Source of the DNA: Candidatus Peregrinibacteria bacterium
GTDB taxonomy: Bacteria; Patescibacteriota; Gracilibacteria; UM-FILTER-43-11
Assembly (NCBI GenBank): GCA_016932495.1
Contig: JAFGCR010000002.1
Coordinates: 8,519 to 72,518 of the forward strand
Length of the DNA stretch: 64,000 bases
Direction: 5' to 3'
Below are positions 1 to 64,000 of the stretch, piece after piece (positions within the stretch are counted from its first letter, which is position 1; the number at the start of each line of letters is the position of its first letter). The position numbers were made by a program, and so were the translations under genes. Below the pieces are notes generated by a model. The model ran no database searches and was not told where the DNA came from. It saw only the letters and a program-made list of their open reading frames with translations.

Positions 1-443
1 TGATCGGCTATTACGCCCACGCGGCTATCACCTGGCCGGGCAGTGACCCCAACCCGGTTACGGGTGTTGTGGGTATGTTTGTAGGCGAGTCAGATAGTGC
101 CTACAGTACAGGAGTCGGTTATGAAGACGTGAATCTGTATTGCCAGAATCACAGTAACGCGACGATTGCCGGCAGCCATGTCTGCACACCCGCGGAGATG
201 ACCAACAGCCTGAACCACGGCACCATCGGCGTGTCACCGGTTTTTACCTATGCCGGTTCCACAACACTCTGGATCAACAGCGGTCCTCCGGGTTACACGG
301 CCAATTCCAACGACTGCAAAGGCTGGACGGCGACGGATAGCCCTAGTGGTAACCCCAACTACGGCACGGTGTGGAATTTTGCTGAACAGTATGGGGGGTT
401 ACTGCCTTGTAAAACAGGGAAAAAATATGCGTGTTGTAAATAA
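1..443 (+). CDS. C-terminal fragment of a secreted cysteine-rich protein (5' end lies outside the window)
   Basis: Frame 3 is open from base 3, so the listed start at 69 is internal. The fragment ends with the module HVCTxxE...WINSGPPGY...NDCKGW...ACCK, which is shared with the C-terminus of 533..2179. Confidence 0.6.
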   Translation, partial: IGYYAHAAITWPGSDPNPVTGVVGMFVGESDSAYSTGVGYEDVNLYCQNHSNATIAGSHVCTPAEMTNSLNHGTIGVSPVFTYAGSTTLWINSGPPGYTANSNDCKGWTATDSPSGNPNYGTVWNFAEQYGGLLPCKTGKKYACCK

Positions 444-447
444 CTTC

Positions 448-510
448 AGTGACCAGAGACCAGTGACCAGTAACCAGCTCTGGTCTCTGGAGAACTGGTC
501 ACTGGTCACT
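448..510. repeat. Inverted array of (T/A)GACCAG heptamers forming an imperfect hairpin just after the stop codon
   Basis: agtgaccagagaccagtgaccagtaaccag ... ctggtctctggagaactggtcactggtcact. No T-tract follows. Confidence 0.7.
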
Positions 511-532
511 ATAAATTTATAAATTCAAACAA

Positions 533-2179
533 ATGAAAAACAAAATCCGATTTTTAATCCCAATAATCCTCCTCGCGTTCGTGTTGGTGCCGAAGGCGTT
601 CGCGGGCGTTTATGACTGCACGGTCGCTTATCCGGGATCGGATTCCACGGACCCGTTCACGTACGACGCCTGCTGTTATCCGCAGGGCGGGGACACCGAG
701 CCGTACCAGGGTATCTCGTGCCGGCCGGAAGGGGAGATTCTAAGAACCGGCAGTTCGACTTCCTGTGTTACCAAGCAAAGTATTCTGGATCTGGCTGATT
801 CTGCCCGCGGTCAGAACCGGGCCGGCTTTAATTCTTTAACCGGCTCAGTCAGTTCATCGTGCCGGGGCGGTTACTGTAAACCATCCGGAAGCAATGTCTG
901 CCAGGCTTTAACCGGCAATACGTGCCCTGCCGCTTTAAACCGGCAGTTGGTCTGCCCGGGTGGATGCGGTGGTTGCAGTGAAGGATATGTTTATTGTGTG
1001 GATAATCAGCCTGCCAGTCTTTTAGATGAAGCAAATCCTGTTGTCGGCGTAACACCCGCCTGTCAGCTTGAAAAAGACGGCAGTACGTATGCTCCGAATG
1101 GCGGGGCGACATGCGCGTCTATGGGGCGTGAAGTGCTTAATCCCTGTACCGGCGAATGCACGAACTGCCCTGAGGGCCGGACGCTTTCCGGCCGCACGCC
1201 GGGCTTATGCGTTTCCTTTGCCCAGCGGTTCATCGAAATCTTTGCGGATGGCTTTACGTCGCTCGGCGGAAAGGCTTTAGATGTAGGGGGAGTTGATCTG
1301 GCTCACATATATTCTTACGGCTCCATCACTGATCCGGTGAATTGGAGTGACACCAGCAAACCCGCCTTTTATGGCACGGTGTTTACCGAAGTGGATCAGG
1401 CCGATCACCTCAACTGGTCGAGCCCCAGTGTTCCGGATGTCATCCAGAACCTACTCATCAATAACAATTACCTGTTCTGTGATGAGAATTATGATTGTCC
1501 GGATGACCTCATTTGTACCGCCGGTTTCTGTAATAACCCTGGGAGCGACGGGGAAGAGGGTGATGCCTGCACCAATTCAAGCGAATGCAACCTTGGATTG
1601 GTCTGCGATATGGATACCGGGATGTGTGTTGATTTAAATGATCCGAACAATACATTAACCGAATGTTCGGAAAACGATGATTGTCTTGGGCTGGGCGCCA
1701 ATTTCACCTGTGTAAACGGTTATTGTCATGATCAGAGCAATGGCCCCGGTGACGCGTGTGTGAACGATTCTGAATGTGCAGCTGGTCTGATGTGTGTGGA
1801 TTTGATCTGTGTGTATAACAATTTATTGGTGCCGATTTCTTATTTTATGGATATCACGGGCCCATCTATCGGGGATGTGAATCCCAATGGCTATCAAAGC
1901 GCGGATGATCTTTGCGAGGGGGTGATCGTTGACAGCCATGTGTGTACAGCGGAAGAAATCATCAACGCTTATGTAATGGACGCGGATACACTAACCGGCA
2001 AAACCGGCTTGGCGTGGATCAACAACGGTCCTCCGGGTTATGTGAAATACGTGACCAACGACTGTAACGGCTGGAATACGAATGTCAGCACTATTTTTGG
2101 TTCAGTGTGGTCGTTTACCGCGCATGCCAGCTTTATTACGCCGTGTAATCAGAATATTCCGTTCGCGTGCTGTAAATAA
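533..2179 (+). CDS. Secreted cysteine-rich protein with CxxxxDCxxGLxCxxGxC repeats and a lectin/endostatin-like C-terminal module
   Basis: Signal peptide MKNKIRFLIPIILLAFVLVPKAFA. Four tandem Cys-knot-like repeats (CDENYDCPDDLICTAGFC, CTNSSECNLGLVCDMDTGMC, CSENDDCLGLGANFTCVNGYC, CVNDSECAAGLMCVDLIC). The C-terminal module SHVCTAEE...WINNGPPGY...NDCNGW...ACCK is paralogous to the end of 1..443. Confidence 0.7.
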   Translation: MKNKIRFLIPIILLAFVLVPKAFAGVYDCTVAYPGSDSTDPFTYDACCYPQGGDTEPYQGISCRPEGEILRTGSSTSCVTKQSILDLADSARGQNRAGFNSLTGSVSSSCRGGYCKPSGSNVCQALTGNTCPAALNRQLVCPGGCGGCSEGYVYCVDNQPASLLDEANPVVGVTPACQLEKDGSTYAPNGGATCASMGREVLNPCTGECTNCPEGRTLSGRTPGLCVSFAQRFIEIFADGFTSLGGKALDVGGVDLAHIYSYGSITDPVNWSDTSKPAFYGTVFTEVDQADHLNWSSPSVPDVIQNLLINNNYLFCDENYDCPDDLICTAGFCNNPGSDGEEGDACTNSSECNLGLVCDMDTGMCVDLNDPNNTLTECSENDDCLGLGANFTCVNGYCHDQSNGPGDACVNDSECAAGLMCVDLICVYNNLLVPISYFMDITGPSIGDVNPNGYQSADDLCEGVIVDSHVCTAEEIINAYVMDADTLTGKTGLAWINNGPPGYVKYVTNDCNGWNTNVSTIFGSVWSFTAHASFITPCNQNIPFACCK

Positions 2180-2246
2180 ACTCAGCGACCGGGGATCAGT
2201 GACCAGCCCTGACCACTAACTACTTAAATTCTTTAATTCATCTACG

Positions 2247-5200
2247 ATGAAAAAAACAATCCCCATTTTATTATTTACCGGCTTCCTCCTCATCTTTCCG
2301 AAAATGGCTTTCGCGGGCCTCAGTGAAGGCTGTTTCCCGGCCGTGGTCTGCGGAACGGGCCAGAACTATTACGCGGATGACTGCAAGCCCCATATCGAAA
2401 CCCTTACCGGCGCCACCCAGAGCTGCCAGTCCAATTACGACGATCCTCCTGCCGGCAAGCAGTGGGCTTTTAACTGCGATAACGGCTGTTACGGGCGTTC
2501 GGATGACGTCGCGGCCGAATGCCCCGGCGGGATTATGATCGCCGGCGACTGTAAAACACTGGCCCGTGTGGTGATTGACGGACTGGATAACAATATATTA
2601 AAAACGTACGCTCTTAACACCCTCACTAAACTGGTTTACGCGGATTGCGGCGACGGCGAATCCCCCATATGGGACAATACCGCCCATGAATGGGTCTGTG
2701 TTATTCCTGCCGCCATGGACCCCTTGGCCCCTTGTGCTGACGGCGAAGTCCTTTCGTGGGATGCCGGCAATAGTGAATGGGTATGCGGACCGCCTAATTT
2801 TACGTATTGGTCTGCCAATCCTGCCGATCCTACTGAAATCTATTACAATGCGGATAATGTCGGTATCGGAACCACTGATCCGGCCGCGAAGCTGGATGTT
2901 AATGGTTCTATGAGGGCAGGATATGGACTGGACAGGACTTCTTATTTTGGACACGCGGCAATTGGATATGCAACTTATAATGGTTATGCCACTTTTGCGC
3001 ATAAGGATCACAATACAGATGCTGATGCCGCATTAGTCCAGACGCCTGGTGGTGAAACTTATCTTAATACCTCTTCTGGTGACCAAATATCATTTACCAT
3101 AGGCGGCACTACAGGTACTTTAGCTATGAGAATCAATAGTAGTGGCAATGTGGGAATGGGCACAACTGATCCCGACTATAAACTTCATGTTGAAAATTCA
3201 ACTATCTACGATTCTGTGGATCCTGACCGTTTTTATGCCGTCGCTGATTCCAGGGAATATTATGGCTTATATGCTGAAGCCAAAGGGGCATCGGGCAATC
3301 TTGGCGCTCCTCCACTTTATTATAATTTTGGTATAAAAGGGATTGCGAATGAATCTAATTCCCATGGGAATTTTGGTGTCTGGGGGGAAGCTGCCAATGG
3401 CGCAATGTTCGGAGCAGGTGTTTATGGAAAGGGTGTAGCTGATTATATGTATGGTGTTATAGGTGAAAGTGAAATGGCCACTGGTGTATATGGCGAAGGT
3501 GCGGACAAGGGAGTCCGTGGTGTTGGTGATAATTACGGTGTTTATGGTCACAGTACTTCAGGTAAAGGGGTCTATGGCGGTAGTTCTTCCGGTTATGGGG
3601 GATATTTTTCCGGTGATGTGTATGTGTCAGATAACCTGGAGGTCAGCGATGATCTTATGCTGAGCGAATATGCCAGACATAGTAACGACGATGATACCTA
3701 TCTCCAGTTTGACACCAACACATTAAACTTTGTCGGAGGGGGGAAGGAATTATTCCGGGCGCGTGGCACCGCGCAGGCCTATGCTTATTTAGGAAATAGT
3801 TCCGATGATATAGATATCGCTTTAAATGATGATTTGTTCGTACGCGGTAGTGATGGCAATGTGGGAATCGGGACACTAGCGCCTGATAATAAATTGCATG
3901 TAGAAGGGGGTTATATCGAAAATTCAGCCAGTGCACCGCGGTTGATTTTTGAGGAAACAGATCAATCTGATAATTTATGGATTATGGGTCAGGACGCTAC
4001 AGAATTTTGGATTGCTCATGACAGCACTGCTAATGAAAATCGTGTTATTCAAATTGAAGAAACCGGTGAAGTGGGCATTGGCACGGCGGATCCTAGTGCC
4101 AAGCTTGATATCGCTGTTACAGGTGATGGTACGGAAGTGCTGAGGTTCAGCACCGAAAGGCCATGGACTTTCCGCCAGCGTGGCACGGGTTCAAGTGCCA
4201 TTCTTGACTTATGGTCCACTGTTGACGGCAAAAACTTTACAATCACATCTGCCGCAAATGATAACCAGGCCGCGCTTTTCGCTCCGCGCAACACCGCTGC
4301 CGACAGCCGGGTTTATCTGGTTCAGGATGGTGGCCGGGTTGGCATTGGAACATCAAGCCCTGGTAGTGTGTTAGAAGTATCAGGTGATACCATTTTGGAT
4401 CATTATGTTCAATTAAGGGATTATGACGATGATACGCTTACCACTCATTTAATCGCCCGTGATGATAACTGGATGTTTTTTAGCGGAGGGGTGGCAATTG
4501 GCACATGGTCCAATGGTGGGCTTGGGGCTGTCGGTACGGGCGATTTAGTAGTCGAAGGAGGCGCCAGTATTGGCACTACAACAGAGACTCATTCACTTGT
4601 GGTCGCGTCAGCCGATGAAGAAACCGTACGCCTAATGGGGCCAGACAGCTATGGCCATGGTGCCCGTTTGAATTTTGGCGATGTGGATTATGTTTATTTC
4701 GATGAATATGAAGATGATAAGTTAAAGATATATGGTGAGGATGGTATATATATTGATACTCATTTCACCAGTGATTACCTGACCATTGATACTAATGTGG
4801 ATGCCTTGTATGATATTTATGTAGGCGATGAGTTGACAGTTGATAATGATTTGTGGGTGGATGATGACATATATCTTTATGACAAAATTTATCATAAGGG
4901 AGATGAAGATACGTATATTGATTTTAATACCGACAATATTGATTTTTATGCAGAGGGTGTGAATACCCTTGATCTAAGAGATGACATTGTTTATTGGCAG
5001 GCAGGAGGCAAAATGACAGCCTGCCCGGATGGCTATACATTAGTAGATTGGGATGGTGTAAATTACAATCCCGGTTTTTGCATAAAGGATTATGGTGATA
5101 TTTTTATTGGCTCCTGGCCTTTTGCAAATGCCGCCTGTATGGCGGAAGGGGCTCATATGTGTGATTACACTGAGCTGTGGCTGGCTTATGAGCATGGTTC

Positions 5201-5378
5201 GCCATGTATTGATATTAATGGTTACTGGATCAATGAATATGTGGATGATGATGATGTTTTATGTGGTAATAAAACCATTTCGTCCTGTTCAGATAGTGAT
5301 ATACCTAATTTTGAAGGAAACTGTGCTGCCCATAGTGGCAGCAGGTCATGGACGTGCTGCATAAGCGCCAACCGGTAG
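2247..5378 (+). CDS. Large secreted surface protein with tail-fibre-like repeats (xVGIGTxxPxxKLxV) and a Cys-rich C-terminal lectin-like domain
   Basis: Signal peptide MKKTIPILLFTGFLLIFPKMAFA. At least five copies of the NVGIGTTDPxxKL(D/H)V motif. Gly/Tyr-rich beta-type region. Asp-rich repeats near the C-terminus. Final domain: AHMCDYTELW...YWINEY...CC. Confidence 0.7.
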   Translation: MKKTIPILLFTGFLLIFPKMAFAGLSEGCFPAVVCGTGQNYYADDCKPHIETLTGATQSCQSNYDDPPAGKQWAFNCDNGCYGRSDDVAAECPGGIMIAGDCKTLARVVIDGLDNNILKTYALNTLTKLVYADCGDGESPIWDNTAHEWVCVIPAAMDPLAPCADGEVLSWDAGNSEWVCGPPNFTYWSANPADPTEIYYNADNVGIGTTDPAAKLDVNGSMRAGYGLDRTSYFGHAAIGYATYNGYATFAHKDHNTDADAALVQTPGGETYLNTSSGDQISFTIGGTTGTLAMRINSSGNVGMGTTDPDYKLHVENSTIYDSVDPDRFYAVADSREYYGLYAEAKGASGNLGAPPLYYNFGIKGIANESNSHGNFGVWGEAANGAMFGAGVYGKGVADYMYGVIGESEMATGVYGEGADKGVRGVGDNYGVYGHSTSGKGVYGGSSSGYGGYFSGDVYVSDNLEVSDDLMLSEYARHSNDDDTYLQFDTNTLNFVGGGKELFRARGTAQAYAYLGNSSDDIDIALNDDLFVRGSDGNVGIGTLAPDNKLHVEGGYIENSASAPRLIFEETDQSDNLWIMGQDATEFWIAHDSTANENRVIQIEETGEVGIGTADPSAKLDIAVTGDGTEVLRFSTERPWTFRQRGTGSSAILDLWSTVDGKNFTITSAANDNQAALFAPRNTAADSRVYLVQDGGRVGIGTSSPGSVLEVSGDTILDHYVQLRDYDDDTLTTHLIARDDNWMFFSGGVAIGTWSNGGLGAVGTGDLVVEGGASIGTTTETHSLVVASADEETVRLMGPDSYGHGARLNFGDVDYVYFDEYEDDKLKIYGEDGIYIDTHFTSDYLTIDTNVDALYDIYVGDELTVDNDLWVDDDIYLYDKIYHKGDEDTYIDFNTDNIDFYAEGVNTLDLRDDIVYWQAGGKMTACPDGYTLVDWDGVNYNPGFCIKDYGDIFIGSWPFANAACMAEGAHMCDYTELWLAYEHGSPCIDINGYWINEYVDDDDVLCGNKTISSCSDSDIPNFEGNCAAHSGSRSWTCCISANR

Positions 5379-5415
5379 TTTTAAATTTAAAATTATTATT
5401 ATTAAATATTTTTTT

Positions 5416-6210
5416 ATGTCCACTCATTTTAAATACACTTTACTTGTTTTCTTTATCGCCTTCCTTACGTTTGTGGCCGGTTACTACGTTGGTCAGGCAG
5501 GGTTGGTAAAAACCACACCGTCTTCCAGTCAGCCGACGGTTAGCCAGCCCACGGTGAACGTGCCGGCTAAAAAAGGCTCCTATGAACAGGGTTACCAGGA
5601 AGCTCTGGATTTCGCCAGACAGAAACTTGCGGAAGAGGGCGCATTTGAACCGCCAAGAAATCTTACAGCTGTCGTTAAAACCGCAAGCGGGCAGAATGTG
5701 GTAGTTGAGTTTAATGCCAGCTTACTGGATCCGTTCGCGGAAGGTATGGCAACTAAAACTATTGTAGTAAGTGGTGAAACTAAGCTTTTCGAAAGAGTTG
5801 AAAAAGATGAGGAACAATATAAAAAAGAATATGCGGAATACGAAAAGGCTATGCAGGCTTATGAAACCGCTCTTGCAGGCGCAAAAACAGAGGAGGGGTT
5901 GGAGGAGCCAAGAGAACCGCAGGAATATGAAGAAAAAGTTTTAGCGGTTAGCGATTTACTGCCTGGTGACCGGGTACGTGTAATCGCCAAGGTGATTGAA
6001 ATGGAAGCGACAGAAGATGGCAAAGAAGCTCCAATGGTATCACCATTTGCCAGCGACAAGGTCGAGGCTGCGGAAGTCCGTTTGTATTCACGCCCTGAGC
6101 CGGAACCGGAAAAAGAATTGCCTACGCCGATGGAAGAAGAAATGAAAGAAGCATCTGAGGAATTACTGGGAGAGCCAGTGGCTGAAGAGGTGGAGGAGGT
6201 GACTCCTTAA
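5416..6210 (+). CDS. Membrane-anchored acidic (Glu/Lys-rich) hypothetical protein
   Basis: 264-aa ORF with an N-terminal TM helix (YTLLVFFIAFLTFVAGYYV) and an E/K/P-rich tail. I recognise no family. Confidence 0.5.
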   Translation: MSTHFKYTLLVFFIAFLTFVAGYYVGQAGLVKTTPSSSQPTVSQPTVNVPAKKGSYEQGYQEALDFARQKLAEEGAFEPPRNLTAVVKTASGQNVVVEFNASLLDPFAEGMATKTIVVSGETKLFERVEKDEEQYKKEYAEYEKAMQAYETALAGAKTEEGLEEPREPQEYEEKVLAVSDLLPGDRVRVIAKVIEMEATEDGKEAPMVSPFASDKVEAAEVRLYSRPEPEPEKELPTPMEEEMKEASEELLGEPVAEEVEEVTP

Positions 6211-6242
6211 ATTTGTAAATTTTTAATTTTCAGTTTTCATTT

Positions 6243-6335
6243 ATGCGCACGTATACACCCCCCTCATTCACTCTTACGTAAGAGGGGAGGTATATAGAAG
6301 GGTAAGAAAGAAAACTAAAAGTAAAAGAAAGAAAT
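6243..6335 (+). repeat. Composite intergenic element, copy A (ATGCGCAC box, GC hairpin, polypurine AAGAAAGAAA tract)
   Basis: atgcgcacgtatacacccccctcattcactcttacgtaagaggggagg...gggtaagaaagaaaactaaaagtaaaagaaagaaa. Homologous to the copies at 11634, 24083, 44501, 57551 and 63031. Confidence 0.7.
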
Positions 6336-6350
6336 TTTCATTTGATTTTT

Positions 6351-6641
6351 ATGAAGAAAAAATATCTGTGGCAAATCATATTATTTATTTTGACCATTTT
6401 CTTTATTGCTTATTGGTCTTATGGCCAATTTAAACAATGGAAGAGTGATTTGATTTTAAGTACTTTCCAGAAAGGATATTTTAATGCTATTAATGACCTA
6501 GTTAAAGAAGCAAAAGCCAAAGAGAATTGTATGCCGATTTTTCTTGGGCCGGGAGAAGGCGGCGTTCAGCTTATAAATACTGTCTGCCTCAAAAATGCAG
6601 GTATTGAAATTGAGCTCAATGAATTACCTAAGCATGATTAA
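6351..6641 (+). CDS. Small membrane-anchored protein, paralogue of 6687..6944
   Basis: N-terminal TM helix. Shares ...C(x)...GEGGVQLINTVCL with the neighbouring gene. The ATG at 6351 is preferred over the TTG at 6342. Confidence 0.5.
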   Translation: MKKKYLWQIILFILTIFFIAYWSYGQFKQWKSDLILSTFQKGYFNAINDLVKEAKAKENCMPIFLGPGEGGVQLINTVCLKNAGIEIELNELPKHD

Positions 6642-6686
6642 TTATTCAATCAATCGTAAACCTTTAATCGTTAATCTTAATTCACC

Positions 6687-6944
6687 ATGAAATCCAAATA
6701 TTCTGTCGGTAAGATCATTTTAGTCGTCTGGGTTGCCTTTTCCATATTATATGTAGGTTATACCCAATACCGTTATTTCCAAACATTCATCGCTAATCAG
6801 GCTTACCAAACCGGCTTGAAAGACGCGGTGGTGAAAGTCATCCAGCAGGCGCAGGAATGCAAAGCGTTCCCGGTTACCATTGGCGAACAGGGCGTTCAGC
6901 TGATCAATATTGCCTGTTTACAGCAGCCGGAAGGGGAGGAATAA
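6687..6944 (+). CDS. Small membrane-anchored protein, paralogue of 6351..6641
   Basis: N-terminal TM helix (IILVVWVAFSILYVGY). Shared motif ECKAFPVTIGEQGVQLINIACL. Confidence 0.5.
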   Translation: MKSKYSVGKIILVVWVAFSILYVGYTQYRYFQTFIANQAYQTGLKDAVVKVIQQAQECKAFPVTIGEQGVQLINIACLQQPEGEE

Positions 6945-7319
6945 ATTTTAATTTCAAGGCAAGGAGAACGGCGGCTCCTCCTAGATTAGGAGGAGAGGAA
7001 GAGGCGGTAGACTAAAAAAAGTAATTTTGTTTAACCAAAATACCTATTTGATCTACCCCTCTTTCCTTCTCCCCTGAACCAGGGGAGACCGCCTTCCTCC
7101 TATCCTCTTTGATTTACTACTTCAATTAGTGGAATGCTCTTTTGAGGAGCAATGCTGTGCTGGTTCAATAGGGAAACGCTCAAATCTTTAAAAATCTTCT
7201 CATTCCTTCCCATTCCCTGCCTGCGGATTTTCAAAGATTTGTCCTCACGACGCTGCAAACTTCCTTCGGTCGTTTTTGCTTTGTTCGGACCGCGTTTCTC
7301 GCTATTTACTAAAAAAACT

Positions 7320-7348
7320 TTGACATTCATTTTGTGTACTGCTAAAAT
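7320..7348 (+). promoter_or_regulatory. Sigma70-type promoter upstream of tuf
   Basis: TTGACA (7320-7325), 17-nt spacer, TAAAAT (7343-7348). It lies 36 nt upstream of the tuf ATG. Confidence 0.7.
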
Positions 7349-7384
7349 CCCTCGTGCTATTTTAATTTTTAAATTTAAAATATT

Positions 7385-8578
7385 ATGGCTGAAGGAACCT
7401 TTGACCGTAGTAAGCCTCATGTAAATGTGGGTACAATTGGTCATGTTGACCATGGTAAAACTACATTAACAGCTGCTATTACCGCTGTTGCCGCTGCTAA
7501 GATGGGTGGTATTAACAAAGCGGTTGCTTTTGATCAGATCGATAACGCTCCTGAAGAAAAGGAACGTGGTATCACTATCGCGACTTCCCATCAGGAATAC
7601 GAAACCGCAAAGCGCCACTACGCTCATGTGGATTGTCCTGGTCATGCGGACTATGTTAAGAATATGATTACCGGCGCTGCTCAGATGGATGGCGCGATTT
7701 TGGTGGTCAGCGCGGCGGATGGCCCTATGCCACAGACCCGCGAACACATCCTGCTGGCCCGTCAGGTGGATGTGCCTTATGTTGTCGTCTTCCTGAATAA
7801 AATCGACATGGTGGATGATCCGGAACTGATCGATTTGGTCGAGATGGAAGTCCGCGAGCTCCTGAATAAATATGAATTCCCAGGCGATGATACTCCTATC
7901 ATCAAAGGCTCTGCCCTGAAAGCGCTGGAAAATCCAACCGGGCCCGATGCCGAACCGATTGTGGAACTTCTGAATAAATTAGATGAATATATTCCTGAGC
8001 CGAAACGTGATTTAGACAAACCTTTCCTCATGCCTGTTGAAGATGTTTTCTCCATTAAAGGCCGCGGCACGGTCGCAACCGGCCGTGTGGAACAGGGGGT
8101 TGTTAAAATAAACGAAGAAGTGGAAATCGTCGGCATTAAACCTACCCGCAAAGTGGTGGTGACCGGTGTGGAAATGTTCCGCAAGATCCTGGATCAGGGC
8201 CAGGCGGGTGATAATGTCGGCCTGCTTCTCCGCGGTGTAGAACGCGACGAGATCGAACGCGGTCAGGTGTGCGCCAAACCCGGCAGCATCACGCCTCACA
8301 CAGAATTCGAATGCAAGGTGTATGTGCTGACCAAAGAAGAAGGCGGCCGCCACACTCCTTTCTTTAAAGGCTACAAGCCTCAGTTTTACATCCGCACCAC
8401 GGATGTGACGGGCGCGGTTACCCTGCCGGAAGGGGCTGAGATGGTGATGCCTGGCGACAATGTGAACCTGAAGGTAGAATTGGGCGCTCCGATCGCCCTG
8501 AATGATGGTACCCGTTTTGCTATCCGCGAAGGCGGACGCACGGTCGGCGCCGGTGTGATCACCAAAATTATCAAATAG
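7385..8578 (+). CDS. tuf: Elongation factor Tu
   Basis: 397 aa with [14 protein letters not shown] and NKID GTPase motifs. Full-length EF-Tu-like sequence. Confidence 0.98.
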
Positions 8579-8813
8579 ATTTTTATGCCCTTTCTCACCT
8601 GAGGAGGGGCCTATAAAGTTTGTTTGCTGTCGGTGCAGGTGTGGCGGCTCGTATCGTTGTAGCTAAAAAGGTATTGTCTTTCATTACCGTTAGACAAAAC
8701 GATGACCATCACGATACTGGTTGCGGCAACGACCATTGCAACCAAGCCAATTACGACCAATGTTCTCAAAAGAGGATAAGTCAGCACAATTAGAAAATAA
8801 CCCCCACTAAGTT

Positions 8814-9149
8814 ATGGCTGAAAAAAAGCCCAAAAAGGCAATTGCCCAGCGCATCCGTATCACTTTAAAATCTTTTGACCACACGATCATCGACAAAGCG
8901 GTCAAAATGATCATCGATACAGCCGAACGAAGCGGGGCTATTATCGCAGGGCCGATTCCTTTGCCCACCAAGATCAAGAAGATCACGGTAAACAAATCCA
9001 CGTTTATCTCCAAAAATTCCCGTGAACAGTTTGAGATGCGCGTCCATAAACGGCTGATCGACCTTCGCGAGACCACGGCAACCACCATCGACGCGCTTTC
9101 TAACCTTACGCTCCCTGCCGGCGTCGACATCGAAATCAAGATGTTATAG
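8814..9149 (+). CDS. rpsJ: 30S ribosomal protein S10
   Basis: 111 aa with [11 protein letters not shown]...AGPIPLPT...HKRLIDL. Confidence 0.95.
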
Positions 9150-9150
9150 A

Positions 9151-9243
9151 ACGAAGTGACGAAATGACGAAGTGACAAGGTGGCTTTATTGAAATCATTT
9201 CTTTTTTGTCATATCGTTATATCGTCATTTCGTTATCTCGTTT
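9151..9243. repeat. Long imperfect hairpin built from GACGAA(R)T / inverted CGTTAT words
   Basis: Left arm acgaagtgacgaaatgacgaagtgaca. Right arm tgtcatatcgttatatcgtcatttcgttatctcg. It sits directly after the rpsJ stop. Confidence 0.65.
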
Positions 9244-10218
9244 ATGAAAAAATTCACCAAAAGACAGGCGCAGGAACGGGTGTGGCAGTTTATTTATGGA
9301 TTCCGGGATGCCGTTACTAAGGATTTGGCGGAGAAAATCGATTTTATCATCATTTACGGTTCGGCAGTGCGGAAAGAATTCGTGCCGGGAAAGAGCGATG
9401 TGGATATTGTCATTCAGGTTTTCAGGGAAGCGGATAAAAAAATGGTCGAGGAAAAAGCAACGGAACGGTTCTGGCATGTGGCTAAACGTTATCCGGAGCT
9501 TCAGTTTGAAAAATCCCTCTCTGTTTCTCAATCCAAAAAGCGCACTCCTTTCACCAAAATGCTGGAAAAACTGGAACAGTCTTCATTCCTTTATGTGCCG
9601 GTATTTGTTTTTGCCGAAGGCGAGATCGACTGGAAAACCGGCACGCTGCATTCCGATAACCCGCTGATCAAACTCGGCCAAAGCCTGCTGATCCCCCAGC
9701 GGTCTGTTTTCCTCCGTTTTAAACAGGAGGGGGAGGTATTGTATGGCCGGGATATCCGGAAGGTCATCTGCATCAGGCTCACGATCATGGATCGTCTGCG
9801 TCTGGGCGCGGCCCCCCAGCTACTCAGCCTGATCAGTTTCTTTGTTTCATTCATCGCTCCCAAAAAAGCCCGCGGTTACGCGGTGAAGGCTCTGCTGTAT
9901 CAGATCGATTCGCTGTTAACGGCTTTATCCGATTATGAAAAGATGGAGCGGCATGAAAAAATTGAAAAAAATGAACGGATTTTATTAAAAGAATTTACGG
10001 AACGCCTTGAAAAACTGGTCAGACTTCGCCTGGATTACCGTAAGGGCGCTTTACGCCCATCGGATTTCCGTTTATTCCGTCAGGCCATCCGCATCAAATG
10101 GAACGAGCTTAAACTGTCCCGCCTCCAAACCATATGGTTTTGCCTGAAGGCCAATTGGTTTATTGTGCGTTCCAATGCCCGGGCGATTGCCTATTTATTT
10201 TTGAGGCGGATAAAATAA
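9244..10218 (+). CDS. Pol-beta-superfamily nucleotidyltransferase domain protein with a helical C-terminal region
   Basis: IIIYGSAVRKEFVPGKSDVDIVIQV fits the GS...DxD minimal NTase motif. I do not recognise the rest of the protein. Confidence 0.55.
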   Translation: MKKFTKRQAQERVWQFIYGFRDAVTKDLAEKIDFIIIYGSAVRKEFVPGKSDVDIVIQVFREADKKMVEEKATERFWHVAKRYPELQFEKSLSVSQSKKRTPFTKMLEKLEQSSFLYVPVFVFAEGEIDWKTGTLHSDNPLIKLGQSLLIPQRSVFLRFKQEGEVLYGRDIRKVICIRLTIMDRLRLGAAPQLLSLISFFVSFIAPKKARGYAVKALLYQIDSLLTALSDYEKMERHEKIEKNERILLKEFTERLEKLVRLRLDYRKGALRPSDFRLFRQAIRIKWNELKLSRLQTIWFCLKANWFIVRSNARAIAYLFLRRIK

Positions 10219-10221
10219 AGG

Positions 10222-10881
10222 TTATTGTCTTTCTCCCATATCCATTTCCCATAGGATTTTTTGATTTTTATATACGACCACACAAAGCAGCACGAAAGCC
10301 GCGCCTAAAAGATGGGGCAGGAATTGGGCTAAAAATACTTTTCCGAATAATATGATCATCGTGTTGACTGCAATAAAACCGATTCTGGCTTCCGTAGGCC
10401 CAAAGCCCAGGTAGCTGATCTGGAATTGGTTGGTGGCGGCAAAGCTGATAAACGAATTCACCATAAAAGCGCCGTAAACCATCATCAGAAAGAAGAGAAT
10501 CCCAAATCGGTCGGGCATAAAAAAGGAATAGCCGATCAGCAGGCACGACATAAAAATATAATCCAGGAAATGGTCAGCATAATATCCCCACTTGATCAGT
10601 CCTGTATTCCGCATACGGCCCACTGCTCCGTCAAACAAATCCGTTAAATACTGCATTAATATCATGGCTGATGTGCCCCAGAGCCAATGGATATTATACC
10701 GGGCCAGATAGCCGAAGATCAGCGCTCCGACCGCCCATAAGCCTGTCATATAAGTCAGCGTCCATGTCTCAATGCGTTTCGGGATTTTCGGCGTTCCCCA
10801 TATCACCAATTTTTGCTCCAGGTCATGCAGAATGGATCGGCCGACTTTTTTGTGGCCGGCGAATTCCTTTTTTTTAGTCAT
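10222..10881 (-). CDS. CDP-alcohol phosphatidyltransferase family membrane protein
   Basis: DGAVGRMRNTGLIKWGYYADHFLD fits D-G-x2-A/G-R-x7-8-G-x3-D-x3-D. Several TM helices. I chose the ATG at 10881 (MTKKKEF), which overlaps the upstream HAD gene stop by 8 nt (ATGACTAA). Confidence 0.7.
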   Translation of the reverse strand: MTKKKEFAGHKKVGRSILHDLEQKLVIWGTPKIPKRIETWTLTYMTGLWAVGALIFGYLARYNIHWLWGTSAMILMQYLTDLFDGAVGRMRNTGLIKWGYYADHFLDYIFMSCLLIGYSFFMPDRFGILFFLMMVYGAFMVNSFISFAATNQFQISYLGFGPTEARIGFIAVNTMIILFGKVFLAQFLPHLLGAAFVLLCVVVYKNQKILWEMDMGERQ

Positions 10882-11548
10882 GGTTAAAAAAGTTAATGAT
10901 TTTTTGATTGTTCCGGTCAGTGAATCCATCCATTATCACGTCCGCGGCGGATAAGTCCTGCTGTTCATTAAATCCGTTCCGCAAACCCACACATACCATC
11001 CCCGCGCTTTTGGCCGCGGCGACGCCATGATGGGAATCTTCGATGACTAAACATCCGTCCGGGCCGACGCCGAGTTTTCTGGCGGTATACAGGTAAATAT
11101 CCGGCTTGGGTTTGCCGGGCGCATTAATGTCTTCGGCGCTTACTACGACATCAAAAAAGGGCCTTAATTCAAAACGCTCCAGGGCAATGTCAATCCATTC
11201 ATTAAGCGATGACGAGGCTAACGCAATTTTTAAATTTCCCCCCCGGACTGGAATCAGGGTCAATTTTTTTACCAAATCCAGAAAACCATCGATCAGGCTG
11301 CATTTTTTCCGGTAAACTTCCAGCGCAATGCTATTTACACGTTCTATGAATTCACGATGCGTTAAACTGAGTCCATAATCATTGGCAAGGATGCGATAGG
11401 TTTCATGGACATTGATCCCGATGATCTTCTGCTGGTCTTTTTTTGTCCAGCATGGCAGTAATTTGCCAAAAAAAGTCAGCTCGGCCTTTTTCCAGTGTTT
11501 TTCACTGTCTATAATCACCCCGTCCATGTCAAAAATGATTGCTTTCAT
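10874..11548 (-). CDS. HAD-superfamily phosphatase (subfamily IA, beta-phosphoglucomutase/sugar-phosphatase-like)
   Basis: MKAIIFDMDGVIIDSE (DxDG motif I) and a C-terminal EDSHHGVAAAKSAGM motif. Confidence 0.85.
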   Translation of the reverse strand: MKAIIFDMDGVIIDSEKHWKKAELTFFGKLLPCWTKKDQQKIIGINVHETYRILANDYGLSLTHREFIERVNSIALEVYRKKCSLIDGFLDLVKKLTLIPVRGGNLKIALASSSLNEWIDIALERFELRPFFDVVVSAEDINAPGKPKPDIYLYTARKLGVGPDGCLVIEDSHHGVAAAKSAGMVCVGLRNGFNEQQDLSAADVIMDGFTDRNNQKIINFFNHD

Positions 11549-11564
11549 CTGGATTACTATAACA

Positions 11565-11629
11565 ATGTCCAGTGTCCGATGTCCAATGTCCGATGTCCAG
11601 TGTCCGATGTCTGATGTCCAATGTCCTAA
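11565..11629. repeat. Tandem heptamer array, TGTCCRR x9
   Basis: atgtccagtgtccgatgtccaatgtccgatgtccagtgtccgatgtctgatgtccaatgtcct, strictly 7-nt phased. Confidence 0.85.
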
Positions 11630-11633
11630 CCCT

Positions 11634-11715
11634 CTGCGCGGGCGGGGCCCCTTATATAAGGGGGGTCAGTCTATTAGGGGTAGAAAGAAAAATAAAAAAA
11701 GAAAGAAAAAAAGAC
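11634..11715 (+). repeat. Composite hairpin + polypurine element, copy E
   Basis: ctgcgcgggcggggccccttatataaggggggtc...ggggtagaaagaaaaataaaaaaagaaagaaaaaaag. Confidence 0.65.
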
Positions 11716-11733
11716 AAATTGTCTAAAAAAACC

Positions 11734-11761
11734 TTGACTTTAGTCTATAGGTCGGTAAAAT
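11734..11761 (+). promoter_or_regulatory. Sigma70-type promoter for the rplC operon
   Basis: TTGACT (11734-11739), 16-nt spacer, TAAAAT (11756-11761). A leader of about 90 nt follows. Confidence 0.65.
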
Positions 11762-11854
11762 ATCGTAGCGTTATCTCTCAAAACGCCTTACGTTAACAGA
11801 GGGGCCGAGTCCTTCGATTCACTCAGGACAAAAGCCTCCATAACCAATAAGATT

Positions 11855-12433
11855 ATGCCTGGAATAATCGGCAAAAAATTAGGTATGAGTCAGGTGATTC
11901 AAGACGATGGTTGCGTGATCCCGGTAACATTTGTCCATTGCCAGCCGAATACGGTGGTGCAGGTCAAATCAGAAGATACCGATGGATATCCGGCGATAGT
12001 CCTGGGCTTCGACGCGTATAAAAATCCTTCCAAAAATAAATCATTTAAGGCAATGAAGGAATTTCGTGTCGACAATCCCGGTGATTATAAAAAGGGCCAA
12101 AAGATCGATCTGGCTACCCTTAAAGAAATAGAGACCGTTACTATTACTTCCCTTTCCAAAGGCAAGGGGTATCAGGGGGTCATTAAGCGGCATCGGTTCA
12201 GCCGCGGTCCCCAAACTCATGGCTCTCATCACCATCGCGAACCAGGTTCTATCGGTACATGCGCCAAGCCCGGCCGTGTGATGAAAGGCAAAAAAATGCC
12301 AGGTCATATGGGCACTCAAAAAGTCACTTTGCTCAATCGTCCCGTGGTCAAATTGATTCCGGAAAAGGAACTGGTGGCCATCAAGGGCGCCATTCCCGGT
12401 TCCAATAACAGTTATGTTTATATTAAATTTTAA
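11855..12433 (+). CDS. rplC: 50S ribosomal protein L3
   Basis: MPGIIGKKLGMSQV... plus the conserved C-terminal KGKGYQGVIKRH. Sits in S10-operon order. Confidence 0.95.
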   Translation: MPGIIGKKLGMSQVIQDDGCVIPVTFVHCQPNTVVQVKSEDTDGYPAIVLGFDAYKNPSKNKSFKAMKEFRVDNPGDYKKGQKIDLATLKEIETVTITSLSKGKGYQGVIKRHRFSRGPQTHGSHHHREPGSIGTCAKPGRVMKGKKMPGHMGTQKVTLLNRPVVKLIPEKELVAIKGAIPGSNNSYVYIKF

Positions 12434-12460
12434 ATTTCAATCTTCAATCTTCAATTTTCA

Positions 12461-13087
12461 ATGAAAATAGATCTCTACCAACAATCCGGTGAAAAGAAGG
12501 GAACCGTTGAGGCCAGCGATAAGCTGTTTGCCGCTCCGGTCAACGATGAATTGATGCGTTTGGCTTTGGTCCGCCAGTTAAGTAACGCCCGTCAGGCGAA
12601 TGCCACCACCAAAACCCGCGGAGACATCCGGGGAGGCGGTAAAAAACCCTGGCGGCAGAAAGGAACAGGCCGTGCCCGTTTCGGCTCCAGCCGAAATCCC
12701 ATATGGCGCGGCGGCGGTGTGGTTTTCGGCCCCCAGAATGTCCGCAATTACGAAAAACAGATGCCTAAAAGGGCACGACGCGCTGCCTTGTTCTCCGGTT
12801 TATCTCAAAAAGCCGGCGAAAAATCAGTTTTCGCGCTTGATAAATTTGAAGTAAAAACCCCTAGGACAAAAGATTTCAAAACCCTTTTAAGCAAACTTCC
12901 TGTTGAACGGTCTGTTTTGGTGGTATTGGGCGAAAAAGACCTCAATCTCGAAAAATCCGCTGCTAATCTGCCGAATGTCAAAACCATTCTGGTGGAATAC
13001 CTGAATCTGCACGATCTGCTGAAATATGAAAAAGTCATGTTCATGGAATCCGCTTTAAAAAAAGCGGAAGAATTATTTCTTAAATAG
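12461..13087 (+). CDS. rplD: 50S ribosomal protein L4
   Basis: ...GGGKKPWRQKGTGRAR.GS.R.P.W.GGG..FGP... signature. Confidence 0.95.
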   Translation: MKIDLYQQSGEKKGTVEASDKLFAAPVNDELMRLALVRQLSNARQANATTKTRGDIRGGGKKPWRQKGTGRARFGSSRNPIWRGGGVVFGPQNVRNYEKQMPKRARRAALFSGLSQKAGEKSVFALDKFEVKTPRTKDFKTLLSKLPVERSVLVVLGEKDLNLEKSAANLPNVKTILVEYLNLHDLLKYEKVMFMESALKKAEELFLK

Positions 13088-13092
13088 CTTTT

Positions 13093-13147
13093 AACACCTG
13101 ACGCCCGACCAAAAGTCAAAGGTCAAATGTCAAAAGTCAAATGTGAA
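13093..13147. repeat. RRGTCAA heptamer word array (GTCAAA family)
   Basis: acacctgacgcccgaccaaaagtcaaaggtcaaatgtcaaaagtcaaatgtgaac. The same family occurs at 18447, 37226 and 56481. Confidence 0.7.
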
Positions 13148-13149
13148 CT

Positions 13150-13443
13150 ATGGAATTAACCCACATATTAATATCACCGGTGGTGACCGAAAAGAGCACA
13201 GGCGCTCAGGCCGGACGGAAATATATTTTTATGGTTCATCTGAATGCCAATAAGATCGAGGTGAAAAAGGCTATTGAAAGCGCTTATGGTGTTAAGGTCC
13301 AGTCAGTCAATATTATGTCTGTCCTTAAAAAAGTCCGTCTTGCCGGGCGTGACCGTGAGATCACCAAACGGCAGAATGGCAAAAAAGCGGTGGTCACCCT
13401 GGCCCCCAAACAATCCCTTGATTTCAATAAGATTAAAGTTTAA
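13150..13443 (+). CDS. rplW: 50S ribosomal protein L23
   Basis: 97 aa with ILISPVVTEKS... It sits between rplD and rplB. Confidence 0.93.
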   Translation: MELTHILISPVVTEKSTGAQAGRKYIFMVHLNANKIEVKKAIESAYGVKVQSVNIMSVLKKVRLAGRDREITKRQNGKKAVVTLAPKQSLDFNKIKV

Positions 13444-14273
13444 TGCCTGTTAAAAAGTATAAACCCACATCAGCGGGCCGCCGCAATATGAGCGTCAACA
13501 CGTTTGAGGAACTGACCGCTAAGACTCCGCAGAAAAACCTGCTCAAACCCTGGCGTCAAAAATCCGGCCGCAACAATCAGGGCCGTATTACGGTGCGTCA
13601 TCGCGGAGGCGGGGCCAAACGCCGTTACCGGCCGGTCGACAAACGACGGTACGATAAGCTTAATATTTCCGCCCTGGTCAAAACACTGGAATACGATCCG
13701 AACCGCACGGCGTATATCGCCCTGCTTGTTTACGCGGACGGGGAAAAGCGTTATATCATCGCCCCTCATAGCCTGAAGACAGGCAGTAAGATCATTTGTA
13801 GTGAAAAGGCTAAAATCAAACCGGGCAACCGCATGCAGCTTAAGAATATTCCGGTCGGTTTTGATATCCACGATCTCGAACTGCATCCCGGCAAAGGATC
13901 CGAGGCGATCCGGTCTGCCGGCTCCTGTGGCAGAGTCACCTCATTAGACAGCGAACTGGCCCAAGTCATGATGCCTTCCGGCGAGGTGCGTTATGTATCT
14001 AAGGATTGTTACGCCACCATCGGCGTGGTCAGTAATCTGGATCACAGCAACATCCGTATCGGTAAGGCGGGCCGCATGCGCCATATGGGCCGTCGTCCGC
14101 AAGTACTCGGTAAATCCATGAACGCCACGGATCATCCCCACGGAGGCGGTGAAGGGCATGGTCCCATTGGTTTAAAACACCCCAAAACCCCTTGGGGTAA
14201 ACCAGCCCTTGGTGTTAAAACACGCCGCCGCAAAGCCACGGATCATTTTATTATCAAGAGACGGAAGAAATAG
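13443..14273 (+). CDS. rplB: 50S ribosomal protein L2
   Basis: 276 aa with ...MNATDHPHGGGEG... signature. Confidence 0.97.
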   Translation: MPVKKYKPTSAGRRNMSVNTFEELTAKTPQKNLLKPWRQKSGRNNQGRITVRHRGGGAKRRYRPVDKRRYDKLNISALVKTLEYDPNRTAYIALLVYADGEKRYIIAPHSLKTGSKIICSEKAKIKPGNRMQLKNIPVGFDIHDLELHPGKGSEAIRSAGSCGRVTSLDSELAQVMMPSGEVRYVSKDCYATIGVVSNLDHSNIRIGKAGRMRHMGRRPQVLGKSMNATDHPHGGGEGHGPIGLKHPKTPWGKPALGVKTRRRKATDHFIIKRRKK

Positions 14274-14355
14274 GCCGGATTGACCCGGAATGGACATCGA
14301 ATAGGCTCGAATCGATTCGTATCCATCCGCATCAATTCGTTAACCATTACAAACT

Positions 14356-14637
14356 ATGAGCAGATCACTTAAAAAAGGAATCTATGTTGACCCCAAACTT
14401 CTGAAGAAGGCCCAGGAGATGGAAGCATCCGGTCAGAAAAAAGTCATCCGCACCTGGGCGCGCAACAGTGCTATCGCGCCGGAATTCGTCGGACATACCT
14501 TCGGCGTCCATAATGGCAAGACCCATATTTCCGTTTTTGTTTCCGAGAATATGGTTGGCCATAAACTCGGAGAATTCGCCCCCACGCGTAAATTTAAAGT
14601 CCATGGCGGCAAAATGGCCAAAGCGCAGGCAGAATAA
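14356..14637 (+). CDS. rpsS: 30S ribosomal protein S19
   Basis: [12 protein letters not shown]...[10 protein letters not shown]...[11 protein letters not shown]. Confidence 0.97.
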
Positions 14638-14694
14638 TTAATTTTAAATTTTAATCAATAGTGTCCGAAGTGACATCGGACTTCACTACTAACT

Positions 14695-15186
14695 ATGAAG
14701 GCTGTATTACGAAGAATCAGGATATCCCCCAAGAAAGCGAATCTGGTCGCTGGGCTGGTTCGTGGCAAAACCGTGAAGGAGGCGCTGGCCATTCTGAAAT
14801 TTACTCCAAAAAAAGGCGCCAAGATCCTTTATAAGGTTTTACATTCTGCCGCTTCTAACGCTAAAAACAATTTTAAACAATCAATGGATGATCTGGTGGT
14901 GAGTAAAATACTTGTTACCAAAGGGCCTACTTACAAGCGTTCTGTCCCTATTTCCCGCGGACGCGTTCATCCGATCCGTAAGCGCACCTGTCATATCACG
15001 GTTGAAGTCGGTCTGCCGGAAGGAGCGAGGGTTAAAAAGCCGGTAAAAAAGGAGGAAAAGGCCGTTCAGCCCGCTGAGTCAGCCGAAAAGCCGGTGAAGG
15101 AAGTGGTGAAAAAAGAGGAAAAAAGGCTAAAAACTCCTAAAAAGAAAACCGTTAAGAAAGCACCCTCTAAAAAGGCATCGAAATAA
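14695..15186 (+). CDS. rplV: 50S ribosomal protein L22 with a Lys-rich C-terminal extension
   Basis: The L22 core (RISPKKANLVAGLVRGK...) is followed by a K/E/P-rich tail of about 50 aa. Confidence 0.93.
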   Translation: MKAVLRRIRISPKKANLVAGLVRGKTVKEALAILKFTPKKGAKILYKVLHSAASNAKNNFKQSMDDLVVSKILVTKGPTYKRSVPISRGRVHPIRKRTCHITVEVGLPEGARVKKPVKKEEKAVQPAESAEKPVKEVVKKEEKRLKTPKKKTVKKAPSKKASK

Positions 15187-15223
15187 TTTTCAATTTTCAA
15201 TTTTCAATTTTTAATTAAGCATT

Positions 15224-15901
15224 ATGGGTCAAAAAGTTAATCCAAAAAGTCTTCGTCTCGGCATTATAAGATCCTGGGATTCCAAATGGTTTGCCAATAA
15301 ACGTGATTTTGCAAAGCTCTTCCATGCCGACCTCAAACTCAAGAAAGTGATCGGAGACCGTCTGAAAAACGCTGCTGTCACCCGGATTGAGATCGAACGC
15401 TCCGCCAAAAAAGTCACGGTCCATGTCCATGCGGCTAAGCCCGGCCTGATCATCGGCCGTCAGGGGGTGATGATTGAAGATCTGAAAGAGTACTTACGGC
15501 ATCAATTTAACCAGAATATAGACATCAATATCCACGAAGTGCCCGATCCTGATCTTTCCGCGCTTTTGATCGGTCAGATGATCGCTTCTCAGATCGAACG
15601 GCGTATTGCCTATCGGCGCGCGGTCAAGACGTCTCTCCAGAAAGCGATCGAAGCCGGCGCCAAGGGGGCAAAGGTGCAGATAGCAGGCCGGCTGAACGGA
15701 GTGGAAATTTCCCGGCGTGAATATTTTAAAGAGGGCAACATCCCTCTCCATACCCTTCGGGCGGACATTGATTATGCTAAGGTCGAAGCCAATACTACTT
15801 ATGGGGTGATCGGCATTAAAGTATGGATCTATAAAGGAATGGTGTTTAAGAAAGAACAGGCCATGAAACAGGCTCAGCAGGAAAAAAAGGAAGAAGAATA
15901 A
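15224..15901 (+). CDS. rpsC: 30S ribosomal protein S3
   Basis: MGQKVNPKSLRLGI... with KH domain and a C-terminal S3 domain. Confidence 0.97.
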   Translation: MGQKVNPKSLRLGIIRSWDSKWFANKRDFAKLFHADLKLKKVIGDRLKNAAVTRIEIERSAKKVTVHVHAAKPGLIIGRQGVMIEDLKEYLRHQFNQNIDINIHEVPDPDLSALLIGQMIASQIERRIAYRRAVKTSLQKAIEAGAKGAKVQIAGRLNGVEISRREYFKEGNIPLHTLRADIDYAKVEANTTYGVIGIKVWIYKGMVFKKEQAMKQAQQEKKEEE

Positions 15902-15923
15902 TTTTCAATTTTAAATTTAGAAA

Positions 15924-16340
15924 ATGTTACAACCCAAGAAGCAAAAATACAGGAAGTCCCATCGCCGCAGAGGCAGTCTGCGGGGCAAATCGCAAGTCGG
16001 CAATAATGTCAGTTTCGGGATGTATGGCCTGAAAGCGCAAGCTTGCGGTGAACTCACCTCCCGCCAGATCGAAGCTGCCCGCCGGGCTATGACCCGTTAC
16101 GTAAAACGCGGCGGTAAGATATGGGTCCGGATATTCCCCCACACGCCGGTCAGCCGAAAGCCGTCCGAAGTGCCTATGGGATCGGGAAAAGGCAGTGTCG
16201 AATTTTTCGTTTCTCTTGTAAAACCCGGTCGTATCCTGTTTGAAATGGAAGGAGTGGAAGAGGCGTCGGCCCGCGAAGCCTTCCGTCTCGCTTCCTCCAA
16301 ACTCCCGATTAAAACCAAATTTGTATTCCGGCACAGTTAA
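15924..16340 (+). CDS. rplP: 50S ribosomal protein L16
   Basis: [16 protein letters not shown]... Confidence 0.97.
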
Positions 16341-16351
16341 TTTTTATTTTT

Positions 16352-16636
16352 ATGCTTACGATCCAAGAATTACGATCATCCACCGAGAAAGAATTGCTGC
16401 AGGAGCTTATTGCCGCGCGTAACAACGCGCTCAAGGTCCGCGTTAATTCAAAGACCAAGCACGAAAAAGATATCGCGAAGGTCCAAAAGGCTAAACGCTA
16501 TGTCGCCCAGATCCTCACGGTGCTTAGGGAGGTAGACGGGGAAGAGAAAAGCAAATCCAAAAAAGAGGCGCCCAAAGCTGAAAAGAAACCAGCCCACAAA
16601 TCTGAAGCCAAAGGAAAAGAAAGTAAGGCTAAATAA
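16352..16636 (+). CDS. rpmC: 50S ribosomal protein L29 with a Lys-rich tail
   Basis: ELRSSTEKELLQELIAARNNALKVR... followed by a K/E-rich tail. Position in the operon fits. Confidence 0.9.
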   Translation: MLTIQELRSSTEKELLQELIAARNNALKVRVNSKTKHEKDIAKVQKAKRYVAQILTVLREVDGEEKSKSKKEAPKAEKKPAHKSEAKGKESKAK

Positions 16637-16669
16637 TTTTCAATTTTTAATTTTCAATTTTTAATTTTC

Positions 16670-16894
16670 ATGCGTACTAAAACCGGAATCGTTACCAGCA
16701 ATAAGATGAACAAGACCCTCGTGGTCACCGTCATCACTTACAAATCCCACCCGAAATATCAGAAGCGCTATCAGACGTCTAAAAAGTTTTATGCGCATTG
16801 TGAAGATGCTTCCAAAATCGCTATCGGTGATACGGTGACGATTGCTGAAACCAGGCCTGTCAGTAAGCTGAAACGCTGGAAACTTGTCTCATAA
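16670..16894 (+). CDS. rpsQ: 30S ribosomal protein S17
   Basis: GIVTSNKMNKTLVVTV...HPKYQKRY....K.YAH. Confidence 0.95.
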   Translation: MRTKTGIVTSNKMNKTLVVTVITYKSHPKYQKRYQTSKKFYAHCEDASKIAIGDTVTIAETRPVSKLKRWKLVS

Positions 16895-16927
16895 AACAAT
16901 AACGATATAACGACGTAACGAAATAAC

Positions 16928-17296
16928 ATGATTCAACCGCAAACACTGCTCAATGTAGCGGACAACACAGGCGCAAAAAGGGTGATGTGTATTAAAACCC
17001 TCGGCGGATCCAAACGGCACTATGCCCATATCGGAGACGTGATCGTAGTGGCTGTGAAAACAGCTTCTCCGAAGGGGATTGTGAAAGCCCATTCCGTTGA
17101 ACGCGCCGTGGTCGTACGGACAGCCAATGCCATTCGCCGGCCTGACGGCTCCTATCTCCGTTTTGATGAGAATGCCTGTGTCATCGTTAACAAGGAAGGG
17201 ATCCCTAAAGGCACGCGCATTTTTGGGCCCATCGCCCGTGAACTCCGCCAGAAAGGGTATCAGAAAATTATTTCACTGGCTCCAGAAGTCCTTTAA
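16928..17296 (+). CDS. rplN: 50S ribosomal protein L14
   Basis: [17 protein letters not shown]... Confidence 0.98.
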
Positions 17297-17326
17297 ATTC
17301 AAATTCCTAATTCCTAAATCCTAAAC

Positions 17327-17668
17327 ATGAAGATCAAGGTTCAAGACAAAGTATTGGTGATCGCCGGCAAATATAAGGGGAAAACCGGTTCTGTGATGCG
17401 CGTTTATAAAAAAACCAATCACATAACGGTTGAGAAAGTAAATGTCCGGACCAGGCATATCAAAAAAACCCCCACGCATGCCGGCCAGAAGATCAAATAT
17501 GAAGCCCCGTTCGATGTTTCCAAGGCCCAATTGATCTGCCCCAACTGCAACAAGGCCACACGTGTCGCCTATAGCATTCCGAAACAAGGTAAAAAGTTCC
17601 GCATCTGCCTGAAATGCAATGAATCCGTTGAGCAGGCGGTCGCTAAAACGGAGAAGAAGAAAAAATAA
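17327..17668 (+). CDS. rplX: 50S ribosomal protein L24 (contains a CxxC...CxxC pair)
   Basis: KOW motif (VLVIAGKYKGKTGSV). C-terminal part is CPNC...CLKC. Confidence 0.93.
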   Translation: MKIKVQDKVLVIAGKYKGKTGSVMRVYKKTNHITVEKVNVRTRHIKKTPTHAGQKIKYEAPFDVSKAQLICPNCNKATRVAYSIPKQGKKFRICLKCNESVEQAVAKTEKKKK

Positions 17669-17802
17669 TTTTCAATTTCGACCAGGATTACACTGATTCA
17701 ATGATTAACATGATATACATAGTGACCAATCATTTAGAATCATAGCAATCAATCGTGATCATCAGTTAAATCATTTAATCATAGTTTAATTTTCAATTTT
17801 CA
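17669..17802 (+). repeat. Intergenic element of about 120 nt, copy H1 (paralogue of 25122..25243)
   Basis: Shares gattacactgatt, aatgat, catgata, catttaRaatcat, gatcatca and taatcaYagtttaattttca with the copy upstream of rpsK. Confidence 0.7.
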
Positions 17803-18345
17803 ATGAGCTTATACGAACAGATGACATCAGAGGTGATTCCCGCGCTGAAAAAGGAACTGGCGCTTAAAAACAGCTTCGCGGTTCCCCGCATCCAAAAAGT
17901 GAAGGTCAATGTCGGGATCGGTACCCTGGCCAAGCAGACTAAAGATTTTTCTGAAGTGATTGATAATGTCGCTAAGATCACAGGCCAAAAACCGGTTGTT
18001 ACCAACGCCAAAGTCGCGGTGTCGAATTTTAAATTACGCAAAGGCATGCCGGTCGGCATCACGGTCACTTTACGCGGGCAACGCGCTTATGATCTTGTGG
18101 ACCGCATCGTCAATGTCGTCCTTCCGCGCGTCCGGGATTTCCGCGGACTTTCCATAAAGGCATTTGACGGCCACGGAAATTATAATATCGGCTTTAGGGA
18201 GGCGCTGGTATTTCCGGAGGTCAATCCCGATGACGTGACGAATGTCCATGGCATCCAGGTCACGATTGTAACGACCGCTAAAAATGATGAACAAGGTTTA
18301 GCCCTGCTTAAAAAAATGGGATTTCCTTTTAAAAAAGAACTCTAG
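17803..18345 (+). CDS. rplE: 50S ribosomal protein L5
   Basis: 180 aa with ...PRIQKVKVNVGIG... and ...YNIGFREALVFPE... Confidence 0.97.
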   Translation: MSLYEQMTSEVIPALKKELALKNSFAVPRIQKVKVNVGIGTLAKQTKDFSEVIDNVAKITGQKPVVTNAKVAVSNFKLRKGMPVGITVTLRGQRAYDLVDRIVNVVLPRVRDFRGLSIKAFDGHGNYNIGFREALVFPEVNPDDVTNVHGIQVTIVTTAKNDEQGLALLKKMGFPFKKEL

Positions 18346-18497
18346 TTTACTTACATTTAACAACTGACAACTAATATGTAACAACTGATAAAATCGGTTT
18401 TCGTAACTCGAAGCTCGATCGAGCATCGCGATACGATAAACGAAAGCCGGTTAAAGTCAAAGGTTAAATGTAGAAATTTATATCAATAATTTACAAC

Positions 18498-18722
18498 ATG
18501 GCAAGAAAAGCACTCATTGTTAAAACCGAACGGCGCAAGAAGAAATATTTACAGGCGTTAGCGAACGGGAAAAAACCAAAAAAATGGGTCCGCACCTATA
18601 ATCGCTGTAAATTATGCGGACGTTCCCGCGGCTACTTAAGACATTTTGATATCTGTCGTATCTGTTTCCGTGAGCTGGCCTCTAAAGGCGAGATCATGGG
18701 CGTTAAAAAATCCAGTTGGTAA
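18498..18722 (+). CDS. rpsN: 30S ribosomal protein S14 (zinc-binding type)
   Basis: [25 protein letters not shown]... Confidence 0.93.
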
Positions 18723-18753
18723 CCTTTTCCATTTAAATTTTTCTCTTTTTAGT

Positions 18754-19134
18754 ATGACTGATCCTATTGCTGATTTACTCACCCGCATGCGCAACGCTGT
18801 CAAAGCCCGACAGGCCAAAACGGTTGCTCCGTATTCCAAGCTCAAAACCTCGATTTTGGATGTGATGAAGAAGCGGCATTTCATTAGCGGCTACAAAGTC
18901 GTCAAAAACGGCACCTTTAATGAGATTGAGATCGAATTTAATCCTGATCTTAATAGTTTTAATCTGAAACGTGTCAGCAAGCCGGGCCGACGGATTTATA
19001 TGAAGAAAAACAACATCAAGCCCGTGGTCCATGGGTACGGTATCTCTATTTTTTCTACCCCTCAAGGTGTGATGGCTGGCGATGAAGCGGCTAAAAAGGG
19101 GATGGGGGGAGAATATTTGTGCCAGATCTGGTAA
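18754..19134 (+). CDS. rpsH: 30S ribosomal protein S8
   Basis: Start moved to the ATG at 18754 (MTDPIADLLTRMRNA...). The listed 18646 start overlaps rpsN. Confidence 0.95.
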   Translation: MTDPIADLLTRMRNAVKARQAKTVAPYSKLKTSILDVMKKRHFISGYKVVKNGTFNEIEIEFNPDLNSFNLKRVSKPGRRIYMKKNNIKPVVHGYGISIFSTPQGVMAGDEAAKKGMGGEYLCQIW

Positions 19135-19197
19135 TTTTAATTTTCCCCTGACCCTGAACTCGTTTCAGGGGATTCGGGATCTAATTCTCAATTTTCA

Positions 19198-19752
19198 ATG
19201 TCTTTAATAGGCAAACGTCCCATCATAGTTCCCGCATCGGCTGAAGTCACCATTGCCGGCCGTACGGTCAAAGTCAAGGGCCCTAAAGGGGAGCTCAGTT
19301 ATACTTTTTCTCCTTTGGTCGATATCCTGATGGAAGAAGGACAGATCATTGTGAAGCGCAAGGCCGACGATAAACAGTCTAAAAGCACGCATGGCCTCAC
19401 CCGCGCCCTGCTTAATAATATGGTCATTGGTGTTTCCGAGGGTTTTGAAAAACGCCTCGAGATCATTGGCGTAGGTTACCGGGCTCAGGTCAGCGGGAAG
19501 AAGATAACGCTTAGCCTTGGCTTTTCCCATCCCATTGAAATGATCGCTCCCGAGGGGGTGAATATCGCCATGGATCCGGAAAACAAAAACGTCGTCATTA
19601 TTTCCGGTATCGATAAACAGCAGGTCGGCGAAATGGCCGCGCAGATCCGCAAGCATCGTCCCCCTGAACCGTATAAGGGCAAGGGGGTGCGCTATATAGA
19701 CGAGCATGTCCACCGGAAAGCCGGGAAGGCCGCCGCCAAAGCTTCTGCTTAA
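19198..19752 (+). CDS. rplF: 50S ribosomal protein L6
   Basis: MSLIGKRPI.VP..V.....TVKVKGPKGEL... Confidence 0.96.
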   Translation: MSLIGKRPIIVPASAEVTIAGRTVKVKGPKGELSYTFSPLVDILMEEGQIIVKRKADDKQSKSTHGLTRALLNNMVIGVSEGFEKRLEIIGVGYRAQVSGKKITLSLGFSHPIEMIAPEGVNIAMDPENKNVVIISGIDKQQVGEMAAQIRKHRPPEPYKGKGVRYIDEHVHRKAGKAAAKASA

Positions 19753-19791
19753 TATTTTTTTATCAATCCTTAATAATCTTTATCCTTTCCC

Positions 19792-20136
19792 ATGATCTCC
19801 TCTAAAGAACAACACCGCCAAAGACGTCATCAGAAAATCCGGGCTAAAGTCTTCGGGACCGATAAACGACCGAGGCTATCCGTTTTCCGGAGTCATGTCG
19901 CTATTTATGCCCAGCTGATTGACGATAAAGAAGCAAAAGTACTGGTTTCCGCCTCTTCTCTTAAGCAAAATAAAGGAAATACCACTGAAGGAGCCAGGCA
20001 GGCAGGTCTTGAATTGGCCAAAGCCGCCAAAGGCAAGAAAATTTCTGCCTGTATCTTTGATCGCGGCGGCTATCTTTATCACGGCCGCGTCAAAGCCCTG
20101 GCAGAAGGCGCCCGTGAAGGCGGACTGGAATTTTAA
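19792..20136 (+). CDS. rplR: 50S ribosomal protein L18
   Basis: ...RLSVFRS..HIYAQLIDD... and FDRGGYLYHGRVKALAEGAREGGLEF. Confidence 0.96.
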   Translation: MISSKEQHRQRRHQKIRAKVFGTDKRPRLSVFRSHVAIYAQLIDDKEAKVLVSASSLKQNKGNTTEGARQAGLELAKAAKGKKISACIFDRGGYLYHGRVKALAEGAREGGLEF

Positions 20137-20165
20137 TATTCAATTTTTAATTTTTAATAAGCATT

Positions 20166-20753
20166 ATGGCTAAAAAGAATCAACCAAGAGGCCCGCGTCA
20201 TGAAAAAGAGCCAAAGGAGTTCGAAGAGGAGGTACTTCAGATAGACCGGGTGACCCGTGTGGTAAAAGGCGGCCGCCGTTTACGTTTCCGTTGCCTGGTG
20301 GCGATCGGGGACAAAAAAGGGCGGGTAGGCATTGGGATCGGAAAGGCCACGGAAGTTGTTAACGGAATCAAAAAAGCAGTTACGAAAGCCAAAAAAAATC
20401 TGATCAAGGTGCCTATTACTGATACTGATACCATTCCCCATGAAATAAAGATCAAACATAAATCCGCCCGTCTTTTTATTATGCCGGCTTCATCCGGTAC
20501 GGGTGTGATTGCGGGCGGATCTCTGCGAAAAATTCTGAATCTTGCCGGGGTTAAAAATGTTTTAAGTAAAAGTTACGGCACGAACAATAAAGTGGTCACT
20601 GCCCAGGCTTCCATCAAGGCTCTGCAGAGGCTGCGGCCTGCCAGAAAGGCCAAAAAAATTGAGGACAAAAAGGAGAAACCAGTGGAATCCAAAAAAGAAA
20701 CGTCCGAAAAGCCAGTCAAAAAAGAACCAAATAAAGAAAAGAAAGAGGAATAA
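20166..20753 (+). CDS. rpsE: 30S ribosomal protein S5 with a K/E-rich C-terminal tail
   Basis: ...VTRVVKGGRRLRFRCLVAIGDKKGRVGIGIGKA... followed by a KKIEDKKEKP...KEKKEE tail. Confidence 0.96.
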   Translation: MAKKNQPRGPRHEKEPKEFEEEVLQIDRVTRVVKGGRRLRFRCLVAIGDKKGRVGIGIGKATEVVNGIKKAVTKAKKNLIKVPITDTDTIPHEIKIKHKSARLFIMPASSGTGVIAGGSLRKILNLAGVKNVLSKSYGTNNKVVTAQASIKALQRLRPARKAKKIEDKKEKPVESKKETSEKPVKKEPNKEKKEE

Positions 20754-20801
20754 TCTTCTCCTGAATTAAATTCAGGATTTAATTTTCAATTTTTAATCAA
20801 T

Positions 20802-21239
20802 ATGCTGTTAAATTCTATTCAATCAAAAAGCGGCGCTACGAAGAAAAAAAAGCGGATCGGGCGAGGGAATGCTTCGGGCCATGGAACGTTTTCAGGCCGT
20901 GGCTGCAAAGGGCAGGGTCAGCGCAAAAGCGGCAATGTCCGTCCGGGTTTTGAGGGTGGCCAGACCCCGCTTATTATGCGCCTCCCCAAACTCAGAGGCT
21001 TTAAAAATCCCACCAAGGCTTATTTCCAAGTCGTTAATGTCAAAGATCTCGATCGTTTCAAAGATGGTGATGAGGTCAATGTGCTGACGTTGCTGGAAAA
21101 AAGACTGGTACGCCAAAAAGGAGAGCCTGTTAAATTGCTGGGGCATGGCAAATTAACCAAAAAATTAACCGTCAAACTCCATAAAATCTCGGCAACAGCC
21201 AAAGATAAAGTGCTTCAGGCAGGCGGGAAAATAATCTAA
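20802..21239 (+). CDS. rplO: 50S ribosomal protein L15
   Basis: ...KKRIGRGNASGHGTFSGRG.KGQ..R... Confidence 0.95.
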   Translation: MLLNSIQSKSGATKKKKRIGRGNASGHGTFSGRGCKGQGQRKSGNVRPGFEGGQTPLIMRLPKLRGFKNPTKAYFQVVNVKDLDRFKDGDEVNVLTLLEKRLVRQKGEPVKLLGHGKLTKKLTVKLHKISATAKDKVLQAGGKII

Positions 21240-21269
21240 ATTTTCATTTATCATTTTTCATTTTAAAGG

Positions 21270-22568
21270 TTGTTTAAATATCTCAAACAAATCTGGCAAT
21301 CCGCAACGCTTCGCCGCCGAATTTTATTCACTCTTTTTATTCTGCTGGTTTTCCGGATCGCCGCTCATATTACCGTGCCCGGTGTGAATATTGCGGAATT
21401 AAAGAATATTTTTGACCAGAACAGCTTGCTGGGCGTTTTTTCGGCGATGACAGGTGGGTCAATGGAACGTTTTTCCATCGTTTTAATGGGGCTGGCACCT
21501 TATATCAACGCGTCCATTATCATGCAGCTGATGACGGTTGTTGTCCCTAAACTTGAAGCCCTTTCTAAAGAAGGGATGGAAGGGCGCCGCCAGATCAACA
21601 AATATACCCGCTGGCTGACCATTCCCCTGGCCTTTCTTCAGTCTTACGGCATGATTATTTTACTCAATCAAAGCTCACAAGGCCGCCTGATTCCGGGAGC
21701 CGGACAGCTGGGAATCATCCTGCCCATTATGCTGATCGTCACCGCGGGCACGATTTTGATCATGTGGCTGGGTGAACTGATCACCGAAAATGGTATCGGA
21801 AACGGCATCTCTCTGATCATCTTTACGGGTATTATCGCGGGAATCCCTACGATTTTTGGCCGTATGCTAGGCACATTTCAGGCCGGCGACACCACCAAAA
21901 TGGCCCACTTTCTTCTTTTTATCCTCCTGACCCTGCTGTTGCTTGTGTTTGTGGTGATCATATCCGAAGGGCAACGCAATATTCCTATTACATACGCAAC
22001 CCGCGCCACCGGAGGTAAGGGAGAAAAATCCGTTTTGCCGATCCGTGTGAATCAGGCAGGCATGATCCCGATCATTTTTGCGATTTCCATGGTGACGTTT
22101 CCATCCGTTATTGCCCAGTTTTTCAGCGTTTCCAATTCGGGTGCCCTTCAGGCGACCGCTGATTTTATCAATAAATATCTGAACGCCAATAATCCCAGCT
22201 ATTTTTATCTGGTCACCTATTTCCTTCTTATCGTCGCTTTTTCTTATTTTTACGTGAGCGTGACGTTTAATCCGGACAATGTCGCTGAGACCATCCAAAA
22301 ACGGGGCGGTTTTATTCCCGGCATCCGCCCAGGCCGCCAGACCGCTGAATTTTTAGGCAGGACCTCCAGCCATCTTAATCTTTTTGGCGGTTCCTTTATC
22401 GCGTTGGTCGCGGTGGTCCCGATTATTTTTACCAAATACACTACCCTTTCCTCCGGCGATTTGATCATCAGCGGGGCGGGGCTGATCATTATGGTCGGTG
22501 TCGTGCTGGAACTCATCCGTCAGATCGATGCTCAGCTGGTGATGCATGATTACGAGAAATTATATTAG
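21270..22568 (+). CDS. secY: Preprotein translocase subunit SecY
   Basis: 432 aa with about 10 TM helices. The N-terminus is typical of SecY. TTG start. Confidence 0.95.
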   Translation: MFKYLKQIWQSATLRRRILFTLFILLVFRIAAHITVPGVNIAELKNIFDQNSLLGVFSAMTGGSMERFSIVLMGLAPYINASIIMQLMTVVVPKLEALSKEGMEGRRQINKYTRWLTIPLAFLQSYGMIILLNQSSQGRLIPGAGQLGIILPIMLIVTAGTILIMWLGELITENGIGNGISLIIFTGIIAGIPTIFGRMLGTFQAGDTTKMAHFLLFILLTLLLLVFVVIISEGQRNIPITYATRATGGKGEKSVLPIRVNQAGMIPIIFAISMVTFPSVIAQFFSVSNSGALQATADFINKYLNANNPSYFYLVTYFLLIVAFSYFYVSVTFNPDNVAETIQKRGGFIPGIRPGRQTAEFLGRTSSHLNLFGGSFIALVAVVPIIFTKYTTLSSGDLIISGAGLIIMVGVVLELIRQIDAQLVMHDYEKLY

Positions 22569-22613
22569 TGTGTCTCGGGGCTCGTGTCTCGCGGCTCGTA
22601 ATAGTTTATCAAG

Positions 22614-23252
22614 ATGGATATTATTTTATTCGGAATGCAGGGGTCAGGCAAAGGAACCCAGGGGCACTACCTGGCAGAAAAATACGGCCTGACTGTTTTT
22701 GAGATGGGCGGACAGCTGCGCCAGATTATTAAATCCGGCTCCTCTCTGGGCGAAAAAATCAAAGGAATCGTAGAGGCAGGAAACCTGGTGGATGATAATA
22801 CGATTATGGAGGTGGTCGAAAATTTTCTTTCTGATCTTACCCCGGAGCAGGCGGTTCTTTTTGACGGCATTCCCCGCACGATAACCCAATCTGAAAAATT
22901 GTTAAATTTGCTTACCCATCACCAACGGGACGCTTTTGCGGTCCTTATCAAAATATCCGAAGATGAGGCGATTAAACGGCTGACACAGCGCCGGGTCTGC
23001 GAAAACTGCAAAGGAGTTTACCCCCCTGCCTATAAAGCCGACACCTGTGAACATTGCGGCGGTAAATTGGTGGTCCGCCATGATGACAATCTGGAAAGCA
23101 TCCAGCGCCGTCTGGAGAATTATAGAAATGAGACCCTTCCTGTGATCAGCAGCTTTTATGAACGGGACCGTTTGATTGAAGTCGATGGGGAGCAGGTTAT
23201 TGAAAAGGTGACCAAAGAGATGTTTGAGAAAGTGGATTATTTATTTACGTGA
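22614..23252 (+). CDS. adk: Adenylate kinase (zinc-lid type)
   Basis: P-loop GMQGSGKGTQ. Lid is CENCKGVY...CEHCGG. Confidence 0.95.
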   Translation: MDIILFGMQGSGKGTQGHYLAEKYGLTVFEMGGQLRQIIKSGSSLGEKIKGIVEAGNLVDDNTIMEVVENFLSDLTPEQAVLFDGIPRTITQSEKLLNLLTHHQRDAFAVLIKISEDEAIKRLTQRRVCENCKGVYPPAYKADTCEHCGGKLVVRHDDNLESIQRRLENYRNETLPVISSFYERDRLIEVDGEQVIEKVTKEMFEKVDYLFT

Positions 23253-23297
23253 CTCGTGTCCCGCGACTTGTGTTTTGTCTAAGCAAACCTATTATTT

Positions 23298-24053
23298 ATG
23301 GACGGTTTTATTCCCATTAAAACACCAGCACAGATCAGGGCGATGCGGGAAGGGGGCCGTATTTTAAGAGAGGCTCTTTTGGTCGCCGAAAAAGCTGTCT
23401 GCCCAGGCATTACCACGTATGACCTTGATAAAATCGTCGAAAAGACCATTGTGCGCCATAAAGGGGCTCAGCCGGGATTTAAGGGGTATCGCGGATTTCC
23501 GGCTACACTTTGTACTTCTGTGAATGAAGAAGTGGTTCATGGCATCCCAAGCCATGACCGTATTTTAAAAGAAGGGGATATCGTAGGGATCGACTGCGGT
23601 GTTTATTATAAGGGCCTTTACACAGACGCCTGCATTACCGTTATGGTTGGCAGGGTCCGTCCTGAGGTCAGCCATTTTGTTAAAACAACCAAGAAAGCCC
23701 TTAAAAACGCGATTAAAAAAGTCCGGCCGGGAGGGTATGTCGGCGATATTTCCGCTGCTATCCAGAAAACCCTTGAGGATCAGAATTATTCACCTGTGAT
23801 CGAGTGTACCGGTCATGGGGTCGGGGAAAATCTTCACGAACCTCCGGAAATCCTCAACGTAGGGCAAAAAGGAACTGGCCCGCTGATCAAACCGGGAATG
23901 GTTTTTGCAATCGAACCCATCTCTGCCATGGGAGATGGCGCAGTTATCACTGCAGAAGACGGATGGACTGTTGTTACGGCGGACAAGAGTCTTTCCGCCC
24001 ATTTTGAGCACACGGTTCTGGTCACCAAGAAGGATTGTGAGGTGCTGGTTTAG
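23298..24053 (+). CDS. map: Methionine aminopeptidase, type I
   Basis: ...VVHGIP....L.EGDIV.ID......G...D...T..VG... and ...HGVG..LHE.P.... Confidence 0.95.
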   Translation: MDGFIPIKTPAQIRAMREGGRILREALLVAEKAVCPGITTYDLDKIVEKTIVRHKGAQPGFKGYRGFPATLCTSVNEEVVHGIPSHDRILKEGDIVGIDCGVYYKGLYTDACITVMVGRVRPEVSHFVKTTKKALKNAIKKVRPGGYVGDISAAIQKTLEDQNYSPVIECTGHGVGENLHEPPEILNVGQKGTGPLIKPGMVFAIEPISAMGDGAVITAEDGWTVVTADKSLSAHFEHTVLVTKKDCEVLV

Positions 24054-24082
24054 TGTTTTATGATTTATTTTTTTCTTCGTGT

Positions 24083-24225
24083 ATATGACCCGCTCCCGCA
24101 TTGCGGGGTATGGGCGGGGCTCCAATGTAATTGGGGTAAAGTACAGATCCTGGATCCCCTGAATCAAGTTCAGGGTCAGGAAGGGGTAAGAAAGAAATTA
24201 GAGTAAAGAAAGAAGATATATTTTA
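24083..24225 (+). repeat. Composite hairpin + polypurine element, copy F (expanded)
   Basis: gtatatgacccgctcccgcattgcggggtatgggcgggg ... aggaaggggtaagaaagaaattagagtaaagaaagaag. Confidence 0.55.
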
Positions 24226-24288
24226 TAAAATATTTTTAAAATTTGTCTATATAAAATTCACCAAAAATAAAAAAACTTAAAAAATCTC

Positions 24289-24317
24289 TTGTCCTCTCTG
24301 GTCCAATTGTGTACACT
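24289..24317 (+). promoter_or_regulatory. Candidate internal promoter upstream of infA
   Basis: TTGTCC, 17-nt spacer, TACACT. Weaker match than the other promoters. Confidence 0.4.
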
Positions 24318-24345
24318 CTTACCGCTTTTGTTCACTCGTCTCTCT

Positions 24346-24573
24346 ATGGCCAAACAAGTTATCGAGGTGGAAGGAAAGGTCGTTGAATCTCTCTCAAATG
24401 CAACTTTTAAAGTTGAGCTGATCGGTGAGCAATATAAAGGCCATACCATTTTGGCGCATGTCTCCGGTAAGGTCCGCATGAATTATATCCGCATCCTGCC
24501 GGGCGACATCGTCACGGTCGAAATCACACCTTACGATTTATCTAAAGGGCGAATCACTTATCGTCATAAATAA
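24346..24573 (+). CDS. infA: Translation initiation factor IF-1
   Basis: Start set at the ATG at 24346 ([25 protein letters not shown]...). S1-like fold sequence. Confidence 0.95.
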
Positions 24574-24584
24574 TTATCCACACC

Positions 24585-24701
24585 ATGAAAGTAAGAGCTT
24601 CGGTTAAAAAAATTTGTGACAAATGCCGTGTTATTAAACGGAAAGGCGTTATCCGTGTGATCTGCCCTGCATCCAAAAAGCACAAACAAAGGCAAGGTTA
24701 G
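24585..24701 (+). CDS. rpmJ: 50S ribosomal protein L36
   Basis: 38-aa ORF that is not in the ORF track: [38 protein letters not shown]. Confidence 0.93.
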
Positions 24702-24740
24702 CTGAATTTTAAATTTTAAGTTTTAAGTTTTAATTTTGAT

Positions 24741-25121
24741 ATGGCTAGAATAGCTGGAGTCAATCTTCCCAAAGGAAAGCGCATTGAGGTCGCCCTTACT
24801 TACATTTATGGTATTGGGCGACGTCTCAGCCGTCAGGTTTTAACCAGTCTGAAAATCGATCTGGACACAAAGGTCGAAGATCTCTCTTCCGCCCAGGAGC
24901 AAAAAATCCGTGAAGCGGTTTCAAAACTAAGGGTCGAAGGCGATTTAAAGCGTCAGGTCGGCGGGGATATCAAACGTCTGCAGGAAATCGGGACTTACCG
25001 CGGTTTCCGTCACCGCCGCCGCCTGCCTGTACGCGGGCAGCGCACTAAAACCAATGCCCGCACTAAACGCGGCAAACGCGTGACAATGGGCAGCGGAAAA
25101 ATAAAAGAAGCAAAGAAATAA
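24741..25121 (+). CDS. rpsM: 30S ribosomal protein S13
   Basis: [12 protein letters not shown]...ALTYIYGIG... Confidence 0.97.
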
Positions 25122-25243
25122 AACCACGATTACACTGATTTAAATGATGCGCATGATACACTCAGTTGCCATTCATTTAAAATCATGACGATCATCATAG
25201 CTTATCAATTCAATCTTTTAATCACAGTTTAATTTTCATTTCA
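25122..25243 (+). repeat. Intergenic element of about 120 nt, copy H2 (paralogue of 17669..17802)
   Basis: See copy H1. Same orientation, and it ends in the same taatcacagtttaattttca...ATG context. Confidence 0.7.
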
Positions 25244-25633
25244 ATGGCAGAGAAAGTCACTAAAAACAGGAAGAAGATCCGGAAGACCGTCCCCTTGGCG
25301 CATGCGCATATAACCGCGACTTATAATAATACTATGATCAGTATTACCGAGCCGAATGGTAATGTCCTGGCATGGGCATCTGCCGGAGCCAATGGTTTTA
25401 AGGGCACACGTAAATCCACTCCTTACGCGGCCACCGTCACTGCTGAAAAAATCGCGGAAAAAGTGGCGCCTTACGGAGTGGAGCATTTAAAAGTTTTTAT
25501 AAAAGGAGTCGGTACCGGCCGCGAACAGGCTGTCCGCGGACTGCACGCCTCCGGTTTTGAGCTTGATGCTATTTTTGACAATACTCCCATGCCGCACAAT
25601 GGCTGCCGCAAACGAAGATCCCGCCGAGTCTAA
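25244..25633 (+). CDS. rpsK: 30S ribosomal protein S11
   Basis: ...AHITATYNNTMISITEPNGNVLAW.SAG..GFKG.RKSTPYAA... Confidence 0.97.
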   Translation: MAEKVTKNRKKIRKTVPLAHAHITATYNNTMISITEPNGNVLAWASAGANGFKGTRKSTPYAATVTAEKIAEKVAPYGVEHLKVFIKGVGTGREQAVRGLHASGFELDAIFDNTPMPHNGCRKRRSRRV

Positions 25634-25665
25634 CAATCTTTAAATCTTAAATTTTAAATTCTAGA

Positions 25666-26277
25666 ATGAGATATACTGGTCCGAAAGCACGATTATGCCG
25701 ACGTCATCGCGCCAACTTGTTTGGCACTTCAAAATATACCAAGATTTTGGAACGGCGGTCCGGGAAGCCGGGCGCCCATGGTGCCCGTATGGCTTTTGGT
25801 AAATTAAGTGAATACGGTTCACAGCTTAGCGAAAAACAGAAAGCCCGTACCCTTTTCGGTATCTCCGAAAAACAATTCAGCAATTATTTTAAAAAAGCGT
25901 CGGCTATGCCTGGTGAAACAGGCGAGAATCTTTTACGCCTGCTGGAGCTTCGTCTGGATAATGTGATTTATGTTTCTCAATTTGCGGTTACCCGTATACA
26001 GGCACGCCAAATGGTCACTCATGGCCATTTCCGTCTGAACGGGCGTCGGGTCGATATCCCTTCGATCCAGGTCCGCCCGGGAGATAAGATCGAGCTCATC
26101 GATAAAATGAAAAATTCACCGCTTTACGGCGGTCTGGAGAAACTGAAAGATTATTCCCCCAAATGGCTGAAAGTGGACCTTAAAAAAATTGGTGTCGACA
26201 TTCTTTCCCCGCCGGAAAAAGATGATCTGGAGAAGAGCATCGACAGCCAATTGATCGTTGAATTCTATTCACGATAA
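25666..26277 (+). CDS. rpsD: 30S ribosomal protein S4
   Basis: MRYTGPKARLCRR... and a C-terminal S4 RNA-binding domain. Confidence 0.96.
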   Translation: MRYTGPKARLCRRHRANLFGTSKYTKILERRSGKPGAHGARMAFGKLSEYGSQLSEKQKARTLFGISEKQFSNYFKKASAMPGETGENLLRLLELRLDNVIYVSQFAVTRIQARQMVTHGHFRLNGRRVDIPSIQVRPGDKIELIDKMKNSPLYGGLEKLKDYSPKWLKVDLKKIGVDILSPPEKDDLEKSIDSQLIVEFYSR

Positions 26278-26306
26278 CCCCTTATCTTTTTTAACCTTAA
26301 TGCACT

Positions 26307-27293
26307 ATGCATATCATTCAAGAAGAAATCGGCTTACCTAAAATCAAGGCTGACTCTGCCAGCCCGAATCATGCGGTATTCACGATCAGTCCTCTTCCGT
26401 CAGGATATGGAATGACTTTAGGGAACGCGTTTCGCCGAGTTCTTTTATCTTCTCTTCCCGGTGCCGCCATCACATCGGTGAAAATCGAAGGGGTTACTCA
26501 TGAATATGCCACCATCCCCGGGGTGCAGGATAGTGTGCTTGATATTATTTTGAATTTAAAACAGCTCCAGCTTAAAAAACATTCCAAAGAACCGGAAGTT
26601 ATTAAATTGTCCTTTAAAAAAGAAGGGGATGTGCTTGCCAAGAATATCGAACACTCCAGTGATATCGAGATCCTGAACCCGGATCTCCGTATAACTACCT
26701 TGACCAAAAAAACCGCTAAACTGAATATAGAAATGCGTGTAGAGAAGGGTGTCGGATACGAACCGGTCACCTTACGGAAGAAAAGCGGGAAAGAATTGGG
26801 AATGATTCTGATCGACGCCATTTATAGCCCGGTTCTAAAAGTTCGTTACGATGTTTCCAATACCCGTGTGGGCGAGATGACTGACCTCGATAAACTGACC
26901 CTCGAAATCGAGACCAATGGTTCTATCAGCCCGGAAGATACTTTAAAATTTACAGCCAGTGTCCTCAAATCTTATTTTGATCTGTTCCTGGTCGAAGAAG
27001 AGGAGGTGGAACCGGATTTCCGCAGCGACCGCCAGCAGGTCAAAGCCAAAGAGCTCCAGGAAGAAGAAGAGGAATCCAAAAAAGAAACCTATACGCCTAT
27101 CGAAATCCTCAATTTTTCTCCGCGCACTCTTAATTCATTGATCAATGGAGGGATCGGTTCGATCGAGCAGCTGGTCAAATGCACGCCAAGCAAACTCGGT
27201 AATTTCCGCGGTTTTGGCAAAAAAGCTATGACCGAAGTCAGCGAAGCCCTCGCTACCCGCGGTCTGAAACTGATGGATGAGCGCGAATTTTAG
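26307..27293 (+). CDS. rpoA: DNA-directed RNA polymerase subunit alpha
   Basis: N-terminal domain (GYGMTLGNAFRRVLLSSLPGAA) and a C-terminal HhH domain (IEILNFSPRTLNSL). They are joined by an unusually acidic linker. Confidence 0.95.
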   Translation: MHIIQEEIGLPKIKADSASPNHAVFTISPLPSGYGMTLGNAFRRVLLSSLPGAAITSVKIEGVTHEYATIPGVQDSVLDIILNLKQLQLKKHSKEPEVIKLSFKKEGDVLAKNIEHSSDIEILNPDLRITTLTKKTAKLNIEMRVEKGVGYEPVTLRKKSGKELGMILIDAIYSPVLKVRYDVSNTRVGEMTDLDKLTLEIETNGSISPEDTLKFTASVLKSYFDLFLVEEEEVEPDFRSDRQQVKAKELQEEEEESKKETYTPIEILNFSPRTLNSLINGGIGSIEQLVKCTPSKLGNFRGFGKKAMTEVSEALATRGLKLMDEREF

Positions 27294-27346
27294 CTTTTGC
27301 TTTTACCCATACCAGAAACTGAATTCTTTAATCTTTAATCCACTCC

Positions 27347-27700
27347 ATGCGTCACGCTGTTAAATCCACACGAATCAACCGGGATGAAGCCCACCTGGAT
27401 GCCATGCTCAGAAATATGGTGACCTCTATTATTCTTTACGAAAAAGTAAAAACAACCCGCGCTAAAGCCAAACTGGTGAAGCCTTTGGTCGAAAAGGTGA
27501 TCAGCGCTACCCGCAAACAATCCCCTGTGCAGGCTATGCGCAGTCTCAATCGCTATTTGTCCGATAAAAATGCTTCTGTAAAACTTGTTAAAGAACTGAA
27601 AGACCGCTATAAAGACCGCTCTTCCGGGTTTGTCCGGCTGACTCATTTGGGCTTTCGGGTCGGAGACGCGGCACCCATGGTACAAATTGAACTTGTTTAA
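27347..27700 (+). CDS. rplQ: 50S ribosomal protein L17
   Basis: MRH....R.NR...H..AMLRNM..S....E...TT..KAK... Confidence 0.95.
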   Translation: MRHAVKSTRINRDEAHLDAMLRNMVTSIILYEKVKTTRAKAKLVKPLVEKVISATRKQSPVQAMRSLNRYLSDKNASVKLVKELKDRYKDRSSGFVRLTHLGFRVGDAAPMVQIELV

Positions 27701-27704
27701 TCCT

Positions 27705-28142
27705 ATGACACTTAAAACTCATACACCAAAGAAGGAATCCAAAGCCGATAAGAAATGGTTTCTGGTCGATGCCGAAGGAAAGACCCTTGGTCATTTAGCC
27801 ACCCAGATCGCTGTAACCCTACGCGGGAAGGGCAAACCCACTTTTACCCCCCATCTGGACATGGGTGACTATGTGGTGGTTATCAATGCTGATAAGATCC
27901 GTTTAACGGGCCAAAAAGAATCGCAGAAAGAGTATATCCATCACACAGGTTATCTGGGGCATCTGCGCCGCCAATCCATCAAAGAGGTGCGTACTAAAAA
28001 CCCCGCCCGCATTATAGAAGAGGCTGTTGCCGGTATGGTCCCCCGCAATCGCCTTAAGAAATTCATTTTGGCAAAACTTAAAGTGTATGCCGGCACTGAT
28101 CATCCTCACGGGGGCCAAAAACTTAAACCTCTATCCATTTAA
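27705..28142 (+). CDS. rplM: 50S ribosomal protein L13
   Basis: The ATG at 27705 (MTLKTHTPKK...WFLVDAEGKTLG) is preferred over the overlapping TTG at 27687. Confidence 0.95.
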   Translation: MTLKTHTPKKESKADKKWFLVDAEGKTLGHLATQIAVTLRGKGKPTFTPHLDMGDYVVVINADKIRLTGQKESQKEYIHHTGYLGHLRRQSIKEVRTKNPARIIEEAVAGMVPRNRLKKFILAKLKVYAGTDHPHGGQKLKPLSI

Positions 28143-28158
28143 TTAATTTATATTATTT

Positions 28159-28587
28159 ATGCCCACGAAGACTGAAGAAAAAACATCTATCGAACGGAAG
28201 GGTAAATATTATTACGCGAATGGGAAGCGGAAAACATCCGTTGCCCGTGTTCGCTTATATGAAAAGGGGAAGGGGGATATCGTAGTGAATGATCAGCCGC
28301 TGAACGATTATTTTTTCGGCGCTTTGATCGGCGATGTGAAATCTCCTCTGAAGTTAGTCGATATGCTGAAAAGTTTTGACGTGGTTGTGAAGGTGGCAGG
28401 AGGGGGTGTCAGTTCACAGGCAGATGCTGTCCGGCATGGCATTGCCAAGGCGTTAACGGTTTTTGATCCTGCCTTAAGAACGATTTTAAAACGTGCCGGC
28501 CTTTTAACACGGGATGCCCGCGTGAAAGAGCGTAAGAAATTCGGCCTCCATCGGGCGCGCCGTGCTCCCCAGTGGAGTAAACGTTAA
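28159..28587 (+). CDS. rpsI: 30S ribosomal protein S9
   Basis: ...[16 protein letters not shown]... and a C-terminal ...[18 protein letters not shown]. Confidence 0.96.
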
Positions 28588-28598
28588 ATCATTCAATC

Positions 28599-28626
28599 AA
28601 CCCGCCTCCCTTGGCGGGTTTTTTGT
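28599..28626 (+). terminator. Rho-independent terminator closing the ribosomal super-operon
   Basis: aacccgcc-tccctt-ggcgggtt followed by ttttgt. Confidence 0.8.
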
Positions 28627-29015
28627 ATAAACCATTCCACCGGATTACAAAACCAATCCTCCTTTACGCTGTACTGCCTTCTTACTGCCGTCTTTTTTCT
28701 GTGAAACCGAATGGCTATCTTTTGACCGGCCAAAAGATAGCCGAGAAAACCCGCCCGCTAGGGCAATGTCCTTCTTCTTAAAATTTTGCATACAAAATTT
28801 CATTCAGAAGCCTTTCGTTCCGTGTCTCTTCGGCAGGCTCAGAGCCACTGCACTTCAGAACGCATTGTTCGCAACCCAAACGGGGGATCACGAACCCAAT
28901 CCGCCGATGTGCCTTATGCCAGCCTCTCCATAGGCGCGATCCCCCCGGTCCCCCCGGTACCCCATGTCTTTGTCCTGCCCTGCGAATATCGGGGCTGTAT
29001 TGCCGTGCCGATACT

Positions 29016-29053
29016 AAAAAAACAACAAACAAGCCCCCCCATGACAAGGGGGG
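29016..29053 (-). terminator. Rho-independent terminator of the minus-strand gene 29114..30499
   Basis: On the minus strand: cccccc-ttgtcat-gggggg followed by cttgtttgttgttttttt. Confidence 0.65.
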
Positions 29054-29113
29054 TAGGGGGTTAAACAACAAAAAATAAAAAAATCAGAATAACCTACAAT
29101 GATTATTTTACGG

Positions 29114-30499
29114 TTATTCCCCTGTGCCTGCCGCTGAGACCTCCAGCTCCGGCGGAGTGGGCTTAAGAGAAAAGCTGGGCCAGCTGTAGCTGTAACGGTT
29201 GCCCGGGCTCCAGATCACAAAGCCGGCACCCCCCGCATCATAAGTCGCTTGTACCTGGTCATTCATAAACCATGTGCCAAAACCGTTTATTCTTAAAGGA
29301 AAGCCTTGTACCCACGTCCGGATTTGCGCATTCCCATCGGCTTTTTCAACAAAATTTCTGATGGAATCATGCACAAAGCCGTACGGCGCCCCCCAGGGAT
29401 TCGTGTAGCCATAGTAACCCGGGCTGACATGGGAGGGATAGGTCATGGGGTAGATCGCATCTACATATTTGGCGATCTCAGCCGGGTCCTGGCCCACGAT
29501 GTTCCAATCCACATTTCCCCATACAATGGCTCCGAATACATCCACACTTAATTCGATGCCATGATCATCGGCCAAGCGGCGCGCTTTGGCTAAAAAGTCA
29601 GTGATGATGTCTGACCGAGAGAATTTTTCTTCATCATAATGGTAATCAAGACTCTGGTGTGCGGCTGCCGGGAAACGGATGTAGTCGAACTGGATTTCAT
29701 CGAAGCCCAGATTGGCTACCTCCTGCATAATATAGAGGTTGTAATTCTGCACCCCCGGCTTTGACGGATCCAGCCATCGGTAATCGTATAACCCGCCCCA
29801 TTTGTTCTGGATCCTCCATTCCGGCTTACGGGAACCGACATACGGGTCATTGAATACTACCTGCCGGGCAATCACATAGAGCCCTTTTTTATGTAATTCG
29901 TTGATGATCTCAGGAAAATTATCCAGTAACGTGTCACCCGGATTGATGCTTTTTAAATAGTCATTTTTAGGCGTAAAGGCCAGGAGGCCGCCTCCATGTT
30001 CCACATCGATTACCACAGCGTTACCGCCGCTTTCTATGAGTTTATCGACCAGTTCCCAGCCGTAAGCGCTTGCCATGGTTCCTACCGTGATATAAATGCC
30101 TTTTACAGAATCAGGGGTTTTCATCCGGTTGATGATCACGCTATTTTCTTTTTTTACTTCAAGAATTTCAGGGTTTTCATCCAGTGCGGGCTCCACCTTG
30201 TCTTCTTTCGGCTGAGAATCGGCAACCGCGTCTTTAGTATCGTCTGCCTGCCCCGTATCCTGCGAGGATGTGTCTGATACGTTGTCAGGCATAGCTTTTT
30301 CAGTGTCTTTTTTATTTTTTCCCTCCTCTAATATTTTTTCGCTGGCATTGGCCTTTAATTCTGTCTGGATGGCATTGATTTTTTCCAGATAATAATTGAT
30401 CAGGCTGAAAATACGGTTTTCTTCCGCAAAGACACTTCCGTAAAACACCAGCGCAATCAACACGCCCGCAATCCCGATGATGGACCGTTTTTTGCTCAA
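29114..30499 (-). CDS. Membrane-anchored putative glycoside hydrolase (TIM-barrel, DUF4015-like)
   Basis: N-terminal TM helix and an acidic linker. Then VKGIYIT...GGNAVVIDVEHGGG...GLYVIARQVVFNDP...WLDPSKPGVQNYNLYIMQEVANLGFDEIQFDYIRFP. The family call comes from motif memory. Confidence 0.55.
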   Translation of the reverse strand: MSKKRSIIGIAGVLIALVFYGSVFAEENRIFSLINYYLEKINAIQTELKANASEKILEEGKNKKDTEKAMPDNVSDTSSQDTGQADDTKDAVADSQPKEDKVEPALDENPEILEVKKENSVIINRMKTPDSVKGIYITVGTMASAYGWELVDKLIESGGNAVVIDVEHGGGLLAFTPKNDYLKSINPGDTLLDNFPEIINELHKKGLYVIARQVVFNDPYVGSRKPEWRIQNKWGGLYDYRWLDPSKPGVQNYNLYIMQEVANLGFDEIQFDYIRFPAAAHQSLDYHYDEEKFSRSDIITDFLAKARRLADDHGIELSVDVFGAIVWGNVDWNIVGQDPAEIAKYVDAIYPMTYPSHVSPGYYGYTNPWGAPYGFVHDSIRNFVEKADGNAQIRTWVQGFPLRINGFGTWFMNDQVQATYDAGGAGFVIWSPGNRYSYSWPSFSLKPTPPELEVSAAGTGE

Positions 30500-30503
30500 G
30501 GGG

Positions 30504-31469
30504 TTAATAAGTCAGTTGGTACCAGTTTGTTTCCGCTGGACTATAAAAATAAATCATTCCGCCCCTTTCTGCCAATACTTTTTCAATTTTAAAGTCCGTT
30601 TTTCTCATAATTGCCCTGGTTCCCCTGTCAGAAACACTGAAGCTTTCGATCAGGGATTCATTTTTTTCTTCATTATAAGTGAAATAAATCAGCGTATCGC
30701 CATCTTCCCATACAGCATTTCCAAGATCAAGTGTCTGGCCGATGGCTTCGATCGTCCTTTCAGCCGCCTCTATCTTGTATAATTCGTTTTTGCTGTCATT
30801 GGCGAGCAGATAACTCCCCGCTGGTGACCAGGTTAGGTTCAGGGGCAGGAAGGGGGTGATTATTTTTTTGCGTGATGTCCTTTTAATATCAATAAAATAG
30901 ATATCGGTTTCCAGAATGCCTGCCAGCTGGCTGGCGTCAGGAGACCAATGCCATTCAAGGTCCTCTTTCATATTTTTTAAAGCCGCTACAGGCATTATTC
31001 CGGATTTATCCCATAATTTTACTTTTTCATCTTCCGGGTCCCAAAATACCAGCTTTTCCCCGGAAGGGTCCCATGCGGGCGCAATCAGCGGCCTGTTCCG
31101 CAGAGCCTCAGGAAGCTCACGATTTTTATCGGTTTGCTCCGGGGCGATTTCAATTGGCTGTAATGTCGGTATTTTTTTGAGCGTTACAGCCACTTCGTCA
31201 GTACGGCCGCGTTTTACGGGTACGTTTATGCTTTCTGTAATATACCCGTCCTTGCGGATCTCCAGATGATAGGAACCGCTTTTTAAAACTATTTCACAGG
31301 GGTCTGTTTCGCAGAGTGTCTGGTTCTCCCCCTCTATAATAAAGTAAGAGGTCATTCCTGTCATAATCTTTAGTGCCCCTTTATTGAGAGGATAAAACCA
31401 CATATAAACCCCTCCGGCTAAAAGCAGGGTAATGAGTAAGACCAGGATGTTCTTAAGCCGTTTGAGCAT
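30504..31469 (-). CDS. Membrane-anchored protein with a PEGA-like domain and TolB-like beta-propeller repeats
   Basis: N-terminal TM helix. SGSYHLEIRKDGYITESINVPVKRGRTDEVAVTL looks PEGA-like. Repeated WSPD/WSPAG blades. Confidence 0.45.
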   Translation of the reverse strand: MLKRLKNILVLLITLLLAGGVYMWFYPLNKGALKIMTGMTSYFIIEGENQTLCETDPCEIVLKSGSYHLEIRKDGYITESINVPVKRGRTDEVAVTLKKIPTLQPIEIAPEQTDKNRELPEALRNRPLIAPAWDPSGEKLVFWDPEDEKVKLWDKSGIMPVAALKNMKEDLEWHWSPDASQLAGILETDIYFIDIKRTSRKKIITPFLPLNLTWSPAGSYLLANDSKNELYKIEAAERTIEAIGQTLDLGNAVWEDGDTLIYFTYNEEKNESLIESFSVSDRGTRAIMRKTDFKIEKVLAERGGMIYFYSPAETNWYQLTY

Positions 31470-31471
31470 AT

Positions 31472-31831
31472 TTATAAGCTGATGTTTTCAAAATGCTGTA
31501 CGAGGGCTTCCCCATTGTCCCATTCAATGCTTATTATATCAATCCTCCAGTCGCGGTCTTCCTGATTTTTTTCCGTCAGCCATTGTTCGGCAGTTTCGAT
31601 GATCTTTTCAATTTTAGCCTCATCCACCGCTTCTTCCGGGTAGCCGAACGCACGGTTATGGCGCGTTTTTACTTCTGCAAAGACGATCTCATCACTTGCG
31701 GGATCGCGCGCGATGAGATCGATTTCCCCGGACCGTTTCAGATAATTGCGGGCAAGGATATCATATCCTTTACCCGCTAAATATCTGACGGCTTTTTCCT
31801 CCCCCTTCTTTCCAAACGCTTTTCGGTCCAT
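31472..31831 (-). CDS. yraN: YraN-family (UPF0102) endonuclease-like protein
   Basis: GEEKAVRYLAGKGYDILARNYLKRSGEIDLIARD...IVFAEVKTR. Confidence 0.85.
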   Translation of the reverse strand: MDRKAFGKKGEEKAVRYLAGKGYDILARNYLKRSGEIDLIARDPASDEIVFAEVKTRHNRAFGYPEEAVDEAKIEKIIETAEQWLTEKNQEDRDWRIDIISIEWDNGEALVQHFENISL

Positions 31832-32413
31832 TTATATGAATAAACTTAAAGTAAAGCTAGCCCCGATAGGGATGAGCAGGTTGTCATCGATTTCAAAATT
31901 GAAGATCCGGATGTTTGGCATTTCCAGAAACATGGCGATGCAGGAGGCCGCGATGGCGGCGGGCAGGTTCGGCACAAAAAAATAGGCTATCGGAATGGAA
32001 ACAAGTATTCCAACAAAAGTCCCTTCCACATATTTATCCGGATTGAGTTTGGTTTTGATCTTCCCATAATGCCGGCCTACCAGATTAGAGACTGCGTCCC
32101 CGAAACTCAGGATCAAGATACCTGCGTAAGCTGGTAAGGGGTCAAACAACAGAAGTGACAAAAAAGCCCCGATGGTAAAAAATAGAACCCCCCGTCCCGG
32201 GAAATTCGCCATGTGATGGTCCCGTTCGAATAAGCTTAAAACCCGCCGGCAAAGCCCCAGACGTTCACGTTTTATCATGAATGACATAATGGAGCCGCCC
32301 AGGATCATACCGAATAATATCGGAAGCGTGAGAATATCATAAAGATGAAGCAGGATGATAGCGGGCCCGTAGATGATATGGATGATCTGACGGCGGAATT
32401 CTAATTTGTGCAT
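31832..32413 (-). CDS. Polyprenol (dolichol/phytol) kinase-like membrane protein, CdsA superfamily
   Basis: Polytopic membrane protein with GDAVSNLVGRHYGK...KYVEGTFVG... motifs. Confidence 0.5.
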   Translation of the reverse strand: MHKLEFRRQIIHIIYGPAIILLHLYDILTLPILFGMILGGSIMSFMIKRERLGLCRRVLSLFERDHHMANFPGRGVLFFTIGAFLSLLLFDPLPAYAGILILSFGDAVSNLVGRHYGKIKTKLNPDKYVEGTFVGILVSIPIAYFFVPNLPAAIAASCIAMFLEMPNIRIFNFEIDDNLLIPIGASFTLSLFI

Positions 32414-32425
32414 AGTAATATAATT

Positions 32426-32510
32426 CCCAATGACTCAATGGCCAATGACCAATTTTATTTATTAAGCAGACCATCATTGGTCATCGGGACATTGGAAATT
32501 GGCCATTGAG
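32426..32510. repeat. Inverted CCAATGA-word arrays forming a long hairpin in a divergent intergenic region
   Basis: cccaatgactcaatggccaatgaccaat ... cattggtcatcgggacattggaaattggccattgag. Confidence 0.7.
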
Positions 32511-32547
32511 TATGTTACCTTATTTATGTTTTATTTACCACGTTCAA

Positions 32548-33672
32548 ATGTTGCTCACGCGCGAATCCTTTGAGACCAGAGAAAACAAAATCCTTGCCCC
32601 CTATGCTGTCAGAAGTGCGGAAAGCCATGGCCGTGAGTTTAAAGAACCGGAGGATCCTTATCGTACCTGTTTTCAGCGCGATCGGGACCGTGTCATCCAC
32701 TCCAAGGCCTTCCGGCGTTTAAAAGGAAAAACCCAGGTTTTTATTGCCCATTACGGCGACCATTACCGCTCCCGTCTTACTCATACCATGGAAGTCGCCC
32801 AGCTAAGCCGGGATCTGGCCCGCATGCTGAATTTGAATGAAGACCTCGCGGAAACTATCGCCCTGGCTCATGACCTTGGCCACACGCCTTTCGGCCACGC
32901 GGGTCAGGATACGGTAAATGAACTGATGCGGGAATATGGGCAGAGTTTTGAGCATAACGAACAGAGCCGGCGTGTGGTGGAATATCTGGAAGAAAAGAGC
33001 GCTGATTACCGGGGGCTTAATCTTACTTTTGAAGTCCGCGATGGCCTGATCAAACACCGTACCTCTTTTGACCAGCCCGTTTCTTTAGATGTCCATATGC
33101 CCTCTTTAGAGGCACAGATAGTGAATATGGCTGATGAGATTGCTTATCTGAATCATGATATTGATGACGGTTTGCGTGCGGGGATTCTAAAAAAAGAGGC
33201 ATTAAATGATTTGGCGATCTGGAAGAAGACCCAGACAAATGTAAACCAGACTTTACCTCAGCCTTTTCTTATTTCAGCGATGATCTCCAGCCTGATCGGT
33301 TTGATGATCCATGATTTGGCCGACAATACCGATCACCTCATTGCTTCCGCCGGGATCAGCGATCTGGAATCGGTTTATAGCCACTCTAAGCCCCTATCCA
33401 CCTTCTCAGAAGGCTTTAAAAAAGAATGTGCTGAACTGAAAGATTTTTTATACGAATATTTTTACCGTTCTAATGGGGTGGCTGATTACAATATAAAGGG
33501 GCAGAACATCATCCGTTTTCTGTTTAAAAAATTGATGTCTAATTTTCAGCTTCTTCCTGAAAAAATCCGCCAAAATCCTTATGGGGAAGAAAGTCATGTG
33601 CTGGTAAAGGATTATATCGCCGGCATGACCGACCAGTTTGCACTGGATCTGTATGATCAATTAACGAAATGA
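32548..33672 (+). CDS. dgt: dGTPase-like deoxynucleoside triphosphate triphosphohydrolase (HD domain)
   Basis: FQRDRDRVIHSKAFRRLKGKTQVF...RLTHTMEVAQLSRDLAR...AHDLGHTPFGHAG. The start is uncertain (32506, 32512 or 32548). Confidence 0.9.
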   Translation: MLLTRESFETRENKILAPYAVRSAESHGREFKEPEDPYRTCFQRDRDRVIHSKAFRRLKGKTQVFIAHYGDHYRSRLTHTMEVAQLSRDLARMLNLNEDLAETIALAHDLGHTPFGHAGQDTVNELMREYGQSFEHNEQSRRVVEYLEEKSADYRGLNLTFEVRDGLIKHRTSFDQPVSLDVHMPSLEAQIVNMADEIAYLNHDIDDGLRAGILKKEALNDLAIWKKTQTNVNQTLPQPFLISAMISSLIGLMIHDLADNTDHLIASAGISDLESVYSHSKPLSTFSEGFKKECAELKDFLYEYFYRSNGVADYNIKGQNIIRFLFKKLMSNFQLLPEKIRQNPYGEESHVLVKDYIAGMTDQFALDLYDQLTK

Positions 33673-33769
33673 CGACACGACGATGCAACGACACGACAAC
33701 TGTTTTTAGTTGATAGTTTTTAACTTTTAGTTGTATCGTTATTTCGTTATTTCGTTATTTCGTTTAATT

Positions 33770-34216
33770 GTGCAATGCCCCAAATGCAAAAACGCAGAGA
33801 CCAAGGTGATTGATTCCCGTTTGGCAGAACAGGGGAAGGTCATCCGGCGTCGCCGTGAGTGCGAAAAATGCGGCCGCCGTTTTACCACGTTTGAACGGCA
33901 GGAGATCGGCAGTTTAATGGTGAAAAAGAAAGATGGCACTTTTGAACCGTATAGCCGGACTAAACTCGAAAACGGTATCTGGATCGCCTGCGGGAAGCGT
34001 CCAGTCACCCAGGTTCAGATCGATAAGATGATCAATAGTCTGGAAGAGAAATGGAGCGCGAATAAAAAAGGCATTTCCAGCCAGACCATCGGCAACGATG
34101 TGATGGATGCCCTCAAGAAAATGGATCACATTGCTTATATCCGTTTTGCCAGTGTGTACCGCAGTTTTAAGGATGTGGATGAATTTAAAGAAGAGCTGGC
34201 TAAACTTTTAAAATAA
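33770..34216 (+). CDS. nrdR: Transcriptional repressor NrdR
   Basis: GTG start at 33770 gives (M)QCPKCKNAETKVIDSR...RRRRECEKCGRRFTTFE plus an ATP-cone. The listed upstream extension runs through a repeat array. Confidence 0.93.
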   Translation: MQCPKCKNAETKVIDSRLAEQGKVIRRRRECEKCGRRFTTFERQEIGSLMVKKKDGTFEPYSRTKLENGIWIACGKRPVTQVQIDKMINSLEEKWSANKKGISSQTIGNDVMDALKKMDHIAYIRFASVYRSFKDVDEFKEELAKLLK

Positions 34217-34222
34217 AAATCT

Positions 34223-34684
34223 ATGCGTTTTCACCGGCTTATCGCCGTTCTTATTGTCACTCTTTTTGTCGGCATCAACGCCTTCTTGTTTTCAGATTAT
34301 CTTGGTTTTGAGAAAATACGCCTGGTGACAGAAAGGGGCGATGTGTATAAACTAAAAGTCGAAATAGCCGATACTTTTGAACAAAGACAAAAAGGTCTGA
34401 TGTACCGGAAGCATCTGGATGTGGGCCGGGGGATGCTGTTTGTTTATATAGAACCGGTGCTACCATCTTTTTGGATGAAAAACATGCGCTTCCCGCTTGA
34501 TATTATTTTTATCGGAGAGGACTTACGCGTAAAAACTATTCATGAAAAAGTTCCTCCCTGCGAAACGGAACCTTGTGAACTCTATTCCCCCTCTTCCCGC
34601 ATCCGGTACGTTTTAGAGGTGCCGGGCGGGTATTCCTCCCTCTTTAAAATCAAACCGGGTGATCGTTTGGAATTTGATGAATGA
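34223..34684 (+). CDS. DUF192 (COG1430) domain protein
   Basis: VEIADTFEQRQKGLMYRKHLDVGRGMLFVY...FWMKNMRFPLDIIFI. Confidence 0.8.
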   Translation: MRFHRLIAVLIVTLFVGINAFLFSDYLGFEKIRLVTERGDVYKLKVEIADTFEQRQKGLMYRKHLDVGRGMLFVYIEPVLPSFWMKNMRFPLDIIFIGEDLRVKTIHEKVPPCETEPCELYSPSSRIRYVLEVPGGYSSLFKIKPGDRLEFDE

Positions 34685-34756
34685 GTATGGGTAACGAATA
34701 GATGCGAATAGATACGTATAGAGATCTATTCGAGTCAATCCGCTTCCATTCGTTGC

Positions 34757-35986
34757 CTATTGGTTTTTCAGGTATTCCAGCGCCGCGTCCAATTGAGGGT
34801 CGAGGTCTGCTTCAATGTCATCCAGCGTCCGTTCCACTTTAATATCGGGCTCAATCCCTAATTCTGTGATATTTATATTATTCGGTGTGTACCATTTTGC
34901 CACCGTTACCCGTAAGCTGGAGCCATCAATCAGGCTTTCGACTTCCTGAACCGTTCCTTTGCCGAAACTGGTTTCTCCGATAATAACTCCCCGGTCATGG
35001 TCGCGGATGGCGCCCGCCACGATTTCAGATGCCGAAGCGCTTCCTTTATTGATCAGAACGGCTAAGGGGATACTGACGGCACGGGCTTTGCCATTCACAT
35101 AGATCACCTCGTCTTCTTCGGGGTTTCGTTTTTTTACTGACACCACCTTTCCTTTTTCAATGAATTCTGAGGCGATGTCCACGGCGCCCTCCAGGTATCC
35201 TCCGCCATTGTAGCGCAGGTCCAGGATGATCCCCGAGGGGCGTTTGGCCAGGATCTCGCTGATAGCCCGGCTGAATTCCTCTTTGGTTTTGGCGCCGAAT
35301 TGGTTTAATTCGATCAGTGCGACATCCCCTTTCATTTCCCATTCCACACTGCTGATATTGATGGCTTCCCGAACGATTGTGACCTCAATAGGTTCGGGGT
35401 GCTTATCCCGCACAATGGTCAACGTCACCTTACTGCCCCTTGGCCCCCGTATTTTCATGACCGCCTGCTCAAACGTATATTCTTCCACATCCACTCCGTT
35501 GATTCTCAGGATGATATCTTCCGGCTGGATACCGGCCCGTTTGGCGGGGGAATTTTTAAGCGGGGATACAACGGTGATCAGGCCGTGCCTCAGCGTTAAT
35601 TCCGCCCCGATCCCTTCCAGCGTCCCCTCCATACTGGCTTGAAAATCTTTGTTTTCCTTTGGCGTGAGGAAGGTGGTATAGGGATCATCCAGCGAATAGA
35701 CCATCCCACGGATAGCTCCATAGACCATTTCTTTGTAGTCGAGCGCCTGAGGATCCACATATTTACTTGCCAGCAAACTCCATACATCCCAAAACAGCTG
35801 CATGTCCACTTTATTGTCCGCATTACGGGTTATTTCGTTTTCAATCCGATAGCTGCTTCCCTGTCTTTCTGTCTGGTTCGCTCCCACGTGCCATCCCAGC
35901 GCGAATACAAAGGCAATCAGGATGATCAGCCCTAATATTTTAGGAGTTGACGTGTTGTTTTCGTGCAGGTAAGGGTTCTTTTTCAT
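34757..35986 (-). CDS. ctpA: Carboxy-terminal processing (S41) protease with a PDZ domain
   Basis: PDZ (SPAKRAGIQPEDIILRINGVDV) and the catalytic region LINKGSASASEIVAGAIRD. Start set at the ATG at 35986 (MKKNPYL...). Confidence 0.9.
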   Translation of the reverse strand: MKKNPYLHENNTSTPKILGLIILIAFVFALGWHVGANQTERQGSSYRIENEITRNADNKVDMQLFWDVWSLLASKYVDPQALDYKEMVYGAIRGMVYSLDDPYTTFLTPKENKDFQASMEGTLEGIGAELTLRHGLITVVSPLKNSPAKRAGIQPEDIILRINGVDVEEYTFEQAVMKIRGPRGSKVTLTIVRDKHPEPIEVTIVREAINISSVEWEMKGDVALIELNQFGAKTKEEFSRAISEILAKRPSGIILDLRYNGGGYLEGAVDIASEFIEKGKVVSVKKRNPEEDEVIYVNGKARAVSIPLAVLINKGSASASEIVAGAIRDHDRGVIIGETSFGKGTVQEVESLIDGSSLRVTVAKWYTPNNINITELGIEPDIKVERTLDDIEADLDPQLDAALEYLKNQ

Positions 35987-36103
35987 AGATTTCGTATTGT
36001 GATTCGGATTGCAGGTCGTATCGTGGGCCGTATAGTGGCTCGTATTGTGGTCTACTATTCGATCCACAACTCGGCCAACCATTCAAGCCACTATCCGGAA
36101 TTA

Positions 36104-37219
36104 TTATCCAAATAATCCTTTATTTTGCGGTTTGATAGTCAGTTTAGCTTCTTTTATCAATTCCTCATATAGTTCTTTTTCTTTTTTATTTAGTTTCTGC
36201 GGGATATCCACGATGATTTTAACATAGTGGTCGCCTTTTGCGGCAGATCCTACTTTCGGCACCCCGTACCCCTTTAATTTAAATATTTTTCCGTTTTCAG
36301 TGCCAGCCTGCATTTTGAGTTTCACGTTTCCGTGGATGGTTTTGACGTTTACCTCATCACCCATCACTGCCTGCAGAAGATGGATATGCTGTTCAGTTTT
36401 AATGTCATCTCCCTCCCGCCTGAATTCATCACTCGGACTGATCGAGATGTGGGCAAATAGGTCTCCGGCCACTCCTCCTTTTAAGCCCGCTTCCCCTTTG
36501 CCAGACAGCCGAATGGCGGCTTTGTCATGGATGCCGGCAGGGATTTTGATCTTGATCTTCTGGTTTTTGATCACACGCCCTTCCCCTTTGCATTCACGGC
36601 ACTTTTTTTCCGGCACTTTGCCAGCGCCGTTACAGACTTCGCAGGTAGCAGCCGTTTGGATCTGTCCTAGCGGCGTTCGTTGTATCCGTACGTGCTGGCC
36701 GGTTCCCCGACAGGTGTCACAGTCAATGATCTTACTGCCGGGTTCATTGCCCATTCCCTTGCAATGTTCACAGGTTTCGTAGCGGCTTAATTCCACTTCT
36801 TTGGTGGCGCCGAAAACCGCTTCGTCAAAGGTCAGCCGGACGACGATCTCAATGTCATTTCCGCGGATCGGGCCGCGTTTGGCCTGTGCCTTACGCGCGC
36901 CGCCCCCAAAAAATGTGTCAAAAATATCACCAAATCCTCCGCCAAAATCAAAATTGACGTTTTGAAAGCCACTGAAATCAAATCCACCGAATCCGGCTCC
37001 ACCCGGCCCGGTGCCCACGCTCCCGAACTGGTCGTATTGCGCCTTTTTTTGTTTGTCGCCCAAAACCTCATAGGCAGCAGTCACTTCTTTAAACTTTTTT
37101 TCATCCGCCTTACTGCCGCCTTTATCCGGATGGTATTTCATAGCCAGCCGCCGATAGGCTTTTTTGATGTCGGCATCCGATGCGTTTTTATCGACCCCGA
37201 GGGTTTTGTATGGATCCAT
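36104..37219 (-). CDS. dnaJ: Chaperone DnaJ
   Basis: J domain (DPYKTLGV...HPDK), G/F region and four CxxCxGxG zinc motifs. Start set at the ATG at 37219. Confidence 0.96.
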
Positions 37220-37225
37220 AATTAA

Positions 37226-37292
37226 CAATTGACATTTGACAATTGACATTTGACTTTAAAAGTCAGGTGTTAAATGTCAGGTGTCAGGTGTT
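37226..37292. repeat. Inverted TGACA-word hairpin (GTCAAA family)
   Basis: ttgacatttgacaattgacatttgac-tttaaaa-gtcaggtgttaaatgtcaggtgtcaggtg. The arms pair fully only if G-U pairs are allowed. Confidence 0.7.
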
Positions 37293-37349
37293 TATAAATT
37301 AGCCTGTAAATTTTATTGAAAATAGGCAGAAAAGTAAAGGTCATGCCAA

Positions 37350-39131
37350 CTATTCAATAGCAGGCGTTTCTACCGGTGCTGTGTCAGGGATTTCACCCAG
37401 TCGGATTTCCGGCACTTCACTTTTTGGTTTGATGCGCTGGACGACCGTGATAGATTTCGGGTCGGGAAGAATCTGGATGCCCGTTTGGTCTTTAAGGCCT
37501 TTTAAATCTATGCGGTAGGATTCCAGCGTCTGATCGGTTACACCCTCCACTTCGAGCTGGATCACGTTTGGCTGGATTAGCTCTGTGTAAATCACATTCA
37601 CCTCATCTGTGTTCTCATTATTTTTATTCAAATCGGCAATAGAAAAATTTTGGGGGTTATTGGCCGTGGCCGGATCCATGGGTTCGTTCCAGATAATGTT
37701 GATACGAGTGAGGTCTTCAAACTCCTGTTCGATTGGATAAGGCGGAGTGGTATCAGGCAGGATTTTTACGGCTAGATCTTTATCGTTTTCCAGTTTCCCC
37801 ATAAAAAGCGCCCGATTTTCACGGGTATCAAAATCATCGCTTTCCATTAATTTTCCCTCGGCGGTCTCCACAGTGAGTTTGTAAAAGGCTTCACTGCCGG
37901 ATTGTTTGATGAGTCGCAGCTGATATTGGTCATGCAGAAAGGTGTTGCGCGGCAAAGTATAAGTGTAGCTTAAACTTGTCTTGCTCCCCGCCGGCAGGAT
38001 GATCTTCGTTCCTATCATTTTAAATTCTCCCTCACCCTGTTCCTGGCTGTCTAAGGGCAGCTGAAGCACGTCCGCCCCCTTGGGAATATAAAGCCTTAAG
38101 TATCCTTTGTAATTATCGCTGTACGTATTGGTGAATCCAGGGTAGCGGATGGTCACCTCGGTCGTGATCTCCGGCAGTTCTTTCGTGATATTGGCGTAAT
38201 AATGGACTTCGGTCTGCACGTAACGGTCCGCCTTTTTACTGCCCAGATTCGCCAGGTTTACCGTCAGGAAGTCGCTTCGTTCCAATGGCGCCATGGCATT
38301 GGCCCAGCTTTTTTCAATTAATTTGTTTTCCAGCCGTTCGTTTTTAAGCCACAGATAGATATTTTTATTGTTCAGCCCGTCCACGAACAGGTCACGGGTT
38401 TTAAACGGATGGCGTTTGGCTTTACCGATTAATTGGATGGCCAGTTCCCCCAGAATATCTTTTCGGTTTTCCAGCGCATCTACATCGTGCCGGTCAATAT
38501 TGTTCACTTCGAATTCCAGTTCGCTGAACAGATTATTTTTGGTCAGCTGTTTTCCATTCAGGCTGATTCCGCCGAATTCATCGATCATCTTTTCAATCAG
38601 GCTGAAATTTACCACAATCAGCCCATCCACATCCTTATCGGGGAATTTTTCCTGGTAAAACTTGATCAGTTCTTCGGCTGCGCCCGGGAAGTCCGGATCC
38701 CAGTTGGCGTCGCGGAAGGTATATCCTTGGTACCATTCATTTTTCAGCAGTTCTTCGTGCGGATAGGGGGGCGTGACATAGCTTTTGGTGTCGATGTCGT
38801 ATGAATTTTTAAAGGTCACATCGCCCGGGAAACCCATGAATGTACTTATTTCTCCGTACCCCGTGATAAACCCGCCCCCTGGCCGTAATTCATAATCATT
38901 CTGCAGAATGACCACATAATCTTTGCTGAAAAAGGTAAGGCCTAAGAAATGGTTGGCGAAAAAACGCAGTTCCCCCAGCATCAGGTAAAAGATAAAGAAG
39001 GTCAGAACGATGATGCCCACAATGATCCCGGCCCACTTTTTAACGCCTTTGGGCAGTTTGATCTTTAAAGAGCGTCCGCCCTTTTTCTTCTCCTGTTTTT
39101 GCTGACTGTAAGGTGAATAGGCGTATTCCAT
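37350..39131 (-). CDS. DUF4012-like membrane-anchored protein with a C-terminal Ig-like region
   Basis: N-terminal TM helix. VVILQNDYELRPGGGFITGYGEI matches the NNAELRxTGGFIGSYG hallmark as I remember it. Confidence 0.7.
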   Translation of the reverse strand: MEYAYSPYSQQKQEKKKGGRSLKIKLPKGVKKWAGIIVGIIVLTFFIFYLMLGELRFFANHFLGLTFFSKDYVVILQNDYELRPGGGFITGYGEISTFMGFPGDVTFKNSYDIDTKSYVTPPYPHEELLKNEWYQGYTFRDANWDPDFPGAAEELIKFYQEKFPDKDVDGLIVVNFSLIEKMIDEFGGISLNGKQLTKNNLFSELEFEVNNIDRHDVDALENRKDILGELAIQLIGKAKRHPFKTRDLFVDGLNNKNIYLWLKNERLENKLIEKSWANAMAPLERSDFLTVNLANLGSKKADRYVQTEVHYYANITKELPEITTEVTIRYPGFTNTYSDNYKGYLRLYIPKGADVLQLPLDSQEQGEGEFKMIGTKIILPAGSKTSLSYTYTLPRNTFLHDQYQLRLIKQSGSEAFYKLTVETAEGKLMESDDFDTRENRALFMGKLENDKDLAVKILPDTTPPYPIEQEFEDLTRINIIWNEPMDPATANNPQNFSIADLNKNNENTDEVNVIYTELIQPNVIQLEVEGVTDQTLESYRIDLKGLKDQTGIQILPDPKSITVVQRIKPKSEVPEIRLGEIPDTAPVETPAIE

Positions 39132-39197
39132 AAAATGGGTTAGTTCGAATGGATTATAACTTAAAAATACGGAAAGCTGAAATTATAAAGTTAATAA

Positions 39198-39225
39198 TTG
39201 ACAATTATTTTTTTATTAATAAAAT
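39198..39225 (+). promoter_or_regulatory. Sigma70-type promoter driving the tRNA-like gene cluster
   Basis: TTGACA (39198-39203), 16-nt spacer, TAAAAT (39220-39225). Confidence 0.7.
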
Positions 39226-39314
39226 GAGTATCTGATTCAGCGTAGGATGCGTTCTTTTAAGGAGCGTTCCTATACTGTTTCAGTAGGTTCCGAGTGCTCG
39301 GAATCGCTACTTAT

Positions 39315-39455
39315 GGGGTGGTAGCTCAGTCGGGAGAGCAGTTTACAGCGATTAAGGATCTGACAACAGAATCCTGATCAACATCAGAGGCCTCGGTTTT
39401 GTTTTCAGGTCTCGCTGTAAGCAGGTCGGGGGTTCAATACCCTCCCACTCCACCA
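39315..39455 (+). tRNA. tRNA-Ala-type gene (G3:U70, encoded CCA) carrying a 65-nt rod-like insertion in the anticodon arm
   Basis: Acceptor GGGGTGG/CCACTCC with G3-T70. D arm GCTC-AGTCGGGA-GAGC. T arm GGGGG-TTCAATA-CCCTC. Anticodon stem GTTTA/TAAGC encloses 72 nt instead of 7. See findings. Confidence 0.6.
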
Positions 39456-39524
39456 TTCAACAAAGCCCCTTGGGCGGAATGCCTAGGGGTTGCAGAAAGG
39501 CCGGACGTCAAGTCCGTTCTCATA

Positions 39525-39611
39525 GCCGGGTTCGTCTAGCATCCAGGACGCCGATGAACGGGTAAAATCGTTCAGTCGGAAACGTGGGTGAAGATCCCAC
39601 ACCCGGCACCA
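39525..39611 (+). tRNA. tRNA-Glu-like gene with a doubled (10-bp) anticodon stem, an 8-nt loop and non-canonical D and T loops
   Basis: Acceptor GCCGGGT/ACCCGGC plus ACCA. D arm GTC-TAGCATCCAG-GAC. T arm GTGGG-TGAAGAT-CCCAC. Anticodon arm CCGATGAACG-GGTAAAAT-CGTTC(A)GTCGG. Confidence 0.55.
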
Positions 39612-39613
39612 AT

Positions 39614-39686
39614 TGCCTGGTAGCTCAATTGGCAGAGCGGGGGATTCGCAATCTCCAGGTCGCTGGTTCAAGTCCAGCCCAGGCCA
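39614..39686 (+). tRNA. Cloverleaf tRNA with anticodon CGC but no G3:U70 pair
   Basis: D arm GCTC-AATTGGCA-GAGC. Anticodon arm GGGGA-TTCGCAA-TCTCC. T arm GCTGG-TTCAAGT-CCAGC. Acceptor TGCCTGG/CCAGGCC has a U1-C72 mismatch and C3:G70. CCA is not encoded. Confidence 0.65.
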
Positions 39687-39732
39687 CACACGATCGGGTT
39701 AGCTAATTGCGGCAAAACCCGTCACGATACAA

Positions 39733-39770
39733 GGCGGCTCGTTACCTATCGAGCCGCCCTTTCTCTATTT
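39733..39770 (+). terminator. Rho-independent terminator after the tRNA-like cluster
   Basis: ggcggctcg-ttacctat-cgagccgcc followed by ctttctctattt. Confidence 0.7.
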
Positions 39771-39825
39771 GCATCCATTTGCCTGGCACGGTAAACTGAT
39801 GGCGGTTGATTTAACAAAAAATAAA

Positions 39826-40599
39826 ATGAAAAAATGCATTTGTAATCCATTATTTGATTTAACCGGTAAGGTTGCCATTGTCACGGGTGCCAGCCGGGGT
39901 CTTGGGCTTGCTATGGCCCTTGGGCTTGCTCAGCAGGGAGCGAATATAGTGATTACCGATGTTCTTTCTACCGCAAAAGTAATCAAGAAGGTGGAAGCGT
40001 TGGGTGTTAAGGCATTAGGCCTGAAAGTCGATGTGACCAATCCAAAGCACATTGATGCTATGGTCAAAAAAGTCGTGGGCAAATTTAAGAAAATCGATAT
40101 TCTTATCAATAATGCCGGTGTTTATTACCCCACGCCTATTAAAGATCTGGAAGAAAAGGAATGGGATAAGCTGATCGCCATTAACTTAAAAGGCACCCTG
40201 ATGTGCGCGCGAACTGTTGGCAAACAAATGATTAAGCAGAAGAAAGGAAGTATTGTTAACATAGCCAGTGTGGCTGGCCTGATGGCCTTTGCACAGTCAG
40301 CCGCTTATAACGTTAGTAAGGCGGGAATCATTATGCTCACCAAAACGCTGGCAGCGGAATGGGCGCCGCACGGAATCCGCGTGAACGCGATCTGTCCGGG
40401 CGTTTTTGTTACCGATATGACCAAAGGACTGCTGAAAGATAAAGGTTTCCAGAACATGATCAAAGCCAGCGTCCCCCTGCAGCGTTCCGGCACACCGGAT
40501 GAATTGGCGGGTGCCGCGGTTTATTTGGCCTCTGATGCCGCCAGTTATACCACTGGCCACGCGCTGGTGGTGGATGGCGGATGGACAACACATTTATAG
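39826..40599 (+). CDS. Short-chain dehydrogenase/reductase (FabG / gluconate-5-dehydrogenase-like)
   Basis: VAIVTGASRGLG (TGxxxGxG), NNAG, and the S...YxxxK catalytic set (YNVSKAG). The start is uncertain (39799 or 39826). The listed 39769 lies inside the terminator. Confidence 0.88.
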   Translation: MKKCICNPLFDLTGKVAIVTGASRGLGLAMALGLAQQGANIVITDVLSTAKVIKKVEALGVKALGLKVDVTNPKHIDAMVKKVVGKFKKIDILINNAGVYYPTPIKDLEEKEWDKLIAINLKGTLMCARTVGKQMIKQKKGSIVNIASVAGLMAFAQSAAYNVSKAGIIMLTKTLAAEWAPHGIRVNAICPGVFVTDMTKGLLKDKGFQNMIKASVPLQRSGTPDELAGAAVYLASDAASYTTGHALVVDGGWTTHL

Positions 40600-40623
40600 T
40601 TTACCTTTTAATCGATATTAAAA

Positions 40624-41562
40624 ATGAAGAAAATGACTAATCCAAAAGTCCGTAAAACCCGTATCGCGGTGGTCGGCATCGGTATGGTGGGCTCCTCTTT
40701 CGCGTACGCGGCCATGATCAAGGGGCTGGCGGCAGAGCTCATATTAATTGATGTTAGCGAAGAGCGTGAGGAGGGGGAAGTGATGGATCTGGCTCATGGG
40801 CTGATCGGCACGGAGACCGGTGATGTGCGGGGTGGTCATTTAAGGGATTGTGGCGATGTGGATATTATCGTCATTACCGCGGGGGTGGCCCAGAAACCGG
40901 GTGAAACACGCCTTGATTTAATCAAAAAGAACACCAAAATCATGAAGGGGATCATTAAAGAAATGGGAAAACTCCGTTCCGATACGGTGGTGATCATTGT
41001 CTCTAATCCGGTTGATGTTTTAACCTATATTGCTCAGCAGTATATCAAGCTCCCTAAAGGTCAGATATTCGGTTCCGGCACGTCGCTCGACACATCCCGC
41101 CTGCGTTACATCATCAGTCAGAAACTGGGGGTTAATCTGCACAATGTGCATGGATATGTGATGGGGGAGCACGGGGATAGTGAATTTGTACCCTGGAGCA
41201 TTGCCAATGTATCCGGTCTGCCGATTAAAAAAATGCTGACTGCTAAAGATATGCATGCTATTGAAAAGCAGACGATGCGTGCGGCGTATGAGATCATTCA
41301 GCGGAAACGCGCCACGTATTACGGAATCGGTGTGGTGATCACGGAATTGGTGGAAAATGTCCTTCATGACCGCAAGTTTGTTATTCCAGTCTCTACTGAA
41401 CCGGGAACGGCTTATGGTATTAAAGGGATTTGCTTAGGTGTACCCGCCATTTTAGGCCGGCGCGGTGTGGAGCAGGTGTGGAAGCTGGATCTGACCAAAG
41501 GGGAGATGGAGAAGCTGAAAAAATCTGCCGGGATTTTGAAGAAATATTTGAAATCGATTTAA
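40624..41562 (+). CDS. ldh: L-lactate dehydrogenase
   Basis: IAVVGIGMVGSS Rossmann motif. AGVAQKPGETRLDL has Gln at the LDH/MDH discriminator position. GEHGDSEFVPWS. Confidence 0.9.
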   Translation: MKKMTNPKVRKTRIAVVGIGMVGSSFAYAAMIKGLAAELILIDVSEEREEGEVMDLAHGLIGTETGDVRGGHLRDCGDVDIIVITAGVAQKPGETRLDLIKKNTKIMKGIIKEMGKLRSDTVVIIVSNPVDVLTYIAQQYIKLPKGQIFGSGTSLDTSRLRYIISQKLGVNLHNVHGYVMGEHGDSEFVPWSIANVSGLPIKKMLTAKDMHAIEKQTMRAAYEIIQRKRATYYGIGVVITELVENVLHDRKFVIPVSTEPGTAYGIKGICLGVPAILGRRGVEQVWKLDLTKGEMEKLKKSAGILKKYLKSI

Positions 41563-41663
41563 TAATTTTCAATTTTCAGTTTTCATTTTTCATTTAAATG
41601 GACTACCCTTATTAGTGTCTTATTTTTGGCATTGTTTGAAAATTTATAATTGAAAATTGAAAA

Positions 41664-44447
41664 TTGTTTAGGAAGCCTTTCGTCGTTCTTGACCTGGAAA
41701 CCAGCGGCATCGATCCCAAGCGCGATGACATCATTGAAGTCGCGATGGTCCGTTATGAGAACGGGAAGGAAGTGAAGCGGTACGATGATCTGATTAAAAT
41801 CGATTACGAGCTTCCTAAGATTATCACAGTCATTACGGGGATCACGGACCAGGACCTGCGGGAAAACGGGCAGGATCGGAAGGCGGTCTTTAAAGAAATC
41901 GAATCGGCTTTACAGGGCGCTTATCTGATTGCCCACAACATTGATTTTGACGCCGGTTTTTTAAAAGCCAAAGGCATTGATCTGGATGTACTGGGGTTCA
42001 TCGATACCATCCCTCTGGCTCAGATCCTTTATTCGCAGGCGGCCAGCTATAGTCTGGAATCGCTGGCGGATGATCTCGACATTAAACATGTAAACAAACA
42101 CCGCGCGATGGGGGATGTGGAGGCGACGCTGGAATTGTTTAAAAAGATGTGTAAGAAAATCGAAACCCTTCCCGATAAATTATTAAAAGACGTTGAAAAA
42201 TATGTGAGCCGGTCGATGTGGGACGGGGGAGCGGTTTTTGAAGGGGTGAAAGGTAAGAATATTACATCTGAAAATACCGTAGGCGGGATTCGCGAATCCC
42301 GCCTCCAGGATAACGGCATTCAAAAACCGCTTGAAGTCGGCGATATTTTGGGGGAAGGCGGTGTTTTCCAGCAGTATTCCGATGACTATGAACCGCGTTC
42401 TCAGCAGGTCCAGATGGCTGAAAATGTGATGAACGCGTTTGACCAAGGTTACCATCTGATCTGCGAGGCGCCTACAGGGGTTGGAAAGTCATTAGCTTAC
42501 CTTACGGCGGCGGCCAATATGGCGATTAAAAATAAATCCAAGGTCGTTATTTCTACGAACACTATCAACCTTCAGGAACAGTTGTTTGAAAAAGATATCC
42601 CTTTGCTTCAGGAACTTTACCGGCACGCCACCAGTCATCCGGGTATTCACGCCGCTCTTTTAAAGGGCCGCACCCATTATTTATGCCTACGCCGGCTGGC
42701 CAAGTTTAAAGAGCGTTCCCGTTTTTCCGATACTGAGATCATCCTGCTTACTAAAATCCTGGTTTGGCAGACTACCACGCTGTCCGATGACTGCGGCGAG
42801 ATACACCTCACGCGCGAAGAGAATATGATCTGGGATTTTGAACTGTGCGCGGACAAAAAATATTGTACTCCCCAAAAGTGTAAAGCGTATGGTGAATGCT
42901 ATTTGCACCGGGCGCGTAAAAAGGCGGAACAGGCGGACATCATCGTGGTCAATCACGCGTTACTCTGCGCGGATCTGGAAAGTGAAGGTGCCCTCCTTCC
43001 GGATTACCAATATCTGGTGATCGATGAGGCACATAATTTTGAATCGGCTTCCACCGACGCGTTCGGCATGTCGCTGAAACAGGAAAATTTCATCCTACCC
43101 TTAAAACTCATCGAGTCCAATCTGGAAACTGTCCAGAAGCGGTATGAAGGCACGCTGTTTGGCGGGCAGATGGCCATGGACCGGATCGGCGATGCCCTTG
43201 AGAATATTGATGGCCTGAAAGATGCGATCGATAACCTGTTTACGGTGATCGCTTTGTTCGTAAACCAGAATGTGCAGGATTCCGGTTATATCGAAAATCT
43301 GCTGGTCGATCAGGGGATTTTAGGGTCGGAAGAATGGCTGAACCTCAGCACGTCTTCCGATGAGACCCTTCGTCGCATCAACCAGTGGCTTCGCACAGTC
43401 AAAGATTTCGTGGAGGCTTGGATGCTGAGCGGGGATGAAGCGTCTGAACAGAATGAATTTATTATGGAAATCCTTCAGGAATCCGAGATCCTCCAGGAAC
43501 AGATGACGGCCCTGAACCATTTTTTCGCGGACGCAGGCACATCCGATTACATCCGATGGATGACTTCTGATTTACAGGGAGTCGTTACCGTTAACCTGGC
43601 GCCGTACCTGCCGGGGGATTATTTAAAAGACCGCCTGTACAGCCAGAAGAAATCCATCATCCTCACTTCAGCCACGCTGGGCGTGAAGTTGTCTGACAAA
43701 AGCTTCGACGCCCCTGAACAGCATCCGTTTACTTATCTCCGCACCATTTTGAGTCTGGATGACCGGTTTGAGGAACTCATTATCGATTCGCCGTTTAATT
43801 TTGAAACGCAGACGTATGTCCTCATTCCCAACGACGCCATTCCTATCACGTCCCCCAAAAGCAACCAGCAGCTGGTGCCCTTTTTTGAACAGCTTATCCG
43901 TAACGTGGGCGGGAATATGATGTCGCTTTTTACGTCGTACAAAATGATCGAGACGCTGTATCTGAATTTAATGGAACCTCTGCAGAACGAAGGCGTCCGG
44001 TTGCTGGCCCAGCGGATCAGCGGAGGGCGGAACAAGATCATGAAGGCGTATTTGAACGACCCGGCTCATTCCATTCTTTTCGGCACAGCCAGTTTCTGGG
44101 AAGGGGTCGATATTAAAGGCGATGCCCTTTCCACACTCGTTATCCATAAACTGCCGTTCGATGTCCCCAGCGACCCCATCTGCAAAGCCCGGAGCCAGAT
44201 GTTTAACAATGGCTTCTTTGAATATCTCGTTCCCCGCGCCATCCTTAAATTCCGTCAGGGTTTTGGCCGGCTCATCCGCTCCCAGAAGGATTACGGGGTG
44301 ATGATTGTTCTGGATAACCGCGTGCTCACTAAAGAATACGGCAAACTGTTTTTAGAAGCTTTGCCGGAACGGATTACGCTGGAGGAATCAAGGTTGATGG
44401 AGATACCGGATAAGGTGAAGGAGTGGTTGGGGCTGAATAGAAAATAA
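41664..44447 (+). CDS. dinG: DinG-family helicase fused to an N-terminal DnaQ-like 3'-5' exonuclease domain
   Basis: Exo motif VVLDLETSGIDP. Walker A EAPTGVGKS. DEAH box (VIDEAHNF). Cys cluster CADKKYCTPQKCKAYGEC. TTG start, because no in-frame ATG precedes the Exo I motif. Confidence 0.9.
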   Translation: MFRKPFVVLDLETSGIDPKRDDIIEVAMVRYENGKEVKRYDDLIKIDYELPKIITVITGITDQDLRENGQDRKAVFKEIESALQGAYLIAHNIDFDAGFLKAKGIDLDVLGFIDTIPLAQILYSQAASYSLESLADDLDIKHVNKHRAMGDVEATLELFKKMCKKIETLPDKLLKDVEKYVSRSMWDGGAVFEGVKGKNITSENTVGGIRESRLQDNGIQKPLEVGDILGEGGVFQQYSDDYEPRSQQVQMAENVMNAFDQGYHLICEAPTGVGKSLAYLTAAANMAIKNKSKVVISTNTINLQEQLFEKDIPLLQELYRHATSHPGIHAALLKGRTHYLCLRRLAKFKERSRFSDTEIILLTKILVWQTTTLSDDCGEIHLTREENMIWDFELCADKKYCTPQKCKAYGECYLHRARKKAEQADIIVVNHALLCADLESEGALLPDYQYLVIDEAHNFESASTDAFGMSLKQENFILPLKLIESNLETVQKRYEGTLFGGQMAMDRIGDALENIDGLKDAIDNLFTVIALFVNQNVQDSGYIENLLVDQGILGSEEWLNLSTSSDETLRRINQWLRTVKDFVEAWMLSGDEASEQNEFIMEILQESEILQEQMTALNHFFADAGTSDYIRWMTSDLQGVVTVNLAPYLPGDYLKDRLYSQKKSIILTSATLGVKLSDKSFDAPEQHPFTYLRTILSLDDRFEELIIDSPFNFETQTYVLIPNDAIPITSPKSNQQLVPFFEQLIRNVGGNMMSLFTSYKMIETLYLNLMEPLQNEGVRLLAQRISGGRNKIMKAYLNDPAHSILFGTASFWEGVDIKGDALSTLVIHKLPFDVPSDPICKARSQMFNNGFFEYLVPRAILKFRQGFGRLIRSQKDYGVMIVLDNRVLTKEYGKLFLEALPERITLEESRLMEIPDKVKEWLGLNRK

Positions 44448-44500
44448 TTCCAAATAACTGATATTTAAATATTTTTATATCAGTTTTTTCGTTTACGCGT

Positions 44501-44590
44501 ATGCGCCCCCTTCATTCTGGGGTAAGTGGGCCCTAAAGGGCCTGAAGAAGGGAAAGAAAAGAATTATAAGAAAAGAAACGGAAGAAAAAT
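44501..44590 (+). repeat. Composite hairpin + polypurine element, copy B
   Basis: atgcgcccccttcattctggggtaagtgggccctaaagggcctgaagaagggaaagaaaagaattataagaaaagaaacggaagaaaaat. Confidence 0.7.
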
Positions 44591-44657
44591 ATCGACATTA
44601 AATAAGAGGGTGACACCATTGGCGTCACCCCTGATAAGAACCCGCATAATCGCCTCG

Positions 44658-44777
44658 TTACCGGATGAGGCAGTAGTAGACCGCGAAGCCGATGCCGATG
44701 ACCAGTGAGCTGGTGAAGACCCAGGTGATGCACCGTTCGGCGCTCGGATGGACAGAGCCTCCTCCGCTGATCGCCAT
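44658..44777 (-). CDS. Small hydrophobic protein of 39 aa with a strong Shine-Dalgarno site
   Basis: On the minus strand: AAGGAGGaagtcATG, then MAISGGGSVHPSAERCITWVFTSSLVIGIGFAVYYCLIR and a stop. A GGGTGAC...GTCACCC hairpin follows downstream. Too short for the ORF track. Confidence 0.5.
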   Translation of the reverse strand: MAISGGGSVHPSAERCITWVFTSSLVIGIGFAVYYCLIR

Positions 44778-44879
44778 GACTTCCTCCTTGGCAAGCGGGT
44801 TAAAAAACCAGTTTTTTGAGCCACTTATGGCTCGTAAACATGGGATTGCAGTTTAGAGGTGATTTATTTTCAGGTCAAA

Positions 44880-45227
44880 TTAAAGATCTGCGATGGTTTT
44901 AATCAGCTGATCGTCCAATTCGGGCGCCTTTGGATCCAGAATTTTTAATCGCCTAAGGCAGGCGCGCATGGTGTCGCGCAGTATGGCTATTTGGCTATAA
45001 ACTTCCTCCTGTTCTTCTTCCAGCGGTTTTAGAGGGTGCTGAATGGTGGGGACTTCTTTCGGATCGATGAGCAGTTTCTTCACATCTCTTCTCATTGTTT
45101 CCTCCTCCTGTAATACTAAATGGTCGCCCAATAAGGCGATGGCCACCTTTTTGATGTCATCGATTTTTTTTCTTGTTTCTGCAAGGTCCCCCTCAAAGGG
45201 ATGTAGGTCCAAACGGAGTGCTTCCAT
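44880..45227 (-). CDS. Hypothetical coiled-coil protein
   Basis: 115-aa ORF, charged and helical in composition. I recognise no family. Confidence 0.45.
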   Translation of the reverse strand: MEALRLDLHPFEGDLAETRKKIDDIKKVAIALLGDHLVLQEEETMRRDVKKLLIDPKEVPTIQHPLKPLEEEQEEVYSQIAILRDTMRACLRRLKILDPKAPELDDQLIKTIADL

Positions 45228-45347
45228 GACTTTATTAGGTTAAAAATAAGTGAATGGATATTCTTTATAATATATTTTTGGTAGTTTTGTCAAATTCTTA
45301 TATTAATATAATATAATAAAATAAAAATACTGCAATGTTTTAGAGTA

Positions 45348-45376
45348 TTGACTTTTGTTGACAACGTGACTAAAAT
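45348..45376 (+). promoter_or_regulatory. Sigma70-type promoter of the A/V-ATPase operon
   Basis: TTGACT (45348-45353), 17-nt spacer, TAAAAT (45371-45376). Confidence 0.7.
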
Positions 45377-45397
45377 ACCTCCCGCAATTTTACCACT

Positions 45398-45739
45398 ATG
45401 CCCTCTAAAACCATGAGTGACCAAAGTCATTTTATCGGACAGATCCAGCAAAAAGAAAAGGAGGCAGCAAAAATGATCGAAAAAGCTGAAAAAGATAACA
45501 ATCAGCGTGTTTCGTCCGCTGCCGAAGAAGCCGGCCAAATCGTTATAGAAGCCGAAGAGGAAGCCAAAAGGAACGGTCAGGAGCGGTTCCAGAAAGCCAA
45601 AGAGAAGGCTAAGCAGGAATACAAACGTATTTTAGCGGAATCCGATGCCAAACGCCGTGAGGTAACCGGGGGCGGCAAAGCAAATCTCGATAAAGCCAAA
45701 AAACATATTCATCAGGCTTTTGTCGGTTTATTCGAATAA
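45398..45739 (+). CDS. atpH: A/V-type ATPase small peripheral-stalk subunit (H/G-like)
   Basis: 113-aa all-helical E/K/A-rich protein. It is the first gene of the operon, as in archaeal H-I-K-E-C-F-A-B-D clusters. The assignment rests mainly on position. Confidence 0.6.
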   Translation: MPSKTMSDQSHFIGQIQQKEKEAAKMIEKAEKDNNQRVSSAAEEAGQIVIEAEEEAKRNGQERFQKAKEKAKQEYKRILAESDAKRREVTGGGKANLDKAKKHIHQAFVGLFE

Positions 45740-45757
45740 AACTTCACCTTTTCTTGT

Positions 45758-47746
45758 ATGGCTGTTGTTCCCATGCAAAAAATCAATTTATGGCTGCATA
45801 AAGAAGATAAGGCTAAAGCGCTGGTTTTTTTGCAAAGCAAAGGGGTTTTACACCTTACAGAAGTATCATCTGGCCACGAAGCCTTAAAGCCTATGGGGGC
45901 GGATGAAACCGGCCATGAGCTTGAAATGGAAGTGGCACAGCTGGATTTCGCGGTGAATTTTCTGGTCCAATACGAAGTGCCTAAAAAGGGCCTGCAGGCC
46001 AAGATCGACGGCCCCAGCGTGAAGGCTCATATCAATGAAGTGGAAGATACTGTTAAAAGTTTTAAATATAAAGATGTTGTGGCTCGCTGTCAGTCAGTTG
46101 AAGAGCAGCTGGTCAACCTTCATAACGAACAGAAAGCCCTTGAAGCGGATAAGGAAAAACTGTTCCCCTGGCGTTATTTAACCTGCGCGCTTGATTCCCC
46201 GCGTGAAACCCGGAACGTCGCCTCTCTTTTTGTTACACTTGCCCTCAAGGACTGGGAGGAGTTCAAAACGGAATTAGTCGCCATTTCCCCCCTGATCGTT
46301 TTGGAATGCGACAATATTGTGGATATCCGTGTGTATGTGCATATTATTTGTGATCTTACGGTTGTGCCGGACATCAATAGTCTGATCGGCACTTATAAGG
46401 CGGAGCGGGTGGAGCTTCCTGAAGCTAAGGGCAGTGTGACGGATGAATTGGACCGCATCGATAAACGATTGAAAGAAATCCACGATCGTCAGGCTCAGCT
46501 AAAAGAGGCGGCTCAGGAGCTTTCCAAAGATCTGCCCAAACTCCGGATGGCATACGATTTCGTTAATTGGAAGCACCTTCAGAAAAAGGCACGCCGGAAG
46601 TTTCTTGCGACCGATTCTGCGGTCCTGATTTCCGGCTGGATGCCGAAAGAAGGCGTACCTAAAATCCGTGAAGAGCTTCTCAAAATCACCAAAAACTTTG
46701 AATTGCTCGACGTGGAGCCGGATGAAGGCGAGTCTGCACCTGTTTTACTGAAACACCGTCGTTTTTTACAGCCTTTCCGTTCAGTGACGGATGTCTACGG
46801 CCTGCCGCTTTATCATGAAGCGGACCCCACTCCTTATCTGGCCGTCTTTTTCATTGTTTACTTCGGTATGTGTTTAACCGATGCGGGTTACGGGCTTATT
46901 ATGTTCGCGGCCACCTGGGCCATTCTGAAATATCTGAAAATCCCGAAAAGCATTGAAAATTTGGTGCGTCTTTTGATGTATGGCGGCCTCCTTACTTTTA
47001 TTATGGGTATTCTGTTTGGCGGCTGGTTTGGCATGACGCCCGACCAGGCTCCCGGGTTTATGACGGCCGTCCGCGGAGAGAAGCTTATGTTCATCGGACA
47101 GGTTTTTGATCCTTTGGGAAACGCTTTGTCTGTCCTGATCCTTTCGCTTTCGCTGGGTTTTATCCAGGTTTTATTCGGGGTGTGGCTTAATTTTTTCCAT
47201 AATTTCCGGCATATCGGCAAAAAAGACGCGTTGCTCGACAACCTGCCATGGGCGTATCTGCTGACCGTCATCGGTCTGTTTATTCTGCTGAAGGCCGGCC
47301 TGCTCCCGGAAATCCTTGCGTCTGCAATCACCCCCCTCCTTTACGCGGGCATTATTTCCCTTGTTCTCACGCAGGGTCGCAAAAAATCCAATATTATCGC
47401 GAAATTTTTCTCAGGGCTATTGAGCCTTTACAACCTGGTCGGTTACATGAGTGATGTTCTCTCCTATTCCCGTTTACTGGCACTTGGTCTGGCTACAACC
47501 ATTATCGGCATGGCCGTTAACACCATTGCCAGTCTGGCTAATGGTATCCCTTATGTCGGAATCATTTTCGCCATTATTATACTGATCGGCGGGCATATCT
47601 TTAACCTCGGCATTAACGCGCTCGGCTCCTTTATCCACTCTGGCCGTCTCCAGTTTGTGGAATTTTTCGGGAAGTTCCTTGAGGGGGGCGGCGCGCCATT
47701 CAGGCCGTTTGCGCGCGAATCGAAATTTGTTCATTTAAAAAAGTGA
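45758..47746 (+). CDS. atpI: A/V-type ATPase subunit I (a-subunit)
   Basis: 662 aa with a soluble N-terminal half and a polytopic C-terminal half (…LSYSRLLALGLAT…). Confidence 0.9.
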   Translation: MAVVPMQKINLWLHKEDKAKALVFLQSKGVLHLTEVSSGHEALKPMGADETGHELEMEVAQLDFAVNFLVQYEVPKKGLQAKIDGPSVKAHINEVEDTVKSFKYKDVVARCQSVEEQLVNLHNEQKALEADKEKLFPWRYLTCALDSPRETRNVASLFVTLALKDWEEFKTELVAISPLIVLECDNIVDIRVYVHIICDLTVVPDINSLIGTYKAERVELPEAKGSVTDELDRIDKRLKEIHDRQAQLKEAAQELSKDLPKLRMAYDFVNWKHLQKKARRKFLATDSAVLISGWMPKEGVPKIREELLKITKNFELLDVEPDEGESAPVLLKHRRFLQPFRSVTDVYGLPLYHEADPTPYLAVFFIVYFGMCLTDAGYGLIMFAATWAILKYLKIPKSIENLVRLLMYGGLLTFIMGILFGGWFGMTPDQAPGFMTAVRGEKLMFIGQVFDPLGNALSVLILSLSLGFIQVLFGVWLNFFHNFRHIGKKDALLDNLPWAYLLTVIGLFILLKAGLLPEILASAITPLLYAGIISLVLTQGRKKSNIIAKFFSGLLSLYNLVGYMSDVLSYSRLLALGLATTIIGMAVNTIASLANGIPYVGIIFAIIILIGGHIFNLGINALGSFIHSGRLQFVEFFGKFLEGGGAPFRPFARESKFVHLKK

Positions 47747-47748
47747 TC

Positions 47749-47818
47749 TGAAAATTTGAAAACTTGAAAACTAAATAAATCAAAAATTAATTTTCAAGTT
47801 TGTAAGTTTTCAAAATTT
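47749..47818. repeat. Inverted TTGAAAAY-word hairpin between atpI and atpK
   Basis: tgaaaatttgaaaacttgaaaac ... attttcaagtttgtaagttttcaaaattt. The same words occur at 59110..59254. Confidence 0.7.
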
Positions 47819-47840
47819 AATTCCTAATTTTTTAATCATT

Positions 47841-48335
47841 ATGGAAAACGAAATAGTACAATCTGTTTCCCAGTGGGGCCTGGCGCTGGCTGTTATGGGC
47901 GGCGCTATCGCTGTCTTTTTAGGCGGTATCGGTTCTTCAATCGGGGTCGGTCTTGCAGGCCAGGCCGGTGCGGGCGTTACCGCTGAAAAGCCTGAACTTT
48001 TCGGTAAGGTTCTTGTGCTTGAGGCTTTGCCGGCGACTCAGGGCATTTACGGTTTTCTGGTCGGCTTTCTCGTACTTATGAATACGGGGATTTTGTCCGG
48101 CAGCATTGAGCCCATGAGTCTAAGTGAAGGCTTTAAGATCTTTTTCGGCTGTCTGCCCGCGGGCATTTCCTGCCTGTTCTCCGGCATGCATCAGGGAAAA
48201 GTATCTGCCGCCGGTATGGGCATGATCGCTAAAGACGGTTCCACGATGGGTAAAGCGATGGTGCTGGCCGCCATGGTTGAAACGTATGCCGTGCTGGGAT
48301 TCCTGATCTCCGCTTTGATTGTTTTTTCAATTTGA
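47841..48335 (+). CDS. atpK: A/V-type ATPase proteolipid subunit K (duplicated, 4-TM)
   Basis: 164 aa, closely parallel to Enterococcus hirae NtpK as I remember it (LPATQGIYGF, FSGMHQGKVSAAG, AAMVETYAVLGF). Confidence 0.92.
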   Translation: MENEIVQSVSQWGLALAVMGGAIAVFLGGIGSSIGVGLAGQAGAGVTAEKPELFGKVLVLEALPATQGIYGFLVGFLVLMNTGILSGSIEPMSLSEGFKIFFGCLPAGISCLFSGMHQGKVSAAGMGMIAKDGSTMGKAMVLAAMVETYAVLGFLISALIVFSI

Positions 48336-48403
48336 TGTGATCAACGGTTCCCGATTAACATTTAATGTTAATCTTAGCTCTTAACTCTTAAATCTAAATT
48401 AGG

Positions 48404-48976
48404 ATGGCTCTACAGGATATTCTCAAAAAAATTGAAAACGAAGCCAAGAAAAAAGCTGTTTTTATCAAACAGGTAGCGGATGATGAGATCAAAAAGATCC
48501 GTGGAGAGGCGCAGGCCAAAGCCGATGCCCGGCGGGCTGAGATCGAACAGAAGATAGAAATCCAATCCGCGGCCGTGATCGAAAAGTCCAAAATCTTAGC
48601 TATGATGGAAGGCCGAAGCCAGACATTAAGACAGAAGCGTGAGGTGATCGATCAGGCTTACGAAGAGGCCGAAACAGCACTAAACGCGTTAAGTGACCAT
48701 GATTATGTCGCCTTGTTGGGCGATATGATGAAGCATGTGCTCAAAACTGCTGAAAAGGGGAGCCTCATCGTTCCGGCGAATCGCCGTAAACAGACTGAGG
48801 ACGCTATCCGGGAGGCTGGTGCGGATTTTGAGATTAAATCTGAAACCCATGACTTTAAAGGCGGTTTTGTTCTGATGAGCGGTAAGGTAGAGATCAATCT
48901 TTCTTTTTCTTATCTGGTCCAGAAAATCGTCCGGCCCGCAACGGAGGTGGAGATCGCTAAAATATTGTTCCCATAA
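48404..48976 (+). CDS. atpE: A/V-type ATPase subunit E
   Basis: 190 aa with a long N-terminal helix (ILKKIENEAKKKA...) and a globular C-terminus. Operon position fits. Confidence 0.85.
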   Translation: MALQDILKKIENEAKKKAVFIKQVADDEIKKIRGEAQAKADARRAEIEQKIEIQSAAVIEKSKILAMMEGRSQTLRQKREVIDQAYEEAETALNALSDHDYVALLGDMMKHVLKTAEKGSLIVPANRRKQTEDAIREAGADFEIKSETHDFKGGFVLMSGKVEINLSFSYLVQKIVRPATEVEIAKILFP

Positions 48977-48984
48977 TCCTTATA

Positions 48985-49995
48985 ATGTCACATAATCCAG
49001 CGGATTACGCTTACATCATCGGACGCCTTCGGGCTCTTGAAACACGGCTCCCGACCGCCAATGTTTTGGAACGTATGATCGATGCGGACAGCGCGAATGC
49101 TGCCTTCCAGGTGCTGAATGACCTGACTTTTGTTTCAGGGAGTATCGGTGAGCACACAGCGGATGAATTTCAGACCGTTCTGACAGAAGCCACTAAAAAG
49201 ATGTCGCGCCTGCTTTTTAAAATGTCTCCTAACTTGGACACGCTTAAGTTTTTGTGGCTTAAATATGATTTTCATAACCTTAAAGTCACCCTTAAGGCAC
49301 GCCTGGTGGGGCATGGTTACGCCGATGTGGAGCATGCGCTGGTGGATTTGGGCTGTCTGCGGGCCGAAGACTGGGAGCAGTTTGTTCTGGAGGGAAAAAT
49401 CCCCGCGCTGACCAAAGGGATGCATGAGACAATGGAGGATGCCGCCAGGCAATACGGAAAAACCCATGATCCGCAGATCGTTGATCTGATCGTCGATAAA
49501 CATTATCTGGAAGAAATGCTGATGATGGCCAGGCGTTTTAGAAGCGCTCTTACCATCGGTTATTTACAGCGCCTTATCGATCTTACAAACCTCAAAACAT
49601 TCATTCGCTGTAAGGAACTCAAAGAAGAAGAAAGCTATCTTGAGGCCATCCTTCTTCATGGAGGCCGTGTTCCGGCCACGGTGATGACGGAAAGTTATCC
49701 GAAAGGCTATGAAGAACTGAAATCTCTGCTGGAACAAAAGATGCATGCGGATGAACTGGCCCTTGTCCTGGATGAATTCCTGAAAGAAAAAACACTGCTT
49801 GCCGCTGAAAAGAAAATTACCGAACTCCTTCAGAGCTATATGGATGAAAGCAAAAAAATGTCTTTTGGCCCTGAGCCGGTTTTCGCTTTTTTCTGGCGGT
49901 TTGAAAACCATATGCAAATCCTCCGGACGATTCTGGTGGGCAAGCGTAATCAGCTGTCTGCGGACGATATCCATAAACATGTACTTACTTTATAA
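48985..49995 (+). CDS. atpC: A/V-type ATPase subunit C (d-subunit)
   Basis: 336-aa helical protein (YAYIIGRLRALETRL...). Operon position fits. Confidence 0.85.
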   Translation: MSHNPADYAYIIGRLRALETRLPTANVLERMIDADSANAAFQVLNDLTFVSGSIGEHTADEFQTVLTEATKKMSRLLFKMSPNLDTLKFLWLKYDFHNLKVTLKARLVGHGYADVEHALVDLGCLRAEDWEQFVLEGKIPALTKGMHETMEDAARQYGKTHDPQIVDLIVDKHYLEEMLMMARRFRSALTIGYLQRLIDLTNLKTFIRCKELKEEESYLEAILLHGGRVPATVMTESYPKGYEELKSLLEQKMHADELALVLDEFLKEKTLLAAEKKITELLQSYMDESKKMSFGPEPVFAFFWRFENHMQILRTILVGKRNQLSADDIHKHVLTL

Positions 49996-50079
49996 CCGAA
50001 TAGATTCCGAATGGCCTGCGAATAGATTCCGAATCAATTCGGTCTCAATCCGCAGTCAATCCGCAGTCAATACGAAACT

Positions 50080-50430
50080 ATGAACCAATATAAGATGGCC
50101 ATCATCGGACCGCGTGAAACGATTCTCGGATTCAAAGCGTTAGGCTTGGAGCCGGTGTATGCCACGGACCCTAAAGAAGCAGTGGAGCGTTTATATTCCC
50201 TTAAAAGAGAACGGACAGAAGTGGACGGTGAAAGCATCAATAAATACGCGATTGTTTTCATTATGGAAGATCTGGCGCGCGGAGTGACTCCGGATGATTA
50301 TAAAAAGCTTTCCGCCGAACCCCTTCCCGCTATCATCCCGCTGCCAAGCCACCTGGGCACCACGGGTTACGGTTTACAAAAACTTAAAACCATCGTCGAA
50401 AAAGCGGTGGGGATGGATATTTTATCTTAG
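50080..50430 (+). CDS. atpF: A/V-type ATPase subunit F
   Basis: 116 aa (KMAIIGPRETILGFKALGLE...). Operon position fits. Confidence 0.85.
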   Translation: MNQYKMAIIGPRETILGFKALGLEPVYATDPKEAVERLYSLKRERTEVDGESINKYAIVFIMEDLARGVTPDDYKKLSAEPLPAIIPLPSHLGTTGYGLQKLKTIVEKAVGMDILS

Positions 50431-50531
50431 TTTCTAATGACTAGTGCTTCGTGTCTCGTGATTCGGTTAATCCAAGTCACGAGTCACGAGACACGAGTCA
50501 CGAAATAATTCATTAATTAATTTCAATAATC

Positions 50532-52298
50532 ATGATTACTCATAAAGAAGGTACCATTATTAAAGTCTCCGGACCGCTTGTGGTCGCTAAGGGCATGTCG
50601 ACCGCCAAAATGTTTGAGGTTGTTTATGTGTCTGAGCAGCGCTTGGTGGGAGAAGTGATTGGTTTAAACGGCAACACAGCCTCCATCCAGGTTTACGAAG
50701 AGACCGGCGGGGTCGGTCCTGGCGAGCCGGTGTATCTGACAGGTCAGACTTTATCTGTGGAGCTGGGCCCCGGCCTTTTGGAAAACATTTACGATGGGAT
50801 CCAGCGCCCTTTGGAATTGATTGAAAAGAAATCCGGCGCATTCATCGCCCGCGGTATCCATGTGCCTGGCATCGACCGTGAAAGGAAATGGGATTTTAAA
50901 CCCACTGTAAGCACCGGTGATACCGTGGAAGAAGGGGATGTGCTGGGTGAAGTGCAGGAAACGGCCCTTATTGTCCATAAGATCATGGTGCCGGTCGGTG
51001 TTTTCGGAAAAGTCTCTGATATCCATTCCGGCGAGAAAAAGGTCGAGGATGTGGTCGCAGTGATCGAAGATGAAAATGGCAAAAAACATGAAGTGACCAT
51101 GCTCCAGAAATGGCCCATCCGCATCTCCAGAAAATCCAAATCGAAACGTGTGCCTTCTGAACCGCTGGTTACCGGTACACGTATTCTTGACACTCTTTTT
51201 CCGCTCGCGAAAGGAGGCTCTGGCTGTATTCCCGGTCCGTTTGGGGCCGGCAAAACAGTTACTCAGCAGACCGTGGCCAAATACTGCGATGCCCAGGTGA
51301 TCGTTTATGTGGGCTGCGGGGAGCGGGGCAATGAGATGACAGATGTGCTGATGGAATTCCCGGAATTGAAAGACCCGAACACCGGCGAACCTTTGATGAA
51401 ACGCACGGTTCTGATCGCCAATACTTCTAATATGCCGGTGGCGGCCCGTGAAGCGTCTGTCTACACGGGGATCACTATTGCCGAGTATTATCGTGATATG
51501 GGTTACCATGTGGCCCTGATGGCTGACAGCACCTCCCGCTGGGCGGAAGCCATGCGTGAAATGTCCGGCCGTTTGGAAGAGATGCCAGGCGAAGAAGGTT
51601 ATCCCGCCTATCTTGGCTCCCGCACGGCTGGTTTTTATGAACGGGCAGGCGCGATTCAGTGCTTGGGGTCGGATGACCGCAAAGGAACCCTTACGGTTAT
51701 CGGAGCGGTCTCTCCTCCGGGCGGTGACCTTTCCGAACCAGTGACCCAAAACACGCTTCGTGTTACAAAAGTCTTCTGGGGTCTGGATGCCAATCTGGCG
51801 CGCCGACGCCACTTTCCTGCCATCAACTGGCTGTCTTCTTATACGCTGTATGATGAGAATGTGGCCAGCCACTGGACTAAAGAGGTTGCGGATGATTCCA
51901 TGAAAGTCCGTTCCGACGCCATGAAAATGCTGCAGGAAGAAGCCAAACTGGAAGAAATCGTCCGTTTGGTGGGTATGGATGCCTTAAGTCCTAAAGAGCG
52001 GCTGGTATTAGAAACCGCCAAGTCGATTCGTGAAGACTTCCTTTTTCAGAATGCTTTCGACAAAGTGGACGCTTTCTCTTCCCTCAAAAAACAATACTGG
52101 ATGCTTAAAGTCATCATGACGATCTACTATGCAGCTCAGGATATTGTGGGGCAGGAGGATTTCGATTTCAATGAACTGAAAAAACTCCCTGTGATGGAAA
52201 AAATTGTTAAGGCCAAAGATATTGAAGACGGCAAATGGGAGGAATTTGAAGTTTTGGCTAAAGAGGTAGCTAGTTCCATTCAGACACTTAAAAAGTAA
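50532..52298 (+). CDS. atpA: A/V-type ATPase catalytic subunit A
   Basis: 588 aa with P-loop GPFGAGKTV and the non-homologous insert typical of A subunits. Confidence 0.97.
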
Positions 52299-52372
52299 TT
52301 TCAGATTTCATCCTGGATCAAGTTCAGGATCAGATTTCTGTTTCAAATTTTCAATTATTAATTTTTTAAATC

Positions 52373-53746
52373 ATGCAGAAAGAATATAAGACAATCACAT
52401 CAATCGCCGGTCCGCTTATGGTCGTGGAAGGGGTAGAAGGCGTAAAGTATGAAGAACTTGTGGAAATCCAGATCCCTGGCGAAAAGGAAGTCCGTTTAGG
52501 CAAGGTTCTGGAGGCCTCTGAGGGGCGGGCGCTTGTCCAGATGTTCGAAAGCACCCAGGGCACGGTCACTGAAGGCGCCAAAGCCCGTTTTTTGGGGGAG
52601 ACCATGAAACTGGGAGTTTCAGAAGATATACTTGGCCGTGTGTTTAACGGCGCAGGTAAACCAATTGACGGCCAGCCTGATATCATCCCCGAAAAACGGC
52701 TGGATATCAGCGGCGCCGCTATTAACCCTTATTCCCGCGATTATCCGAACGACTTTATTCAGACCGGGATCAGCACGATTGATTGTCTGAACACGCTGGT
52801 GCGCGGCCAGAAACTGCCGGTTTTCTCCGGCGCCGGTTTGCCGCATAACCGTATTGCCGCCATGATCGCCCGTCAGGCTAAGGTGAAAGACGGTTCTGAT
52901 TTTGCGGTGGTGTTTGCGGCCATGGGGGTGACGTTTGAAGAGGCTCAGTTCTTCCAGTCTGAATTTGAAAAAACAGGCGCTATTGAGAAGGCGGTGCTGT
53001 TCGTGAATACCGCGGATGATCCGGTGGTCGAACGCATTGCCACCCCCCGTCTTGCGCTTACGGCCGCTGAATATCTGGCTTACGAAAAAGAGATGCATGT
53101 ACTTGTGATCCTGACTGACCTGACCAACTATGCCGAAGCGCTTCGTGAAGTGTCTGCCGCGCGTAAAGAAGTGCCGGGCCGACGCGGGTATCCTGGTTAC
53201 CTATATACCGACCTCGCCACAATTTATGAACGGGCCGGCCGTATTAAAGGCAAAAAAGGTTCGGTCACCCAGATCCCGATCCTGACCATGCCGGAAGATG
53301 ATATCACTCATCCGATTCCCGATTTGACCGGCTATATCACGGAAGGTCAGTTTGTGCTGTCCCGTGAATTGCACCGCAAAGGCATTTTCCCGCCCGCCGA
53401 TGTGCTTCCTTCTCTGTCACGCCTGAAAGACAAGGGTATCGGTGAAGGCAAGACCCGTGAAGATCATGCCGGCGTTATGAACCAGCTGTACGCTTCCTAT
53501 GCCCGCGGCAAGGATGTGCGTGAACTGGCCGTGATCCTTGGCGAGGCGGCGCTGGATGAGGTCGACCGCGCTTATATGAAGTTTGCAGAAGCTTTTGAAG
53601 ATAAGTATATCCGCCAGGGTGAATATGAGGATCGTGAAATCGATACTGGCTCCCTGGATCTTGGCTGGGAGCTTCTGAAAATCCTTCCGAAATCTGAACT
53701 TAAGCGTGTTAAGGAAGAGCATATTGCTAAATACATGAAAGATTAA
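52373..53746 (+). CDS. atpB: A/V-type ATPase subunit B
   Basis: 457 aa with a conserved B-subunit sequence (…[15 protein letters not shown]…). Confidence 0.97.
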
Positions 53747-53882
53747 ACGTTGTGGGTTTCGTTGTCACCGCTAGTATCGTTTAAGGTTGTCGTTATTGTC
53801 TCGTTTGCCAGTAAAACAAAGACGACACCTGTAATAACACCGATACGAGCCGCGATACCTACAACGACAACTAATAATTATT

Positions 53883-54509
53883 ATGGCAATCCTAAACGTC
53901 AATCCAACGCGTATGGCCCTGCTGGGGCTTAAGAAGAAGCTCAAGAGCGCTCAGCGCGGGCATAAACTGCTGAAAGACAAGCAGGATGGTTTGATGCAGA
54001 AATTTATGGAGATCATCCGTGAGGCCCGCCGCATGCGCGAAGAGGTGGAAGGAAAGCTGGGCGCGGCTTTTAAAAACTTCATTCGGGCCGGCTCCCTGAT
54101 GTCGGAGGAATTTGTGGAAGGGGCTCTTTTATATTCCACTGCCAAAACCAAGCTGGCCGTGGAAACCAAAAATGTCATGTCGGTCCGTATCCCCAAATTC
54201 AAGTTAGAAACGGAGGGAGACGTAATCACGTATGGCTATCTGCAGACCAGCGGGGAACTGGATATGTCCCTCCAGTCTTTCCAGGACGTTTTTCCTTTAT
54301 TGATTGAACTGGCGGAGATCGAAAAATCTGCTGAAGCGCTGGCGGATGAGCTGGAAAAAACGCGCCGCCGCGTGAATGCGCTGGAATACCGCATGATCCC
54401 CGACCTTCAGGACACCATCCGTTTCATCCAGATGAAATTGGGCGAAATGGAACGCGGCTCCATCATCAATACCATGGTGGTGAAGGCAAAGATCGAAGCA
54501 CAGGCCTGA
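53883..54509 (+). CDS. atpD: A/V-type ATPase subunit D
   Basis: 208 aa (NVNPTRMALLGLKKKLKSAQRGHKLLKDKQD...). Confidence 0.92.
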   Translation: MAILNVNPTRMALLGLKKKLKSAQRGHKLLKDKQDGLMQKFMEIIREARRMREEVEGKLGAAFKNFIRAGSLMSEEFVEGALLYSTAKTKLAVETKNVMSVRIPKFKLETEGDVITYGYLQTSGELDMSLQSFQDVFPLLIELAEIEKSAEALADELEKTRRRVNALEYRMIPDLQDTIRFIQMKLGEMERGSIINTMVVKAKIEAQA

Positions 54510-54586
54510 TTATTTCTCATTTCTGAATTCAGATTTCTGATTTATTGTGTATAATGTTTTAGGTTTATCTGATAAGCATTTTTCCA

Positions 54587-55510
54587 ATGTCCGATATTTA
54601 TGATGTTTTGATCATCGGCTCCGGTCCTGCTGGTTTATCGGCAGCGGTTTATACGGGGCGCGCGAACCTAAAAACGCTTTTATTCGAAGGCTGGCAGCCG
54701 GGCGGTCAGCTGACCACTACCACCGTTGTCGAAAATTATGCGGGGTTTAAGGATGGTATCCAGGGAACCAAGCTGATGGCTGAGATGCGGGGGCAGGCAG
54801 AGCGTTTTGGAGTGGAATATATAACGAAAGATGTGACAAGCGTTGATTTCTCAAAACGTCCCTTCACCGTTAAAACAGATGACCAGGAATATCAGGGAAA
54901 GACGGTCATCATCGCTACCGGCGCTAAACCGCGCCGGCTGGGCCTGCCGTCGGAAGATAAACTGTGGGCCAAAGGGATATCTGCCTGCGCCACCTGTGAC
55001 GGTTTCTTTTTCAAAGACAAGACCGTGGCCGTGATCGGCGGTGGGGACAGCGCCATGGAAGAGGGGACATTCCTCACCAAATTTGCCAGCAAAGTCTATA
55101 TCATCAACCGCACGGAAAACTTCCGCGCCTCCGACATTATGCTCAGGCGCGCGCGGAATAACGAAAAAGTCGAAATCCTAGCGGATAAAGTGATCGAGGA
55201 GGTATTGGGCGATGATCATGTCACCGGCCTTCGCCTGAAGGACAACCAGTCCGGCGAGACTTCAGAATTAAAATTGGATGGAATGTTTCTGGCGATCGGC
55301 CATATTCCGGTCACTGACCTTTTTAAAGATCAGGTCGAATTAGATAAGTTAGGTTTTATCACTCTCAAAGAAAACACCATGACCAGTGTGCCCGGGGTAT
55401 TTGCCGCGGGTGATGTGTCAGACCATCGCTATCGCCAAGCCATCACTTCTGCCGGAGAGGGGTGTAAGGCATCAATTGACGCCAAAAAATGGCTGGCAGA
55501 GAATGATTGA
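54587..55510 (+). CDS. trxB: Thioredoxin reductase
   Basis: GSGPAG FAD motif, CATCDG redox centre and GGGDSA NADPH motif. Confidence 0.95.
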   Translation: MSDIYDVLIIGSGPAGLSAAVYTGRANLKTLLFEGWQPGGQLTTTTVVENYAGFKDGIQGTKLMAEMRGQAERFGVEYITKDVTSVDFSKRPFTVKTDDQEYQGKTVIIATGAKPRRLGLPSEDKLWAKGISACATCDGFFFKDKTVAVIGGGDSAMEEGTFLTKFASKVYIINRTENFRASDIMLRRARNNEKVEILADKVIEEVLGDDHVTGLRLKDNQSGETSELKLDGMFLAIGHIPVTDLFKDQVELDKLGFITLKENTMTSVPGVFAAGDVSDHRYRQAITSAGEGCKASIDAKKWLAEND

Positions 55511-55513
55511 TGA

Positions 55514-55708
55514 TTATTCCTCCTGCAATAAAACAACCAGCCCCTCTATTAAGCGCACACGGGCTTTTTGAACATCAGCTTTTTTTAACGCCTCAGGGTG
55601 TTCTAAAGCATCTGCCAGGGCATCTGATTGTGTCGCATTGATAAAACCGGCCTTTAAGACAGCCTTTATATCATCGGCTGAATAGTCAGGAGATTCTGAT
55701 CGGGACAT
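55514..55708 (-). CDS. Hypothetical small acidic protein downstream of rplT
   Basis: 64-aa ORF with no overlap, same strand as infC-rpmI-rplT. I recognise no family. Confidence 0.35.
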   Translation of the reverse strand: MSRSESPDYSADDIKAVLKAGFINATQSDALADALEHPEALKKADVQKARVRLIEGLVVLLQEE

Positions 55709-55727
55709 CTTTATTAAGTTATAGCAA

Positions 55728-56204
55728 TTATTCTTCGGTGGTTGCTGGTTTTTCTTCTTCTTTTGATTCTCCTCCCTTTTCTGCCGCTTTCTCTTTCTTC
55801 AGCTTAGCTTTCGCCACTGGTTTTTTCATCTCTGGCGCCTTGCCTTCCGGCGGCAGAGCCGCCTTGGCCTTTTCCACGATCTCCTTAAACGCATCCGGTT
55901 CACTGACAGCCAGCTCGGAAAGCATTTTGCGGTTGATAGTGATATCTGCTAACTCTAATCCGTAAATGAATCGGCTGTACTTCAGACCATTTTCACGGCA
56001 GGCATTGTTGATCCGAAGGACCCATAACTGGTGGAAAGTCCTTTTTTTCAGTTTCCGGTCACGATAAGCGTTCTGGCCAGCTTTCATAACGGCATTTTTA
56101 GCCAGTTTGAATACATTTTTCCGCTTTCCGCGAAAGCCTTTCGCTTGTTTAAAGATTTTCTTGTGGCGTCGATGGGCTGCCATTCCGCGTTTTACTCTGG
56201 GCAT
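55728..56204 (-). CDS. rplT: 50S ribosomal protein L20 with a K/E-rich C-terminal extension
   Basis: [17 protein letters not shown]...GFRG.R... core plus a charged tail of about 45 aa. Confidence 0.95.
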
Positions 56205-56237
56205 CTTATTGGTAGATTAACGATTAAAGATTAACGA

Positions 56238-56453
56238 TTACTTGCCAGGAAGTATGCGTTTTAATTGTTTGCCGTAGGCTTTGTTGGTAATAATGGTCTG
56301 TCTGGCGAGGCGTTTCTGCTTTTTGGATTTTTGCTGAAGCAGATGGCTGTGTGAGGCCTTCTGCTGGGCAAACTGACCTTTGCCGGTTTTTTTGAAACGT
56401 TTTTTGGCGGCACTGGCAGACCGTTGTTTCCCTGGCTTGGCTTTTCCTGGCAT
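56238..56453 (-). CDS. rpmI: 50S ribosomal protein L35
   Basis: Start set at the ATG at 56453 (MPGKAKPGKQRSASAAKKRFKKTGKG...). The listed longer ORF runs into a repeat array. Confidence 0.88.
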   Translation of the reverse strand: MPGKAKPGKQRSASAAKKRFKKTGKGQFAQQKASHSHLLQQKSKKQKRLARQTIITNKAYGKQLKRILPGK

Positions 56454-56480
56454 TTGAAAAATTTTATGGGTTAAATTTTT

Positions 56481-56546
56481 CACATTTGACATGTGACACC
56501 TGACACCTGACAAAAAGTCAAAGGTCAAATGTCAAAGTTCAAAGGT
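56481..56546. repeat. Inverted TGACA/GTCAAA-word hairpin between infC and rpmI
   Basis: cacatttgacatgtgacacctgacacctgac-aaaaa-gtcaaaggtcaaatgtcaaagttcaaagg. Confidence 0.7.
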
Positions 56547-56552
56547 TAATTA

Positions 56553-57059
56553 TTATTTATTCGGATTTAGGATCATAGTCATCTGGAAACCCTGACGCTT
56601 GGGTTCCTGCTCTATTTTGCACACGTCTTCCAGCAGCTGGTAGAAGGCCTGCATTTTTTCCATAGCAAGGTCCTGATGAGAGATCTCACGGCCGCGGAAG
56701 ATCAAAACTACTTTGACGAGATTGCGGCCTTCCAGGAATTTTTTGGCCTGCTTGGCCTTCACTTCCAAATCGTGTTTTTCGGTCCGGATGCTTAACCGTA
56801 CCGTTTTTGTTTCCGTTTTTTTAACCGCTTTTCTCGCCTTTTTTTCCTTTTTCTTCAGGCCGTAAAGATAATTCCCAAAGTCCATAATCTTACAAACAGG
56901 CGGGTCGGAAAGCGGAGATACTTCAACTAAATCCAGCTCTTTTTTATGGGCGCGCTGTAACGCTTCTTCAACGTTTACCACACCCACTTTTTCTTCCCCA
57001 TCAATCAATAAGACTTTTTGGGAACGAATTTGCTGGTTGATGCGTAATTTTTTGCTTAT
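56553..57059 (-). CDS. infC: Translation initiation factor IF-3 (probable non-AUG start)
   Basis: The frame stays open upstream of the listed TTG at 57008 and encodes (I)SKKLRINQQIRSQKVLLIDGEE..., which is the conserved IF-3 N-terminus. The likely start is the ATA at 57059. Confidence 0.85.
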   Translation of the reverse strand: MSKKLRINQQIRSQKVLLIDGEEKVGVVNVEEALQRAHKKELDLVEVSPLSDPPVCKIMDFGNYLYGLKKKEKKARKAVKKTETKTVRLSIRTEKHDLEVKAKQAKKFLEGRNLVKVVLIFRGREISHQDLAMEKMQAFYQLLEDVCKIEQEPKRQGFQMTMILNPNK

Positions 57060-57107
57060 AGGGGTAAAATTAAGGTTAAAAAGGAGGGATCCTGATTAAG
57101 CTCGACC

Positions 57108-57136
57108 ATTTTAGGTAAATCGCATTTAAAAGTCAA
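57108..57136 (-). promoter_or_regulatory. Sigma70-type promoter of the infC-rpmI-rplT operon
   Basis: On the minus strand: TTGACT (57136-57131), 17-nt spacer, TAAAAT (57113-57108). Confidence 0.65.
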
Positions 57137-57215
57137 TGTTTTTCTTTTAAATAGGTCAATATCGATGCGCATGCATGTAAAAAAAGGATTTAAATGTAGG
57201 AAGTCAGGACTCAGT

Positions 57216-57476
57216 TTAAAAACCAGAGAACAAACTAATAATTCCTATCTGCGCAAAATCCAGGGCAAAAAAGGCAAGAAGCGGAGAAAAGTCCAGCATT
57301 CCGGTCCGGGGCAGTATTTTGCGGAATATCCGTAAAATCGGCTCTGTGATTTCGTAGAGGATCTGAATAAGGCGTCCGGGATGGCCCGGCTGGATCCAGG
57401 ATAGCAAAATGCGTACCAGAATGGCGTATTTCAGGATGCGGATGACGTTGATGAGGAAGAAAAGGATGAATTCCAT
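57216..57476 (-). CDS. yggT: YggT-family membrane protein
   Basis: ILVRILLSWIQP...LYEITEPILRIFRKILP..GMLDFSPLLAFF. Start set at the ATG at 57476. Confidence 0.85.
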   Translation of the reverse strand: MEFILFFLINVIRILKYAILVRILLSWIQPGHPGRLIQILYEITEPILRIFRKILPRTGMLDFSPLLAFFALDFAQIGIISLFSGF

Positions 57477-57550
57477 GCTAATGATGAAACAACGATACAA
57501 CGAAACAACGATACAGCAATGATCTGCATTTCTCAATTTTTGTTTTTATG

Positions 57551-57640
57551 TATGTGCACGCCCCTTCATTCCGGGGTAAGAGGGAAATAAAGAAAGAAGG
57601 GAAAAGAAAATTAAATAAAAGAAAACTAAGAAAGAAAAAA
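57551..57640 (+). repeat. Composite hairpin + polypurine element, copy C (purine strand is + although both flanking genes are -)
   Basis: tatgtgcacgccccttcattccggggtaagagggaaataaagaaagaagggaaaagaaaattaaataaaagaaaactaagaaagaaaaaa. Confidence 0.7.
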
Positions 57641-58318
57641 TTATCTTAGCCCAATAAACACCGCCATCCTGCCCTTATCACCATTCCGGTGCGAAAAATA
57701 TCGGTTTAGATTGCAATTGGTACATTCTTTTACAATTTCTATCTGGTTTTCAGGAACGCCAACCTCTTTTAACTGCTGTAAACTGAGGGACCAAAAATCC
57801 ACATTTTTACCTTTGATAAAAGGGTGAACAAATTCCGGCAGTTCTTTTTCCGGATCGCTGAACTGCGCACAGCAAGGTCCTAAAGAAGGGCTGATCCCGA
57901 TTACTAGGTCAGCGGGATTGCTGCCAAAAACCTGCCCCATCTTTTTTACTGTCTTGCCGATAATATTTAATACAGAACTTTTCCAGCCTGAGTGTATTGC
58001 CGCGATGCTATTGGTTTTTGGATCAAAGATTAAAACCCCCTGGCAATCCGCCACCTTAATGCCGAGCGGCAGGGTTTTTTTCTGAGTAATGAGGGCGTCG
58101 GCTTCGAAAGGCTGATCCGGCCGTTCGGTTATCAACATTATTTTATCTCCATGTACTTGTTTATTAAAGATCGGATTAACAGGCAATTTATTTTTTTGTT
58201 TTTCAAAATCCGCCTCTTCATTATTAAAAGACCCAAGTGGTTTAGTGGTTATGCCGTGAATCAGTTGGCCGGAAAACGGCTTAAACAGGTTGAATTCCAG
58301 GATCATTTTAATCGTCAT
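57641..58318 (-). CDS. pgeF: PgeF/YfiH-family (Cu-oxidase_4, DUF152) purine-nucleoside phosphorylase / peptidoglycan editing factor
   Basis: ...QVHGDKI......ADALIT......L.I.VADC..VLIFD......IAAIHSGWK... The start may instead be the ATG at 58306. Confidence 0.85.
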   Translation of the reverse strand: MTIKMILEFNLFKPFSGQLIHGITTKPLGSFNNEEADFEKQKNKLPVNPIFNKQVHGDKIMLITERPDQPFEADALITQKKTLPLGIKVADCQGVLIFDPKTNSIAAIHSGWKSSVLNIIGKTVKKMGQVFGSNPADLVIGISPSLGPCCAQFSDPEKELPEFVHPFIKGKNVDFWSLSLQQLKEVGVPENQIEIVKECTNCNLNRYFSHRNGDKGRMAVFIGLR

Positions 58319-59084
58319 CTTTAAGAAGCAATCGGGGGATCAGTTCAATCAGTTCCACGGCGCGTAGGTTTGCCTGTTTTTCCGCCAGGCAGTCCGCCGC
58401 CTCTCCTAATGTGTGGGCCGCAATGTGGCAGGCGTCCACCGGTTCATGCCCCTGGGCCATCAGGCCGGCGATCAATCCGCTTAAAACATCTCCTGTCCCC
58501 CCCACAGTCATCAGGGCATTACCGGTTTTGTTGATAATAAGGTCCTCTTTGCCGGCAATGATGTCTTCGGGGCCTTTAACAATCATTGTGGCTTTAAAAT
58601 GTTTGGCCCATTTCTGGACATTCTCCGGTGTGGGTTCGTCTTTGGTCATTTCTTTAAATTCCCCACGGTGTGGCGTTAGCACCGCTGTTTTAGGCAATGT
58701 GTTCGTATAGATCAGCGCGTCCGCATCCACGACCGTTGGTTTTTCCAGCCTGCTCAGCAGTTCTTTGACGGCCTTTTGGGTTTCTTTCGCCTCCCCCAAT
58801 CCCGGTCCGATGACCACCGCATCCGCTTTTTCACTAAAATCCAGGATCCGTTTGACGTCCGCAGAAATCAGATGGTCTTTTTCGAAAGTCTGCAGAATAA
58901 AATTCAGCGAATAAGTCCTTGCCACTTGGGCATGGCAGGGAGGTATAAATGGGAACACCAAATCCACTCCTGAATACTCGGCACCCAGAGAACATAAAAT
59001 CGGCGCGCCGTGGAATAGGGCGCTTCCGCCGATGACCATTACTTTTCCGTTCTGGCCTTTGTAACTGTCTTCTTTTCTTTGCAT
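58308..59084 (-). CDS. nnrD: ADP-dependent NAD(P)H-hydrate dehydratase (YjeF C-terminal domain)
   Basis: KGQNGKVMVIGGS..F.GAP...GPGLG...GGTGDVLSGLIAGLMAQG. Confidence 0.88.
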   Translation of the reverse strand: MQRKEDSYKGQNGKVMVIGGSALFHGAPILCSLGAEYSGVDLVFPFIPPCHAQVARTYSLNFILQTFEKDHLISADVKRILDFSEKADAVVIGPGLGEAKETQKAVKELLSRLEKPTVVDADALIYTNTLPKTAVLTPHRGEFKEMTKDEPTPENVQKWAKHFKATMIVKGPEDIIAGKEDLIINKTGNALMTVGGTGDVLSGLIAGLMAQGHEPVDACHIAAHTLGEAADCLAEKQANLRAVELIELIPRLLLKDDD

Positions 59085-59109
59085 TTTTATATTATTAGGG
59101 TTTATTTTG

Positions 59110-59254
59110 TTGAAAATTTGAAAACTTGACTTACATTTTTGCTGTTTTCACTTTTCCTACTAGAACAACTGTAATGCCGACAAACTTGAAAACTTTTTGG
59201 TAATTTGATTTATTTAGAAAAAGAGTTTTCAAGTTTTCACAGTTTTCAAATTTT
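59110..59254. repeat. TTGAAAAY-word arrays in inverted orientation flanking an AT-rich core
   Basis: ttgaaaatttgaaaacttgac ... caaacttgaaaac ... gttttcaagttttcacagttttcaaatttt. Confidence 0.65.
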
Positions 59255-60130
59255 TTAAAAAGGGGAAAGCGGAAGGATCTGCACTTCCGGTTCCATGTTT
59301 ACATTAAATTTATCTTTGACTTTCTGGTGGATCTTGAGGGCAAGGGTTAGGATGTCTTTCGAGGCGGCATTGCCTGTATTGATAATAAAGTTGGCGTGTT
59401 TGGGCGATACGATGGCGTCTCCTTCCTGCATCCCCTTGCATCCGGCCTGGTCGATCAGCCAGCCCGCGGAAGGGAATTGGCTCGGGTTTTTGAAAAAGCT
59501 GCCGCACGTGTTGCCGACAGGCTGTTTAGCGGCGCGTTCACGGATGTACTGGCCGATTTCCGCGCGGATCTTAACACTTGGCTCCATCCGCATTTTAAGG
59601 GTGGCGGACAGCACAATGTCTTTATTCTTTTTGAGTTTGCTATGCCGGTAGCCGAACTGAAAATACTCCGGCCCCACAATCACTGGCTTATCGCCGTGCC
59701 CGGGCAGAATAACCGCGTGGGTCAGCACATCGCTAATGCAGACATCCGGAATTCCTGCGTTTCCGTAAACCGCTCCGCCGACCGTACCCGGGATGTTCGC
59801 CAGTCCGGAAAGCCCTCCTAAATTATGCTGGGCCGCGATCAGGATCATTTTAGTGAGATTTACTCCGCCCTCCACCGTTACGCGGTCCCCCTGGATCTGC
59901 ATCCGGCTCATTTTATTGTGGATGATGAGCCCCGGATAGCCTTCGTCTAAAAACAGCACGTTACTTCCCATTCCCAGAATCACAAAAGGGATCTGTCTTT
60001 TAACGGCAAACTCCCTGAGGTAGTGCATTTCCTGGGCGGTTTTGGCTTCCGCGAAATATTTGGCCGGTCCGCCCGTCCGAAAGGTGGTGAATTCCCTGAG
60101 TGAGATGTTTTCTTTGACTTGTAAATCCAT
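59255..60130 (-). CDS. murB: UDP-N-acetylenolpyruvoylglucosamine reductase
   Basis: ...SLREFTTFRTGGPAKYF... FAD-binding domain and ...GSFFKNP... motif. Confidence 0.93.
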   Translation of the reverse strand: MDLQVKENISLREFTTFRTGGPAKYFAEAKTAQEMHYLREFAVKRQIPFVILGMGSNVLFLDEGYPGLIIHNKMSRMQIQGDRVTVEGGVNLTKMILIAAQHNLGGLSGLANIPGTVGGAVYGNAGIPDVCISDVLTHAVILPGHGDKPVIVGPEYFQFGYRHSKLKKNKDIVLSATLKMRMEPSVKIRAEIGQYIRERAAKQPVGNTCGSFFKNPSQFPSAGWLIDQAGCKGMQEGDAIVSPKHANFIINTGNAASKDILTLALKIHQKVKDKFNVNMEPEVQILPLSPF

Positions 60131-60152
60131 GATGTTGTAATCTTACAACTTT

Positions 60153-61619
60153 TTACAACTTTTGTAAAGCAAAATCCAGTCGTTTCAGCACTTCTTCTTT
60201 TCCCAGATATACCATCAATGTCGAAAAATTAGGAGAATGCTCCTGCCCGGAAAGGGCCACACGGACCGGCCACAGTACCTGACCGTTTTTCAGCCTCAGC
60301 CCACTGACCAGCTCCATCATCTTTTCTGCCAGTTCCGCTGATTTGCCGCTGTCGCCTTTTTCCCATTCCAATTCACTGACCACTTCTTTCGCTTTTTCCA
60401 AAACTTTTTTCAGCATGTCTTTGGTGATCTGGAATTTGCCGCGCATGATCAGGTCGAGCGGATAATCCGGCAGCTTATTGAATAAAACCGATAATTCATC
60501 GGGAATTTCGGACAGTTTTTTAAACCGGCCTTCAAAGTCGGGATCTTTCAGGATCTTTTTAATCAATTCGGGGTTGTCCGGGATTTTGTTTTTCAGACAG
60601 GGTACCAGTTTTTTGTAAAATACATCGACGTCATCCGCTATTTCTTTTTTTATGTATTCGCCATTGATCCAATCCAGCTTCTTGATATCAAAAACCGCTC
60701 CGCCTTTATGCACACGATCGAGGGAAAACTGTCCAATGAGTTCCTCCATGCTGAAGATCTCCTGTTCGGTTCCCGGGTTCCAGCCCAGCAAGGCTAAAAA
60801 GTTGATGAGCGCTTCCGGCAGATAACCTTCCTTCAGATAATCGTCCACCGATACCTTGTTTTTCCGTTTGCTGAGCTTACTTTTATCCTCATTTAAAATG
60901 AGCGGAAGGTGGGCGAATTCAGGGAGCTCCCATCCGAACGCCTCAAAAATCAGGATCTGTTTGGGGGTGTTACTGATATGGTCTTCTCCGCGGATCACAT
61001 GGGTGATTTCCATATCATGATCGTCCGCCACCACGGTCAGATGATACAGCGGGTCGTCGATAGTCCGCGCAATCACAAAGTCATCCAGTTCTTTGCTGTT
61101 TATTACCGTTTCCCCGCGCACCAGATCGTTCCACTTAATATCCCCGCGGTCTTTCGGCACCCGCAGCCGGATTACTCCTTTTTCGCCATTCGTAATCCGT
61201 TTTTTAGCGTTTCCGGGGCTGATTTCAGAACAACACCCGTCGTAACGCGGAGCCCGTTTTTCCTTTTCACATTTTTGACGCATTTCTTCCAGGCGCTCCT
61301 TGGTACAAAAGCAGTAATAGGCTTTGTCTTCATCCAGTAATTTCTGAAGGTATTTCTGATAAATACCGGTTCGCTCGCTTTGCCGGTATCCTTTTGTGCC
61401 TAAATGCACACCTTCATCGCCCGCCAGCCCCAGCGCCACTAAGCCATTGATAATATCGTCTTCAAATTCTTTGGTACTGCGCTCCTTATCCGTGTCTTCC
61501 ATCCGGAAAACCATCGTGCCGCCGTTGTGTTTAGCGAAAAGGTGATTATACAGAGCGGTTCGTACAGTGCCGATGTGAAGAAGGCCGGTGGGAGAAGGGG
61601 GGATTCGGACGCGGATCAT
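60153..61619 (-). CDS. gltX: Glutamyl-tRNA synthetase
   Basis: RVRIPPSPTGLLHIGT (HIGH) and KLSKRK (KMSKS). Confidence 0.95.
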   Translation of the reverse strand: MIRVRIPPSPTGLLHIGTVRTALYNHLFAKHNGGTMVFRMEDTDKERSTKEFEDDIINGLVALGLAGDEGVHLGTKGYRQSERTGIYQKYLQKLLDEDKAYYCFCTKERLEEMRQKCEKEKRAPRYDGCCSEISPGNAKKRITNGEKGVIRLRVPKDRGDIKWNDLVRGETVINSKELDDFVIARTIDDPLYHLTVVADDHDMEITHVIRGEDHISNTPKQILIFEAFGWELPEFAHLPLILNEDKSKLSKRKNKVSVDDYLKEGYLPEALINFLALLGWNPGTEQEIFSMEELIGQFSLDRVHKGGAVFDIKKLDWINGEYIKKEIADDVDVFYKKLVPCLKNKIPDNPELIKKILKDPDFEGRFKKLSEIPDELSVLFNKLPDYPLDLIMRGKFQITKDMLKKVLEKAKEVVSELEWEKGDSGKSAELAEKMMELVSGLRLKNGQVLWPVRVALSGQEHSPNFSTLMVYLGKEEVLKRLDFALQKL

Positions 61620-61673
61620 GTTGAAAAGATTAATGCATGATTAATATACCTTATGTTGGAGAGGTGAACCACC

Positions 61674-61764
61674 ATTTGTCATTTCGAGCAAAGTCGAGAA
61701 ATCTCTTCATAATAATTTAAAAAGGGATTTCTCCGTTTCGCCATGCTCCAGTCGAAATGACAAA
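61674..61764. repeat. Long imperfect palindrome between the cyclophilin gene and gltX
   Basis: ttgtcatttcgagcaaagtcgagaaatctc ... gggatttctccgtttcgccatgctccagtcgaaatgacaa. Confidence 0.7.
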
Positions 61765-61770
61765 ATAGGA

Positions 61771-62427
61771 TTATTCGAATACTTCTACCATCACCTTCTT
61801 CATTACTACATCGGTGGTCGGTTTGTCCCGGCCGTCCCGTTCCACGTTTGCGATGGCATCGACCACATCCATACCTTCAAATACCTGTCCGAATACGGTG
61901 TGATGGCCGTCCAGCCATGGGGTGGCTTCGGCGTGGACGATGAAGAACTGACTGCCGTTGGTGTTGGGACCGGCATTGGCCATGGAAAGCGCTCCCTGAA
62001 TATTTTTCAGGTCGGGATGGAACTCATCTTCGAATTTTCCGCCCCATAAACTTTCTCCGCCCATGCCGGTTCCGGTCGGGTCGCCGCCCTGGATCATGAA
62101 ATCCGGGATGACACGGTGGAAAATAATGCCGTCGTAATAACCTTTTTCAATCAAACCCACAAAATTTTCAACGGTTTTCGGCGCTTTCAGCGGGAAGAGT
62201 TTGATTTTGATCGTTCCCATATTCGTTTCGATTACAGCGATCTGGTCGCCGGCTTCTGGTGGGGCGGTTTGGTTAAATACGGGCATAGCATCGGGGTTAG
62301 TGGTAGTCATAGCGGCTTCAGATGGTCCGTCCTGAAAGACTTTGCTCAGCTCTTCCTCGGGTGAGGTGCCGCAGGCGGTGAGCAAAACAAAAGAGAGGGC
62401 CATCAGAAAAATAGATACTTTTTTCAT
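61771..62427 (-). CDS. ppiB: Cyclophilin-type peptidyl-prolyl isomerase, lipoprotein
   Basis: Lipobox [29 protein letters not shown]. Confidence 0.93.
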
Positions 62428-62447
62428 GATGATTTAATTAAAAACTA

Positions 62448-62909
62448 TTAAAAGCTATAAGGTAAGCAGGCTCCTTTATGGCTGACTGTACAACCACCCA
62501 CGCCTGTAATCAGGTTGTCTGGACTATTTCCCATTATATAAGCTTCATAAGTTCCATCCTCATTTTCAATTGTTGCCGCAATTTGGTATTTATTAAGCGT
62601 AACAGGTTTTGGTTCGTATTTATAGTTGTAAGTTGTTGCTTCCGTTGAGGAAGGATCTGTTGGTAATTGAGGCATTAGGTTTGGCACAAGTTCTGCTAAG
62701 CTACCAGGATATTTATTATTATGTTCAATAAAATAGATTTCCAGAGAGCTCTGTATAGACGATAGATCTTGAAGTCTTCTTGAATTTCTTGCTTTTGACG
62801 TTTGTCCACCAAAGGCACTATAAGCCGCTACTGAAAGAATTGCCATAATCGTGATTACCACGAGGAGTTCAACCAATGAAAATCCTTTTTTGAAATATTT
62901 TTTAAGCAT
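62448..62909 (-). CDS. Type IV pilin / pseudopilin
   Basis: Prepilin cleavage/methylation motif KKGFSLVELLVVITIMAILS. C-terminal Cys pair (C...GAC). Confidence 0.88.
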   Translation of the reverse strand: MLKKYFKKGFSLVELLVVITIMAILSVAAYSAFGGQTSKARNSRRLQDLSSIQSSLEIYFIEHNNKYPGSLAELVPNLMPQLPTDPSSTEATTYNYKYEPKPVTLNKYQIAATIENEDGTYEAYIMGNSPDNLITGVGGCTVSHKGACLPYSF

Positions 62910-63030
62910 GGTCGTTTTTTAAATTTTTAACACATCTATTGTATCTATTCGCTCTGGGAAAGGCAAATTTTATTTTAGATCTAATATCTACTATCTGGTA
63001 TCTGATAGCTGATATCTAATATTTAAAAAT

Positions 63031-63115
63031 AGGTGGGGCCCCTTCATTGAAGGGGGGTAAAAATAAAGAAGGGGAAAAAGAAAAATATATAAAAAGAAAA
63101 AGAAAAGAAAGAAAA
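63031..63115 (+). repeat. Composite hairpin + polypurine element, copy D
   Basis: aggtggggccccttcattgaaggggggtaaaaataaagaaggggaaaaagaaaaatatataaaaagaaaaagaaaagaaagaaaat. Confidence 0.7.
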
Positions 63116-63152
63116 TATTTCAGATTTCTGATTTCTGATTTATCATTGGGTT

Positions 63153-63716
63153 ATGAAGCTGATCGTCGGTTTAGGAAATCCCGGGAAACAATACGAAAAA
63201 ACCCGTCACAATGCGGGGTTTATGGCAGTGGATTTTTTAGCGGAGCATTTTGGATTGGAATTTAAAAAATCCGACAAACACAAATGTGAACTGGCAGAAG
63301 GACAATTGCTTGATGAGAAGGCCATTTTACTCAAACCGCAGACGTTTATGAATCTCTCGGGCCAATCGGTTCAGTCCGTGGTCAGTTTTTATAAGATCGA
63401 TCTGTCCGATATCATCGTGATTTATGATGATGTGGATATCCCTTCCGGAAATTTAAAAGTCCGGCCGTCCGGTTCGCCGGGCACCCATAACGGTATGCGG
63501 TCGGTTACTCAGCTACTGGGTAGTGAGGAATTTATCCGTATCCGTTTGGGCATTGCTCCGCTCACTGAATTCAAAGGCCAGCTGGAGGATTATGTTCTGG
63601 GCAAATTGTCTGAAGAAGAGGAAAGTCTGATGCAGGGGAATGTCAAAAAACTCCCCGTCCTTTTCGAAACACTTTTTGATAAGGGAATTGAAGAAGCGAT
63701 GCAGGAGTTTAATTGA
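63153..63716 (+). CDS. pth: Peptidyl-tRNA hydrolase
   Basis: MKLIVGLGNPGKQYEKTRHNAGF... Confidence 0.95.
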   Translation: MKLIVGLGNPGKQYEKTRHNAGFMAVDFLAEHFGLEFKKSDKHKCELAEGQLLDEKAILLKPQTFMNLSGQSVQSVVSFYKIDLSDIIVIYDDVDIPSGNLKVRPSGSPGTHNGMRSVTQLLGSEEFIRIRLGIAPLTEFKGQLEDYVLGKLSEEEESLMQGNVKKLPVLFETLFDKGIEEAMQEFN

Positions 63717-63721
63717 TTTTT

Positions 63722-64000
63722 ATGCCTAAACCCAAACCGGATTCACTTATCGCCAAACAGTTCAAGGCCGTTTTAAGACGGGATGTTTTAATCGCCCTGA
63801 TCATTCTGATCCCGGTCGGTTTTATCGTCTATGGCGTTTTTCATTGGGTGTTCATCCGCTCCAAAGACTGCGCTTATAACACCTTTCTTCTGTCCATTTC
63901 CCTGGTAATCGTCGGCGTTGTACTCGAGTTTGCTAACTGGCGGTGCCCCAAATGTCATCGGTATATCGGGATGGTCTATCGCCCCCGGTTTTGTCCGCGA
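63722..64000 (+). CDS. N-terminal fragment of a membrane protein with a CxxC element (3' end lies outside the window)
   Basis: The ATG at 63722 opens a frame that runs to the window edge: MPKPKPDSLIAKQF..., two TM helices, then WRCPKCHRY...FCP. Confidence 0.45.
   Translation, partial: MPKPKPDSLIAKQFKAVLRRDVLIALIILIPVGFIVYGVFHWVFIRSKDCAYNTFLLSISLVIVGVVLEFANWRCPKCHRYIGMVYRPRFCPR

Follow-up and report, generated by a model that had tools for sequence, protein, structure and literature searches.

Few tRNA-derived RNAs without a decoding role are known, and each has opened a field; tmRNA, YrlA with its likeness to Y RNA, and the tRNA-Gly species of the cell wall are examples. The tRNA-Other of Bacillus cereus resembles the RNAs described here in being tRNA-derived, in not being an ordinary decoder, and in being possibly regulatory. 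Its anticodon arm is of normal size, with nothing comparable to the rod of RNA1 described below.

The window, a stretch of 64,000 nucleotides, was a chromosomal segment from a member of the Peregrinibacteria within the Candidate Phyla Radiation (CPR). It contained a unit encoding three tRNA-shaped RNAs, here named RNA1, RNA2, and RNA3. The genes around the unit were housekeeping genes (DnaJ, NrdR, EF-Tu, V-ATPase, GluRS, and MurB), and the names attached to homologues of the adjacent DUF4012 protein were Peregrinibacteria or Patescibacteria.

Like canonical bacterial tRNA-Ala (RF00005), RNA1 had a G3:U70 acceptor, A73, CCA, a D arm of the form GCUCAG..GGGAGAGC, a T arm, and a 5-nt variable loop. 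It differed from tRNA-Ala in carrying a rod of 67–72 nt in place of the 7-nt anticodon loop, in having its own promoter and terminator, and in being unable to decode. With tmRNA, including the mRNA-less tmRNA of jakobid mitochondria, RNA1 shared an alanine-identity domain, a long helix in place of the anticodon arm, and the lack of anticodon decoding. Unlike tmRNA, RNA1 had a genuine D stem and a variable loop and lacked pseudoknots and a tag frame, and it was negative with tmRNA models and ARAGORN.

Bacterial Y RNA (YrlA; PMC4201824) also joins a tRNA-like module, with acceptor, D, and T arms, to a long bulged helix at the site of the anticodon stem. YrlA, however, is circularly permuted: its acceptor is closed and its ends lie at the long stem, whereas RNA1 had an open acceptor and an ACCA end. 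The Rfam YrlA model (RF02553) scored about 14 bits on the unit (E about 8), compared with a gathering score of 69, and the 30 window ORFs scanned contained neither a Ro gene nor a TROVE domain. Arrays of the Anabaena trn operon type (PMC8421152) shared several properties with this locus: clusters of extra tRNA genes, a single promoter, patchy occurrence, and some members that are non-canonical or pseudogenes. They differed in that the arrays here comprised one to four genes, occupied a chromosomal hotspot in a CPR genome of about 1 Mb, and had several members with disabled or shifted anticodon arms on structurally intact bodies.

Organization of the unit and its locus

The original prediction of a promoter-to-terminator unit with three tRNA-shaped RNAs at 39198–39770, serving as a dedicated non-coding RNA operon, was borne out. 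No ORF longer than 68 amino acids overlapped the unit. The features of the unit and its two flanks were:

37350–39131, minus strand: divergent DUF4012 gene
39198–39225, plus strand: sigma-70-type promoter, TTGACA-16 nt-TAAAAT (11/12 matches)
39232–39314, plus strand: structured leader with two hairpins (one at 39288–39303), not conserved (fold z = -5.5)
39315–39455, plus strand: RNA1, putative tRNA-Ala-derived mimic (Rfam tRNA 40.3 bits, fold, and homologues)
39346–39417, plus strand: bulged rod of 72 nt replacing the RNA1 anticodon loop
39464–39491, plus strand: hairpin A, 3' of RNA1, common to the window and L128 only
39494–39685, plus strand: lineage-specific block of 192 nt (hairpin 2, RNA2, and RNA3), missing from the homologous unit of L128
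39525–39611, plus strand: RNA2, Glu-like cloverleaf (fold z = -4.9)
39614–39686, plus strand: RNA3, tRNA with an Ile2/Met body and anticodon CGC (Rfam and ARAGORN)
39687–39732, plus strand: conserved 3' tail with hairpin B (39695–39721), comprising GATCGG, a stem, and CCGTCA
39733–39768, plus strand: intrinsic terminator, a stem-loop (39733–39758) followed by a T-rich tail
39826–40599: short-chain dehydrogenase gene on the other flank of the unit

The promoter and the strong terminator were recovered as originally described. A perfect leader hairpin had also been predicted; it was present, at 39288–39303 and not at 39289–39304. Two hairpins had been assigned to the 69-nt spacer after RNA1, and alignment with L128 placed the second of them with the RNA2/RNA3 block and not with RNA1. 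In this alignment L128 showed one gap opposite the block, flanked by GGGGTTGC and ACACACGATCGG.

The same locus was fetched from twelve related contigs by way of homologues of the DUF4012 protein. The interval between DUF4012 and malate dehydrogenase was hypervariable, and its gene content differed in almost every relative:

L001: identical copy of the window unit
L128: homologous unit; DUF4012 85% identical (amino acid)
L134: homologous unit, with an identical array in L136; DUF4012 77% identical (amino acid)
L137: homologous unit; DUF4012 74% identical (amino acid)
L002, L133: dehydrogenase only
L127, L129/L130, L003/L004: unrelated small ORFs
L005/L006, L135: nothing

The units of L128, L134, and L137 occupied the same position in the locus and had in common with the window a promoter, an RNA1 homologue, a tail with hairpin B, and a terminator. 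From -35 to about +10 the promoter was nearly invariant across the four units. The leader was 85 nt in the window, approximately 175 nt and largely different in L128, and less than 15 nt in L134 and L137. The tail motifs (GATCGG, stem, and CCGTCA) were common to all four units and the stems covaried, with an overall tail identity of only about 60%. The terminator stem (GGCGG..CCGCC) and its T-run were conserved in position, and the stem interiors differed in the relatives.

RNA2 and RNA3 lay inside the unit only in the window and in its identical copy; RNA1 stood alone in the units of L128, L134, and L137. The earlier suggestion that the three RNAs form one co-evolved module was contradicted by this distribution, the RNA2/RNA3 block being restricted to the window lineage. 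The unit was missing at the locus in six relatives (L002, L003/L004, L005/L006, L127, L129/L130, and L135), and L133 had only a remnant of the tail, without RNA1. Judged from these loci, RNA1 is presumably either dispensable in the unit-less relatives or encoded elsewhere in their genomes. The original prediction had named, as a refutation, a locus that is absent or degraded in close relatives and shows no covariation, and on this point the outcome was mixed: the unit was missing from six loci, and showed covariation and strong constraint where it was kept.

No partner protein was seen encoded beside the unit. The variable neighbouring ORFs gave nothing above the curated cut-off in Pfam and no match in PADLOC. 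A phage or plasmid origin was considered and rejected: in IMG/VR, three specific patterns returned no match and a generic pattern returned only tandem tRNA-Ala/tRNA-Val pairs. Comparison with phages by blastn gave generic tRNA similarity only.

The RNA1 body and its rod

In a permissive scan, RNA1 matched the Rfam tRNA model (RF00005) with 40.3 bits at 39315–39452 (gathering score 29), and the match was followed by CCA. The Rfam alignment placed a 71-nt insertion in the anticodon loop, and the minimum-free-energy fold was a cloverleaf plus a long arm (z = -5.8). RNA1 kept a 7-bp acceptor stem with G3:U70, A73, a D arm with G18-G19, and a T-arm loop of UUCAAUA. CCA was encoded in the window RNA1 and usually encoded across its homologues. 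Read from the sequence, the residues tested for an L shape (G18-G19; U54-U55-C56...A58) were all in place. So were those tested for alanine identity (G3:U70 and A73), and G3:U70 was invariant in the four homologues. Decoding capacity was tested as a 7-nt anticodon loop with U33 and a purine at position 37; in RNA1 the 72-nt rod stood there instead. RNA1 was thus as first described, with the alanine pair G3:U70 and an anticodon region within a long helix. The further claim that RNA1 and RNA2 are unable to decode also held, because neither has an anticodon loop.

A drastically reduced tmRNA-like rescue RNA, charged with alanine and having no tag-coding region, would agree with RNA1 in topology (acceptor, long closing helix, insertion, T arm, and ACCA) and in G3:U70. 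The T arm and acceptor of RNA1 also gave a weak match to the Rfam tmRNA_permuted model (21.6 bits, E = 0.028). Jakobid mitochondrial tmRNAs without an mRNA-like region are known (reference 116 cited in PMC6514570). This identity for RNA1 was nevertheless judged extremely improbable. The score of 21.6 bits was far under the gathering score of 47, ARAGORN found no tmRNA, and no match to mt-tmRNA was reported. The full D stem and variable loop of RNA1 are lacking in tmRNA, no pseudoknot was present, and no reading frame was conserved between the window, L128, and L134. The covarying pair 6:67 indicated an acceptor stem closed by RNA1's own 5' strand, and absence from close relatives fits poorly with a core rescue factor. 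A permuted tmRNA was ruled out, as the 5' strand of RNA1 covaried with the 3' strand (6:67) and the downstream GGGGUUG did not.

The rod was 67–72 nt long across the RNA1 homologues and followed one design. The anticodon stem was lengthened to 9–11 bp and was followed by a 5–6-nt bulge on the 5' strand; distal to the bulge were about 17 bp with one mismatch and an apical region of 17–21 nt. The rods of window/L128 and of L134/L137 were unrelated in sequence and had the same folded architecture. No significant copies of the rod were found elsewhere in the window, nor any significant antisense targets. A metagenome scan with the conserved rod motif, which was specific to the window type, found nothing beyond the L128 contig and one chance match. 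Readings of the rod as a k-turn, a bulge-helix-bulge, or a group I intron were rejected, the motifs being absent. 

GC-rich palindromes in apical positions (AGGCCU, GGCGCC, and, in L019, CCGG) were considered as kissing-dimer sites, and their occurrence was compatible with chance and hairpin symmetry.

Contigs were also scanned for a tRNA-Ala frame with a long gap. Most of the matches listed were archaeal tRNAs with introns, tandem tRNAs, or partial duplications of the att type, and the sole relevant match among those listed was L019. There, a tRNA-Ala-like element whose anticodon arm was capped lay inside a 23S rRNA intervening sequence.

This element bears on a reading of RNA1 and RNA2 as tRNA-Ala and tRNA-Glu genes with a novel intervening sequence that is excised, for example by RNase III and a ligase. 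CPR bacteria are known for insertions in their rRNA genes, and the L019 element is similar to RNA1. In the window and L128 the 3' side of the rod ended in CUCGCUG beside the anticodon stem, readable as an Ala CGC loop, and UUCA was kept beside the RNA2 stem. Every excision leaving a 5-bp stem and a 7-nt loop was enumerated by hand. Excisions of the L134/L137 type gave only UUU, GUU, or GAU and never NGC; the RNA1 insertion is therefore not an intron restoring a tRNA-Ala decoder. The window-type product CUCGCUG would have U37, and a 7-nt loop was not recoverable in RNA2. The single 5–6-nt bulge on one strand did not make a bulge-helix-bulge, and the Rfam group I models gave no match at E up to 10. 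The rod sequence was, moreover, strongly constrained, unlike typical intervening sequences. Altogether, excision of this kind was considered very improbable.

Conservation and candidate role of RNA1

Four distinct RNA1 sequences, all from one narrow clade, were available: those of the window, L128, L134, and L137. The window and L128 sequences differed at 15 of 141 positions (89.4% identity) with no indels. Between them, both sides had changed in the acceptor pair G6:C67 (to A:U) and in a rod pair (A:U to G:C), and five pairs were altered on one side through G:U. The sole broken pair was 27:43, at the base of the anticodon stem, and the rod showed no disruption. The L134 and L137 sequences differed at 5 of 133 positions (96.2% identity), again with no indels, and all five differences were structure-neutral. 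In the alignment of all four sequences, 98.8% of cloverleaf cells were paired, compared with 55–65% in slid controls; five pairs had changed on both sides, and G3:U70 never varied.

Identity at the four-fold degenerate sites of DUF4012 was 35% for the window and L128 and 46% for L134 and L137, i.e., essentially saturated. On these sequence comparisons the conservation of RNA1, rod included, greatly exceeds both the neutral expectation and that of its own flanks, which speaks against simple decay. A recent transfer of the entire unit is likewise disfavoured and does not explain the conservation of RNA1, because the tails were only some 60% identical and the leaders had large indels.

The unit as a whole was judged unlikely to be a functionless, decaying remnant of horizontally acquired supernumerary tRNA genes in a recombination hotspot. 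The patchy occurrence of the unit and an interval content that varied in almost every relative agree with such a remnant, as do the derived 1:72 mismatch and orphan identity of RNA3 and the lost elbow of RNA2 (see below), and horizontally spread tRNA arrays with pseudogenes are known (PMC8421152). Against it stood an RNA1 identity of 89–96%, compared with 35–46% at neutral sites, with substitutions that kept pairing. The nearly invariant promoter and the RNA2 stems (about 28 bp), intact though the loops were rewritten, also opposed it. For RNA1, the original view that it is not a decaying pseudogene was upheld by conservation far above that of neutral sites and by compensatory changes.

The tRNA-like parts might instead be processing handles ("punctuation"), at which cuts by RNase P and RNase Z release functional flanking RNAs such as the tail. 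The tail motifs survived in L133 without RNA1, and the only obvious role of the capped tRNA-Ala-like element inside the L019 23S rRNA gene was that of a cleavage signal. RNA1 including its rod (89%) was, however, far more conserved than the tail (60%) or the leader, and neither a conserved rod nor an invariant G3:U70 would be needed for a mere handle; this role was judged unlikely.

RNA1 is probably a selected, non-decoding tRNA mimic, with RNA2 and RNA3 as accreted, putatively supernumerary tRNA-derived genes. This reading was ranked first because the rod and G3:U70 were conserved more than the flanks. RNA1 would have derived from a tRNA-Ala gene, and its transcription would be driven by the strong conserved promoter. 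Maturation would proceed through RNase P on the 5' side and through 3' processing that exposes or adds CCA. AlaRS requires only a G3:U70 acceptor helix, so RNA1 would very likely be alanylated by AlaRS, through G3:U70 and A73. The role of RNA1 would lie away from decoding: it could donate its aminoacyl group, or it could serve as a decoy or an adaptor and bind a specific partner through the rod.

It is possible, if rather doubtful, that RNA1 represents a new class of tRNA mimic in which an alanine-chargeable L-shaped body, with a selectively maintained and lineage-swappable rod, delivers or sequesters alanine or a tRNA-binding factor via a partner. Such a class, together with the neighbouring disabled-loop tRNA arrays, would point to a CPR-specific, non-decoding use of "top-half" tRNA molecules, with defence or counter-defence decoys, cell-envelope aminoacylation, or a minimal ribosome-rescue factor as possible roles. 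RNA1 would be a naturally occurring "tRNA scaffold with a cargo hairpin", retained by strong purifying selection in a symbiont-type genome of roughly 1 Mb that can afford little junk. Provided that it is charged and stable, RNA1 would give a directly testable example, from the CPR, of an aminoacyl-RNA that functions independently of decoding.

RNA2, RNA3, and the sister arrays

RNA2 had a Glu-type D arm (GUCUAG..CAGGAC), a 4-nt variable region, a 5-bp anticodon stem, and an ACCA end. Its anticodon loop was replaced by a 19-nt hairpin that paired with a residual UUC, and the decoder test thus found a hairpin in place of a 7-nt loop. A good acceptor stem and T arm had been predicted for RNA2. 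The cloverleaf fold was supported, but the "T arm" loop was UGAAGAU and the D loop, AGCAUCCA, had no GG, so that no T-loop/D-loop elbow could form and the residues tested for an L shape were missing. RNA2 had no match to the Rfam tRNA model (E up to 10, 96-nt search) and no blast match in E. coli. In the fetched loci, its only counterpart was the identical copy in L001. The stems, about 28 bp in all, were intact beside rewritten loops, which argues against random decay.

RNA3 scored 58 bits with the Rfam tRNA model, above the gathering threshold, and was called Ala(CGC) by ARAGORN. It was the only one of the three RNAs to pass the decoder-loop test, with an anticodon loop of UUCGCAA, and it had the residues tested for an L shape. 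RNA3 had been described as aberrant and non-canonical; its structure was canonical except for a U1·C72 mismatch and the lack of an encoded CCA. As predicted, it combined a CGC anticodon with the absence of G3:U70: the pair was C3:G70, and alanine identity was not found. Its best match in E. coli was an annotated tRNA-Ile (77.8% identity over 72 nt), and its phage matches by blastn were annotated as tRNA-Met or tRNA-Ile. On account of these matches the RNA3 body was assigned to the CAU (Met/Ile2) type.

In L134 and L137 a four-gene tRNA array sat just upstream of the RNA1 unit, and RNA3 aligned without gaps to the first (slot-a) tRNA of both arrays. Within this shared body the anticodon was CGC in the window, CUA in L134, and CAU in L137. 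The acceptor stem and D arm were shared among the three tRNAs; the anticodon and T stems differed yet remained paired. The U1·C72 mismatch of RNA3 is derived, because L134 has G1:C72. With CGC and C3:G70, RNA3 would fit neither MetRS or IleRS, by known identity rules, nor AlaRS. The original prediction had also seen a complementarity between RNA1, with an alanine acceptor pair, and RNA3, with an alanine anticodon. This looked coincidental, as the homologues of RNA3 carry CAU or CUA and its body is of the Ile2/Met type.

RNA2 and RNA3 are a lineage-specific insertion, added later as a single 192-nt block between RNA1 and its tail. They would belong to the same pool of fast-evolving, putatively supernumerary tRNA-derived genes as those occupying the hypervariable locus in sister lineages. 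RNA3 would then be a tRNA of the Ile2/Met type that has a shifted anticodon and lacks an obvious synthetase, and RNA2 a Glu-type body with its anticodon sealed in a hairpin and its elbow lost. For these two RNAs taken alone, decay of functionless remnants is plausible, with somewhat less than even chances; for RNA1 it is not.

Of the three marks of supernumerary or horizontally moving tRNA arrays (patchy presence among close relatives, a variable locus, and redundancy with housekeeping tRNAs), the first two were observed. The sister-array tRNAs included an 8-nt loop (read as cggt), a 6-nt loop, and a 4-bp anticodon stem. C33 occurred in the sister-array tRNAs with anticodons CUA (L134), CCG (L134), and GAC (L137). 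A switch from Phe GAA to Val GAC was found within one tRNA body. These neighbouring mini-arrays, in which orthologous tRNA bodies have CAU, CUA, or CGC anticodons or loops of 6 or 8 nt, provide a compact natural example of rapid anticodon-arm turnover.

The DUF4012-malate dehydrogenase interval

The interval between the DUF4012 and malate dehydrogenase genes is a gene-content hotspot. It was compared between the window and related loci.

Gene-content hotspot: window 39132-40623; corresponding intervals of L002, L003-L006, L127-L130 and L133-L137

The content of the hotspot varied with the locus: a dehydrogenase, tRNA arrays, unrelated ORFs (78-311 aa in length) or nothing. The unrelated ORFs had no significant match in Pfam and no match in PADLOC. 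The malate dehydrogenase position was occupied by a 2-hydroxyacid dehydrogenase in L134, L136 and L137.

Two relatives without RNA1, the tRNA-Ala-type mimic of the window, retained parts of its unit:

L133 2240-2345, minus strand: unit remnant, GC-rich hairpin and tail motifs
L002 3900-3960, minus strand: unit remnant, terminator-like hairpin and T-run

The L133 remnant was comprised of a perfect GC-rich hairpin followed by the conserved 3' tail motifs (GTGATCGG...), and in L002 only the terminator-like hairpin and T-run were found, where the window's terminator sits. These remnants suggest that RNA genes were formerly present at both loci and have since been lost.

tRNA arrays and RNA1 homologues in related contigs

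In L134/L136 and L137 the RNA1 unit was adjoined by tRNA arrays having their own promoter and terminator.

L134 2085-2389, minus strand: four-gene tRNA array (also in L136)
L137 1824-2128, minus strand: four-gene tRNA array
L137 1544-1676, minus strand: RNA1 homologue

Anticodon arms differed between orthologous array slots (L134 versus L137): CUA versus CAU; Thr GGU versus an 8-nt loop 'cggt'; CCG on a 4-bp stem versus a 6-nt loop; and Phe GAA versus Val GAC. The CUA, CCG and GAC members carried C33. Pairing of the tRNA bodies was kept, D-stem changes being compensatory, and no array tRNA of L134 or L137 had an encoded CCA.

CCA was encoded in RNA1 of the window, L128 and L134 and was absent from the L137 homologue, where CTCCA was followed directly by TATGATCGG. 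The L137 RNA would need a CCA-adding enzyme.

A tRNA-Ala-like element within a 23S rRNA gene

L019 7744-7867: 127-nt tRNA-Ala-like element, Parcubacteria contig CAJAQL010000022.1

This element (Rfam tRNA score 47.8 bits) contained G3:U70 and ACCA, with a near-perfect long hairpin in place of the anticodon loop. It lay in a helix-flanked intervening sequence of a bacterial gene for 23S rRNA, in which 6407-8000 matched positions 1-1287 of the LSU model, and may bring about fragmentation of the rRNA as an RNase P/RNase Z cleavage signal.

Other ORFs in the window

Three large ORFs (548, 1043 and 264 aa) occurred in succession at window 533-6210, and none of them matched Pfam at an E-value cut-off of 1e-5. 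For the dehydrogenase, the starts differed (window 39769-39826): the mechanically called ORF started with TTG at 39769, inside the terminator tail; public assemblies call an ATG start at 39826 (257 aa).

Follow-up and report, generated by a model that had tools for sequence, protein, structure and literature searches.

The window, that is, the whole 64-kb stretch of DNA analyzed here, belongs to the core chromosome: it carries a ribosomal-protein operon and genes encoding EF-Tu, IF3, L20, GluRS, MurB, DnaJ, and NrdR, as well as Mdh, DinG, and V-type ATPase. A tRNA-like cassette was found in a 638-bp gap between divergent genes. The closest named relatives of the adjacent DUF4012 protein belong to Candidatus Peregrinibacteria / Patescibacteria, which places the host in the candidate phyla radiation (CPR). 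Analysis of about 30 window proteins with Pfam revealed no RNA ligase, splicing endonuclease, Ro60, Fem-type transferase, or AlaRS, and neither RtcB nor rsr (Rsr) genes were present within the 64-kb window. The original prediction had called for a search for an RNA-splicing endonuclease or ligase (EndA, RtcB); none was encoded among the genes of the window.

The features of the cassette, together with the orthologue used for comparison, are listed in Table 1. Within the transcription unit, the order is leader, tRNA-Ala-like RNA, hairpin 3, tRNA-like #2, tRNA #3, and trailer. The leader ends with CGCUACUUAY, which abuts the 5' end of the tRNA-Ala-like RNA and presumably marks an RNase P site. 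The cloverleaf-shaped tRNA-like #2 has an 11-bp anticodon arm and non-canonical D and T loops; tRNA #3 is without G3·U70 and has a U1·C72 mismatch. An initiator-like identity for tRNA #3 was considered and dropped, as its defining motifs were missing from the sequence.

An orthologous cassette occupies the same locus in a second species, on contig L248 (GCA_004196315.1), where the neighboring protein is 85% identical to that of the window. It comprises the promoter, the last 10 nt of the leader, the tRNA-Ala-like RNA, hairpin 3, and the trailer with its terminator, without the block of tRNA-like #2 and tRNA #3. The promoter block is almost unchanged in L248 although the flanking sequence there is not conserved. 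In the leader, the start (CUGAUUCAG) and the last 10 nt are conserved, while the hairpin interior is variable, and the L248 leader is expanded by 90 nt relative to that of the window. The inner stem of hairpin 3 is altered in L248 yet still pairs (GGGC-GAA-GCUC). The trailer motif is common to L248 and, in part, to another contig with this locus, L377.

Table 1. Features of the tRNA-like cassette in the window and of its L248 orthologue (positions in the window unless stated otherwise)
Feature	Position	Strand	Sequence or structure	Basis or remark
Sigma-70-type promoter	39198..39225	+	TTGACA-16 nt-TAAAAT	11/12 consensus positions; near-identical in L248
Leader	39232..39314	+	two hairpins (about 39244-39271, 39282-39311)	sequence reading, L248 alignment
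tRNA-Ala-like RNA	39315..39455	+	141 nt	Rfam tRNA score, MFE fold, L248 orthologue
Acceptor stem	39315-21 / 39445-51	+	GGGGUGG / CCACUCC, 7 bp	G3·U70 present (G39315 = position 1)
D arm	39324-39	+	GCUC-AGUCGGGA-GAGC	U8, A9 before; A26 after
Anticodon stem	39341-45 / 39418-22	+	GUUUA / UAAGC, 5 bp	
Rod replacing the 7-nt anticodon loop	39346..39417	+	72 nt	67/72 identical to L248
Rod base helix and bulge	bulge 39352-56	+	CAGCGA/UCGCUG, 6 bp, then UUAAG bulge	
Second rod helix		+	GAUCUGA/UCAGGUC, 7 bp, then 1x1 loop, then 9 bp	
Rod tip hairpin	loop 39379-82	+	CUGAU-CAAC-AUCAG	
Rod bulge	39388-94	+	AGGCCUC, 7 nt	
Variable loop and T arm	T arm 39428-44	+	AGGUC; GGGGG-UUCAAUA-CCCUC	
Discriminator A73	39452	+	A	
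Encoded CCA	39453-55	+	CCA	
Hairpin 3, directly 3' of the tRNA-Ala-like RNA	39465..39494	+	CCCCUUGGGC...GCCUAGGGG + UUGCA	predicted fold
Extra block, missing in L248	39495..39687	+		gap in window/L248 alignment
Small hairpin in extra block	39495..39687 region	+		
tRNA-like #2	39525-39611	+	cloverleaf-shaped, ends ACCA	predicted fold
tRNA #3	39614-39687	+	anticodon CGC	ARAGORN, Rfam
Trailer with intrinsic terminator	39688..39768	+	CACACGAUCGG-hairpin-CCGUCAC	terminator scan
Intrinsic terminator	stem 39733-39758	+	stem + U tract	
L248 orthologue of the tRNA-Ala-like RNA	L248 2513-2653	-		Rfam tRNA, 42.1 bits

The tRNA-Ala-Like RNA and Its Rod

The original prediction described positions 39315-39455 as an alanine tRNA body with a rod-like helix in place of the anticodon loop, and all the coordinates and helices that it gave were verified in the sequence. 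Between positions 31 and 39 there are 72 nt (39346-39417) versus the usual 7. The Rfam tRNA model (RF00005) scored 40.3 bits on the 141-nt RNA (gathering threshold 29, E = 7e-7, model positions 1-71), with a 71-nt insertion inside the anticodon loop of the alignment; ARAGORN did not call the RNA. Its MFE fold is a cloverleaf with the rod (-61 kcal/mol). Shuffled sequences gave -39.1 ± 3.8 kcal/mol (z = -5.78), and none of 200 was equally stable.

AlaRS of the E. coli type recognizes an identity set consisting of G3·U70, A73, G2-C71, G4-C69, and G20. Reading of the sequence revealed the entire set, together with the CCA end, in the tRNA-Ala-like RNA; the predicted alanine-type acceptor was borne out, and all of these elements are retained in L248. 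A 7-nt anticodon loop with U33 and a purine at position 37, as in a decoding tRNA, was not found in this RNA.

The MFE fold also reproduced the predicted course of the rod, which extends the anticodon stem to 11 uninterrupted bp and continues through the UUAAG bulge and 7 bp to the tip hairpin. The rod and the anticodon stem comprise 32 bp in total. The rod is an imperfect palindrome with conserved asymmetric bulges, and an 8-nt palindrome (GAGGCCUC) lies inside it. No second copy of the rod was found in the 64-kb window, no match to a rod 21-mer in IMG/VR, and nothing by BLAST of the rod against GenBank phages; matches of a 15-mer in IMG/VR were dismissed as chance hits in coding DNA. The sole BLAST matches in plasmids were those of tRNA #3 to ordinary tRNAs. 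Literature searches covering tRNA introns of CPR and of phages, as well as tRNA-like elements within 23S intervening sequences, turned up no account of this RNA. It has no Rfam family of its own, and standard tRNA finders overlook such an RNA. No curated family explains it, and we regard it as a new variant among tRNA-like RNAs, not demonstrably a new category.

The tRNA-Ala-like RNA is real and not a product of chance, because its L248 orthologue is identical at 126 of 141 positions (89%) despite saturated synonymous sites next door: in the adjacent DUF4012 gene, fourfold-type sites are 38% and third codon positions 51% identical between the window and L248. The rod reaches 93% identity (67 of 72 positions), above the anticodon stem with 6 of 10. 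All five changes in the rod fall in pairs, and all these pairs are kept. In the whole anticodon arm, seven pairs differ: one shows a double compensatory change (A-U to G-C), five have single changes with the pairing kept (through G·U), and pairing is lost only at 27:43, the basal pair of the anticodon stem. The unpaired nucleotides of the rod (about 18: UUAAG, CAAC, AGGCCUC, and two single nt) show no substitutions. In the acceptor stem, the G6-C67 pair of the window is replaced in a compensatory manner by A6-U67. Covariation at a homologous locus had been proposed as a check, and L248 provided it in the form of pair-keeping rod changes and the acceptor compensation; this evidence is limited to a few events because only two sequences of the family to which the window RNA belongs (W-type) were found, those of the window and L248. 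An alternative fold of the L248 sequence (-38 kcal/mol) was set aside since the window sequence forms it poorly (-23.3 vs. -33.9 kcal/mol), and the rod fold was therefore taken as the conserved structure. Pair-keeping changes and invariant unpaired nucleotides against a saturated neutral background indicate that the shape of the rod is constrained as well as its sequence, and that these constraints are stricter than in the anticodon stem. The alignment shows purifying selection on the rod and the tRNA body alike.

Distribution of the Cassette and Related Elements

Using synteny with DUF4012 homologues, we located the same locus in nine other populations. The cassette was present in one of the nine (L248) and absent from the locus in L121, L122, L124, L247, L375, and L379. 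Only a trailer-like remnant, with the tRNA-like part missing, was found in L377, and L126 had a different gene arrangement. The DUF4012 identity matrix places the window together with L247 and L121, and L248 together with L375. Since the cassette is present in two non-sister lineages yet missing from the sisters of both, it is accessory, either repeatedly lost or moved. The gene slot beside it is hypervariable: the genes separating DUF4012 from mdh differ from one relative to the next.

Such patchy presence at a hypervariable locus would be expected of a decaying tRNA-Ala pseudogene hit by a palindromic or MITE-like insertion, with the cassette as a functionless mobile remnant of a tRNA array. 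The two further aberrant tRNA-like genes in the same cassette and the 8-nt palindrome of the rod are also in line with such decay. We consider it very improbable, however, because the rod and the whole RNA have kept 93% and 89% identity against saturated neutral sites, the rod changes are all pair-preserving and accompanied by a compensatory acceptor change, and the strong promoter is conserved. Moreover, the rod is an imperfect palindrome with conserved asymmetric bulges, and no other copy of it was detected in the window, GenBank phages, or IMG/VR (21-mer). According to the original prediction, a pseudogene would be revealed by an uninterrupted tRNA-Ala(CGC) at this site in relatives and by copies of the insertion elsewhere with target-site duplication; the sites in relatives proved to be empty, and the window holds no second copy of the rod.

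Metagenomes were scanned for Ala-type tRNA bodies in which the D arm and the variable loop are 45-90 nt apart, and tandem or duplicated genes and archaeal introns were removed. The alanine identity of the additional members was imposed by the search because its pattern demanded U70 and CCA; L248 is exempt from this. A scan of genome contigs with a 51-111-nt gap was discarded, as all 120 matches listed were tandem tRNA genes, which a gap of ≤90 nt avoids.

One of the elements found, in L313, is exactly 141 nt long and has its own promoter (TTGACA-17-TAGAAT). The ValRS encoded next to it is closest to Nealsonbacteria / Patescibacteria proteins (Parcubacteria-like). Its rod shows no significant sequence similarity to that of the window, and no tRNA was found at the same site in two relatives located via ValRS homologues. 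In L290, L311, and L312, from a CPR organism with Kaiserbacteria-like AspA matches, an Ala-like element lies within the 23S rRNA gene at the helix-45 intervening-sequence position (E. coli 1144-1186); in L290, it is enclosed by a closing stem of roughly 21 bp. The rods of L290 and L311 differ at four positions, and all four changes preserve pairing. Another element (L251) lies between a 23S gene and tRNA-Ile/5S. Reading of the sequences revealed no excision giving an alanine anticodon loop in L290, L311, and L312, and none restoring a usable anticodon loop in L251. The rod-bearing Ala-type design thus recurs in CPR, in Parcubacteria-like contigs with unrelated rods, and the location of the helix-45 element suggests that rRNA of these bacteria can be broken up by tRNA-type processing.

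Inserts of a different type were found in L306, where a tRNA-Ala(UGC) beside tRNA-Leu carries a 27-nt hairpin insert (mature loop CUUGCAA), and in L231, a phage tRNA-Thr with a hairpin insert (mature loop UUUGUAA). In this type, the anticodon is on the 5' strand, removal between positions 36 and 37 would restore a canonical loop, and the implied cuts are 2 bp apart; in the window element, by contrast, the triplet is on the 3' strand and the cuts would be 5-7 bp apart. The archaeal contigs of the same scan (L270, L322, L321, and L335) have genuine bulge-helix-bulge (BHB) introns, unlike the window element. A general insert pattern applied to IMG/VR returned more than 120 phage tRNAs with inserts, none of which was Ala-type.

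The Rod as a Candidate Intron

The original prediction derived the loop CUCGCUG, with anticodon CGC, U37, and a pairable C32-G38, from the excision of 65 nt; direct reading confirmed this loop and showed that excision can give no other of 7 nt. The anticodon CGC agrees with the alanine acceptor identity. The putative insert would be 65 nt (39346/7-39410/1), far under group I size; the 5' strand would have to be cut at 31/32 or 32/33, and the 3' strand 5-7 bp higher along the rod. The Rfam scan and the fold both agreed with the predicted lack of a group I/II intron and of a BHB: no such intron or other ribozyme family matched positions 38900-39900 at E ≤ 10, and the rod has only a 5-nt 5' bulge, a 1x1 loop/single nt, and a 7-nt 3' bulge. 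Neither an insertion at 37/38 nor a 3-nt/4-bp/3-nt BHB was found in the tRNA-Ala-like RNA.

The gene could nevertheless encode a pre-tRNA-Ala(CGC) interrupted by a short intron of an unconventional, protein-dependent kind, and its exons would be ligated into a decoding tRNA with the loop CUCGCUG; the rod sequence would then be kept because the splicing machinery recognizes it. C32/U33-CGC lies immediately beside the 3' half of the anticodon stem, and L248 has kept it as well. A real tRNA-Ala(CGC) interrupted at 31/32 or 32/33 would be expected to show this arrangement, and the tRNA body is wholly canonical. Hairpin inserts in L306 (CUUGCAA), L313 (CUUGCGG), and phage L231 (UUUGUAA) leave good loops when removed. 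Because the loops left in L306 and L231 are perfect, some splicing of hairpin inserts may exist in these communities. [quoted passage not shown]

Several observations argue against splicing of the window element. The mature loop would carry U37 and a pairable C32-G38, while position 37 is a purine in nearly all tRNAs. With a stagger of 5-7 bp and a position on the other side of the anticodon from those in L306/L231, the cuts would match neither the geometry of that class nor the 2-nt stagger of RNase III-like enzymes. There is no BHB in the fold and no splicing endonuclease or ligase in the window. Conservation is higher in the supposed intron than in the anticodon stem, the loops of the former are invariant, and the gene is dispensable in sister lineages. 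No excision found in L290 or L251 yields a usable anticodon loop. Splicing is therefore the less economical reading and, in our estimate, rather unlikely, yet it is a serious rival to a retained rod.

Proposed Role and Comparison with Known Systems

We tentatively favor a functional, non-decoding RNA derived from tRNA-Ala, probably chargeable by AlaRS, with the rod as a functional handle. Replacement of the anticodon loop by a strongly conserved rod makes work outside normal decoding most likely. Retention of the rod, as opposed to its removal as an intron, is favored by its higher conservation than that of the anticodon stem, by its invariant unpaired nucleotides, and by the two other CPR lineages in which Ala-type rods occur with no reconstitutable anticodon. 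The L290 element, situated in a helix-45 intervening sequence of 23S rRNA where decoding is not an obvious role, also favors a non-decoding function.

According to this model, the cassette would be transcribed from its own strong promoter, and RNase P and 3' trimming would free the 141-nt RNA with its encoded CCA. The predicted L-shaped body would have an elbow (G18G19 with UUC), the G15-C48 Levitt pair, and the full AlaRS identity set, and its anticodon arm would run on into an interrupted rod of roughly 32 bp, kept in the mature RNA. The body may supply RNase P processing, stability, the elbow, and AlaRS recognition. Since AlaRS does not read the anticodon, alanylation is expected, and alanine is among the few identities that would still be chargeable in such a molecule. 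Because of its rod, the RNA would be kept out of the decoding site of the ribosome, and a partner could use the invariant single-stranded motifs UUAAG, CAAC, and AGGCCUC as a handle. The RNA may thus donate alanine or serve as an adaptor in a process other than ordinary translation, or it may be an RNA that its tRNA body stabilizes. Any function must be accessory because the cassette is dispensable, being absent from sister lineages.

Alternatively, the tRNA-like parts may provide processing and stabilization only: the tRNA-Ala-like RNA, tRNA-like #2, and tRNA #3 would be RNase P / RNase Z punctuation and stability modules serving the co-transcribed leader, spacer, and trailer RNAs or the apical rod, and the alanine identity would simply be inherited from an ancestral tRNA-Ala. 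The organization of the cassette as one promoter-to-terminator unit with conserved hairpins flanking the tRNA-Ala-like RNA is compatible with such a scaffold, as is the trailer motif kept in L377 without the tRNA-like part; in the helix-45 intervening sequence of L290 (roughly 21-bp stem), tRNA processing would fragment rRNA. We consider the scaffold improbable as the only role, because the leader interiors are poorly conserved compared with the tRNA-Ala-like RNA and punctuation leaves the invariant rod loops unexplained, unless the rod tip is the product. The retention of G3·U70, A73, and G20 across neutral saturation also speaks against a mere leftover, weakly, as few sites are involved.

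A broader possibility, which we regard as doubtful, extends the favored reading of a chargeable, non-decoding RNA to other lineages. CPR may harbor an undescribed class of anticodon-less, AlaRS-chargeable RNAs with lineage-specific rods, produced from stand-alone cassettes or 23S helix-45 intervening sequences, which would deliver alanine or recruit AlaRS or a tRNA-binding factor for ribosome-independent use (envelope synthesis, tagging, or defense).

If the rod is retained, the RNA would be, besides tmRNA, a natural bacterial tRNA taken off decoding yet keeping its synthetase identity, which is feasible only with anticodon-independent synthetases such as AlaRS, and would point to processes in the poorly understood CPR that depend on alanine or on tRNA shape. 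Should the rod instead be removed, bacteria would have a non-ribozyme pathway for tRNA splicing, of which, to our knowledge, none exists.

Several known systems are comparable. Introns of the archaeal/eukaryal BHB type and bacterial group I introns likewise interrupt the anticodon region of tRNA genes, but the window element is without a BHB or ribozyme match, and its insertion point would be 31/32 or 32/33. The short introns of phages (Lak, PMC6784885; IMG/VR) are similar in being 27-90 nt long, non-group-I, and located in bacterial-type tRNA genes, and in L231 and L306 the hairpin continues the anticodon stem as it does in the window. They differ in leaving a canonical loop and in occurring in many amino-acid types, none of them Ala in IMG/VR, and have no sequence similarity to the window rod. 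In rRNA intervening sequences (helix 25/45), a rod also replaces the terminal loop of a stable RNA, and a related Ala-like element even sits in a helix-45 one; however, these are cleaved by RNase III, and the host of the window rod is a tRNA body.

Y RNAs of the YrlA type also combine a tRNA-like module with a long helix, but they are circularly permuted relative to the window RNA and have no CCA end; no Rfam Y RNA/YrlA match was obtained even at E ≤ 10, and rsr is absent from the window. In engineered tRNA scaffolds, a cargo RNA replaces the anticodon arm. Integron attC sites, box C/D, and K-turn motifs were also considered and dropped, as their defining motifs were not in the sequence.

The tRNA-like domain of tmRNA is charged by AlaRS, and the window RNA shares with it the alanine identity (G3·U70, A73, and CCA), the T arm, the lack of an anticodon, and a long helix running off the body. 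It differs from tmRNA in its full D stem and 5-bp anticodon stem, and the window rod is closed, without pseudoknots or a tag reading frame. ARAGORN found no tmRNA; a permuted tmRNA was rejected (21.6 bits vs. the Rfam threshold of 47, with only the T arm and CCA matched), as was a two-piece tmRNA, the defining motifs of which were not in the sequence.

The functional analogy that we favor is with the non-proteinogenic tRNA-Gly of Staphylococcus, which acts as a cell-wall donor and whose aminoacyl form is kept off the ribosome, and with other substrates of tRNA-dependent transferases; the window RNA may similarly provide aminoacyl-tRNA for non-ribosomal use. The staphylococcal tRNAs differ in keeping a normal anticodon loop and in having an altered T stem, and no transferase gene lies near the cassette in the 64-kb window. 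Both properties proposed here have precedents: tmRNA for a chargeable anticodon-less RNA and staphylococcal tRNA-Gly for a non-ribosomal aminoacyl-tRNA.

Companion RNAs and rod palindrome of the cassette

The two genes following the Ala-type tRNA-like RNA in its cassette, tRNA-like #2 and tRNA #3, constituted one block of 193 nt, which was missing from the orthologous cassette of a second Peregrinibacterium (L248). The acceptor stem of tRNA-like #2, GCCGGGU/ACCCGGC, comprised 7 bp and was followed by A73 and CCA. Its D-like stem of 4–5 bp was devoid of GG, the anticodon arm consisted of 11 bp with a bulge and a loop of 6–8 nt, the variable region was 4 nt long, and the T-like arm had the loop UGAAGAU. 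An Rfam search with this RNA gave zero matches, and its homologue was not found among the fetched loci. In tRNA #3, the G3·U70 pair was replaced by C3–G70, positions U1 and C72 were mismatched, and CCA was not encoded; thus, the alanine identity of this tRNA is putative.

The rod, which occupies the place of the anticodon loop in the Ala-type RNA, contained an 8-nt palindrome, GAGGCCUC, with the core AGGCCU, located in the invariant 7-nt rod bulge. This palindrome could serve for loop–loop dimerisation or for the binding of a symmetric protein. An alternative pairing, of GAGGCC with GGUCUC of the rod base, is also possible.

Coordinates of the features in the window and in other loci
Feature	Locus and positions	Strand	Remarks
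tRNA-like #2	window 39525–39611	+	cloverleaf-shaped RNA; same transcription unit as the Ala-type element
tRNA #3	window 39614–39687	+	assigned to Ala(CGC) by ARAGORN and by Rfam (58 bits)
Rod bulge palindrome	window 39387–39394
DUF4012–mdh slot	window 39131–40624		same slot in L121, L122, L126, L247, L248, L375, L377, L379
Long imperfect inverted repeat	L248 2880–2990	−	just upstream of the orthologous promoter
GC-rich intergenic region, 650 bp	L126 2240–2890	−	between mdh and amino-acid kinase gene
Ala-type tRNA-like RNA with rod	L290 2694–2817; L311 3205–3328; L312 293–416		inside 23S rRNA gene
tRNA gene with hairpin insert	L306 3107–3209

The DUF4012–mdh slot in Peregrinibacteria

Across close Peregrinibacteria, the content of the DUF4012–mdh slot was hypervariable, which suggests a hot spot of insertion; the slot was occupied by an SDR gene, an ORF of 224 aa, one of 92–97 aa, three ORFs of unknown nature, or a gene for an amino-acid kinase. 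The inverted repeat of L248 was built of units of the CTCAAAG/CTTTGAG type (aaactcaaagttcgaaactcaaaactcaaag ... tttgagttttggactttggactttgagtttt); this repeat was absent from the window. The GC-rich region of L126, a more distant Peregrinibacterium, contained neither an ORF nor a tRNA or Rfam hit and may be the site of another structured RNA.

Inserts in rRNA and tRNA genes

In a Kaiserbacteria-like CPR organism (metagenome loci L290, L311 and L312), the Ala-type tRNA-like RNA was placed in the helix-45 intervening sequence and enclosed by a stem of ~21 bp. Processing of the tRNA type would cut the 23S rRNA into fragments and set the tRNA-like RNA free.

tRNA genes with 45–90 nt separating the D arm from the variable loop were present in at least 120 viral contigs of IMG/VR (L127–L246), most of them with a perfect acceptor stem. 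In many tRNAs from viruses other than giant ones, the insert interrupted the anticodon stem in its 5′ strand, at about 28/29. Motifs recurred among these inserts: either ACAGCAA in the central part, or GUUACUUC / GUUAUC at the 3′ end. These inserts look like uncharacterised short intron families. In the metagenome locus L306 and in a phage tRNA-Thr (L231), the anticodon stem was extended by a 27-nt hairpin insert, whose excision between positions 36 and 37 gives the canonical loops CUUGCAA and UUUGUAA, respectively. By our reading of these two sequences, the implied cuts would lie 2 bp apart and leave a 3′ overhang, as in cleavage by RNase III.

Follow-up and report, generated by a model that had tools for sequence, protein, structure and literature searches.

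Results

A cluster of tRNA-like genes beside a DUF4012 gene

The window (the whole 64-kb stretch of DNA that was analysed) carries a compact cluster of RNA genes in the intergenic spot between a DUF4012 gene and SDR/MDH genes. The member examined most closely, RNA2, is an 87-nt cloverleaf derived from tRNA-Glu with an encoded ACCA end (39525–39611, + strand). The features of the cluster are as follows, with L002 denoting a related genome, as do L054 and L057.

39198–39225, + strand: promoter-like site TTGACA-16 nt-TAAAAT, matching the consensus at 11/12 positions, upstream of the whole RNA cluster
39315–39455, + strand: RNA1, a tRNA-Ala-like body in which a rod of ∼71 nt replaces the anticodon loop
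39466–39489, + strand: hairpin H1 (CCCCUUGGGCG...GGGG), 3' of RNA1 and conserved between the window and L002
39495–39686, + strand: 192-nt segment (leader, RNA2, AU spacer, tRNA3), absent from L002, its right edge being A73 of tRNA3
39525–39611, + strand: RNA2, recognized by its sequence, its fold, ARAGORN at a 70% threshold and a tRNA-Glu covariance model
39614–39686, + strand: tRNA3, called by ARAGORN and, at 58 bits, by Rfam, which marks the first pair as non-standard
39692–39724, + strand: hairpin H2 (GAUCGG...CCGUCA), which follows RNA1 in all RNA1 loci (window, L002, L054, L057)
39733–39768, + strand: intrinsic terminator, a 9-bp GC-rich stem followed by a T-rich tail

The three RNAs are predicted to form one transcription unit, as they lie between a strong promoter and a terminator. 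The promoter-like site is identical in sequence in L002, and a similar one lies upstream of RNA1 in L054 and L057, the three genomes with RNA1 homologues. RNA1 scores 40.3 bits with the Rfam tRNA model, with a 71-nt insertion, and has a minimum free energy of −61 kcal/mol (z=−6.4). Its body has canonical D and T loops together with G3:U70, A73 and CCA; G3:U70 and A73 are kept in RNA1, and CCA in three of the four copies. Between the window and L002 none of its 47 pairs is broken, two being changed on both sides and six on one side, and RNA1 is 95% conserved between L054 and L057. RNA1 and RNA2 are alike in having a chargeable-looking body that lacks an anticodon loop.

The third RNA, tRNA3, begins 2 nt after RNA2 and is a canonical cloverleaf with the anticodon CGC. 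It has C3-G70, and thus no Ala identity pair, as well as a U1xC72 mismatch, and its CCA is not encoded. Where the 192-nt segment is missing, L002 reads GGGGTTGCA/CACACGATCGG across the junction (marked by the slash), and the edges of the segment are uncertain by ∼2 nt because of a repeated CA.

RNA2 folds as a cloverleaf and derives from tRNA-Glu

The sequence that the earlier note had quoted for 39525–39611 was verified and reads GCCGGGU UC GUCU AGCAUCCA GGAC G CCGAUGAACGGGUAAAAUCGUUCAGUCGG AAAC GUGGG UGAAGAU CCCAC ACCCGGC A CCA. Its minimum free energy structure (ViennaRNA) is a four-arm cloverleaf of −40.4 kcal/mol, compared with a mean of −25.5 for shuffled sequences (z=−4.89), none of which folded as well (0/200). 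No pair is broken in any of its helices. RNA2 was not called by ARAGORN with default settings or by the Rfam tRNA model at its gathering score (RF00005, 29 bits), and in a 1-kb search it was missing from the Rfam output even at E≤10. At a threshold of 70%, ARAGORN reports 39525–39611 as a tRNA with a four-base 'anticodon', ggta. With a covariance model of tRNA-Glu, based on 12 genuine genes, RNA2 aligned over all of its length (model positions 1–72 of 72) at 51.8 bits (E 3.8e-12), and it is the top match of this model within the 64-kb window. A match of this score and rank is far beyond chance, and the proposed likeness to tRNA-Glu is thereby substantiated as one of descent.

The kinship is also evident from direct comparison. 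RNA2 is identical to most of the tRNA-Glu set at 57–59 of 72–75 nt, and at 49–59 across all twelve, in a comparison set that contains no Peregrinibacteria gene. Its first 15 nt and the AGGAC of its D arm are identical to those in real tRNA-Glu genes of six groups (Parcubacteria, Saccharibacteria, Berkelbacteria, Komeilibacteria, Falkowbacteria and Bacteroidales), which were retrieved by those very bases. The 7-bp acceptor stem GCCGGGU/ACCCGGC, A73 and CCA are as in the Berkelbacteria tRNA-Glu of locus L035, and the D stem GUCU/GGAC and the 4-nt variable loop AAAC are likewise identical in real tRNA-Glu genes. The D helix is of the tRNA-Glu type, with U11-A24, U13.G22 and A46 and no nucleotide 47, which is the tRNA-Glu identity set known from E. 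coli GluRS.

RNA2 differs from tRNA-Glu in its anticodon arm and elbow loops

Three parts of RNA2 depart from the tRNA-Glu plan.

39538–39545, + strand: D loop AGCAUCCA, in which G18/G19 are changed to A/U; the D stem GUCU/GGAC is intact, and the GG is invariant in alignment A1
39551–39579, + strand: anticodon arm of 29 nt, with ∼11 bp, one bulge and the cap G(G)UAAAA(U)
39589–39595, + strand: T loop UGAAGAU, replacing UUCGAUU; the T stem GUGGG/CCCAC is intact

The elbow loops are just as had been described, the D loop being without GG and the T loop reading UGAAGAU. G18, G19 and U54-U55-C56...A58 are invariant columns in alignment A1, and RNA2 departs from this elongator set. It also departs from an elongator in its anticodon arm, which does not have a 5-bp stem and a 7-nt loop with U33, an anticodon YUC and a purine at position 37. 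At the elbow, the pair G19-C56 may have been replaced by a compensated U19-A56, although one such pair is not statistically meaningful.

The anticodon arm does have the 12 extra nucleotides that had been claimed (29 nt versus the normal 17). It had been drawn as two 5-bp helices, one bulged A and a loop of 8 nt; the length of the arm stands, while the register given by ViennaRNA is a different, near-equivalent one, with 4 bp (CCGA/UCGG), a bulged G, 7 bp (UGAACGG/UCGUUCA) and a 6-nt loop GUAAAA. On the 3' side of the arm, CGUUCA may represent the old anticodon UUC with A37, now paired with the upstream UGAACG, in which case its UUCA would be homologous to the ancestral anticodon. As read from the sequence, UGAACG/CGUUCA is a perfect 6-bp inverted repeat. 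Since a single templated mutation could make such a repeat, selection is not required to explain why the extra helix is intact.

An exhaustive enumeration of single contiguous 12-nt deletions produced none that turns the arm into that of a decoder, in agreement with the earlier claim that no simple excision would do so. None yields a 5-bp stem and a 7-nt loop with U33, and none yields a UUC or CUC anticodon. Because a Glu anticodon loop cannot be recovered by removing any one 12-nt stretch, RNA2 cannot decode. This result weighs heavily against the proposal that RNA2 is an intron-containing tRNA-Glu, in which an uncharacterized bacterial splicing or repair route, for example an endonuclease and RtcB, would excise the extra helix to give a decoding tRNA. 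As in intron-containing pre-tRNAs, extra anticodon-loop sequence lengthens the anticodon stem, the arm superficially resembles the anticodon-intron helices of eukaryal and archaeal pre-tRNAs, and CPR rRNA genes reportedly carry insertions. However, no contiguous excision produces U33 together with UUC or CUC, the fold has a continuous helix with one 1-nt bulge and no bulge-helix-bulge motif, 12 nt are far too short for a group I intron, and the D and T loops would stay aberrant after splicing. In the RNA1 homologues, the 'introns' reported by ARAGORN give conflicting anticodons (CGC versus UUU). The excision enumeration, the fold and the lack of any Rfam intron or ribozyme match all rule against an intron, and we regard this explanation as highly improbable.

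RNA2 appears to be a singleton in an accessory hot spot

RNA2 appears to be a singleton. No homologue is present at 14 syntenic related loci. Among GTDB species representatives, the pattern GCCGGGTTCGTCTAGN{5,10}AGGAC matched 21 loci, none of them a homologue, 20 being normal tRNA-Glu genes and the other, L038, looking like a chance match. The pattern GTCTAGNNNNCCAGGACN{25,50}TGAAGAT gave 10 matches in JGI metagenomes, all of them chance matches or normal tRNA-Glu. In IMG/VR, patterns were taken from RNA2 (D arm and T loop, T arm and ACCA, extension helix), and others covered RNA1, tRNA3, the spacer of the arrays and, in relaxed form, the 5' half of tRNA-Glu. None of these scans gave more than chance matches and normal tRNA arrays, and some gave no match at all. 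All RNA2 scans used exact patterns, which diverged relatives would escape. In BLAST against 50,697 phage genomes, tRNA3 showed no more than generic tRNA similarity and RNA1 had no match. A phage origin was set aside, the IMG/VR scans being unsupportive in a setting where CPR phages are poorly sampled, as was the insertion of a MITE or other repeat, no further copy of any part of the cluster being present within the window. Literature searches found nothing matching on CPR tRNA introns or Patescibacteria tRNA-like RNAs, nor on extended anticodon stems or tRNA pseudogenes with anticodon-loop insertions.

The loci of relatives were reached through DUF4012 homologues. They show that the intergenic stretch separating the DUF4012 gene from the SDR/MDH genes is hypervariable and holds a tRNA-like island in some Peregrinibacteria. 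tRNA-like genes occur at the site in 5 of 14 distinct genomes (the window and 13 relatives), with different content each time. No RNA cluster is present in nine relatives, whose DUF4012 proteins are 67–89% identical to that of the window (cluster-free: L001, L003/L004, L005/L006, L007, L008, L010, L055, L058). L002 has RNA1 without RNA2 or tRNA3, L054 and L057 have RNA1 and a four-gene tRNA array with spacers of 3–5 nt, and L056 has two odd tRNA-like genes. One of the two L056 genes is a cloverleaf that has a D loop without GG and an anticodon arm consisting of 4 bp, a 1x1 internal loop and 6 bp. The odd tRNA genes at the site have 6- and 8-nt loops, C33, a CUA anticodon or extended arms. The earlier note had reasoned that a normal tRNA-Glu at this position in relatives, with no compensatory substitutions in RNA2, would mark RNA2 as a decaying copy; what is found there instead is nothing, only the rod-bearing RNA1, or other aberrant tRNA genes.

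Arrays at the site comprise 2–5 genes, in contrast to the 20 or more genes and the mobile element by which long arrays are defined. No integrase or mobility gene was seen at the hot spot, the neighbours being housekeeping genes, and the hot-spot open reading frames gave no Pfam or PADLOC match. Between the closely related genomes L054 and L057, differences amount to 44% in the anticodon arms, 18% in the remaining tRNA bodies, 18% in other non-coding DNA and 5% in RNA1 (arms versus bodies, Fisher p=6e-5). The anticodon arms of orthologous genes thus differ more than twice as much as the surrounding DNA, a pattern that would be expected at a conflict interface or from the swapping of modules.

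The relatives also bear on whether RNA2 could be an assembly artefact, that is, a chimeric metagenomic join. It lies on a metagenome-type contig, it has been seen once, and the neighbouring protein is on a single contig. Against such a join, the two flanks of the 192-nt segment are both collinear with L002, the segment carries two complete cloverleaves with perfect helices, and comparable odd tRNA genes stand at the same site in independent assemblies. An artefact is scarcely credible.

Changes spare the helices

The differences of RNA2 from the tRNA-Glu consensus in the T and anticodon stems, judged against non-Peregrinibacteria reference genes, preserve pairing. At columns that are invariant in tRNA-Glu, 6 of 9 loop positions are changed, compared with pair-breaking changes at 0 of 10 helix positions, which bears out the suggestion that the losses are not random; among the helix positions tested, one pair is altered on both sides. 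The difference between loops and helices has p=0.003 for pair-breaking changes and p=0.07 for any change (Fisher), in a test for which the comparison set was picked with an RNA2-derived pattern and the pattern columns were excluded, so that few positions remain. Neutral decay, which would spread changes over loops and helices and break pairs, is not the pattern that RNA2 displays at the few positions that can be tested.

The contrary explanation is that RNA2 is a plain functionless pseudogene, one of a recently duplicated or imported tRNA-Glu/tRNA pair that is decaying in a variable intergenic spot. On this view, the intact look of its helices would come from the youth of the copy and from multi-nucleotide templated mutations (hairpin-forming template switches, short conversion patches), which would have produced the large changes within a few steps. 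Given the small and compact genomes of CPR bacteria, one would not expect to find a dead gene behind a near-consensus promoter. Moreover, RNA2 has nine or more substitutions within 15 D- and T-loop positions and yet zero broken helix pairs, and three separate patches would each have had to strike exactly one functional loop. On the other hand, RNA2 is an apparent singleton that is absent from the closest relatives and lies within a clean 192-nt indel, its partner tRNA3 is also damaged (U1xC72, and an Ala anticodon without G3:U70), and UGAACG/CGUUCA is a perfect inverted repeat. Pseudogenes are, furthermore, known within supernumerary tRNA arrays (PMC8421152). We consider a pseudogene a serious possibility, though not the one that we favour.

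Discussion

A tRNA-Glu copy that is proposed to lie outside translation

We propose that RNA2 is a copy of a CPR-type tRNA-Glu that has left translation and is kept as a folded, tRNA-shaped RNA in an accessory, fast-evolving island, a reading to which we assign a probability of about one half. Transcription from the RNA1 promoter would give a single precursor containing the leader, RNA1, H1, RNA2, tRNA3, H2 and the terminator. RNase P would cut at G1 of RNA2 and would also cleave tRNA3, which starts 2 nt further on; subsequent trimming would then expose the encoded CCA end of RNA2. The product would retain the acceptor stem with A73 and CCA, along with the D-helix elements (U11-A24, U13.G22, A46 and a 4-nt variable loop) by which E. 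coli GluRS recognizes tRNA-Glu. It would be barred from the decoding centre by its ∼11-bp arm, which has no U33 loop and in which the former UUC-A37 is apparently locked in a helix, and also by the replacement of the elbow nucleotides G18, G19, U55 and C56. RNA2 would therefore act, if at all, outside decoding.

Within this proposal, RNA2 might serve as a decoy or competitor directed at a tRNA-Glu-binding protein or at one that attacks anticodon arms, although this is doubtful. It is unlikely, although conceivable, that it serves as a ribosome-excluded carrier of Glu, and the same may be said of its being no more than an operon passenger of a processing or structural kind. The strong dependence of E. 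coli GluRS on the anticodon speaks against efficient charging of RNA2.

A dedicated pathway has also to be considered, in which RNA2 is a non-proteinogenic Glu-tRNA that is charged by GluRS, stays off the ribosome because of its long arm and altered elbow, and donates Glu to a tRNA-dependent transferase, with RNA1 doing the same for Ala. RNA2 has kept the acceptor stem, A73, CCA and the D helix and has lost the ribosome-facing elements, while RNA1 has G3:U70, A73 and, in 3/4 copies, CCA, in addition to its 95% conservation between L054 and L057; AlaRS requires the acceptor stem alone. The gltX gene was confirmed where the earlier note had placed it, at 60153–61619 (− strand), and encodes both catalytic and anticodon-binding domains. 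However, this anticodon-binding domain is normal, whereas the RNA2 anticodon is buried in a helix, and a scan of 30 open reading frames of the window, outside the ribosomal-protein block and several small open reading frames, revealed no domain of the Fem, MprF or LanB type. RNA2 is also absent from every other RNA1 locus, and the staphylococcal cell-wall tRNA-Gly has a normal anticodon loop. We judge a dedicated Glu-tRNA of this kind to be improbable.

More broadly, RNA1, RNA2 and the odd array genes of L054, L056 and L057 might belong to an undescribed Peregrinibacterial 'tRNA-scaffold' class, although we regard this as doubtful. Its members would combine a conserved, processable and perhaps charged (Ala/Glu) body with a hypervariable anticodon arm (6–8-nt loop, 5–6-bp extension, 30-bp rod). 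Either the arm would work in molecular conflict, for example by blocking or evading anticodon-arm nucleases, or the body would deliver amino acids into a non-ribosomal pathway.

Taken alone, RNA2 is a one-off aberrant tRNA gene, and it is the setting that adds interest. RNA2 shows what outlasts decoding: its helices remain, among them the D helix that faces the synthetase, and so does the acceptor end with its CCA, whereas the loops of the anticodon arm and of the elbow have been rewritten. At the hot spot, related CPR bacteria keep exchanging short, non-standard sets of tRNAs beside a conserved, anticodon-less RNA1. If the pattern is general across more genomes, it would constitute a new accessory RNA system in the Candidate Phyla Radiation and a natural case of a tRNA scaffold displaying other RNA.

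Comparison with known systems

Canonical CPR tRNA-Glu (UUC or CUC) shares with RNA2 the acceptor 5' strand, U8-C9, the D stem, A14-G15, A21, the 4-nt variable loop, the GGG/CCC core of the T stem, the acceptor 3' strand, A73 and CCA. Unlike RNA2, it has G18-G19, a UUC-type T loop and a 7-nt anticodon loop with U33. The tRNA-Gly of the staphylococcal peptidoglycan bridge, which stays apart from translation, is similar to RNA2 in that its D-loop GG and T-loop signature are altered, but it keeps a normal anticodon stem-loop, is conserved across strains and works with Fem transferases. RNA2 has the weakened D- and T-loop signatures of such cell-wall tRNAs without their conservation among related strains, and the parallel is offered as an analogy.

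Transfer-messenger RNA likewise combines a chargeable acceptor/T-arm module with a long helix on the 'anticodon' side, and the Rfam tmRNA matches on RNA1 are sub-threshold (21.8 and 28 bits versus a gathering score of 47). In contrast to tmRNA, RNA2 has C3-G70 rather than G3:U70, and the D stem is complete in RNA1 as well as in RNA2. A conserved reading frame for a tag is missing, as are pseudoknots, and RNA1, unlike the near-universal tmRNA, is absent from most relatives. An assignment to tmRNA or permuted tmRNA was rejected, as the sub-threshold Rfam matches lie on RNA1 or on its 3' end and spacer and default ARAGORN reports none; a permuted 'tmRNAp' arises only at a threshold of 80% and has an implausible tag, VQSETWVKIPHPAPIAW. 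A reading frame in the RNA1 rod, AIKDL(T/A)TES, is present in the window and L002 and is not kept in L054 or L057.

The bacterial Y RNA YrlA resembles the RNAs described here as a non-coding RNA in which a tRNA-shaped domain is joined to a long helix, and Rfam places a sub-threshold YrlA match in the L057 array (37.7 bits versus a gathering score of 69). YrlA has its free ends on the long helix and a closed acceptor side, whereas the acceptor end here is open and carries CCA. No rsr or rtcB gene was seen near the RNA cluster.

The closest parallels to the setting are the supernumerary tRNA arrays spread by horizontal transfer, such as the L-arrays of Anabaena and others, the arrays of Acidithiobacillus and phage tRNA clusters, for which links to translational stress or to tRNA-targeting nucleases have been suggested (PMC8421152, PMC4758250, PMC10264068). 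They too consist of tightly spaced extra tRNA genes (the spacing at the present site is 2–5 nt) that are patchy in close relatives, some of them aberrant or dead. They differ in comprising 20–43 genes, compared with the 2–5 found here in a chromosomal hot spot where no mobility genes were seen. In addition, the genes here are coupled to RNA1, the conserved tRNA-Ala-like RNA with the rod. At this site, orthologous genes differ in anticodon, in loop size (6, 7 or 8 nt) and in arm length, which goes beyond the point changes in the anticodon loops of phage tRNAs.

RNA2 is a well-folded derivative of tRNA-Glu

Re-reading the sequence returned the 87 bases of RNA2, the tRNA-Glu-like RNA at 39525-39611 (+), as quoted in the earlier note. 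Folded in isolation, RNA2 forms a cloverleaf with four arms at −40.4 kcal/mol in ViennaRNA, against a mean of −25.5 kcal/mol for dinucleotide shuffles (z = −4.89); not one of 200 shuffles was as stable. The anticodon arm has the reported length, 29 nt versus 17 in a tRNA, but the pairing register is drawn differently: ViennaRNA stacks helices of 4 bp and 7 bp about a bulged G and closes on a 6-nt loop, where the earlier drawing had two 5-bp helices, a bulged A and an 8-nt loop. The choice of register makes no practical difference. Across the whole 64-kb window, default ARAGORN and Rfam at the gathering score both missed RNA2 and reported 39614-39686 (the neighbouring tRNA3) as the sole tRNA. 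RNA2 is absent from the Rfam matches even at E ≤ 10. With the ARAGORN threshold set to 70%, a tRNA is called whose ends are precisely 39525 and 39611 and whose 'anticodon' is four bases long.

GTDB, represented by one genome per species, was scanned with a pattern taken from RNA2, GCCGGGTTCGTCTAG(5-10 nt)AGGAC. Ordinary tRNA-Glu(UUC/CUC) genes were present at 20 of the 21 resulting loci, and come from Parcubacteria, Saccharibacteria, Berkelbacteria, Komeilibacteria, Falkowbacteria, unclassified Patescibacteria and Bacteroidales. A covariance model was built from an alignment of 12 of these genes, and in a search of the window with filters off RNA2 was its top match (51.8 bits, E = 3.8e-12, model positions 1-72). 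Compared with single tRNA-Glu genes, RNA2 has 57-59 of 72-75 positions in common with most, and 49-59 over all twelve. It keeps the canonical acceptor stem, U8-C9, the D stem, A14, G15, A21, a 4-nt variable loop, the GGG/CCC core of the T stem, and A73 with CCA. The D loop is AGCAUCCA versus AGUGGCUA in canonical tRNA-Glu, and the T loop UGAAGAU versus UUCGAUU. The outer two pairs of the T stem and three pairs of the anticodon stem are changed with pairing intact, and a further helix with a cap replaces the 7-nt anticodon loop. RNA2 is a genuine tRNA-Glu derivative, and it folds well.

Pairs of tRNA-Glu genes were also seen elsewhere. An unclassified Patescibacteria genome (L040) carries two tRNA-Glu(CUC) genes about 600 nt apart, 1557-1629 (-) and 960-1032 (-), one with the T loop UCCGAUU and the other altered in its acceptor stem (AUAUUCGGU). 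The pair may represent a further instance of tRNA-Glu duplicating and diverging within the Candidate Phyla Radiation (CPR). A 69-kb IMG/VR viral contig holds a 24-gene tRNA array in which (10175-10330, +) a tRNA-Glu identical over its first 18 nt to the CPR-type tRNA-Glu is followed, 10 nt on, by a second, divergent tRNA-Glu.

RNA2 does not decode

Every contiguous 12-nt deletion of the long arm was enumerated. None yields a 5-bp stem with a 7-nt loop and U33, and none places UUC or CUC at positions 34-36, which bears out the claim that no simple excision gives a Glu anticodon loop. The reading of RNA2 as an intron-containing tRNA fails on the same enumeration. Intron and artefact readings are minor. 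As a decoding tRNA-Glu, RNA2 fails on anticodon loop, elbow and general tRNA models alike; nor is it a member of the tmRNA family. RNA2 cannot decode. On the 3′ side of the extra helix CGUUCA directly precedes the old stem and is partnered by an upstream UGAACG. Judged by position alone, CGUUCA looks like the holder of the ancestral U34-U35-C36-A37, now paired; if so, RNA2 would contain its own GAA 'codon', to which the anticodon would be held paired.

The window GluRS is ordinary and has its anticodon-binding domain. EF-Tu, IF3, Pth and a ribosomal-protein block are also encoded; the window is core chromosome and not a mobile element. Three consecutive ORFs of 548, 1043 and 264 aa at 533-6210 (+) have no Pfam match, and roughly 1.2 kb without long ORFs (6211-7384) separates them from tuf.

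Loops have changed and helices are intact

Excluding alignment columns fixed by the search pattern left 9 loop and 10 helix positions invariant among the twelve tRNA-Glu genes. RNA2 is changed at six of the loop positions (G18, G19, U20a, C56, G57 and A58) and at two of the helix positions, which are partners (A49-U65 to G-C); no base pair is broken. Loops and helices differ at Fisher p = 0.07 for any change and p = 0.003 for pair-breaking changes, on small numbers and against reference genes from other lineages rather than a Peregrinibacteria ancestor. Within those limits the changes fit selection on the fold of RNA2, with the loops released or redirected, in line with the proposal that it has not decayed at random. 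A functionless young pseudogene is a possible, though less probable, reading of this unbroken fold, and one templated mutation could have made the perfect inverted repeat. Canonical G19-C56 has become U19-A56, which would keep one elbow pair, and a single pair proves nothing.

RNA2 belongs to a cluster of abnormal tRNA-like genes

Features of the cluster in the window:
39198-39225, near-consensus promoter (TTGACA, 16 nt, TAAAAT), upstream of the three plus-strand RNAs
39315-39455 (+), RNA1, tRNA-Ala-like body with G3:U70, A73, CCA and canonical D and T loops
39525-39611 (+), RNA2, the middle RNA
39614-39686 (+), tRNA3, canonical cloverleaf, anticodon CGC (Ala), 58 bits
39692-39724 (+), hairpin H2, with fixed flanks GAUCGG ... 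CCGUCA
39733-39758, intrinsic terminator, downstream of the three RNAs

In RNA1 a rod of about 71 nt takes the place of the anticodon loop. RNA1 matches the Rfam tRNA model at 40.3 bits, the alignment containing an insertion of 71 nt, and its fold has an energy of −61 kcal/mol (z = −6.4). tRNA3 starts two bases past the RNA2 CCA and has C3-G70 where the alanine identity pair G3:U70 is expected, a U1xC72 mismatch, A73 and no encoded CCA; all three RNAs are therefore abnormal as decoders. The anticodon of tRNA3 mismatches its identity elements, and its anticodon loop, AUUCGCAAU, is one base away from a Thr CGU loop.

RNA1 copies occur at four loci:
window, 39315-39455 (+)
L002, 3513-3653 (-)
L054, 2784-2916 (-)
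L057, 1544-1676 (-)

G3:U70 is present in all four, with A73 and canonical D and T loops, and CCA is encoded in three. The body is conserved, and the 60-71-nt rods fall into two types of unrelated sequence, the window sharing one with L002, and L054 sharing the other with L057. Between the window and L002, 2 of 47 predicted pairs are changed on both sides, 6 on one side and none is broken; RNA1 is clearly under structural constraint, and the compensatory changes support its fold. Matches to Rfam tmRNA are sub-threshold (21.8 and 28 bits). Having no anticodon, RNA1 is predicted to be non-decoding and is probably chargeable by AlaRS.

The cluster lies in a hypervariable interval

The DUF4012 protein encoded beside the cluster places the organism in Candidatus Peregrinibacteria. 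The syntenic region was compared for 13 DUF4012 homologues (67-89% identical at the protein level). L001, L003/L004, L005/L006, L007, L008, L010, L055 and L058 have no RNA cluster and various small ORFs between the DUF4012 and SDR/MDH genes. L002 (85%) has RNA1 (89% identical DNA), the hairpins H1 and H2 and the terminator, without RNA2 and tRNA3. L054 (77%) and L057 (74%) carry a four-gene tRNA array and then RNA1, and L056 (71%) has two odd tRNA-like genes. The earlier note had expected a normal tRNA-Glu at the RNA2 site in relatives if RNA2 were a decaying pseudogene; the relatives show no cluster, RNA1 alone or odd tRNA genes.

In L002 the junction reads GGGGTTGCA directly followed by CACACGATCGG, so window 39495-39686 is a 192-nt indel comprising leader, RNA2, AU and tRNA3, its right end exactly at the tRNA3 discriminator base. 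All four loci that carry RNA1 have H2 conserved after it and ahead of the terminator; in the window the RNA2-tRNA3 insertion immediately precedes H2. No RNA2 homologue was found in JGI metagenomes (pattern of D arm and T loop), in IMG/VR (8 pattern scans) or among phage genomes (BLAST). RNA2 is private to this genome in everything searched, with exact-pattern scans that would miss diverged relatives.

The interval runs from the DUF4012 gene (37350-39131, -) to the SDR/MDH genes (39827-41562, +), as in L001-L010 and L054-L058, and holds, depending on the genome, nothing, an SDR gene, a 2-hydroxyacid dehydrogenase gene, unknown ORFs of 78-311 aa, RNA1 or tRNA arrays. These ORFs had no Pfam or PADLOC matches (Pfam for those scanned in L003, L007 and L008; PADLOC for L007 and L008). 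Alignment of three genomes (window, L001 and L002) showed that the downstream gene has a conserved leader (TTTGCATCC...CACGGTAAACTGATG...GTTGATTTAAC).

Anticodon arms diverge within orthologous arrays

The arrays of L054 (about 3388-3085, -) and L057 (about 2127-1823, -) are orthologous, with the order promoter, tight tRNA genes a-d, terminator, second promoter, RNA1 homologue (its rod wholly unlike that of the window), H2 and terminator. All array genes score above the Rfam tRNA threshold, and orthologues differ mainly in the anticodon arm, where C33 is found several times.

Anticodons or anticodon loops of the array genes
Gene a: L054, CUA with C33; L057, CAU
Gene b: L054, GGU; L057, 8-nt loop UUCGGUCA
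Gene c: L054, 7-nt loop GCCCGAA; L057, 6-nt loop AUUUAA
Gene d: L054, GAA; L057, GAC with C33

On an alignment of the two loci, 29 of 66 anticodon-arm positions differ (44%), as against 41/226 (18%) in the remaining tRNA bodies (Fisher p = 6e-5), 83/471 (18%) in other non-coding sequence and 6/133 (5%) in RNA1. Gene a of L054 (CUA) looks like an amber suppressor; this Peregrinibacteria lineage is thought to use the standard code. The acceptor stem of tRNA3 resembles those of genes a and c.

At the same hot spot in L056, the genes at 3197-3122 (-) and 3071-2991 (-) both have CAGGG in the anticodon loop. One has an anticodon loop of 6 or 8 nt. The other is an 84-nt cloverleaf whose anticodon arm (4 bp, a 1x1 internal loop and 6 bp) is of the RNA2 design and whose D loop likewise lacks GG.

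Interpretation and comparison with known systems

The cluster is a set of accessory, rapidly changing tRNA-like genes under one promoter, and RNA2 is a tRNA-derived RNA within such an array. The earlier observation (sequence, fold, arm and loops) is confirmed, and of its interpretation the tRNA-Glu origin, the non-decoding state and the non-random changes are supported. We consider RNA2, with a probability of about 0.5, a translation-excluded but maintained tRNA-shaped RNA. Its maturation would follow the tRNA route, with RNase P cleavage and trimming of the 3′ end back to the encoded CCA, and the product would persist in a form that the ribosome cannot use. Because the acceptor stem and D helix keep tRNA-Glu features, GluRS could still bind it and, with lower probability, charge it. 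The role of Glu carrier raised previously overlaps with the carrier sub-case of this maintained RNA and is unlikely as the specific mechanism; the likeness to non-proteinogenic tRNAs lies in the weakened D and T loops and goes no further.

Repeatedly at this locus, the tRNA body is conserved and its anticodon arm varies or is extended. Together with the excess divergence of the arms, this pattern suggests that the anticodon arm is either a conflict interface or a swappable module. As a singleton, RNA2 matters less than its hot spot, which combines hypervariable anticodon arms with a rod RNA that is conserved and merits a systematic survey.

For phage tRNAs, loop mutations have been proposed as a means of evading anticodon nucleases (PMC10264068), and horizontally spread supernumerary tRNA arrays, including dead members, are known (PMC8421152, PMC4758250). 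We found no description in the literature of array members varying in this way in anticodon, loop length and arm length. The accessory tRNA array is the best fit for RNA2, as an unusual member, and the Peregrinibacteria arrays differ in that they are short, lie in the chromosome and are coupled to a conserved tRNA-Ala-like RNA that has no anticodon.
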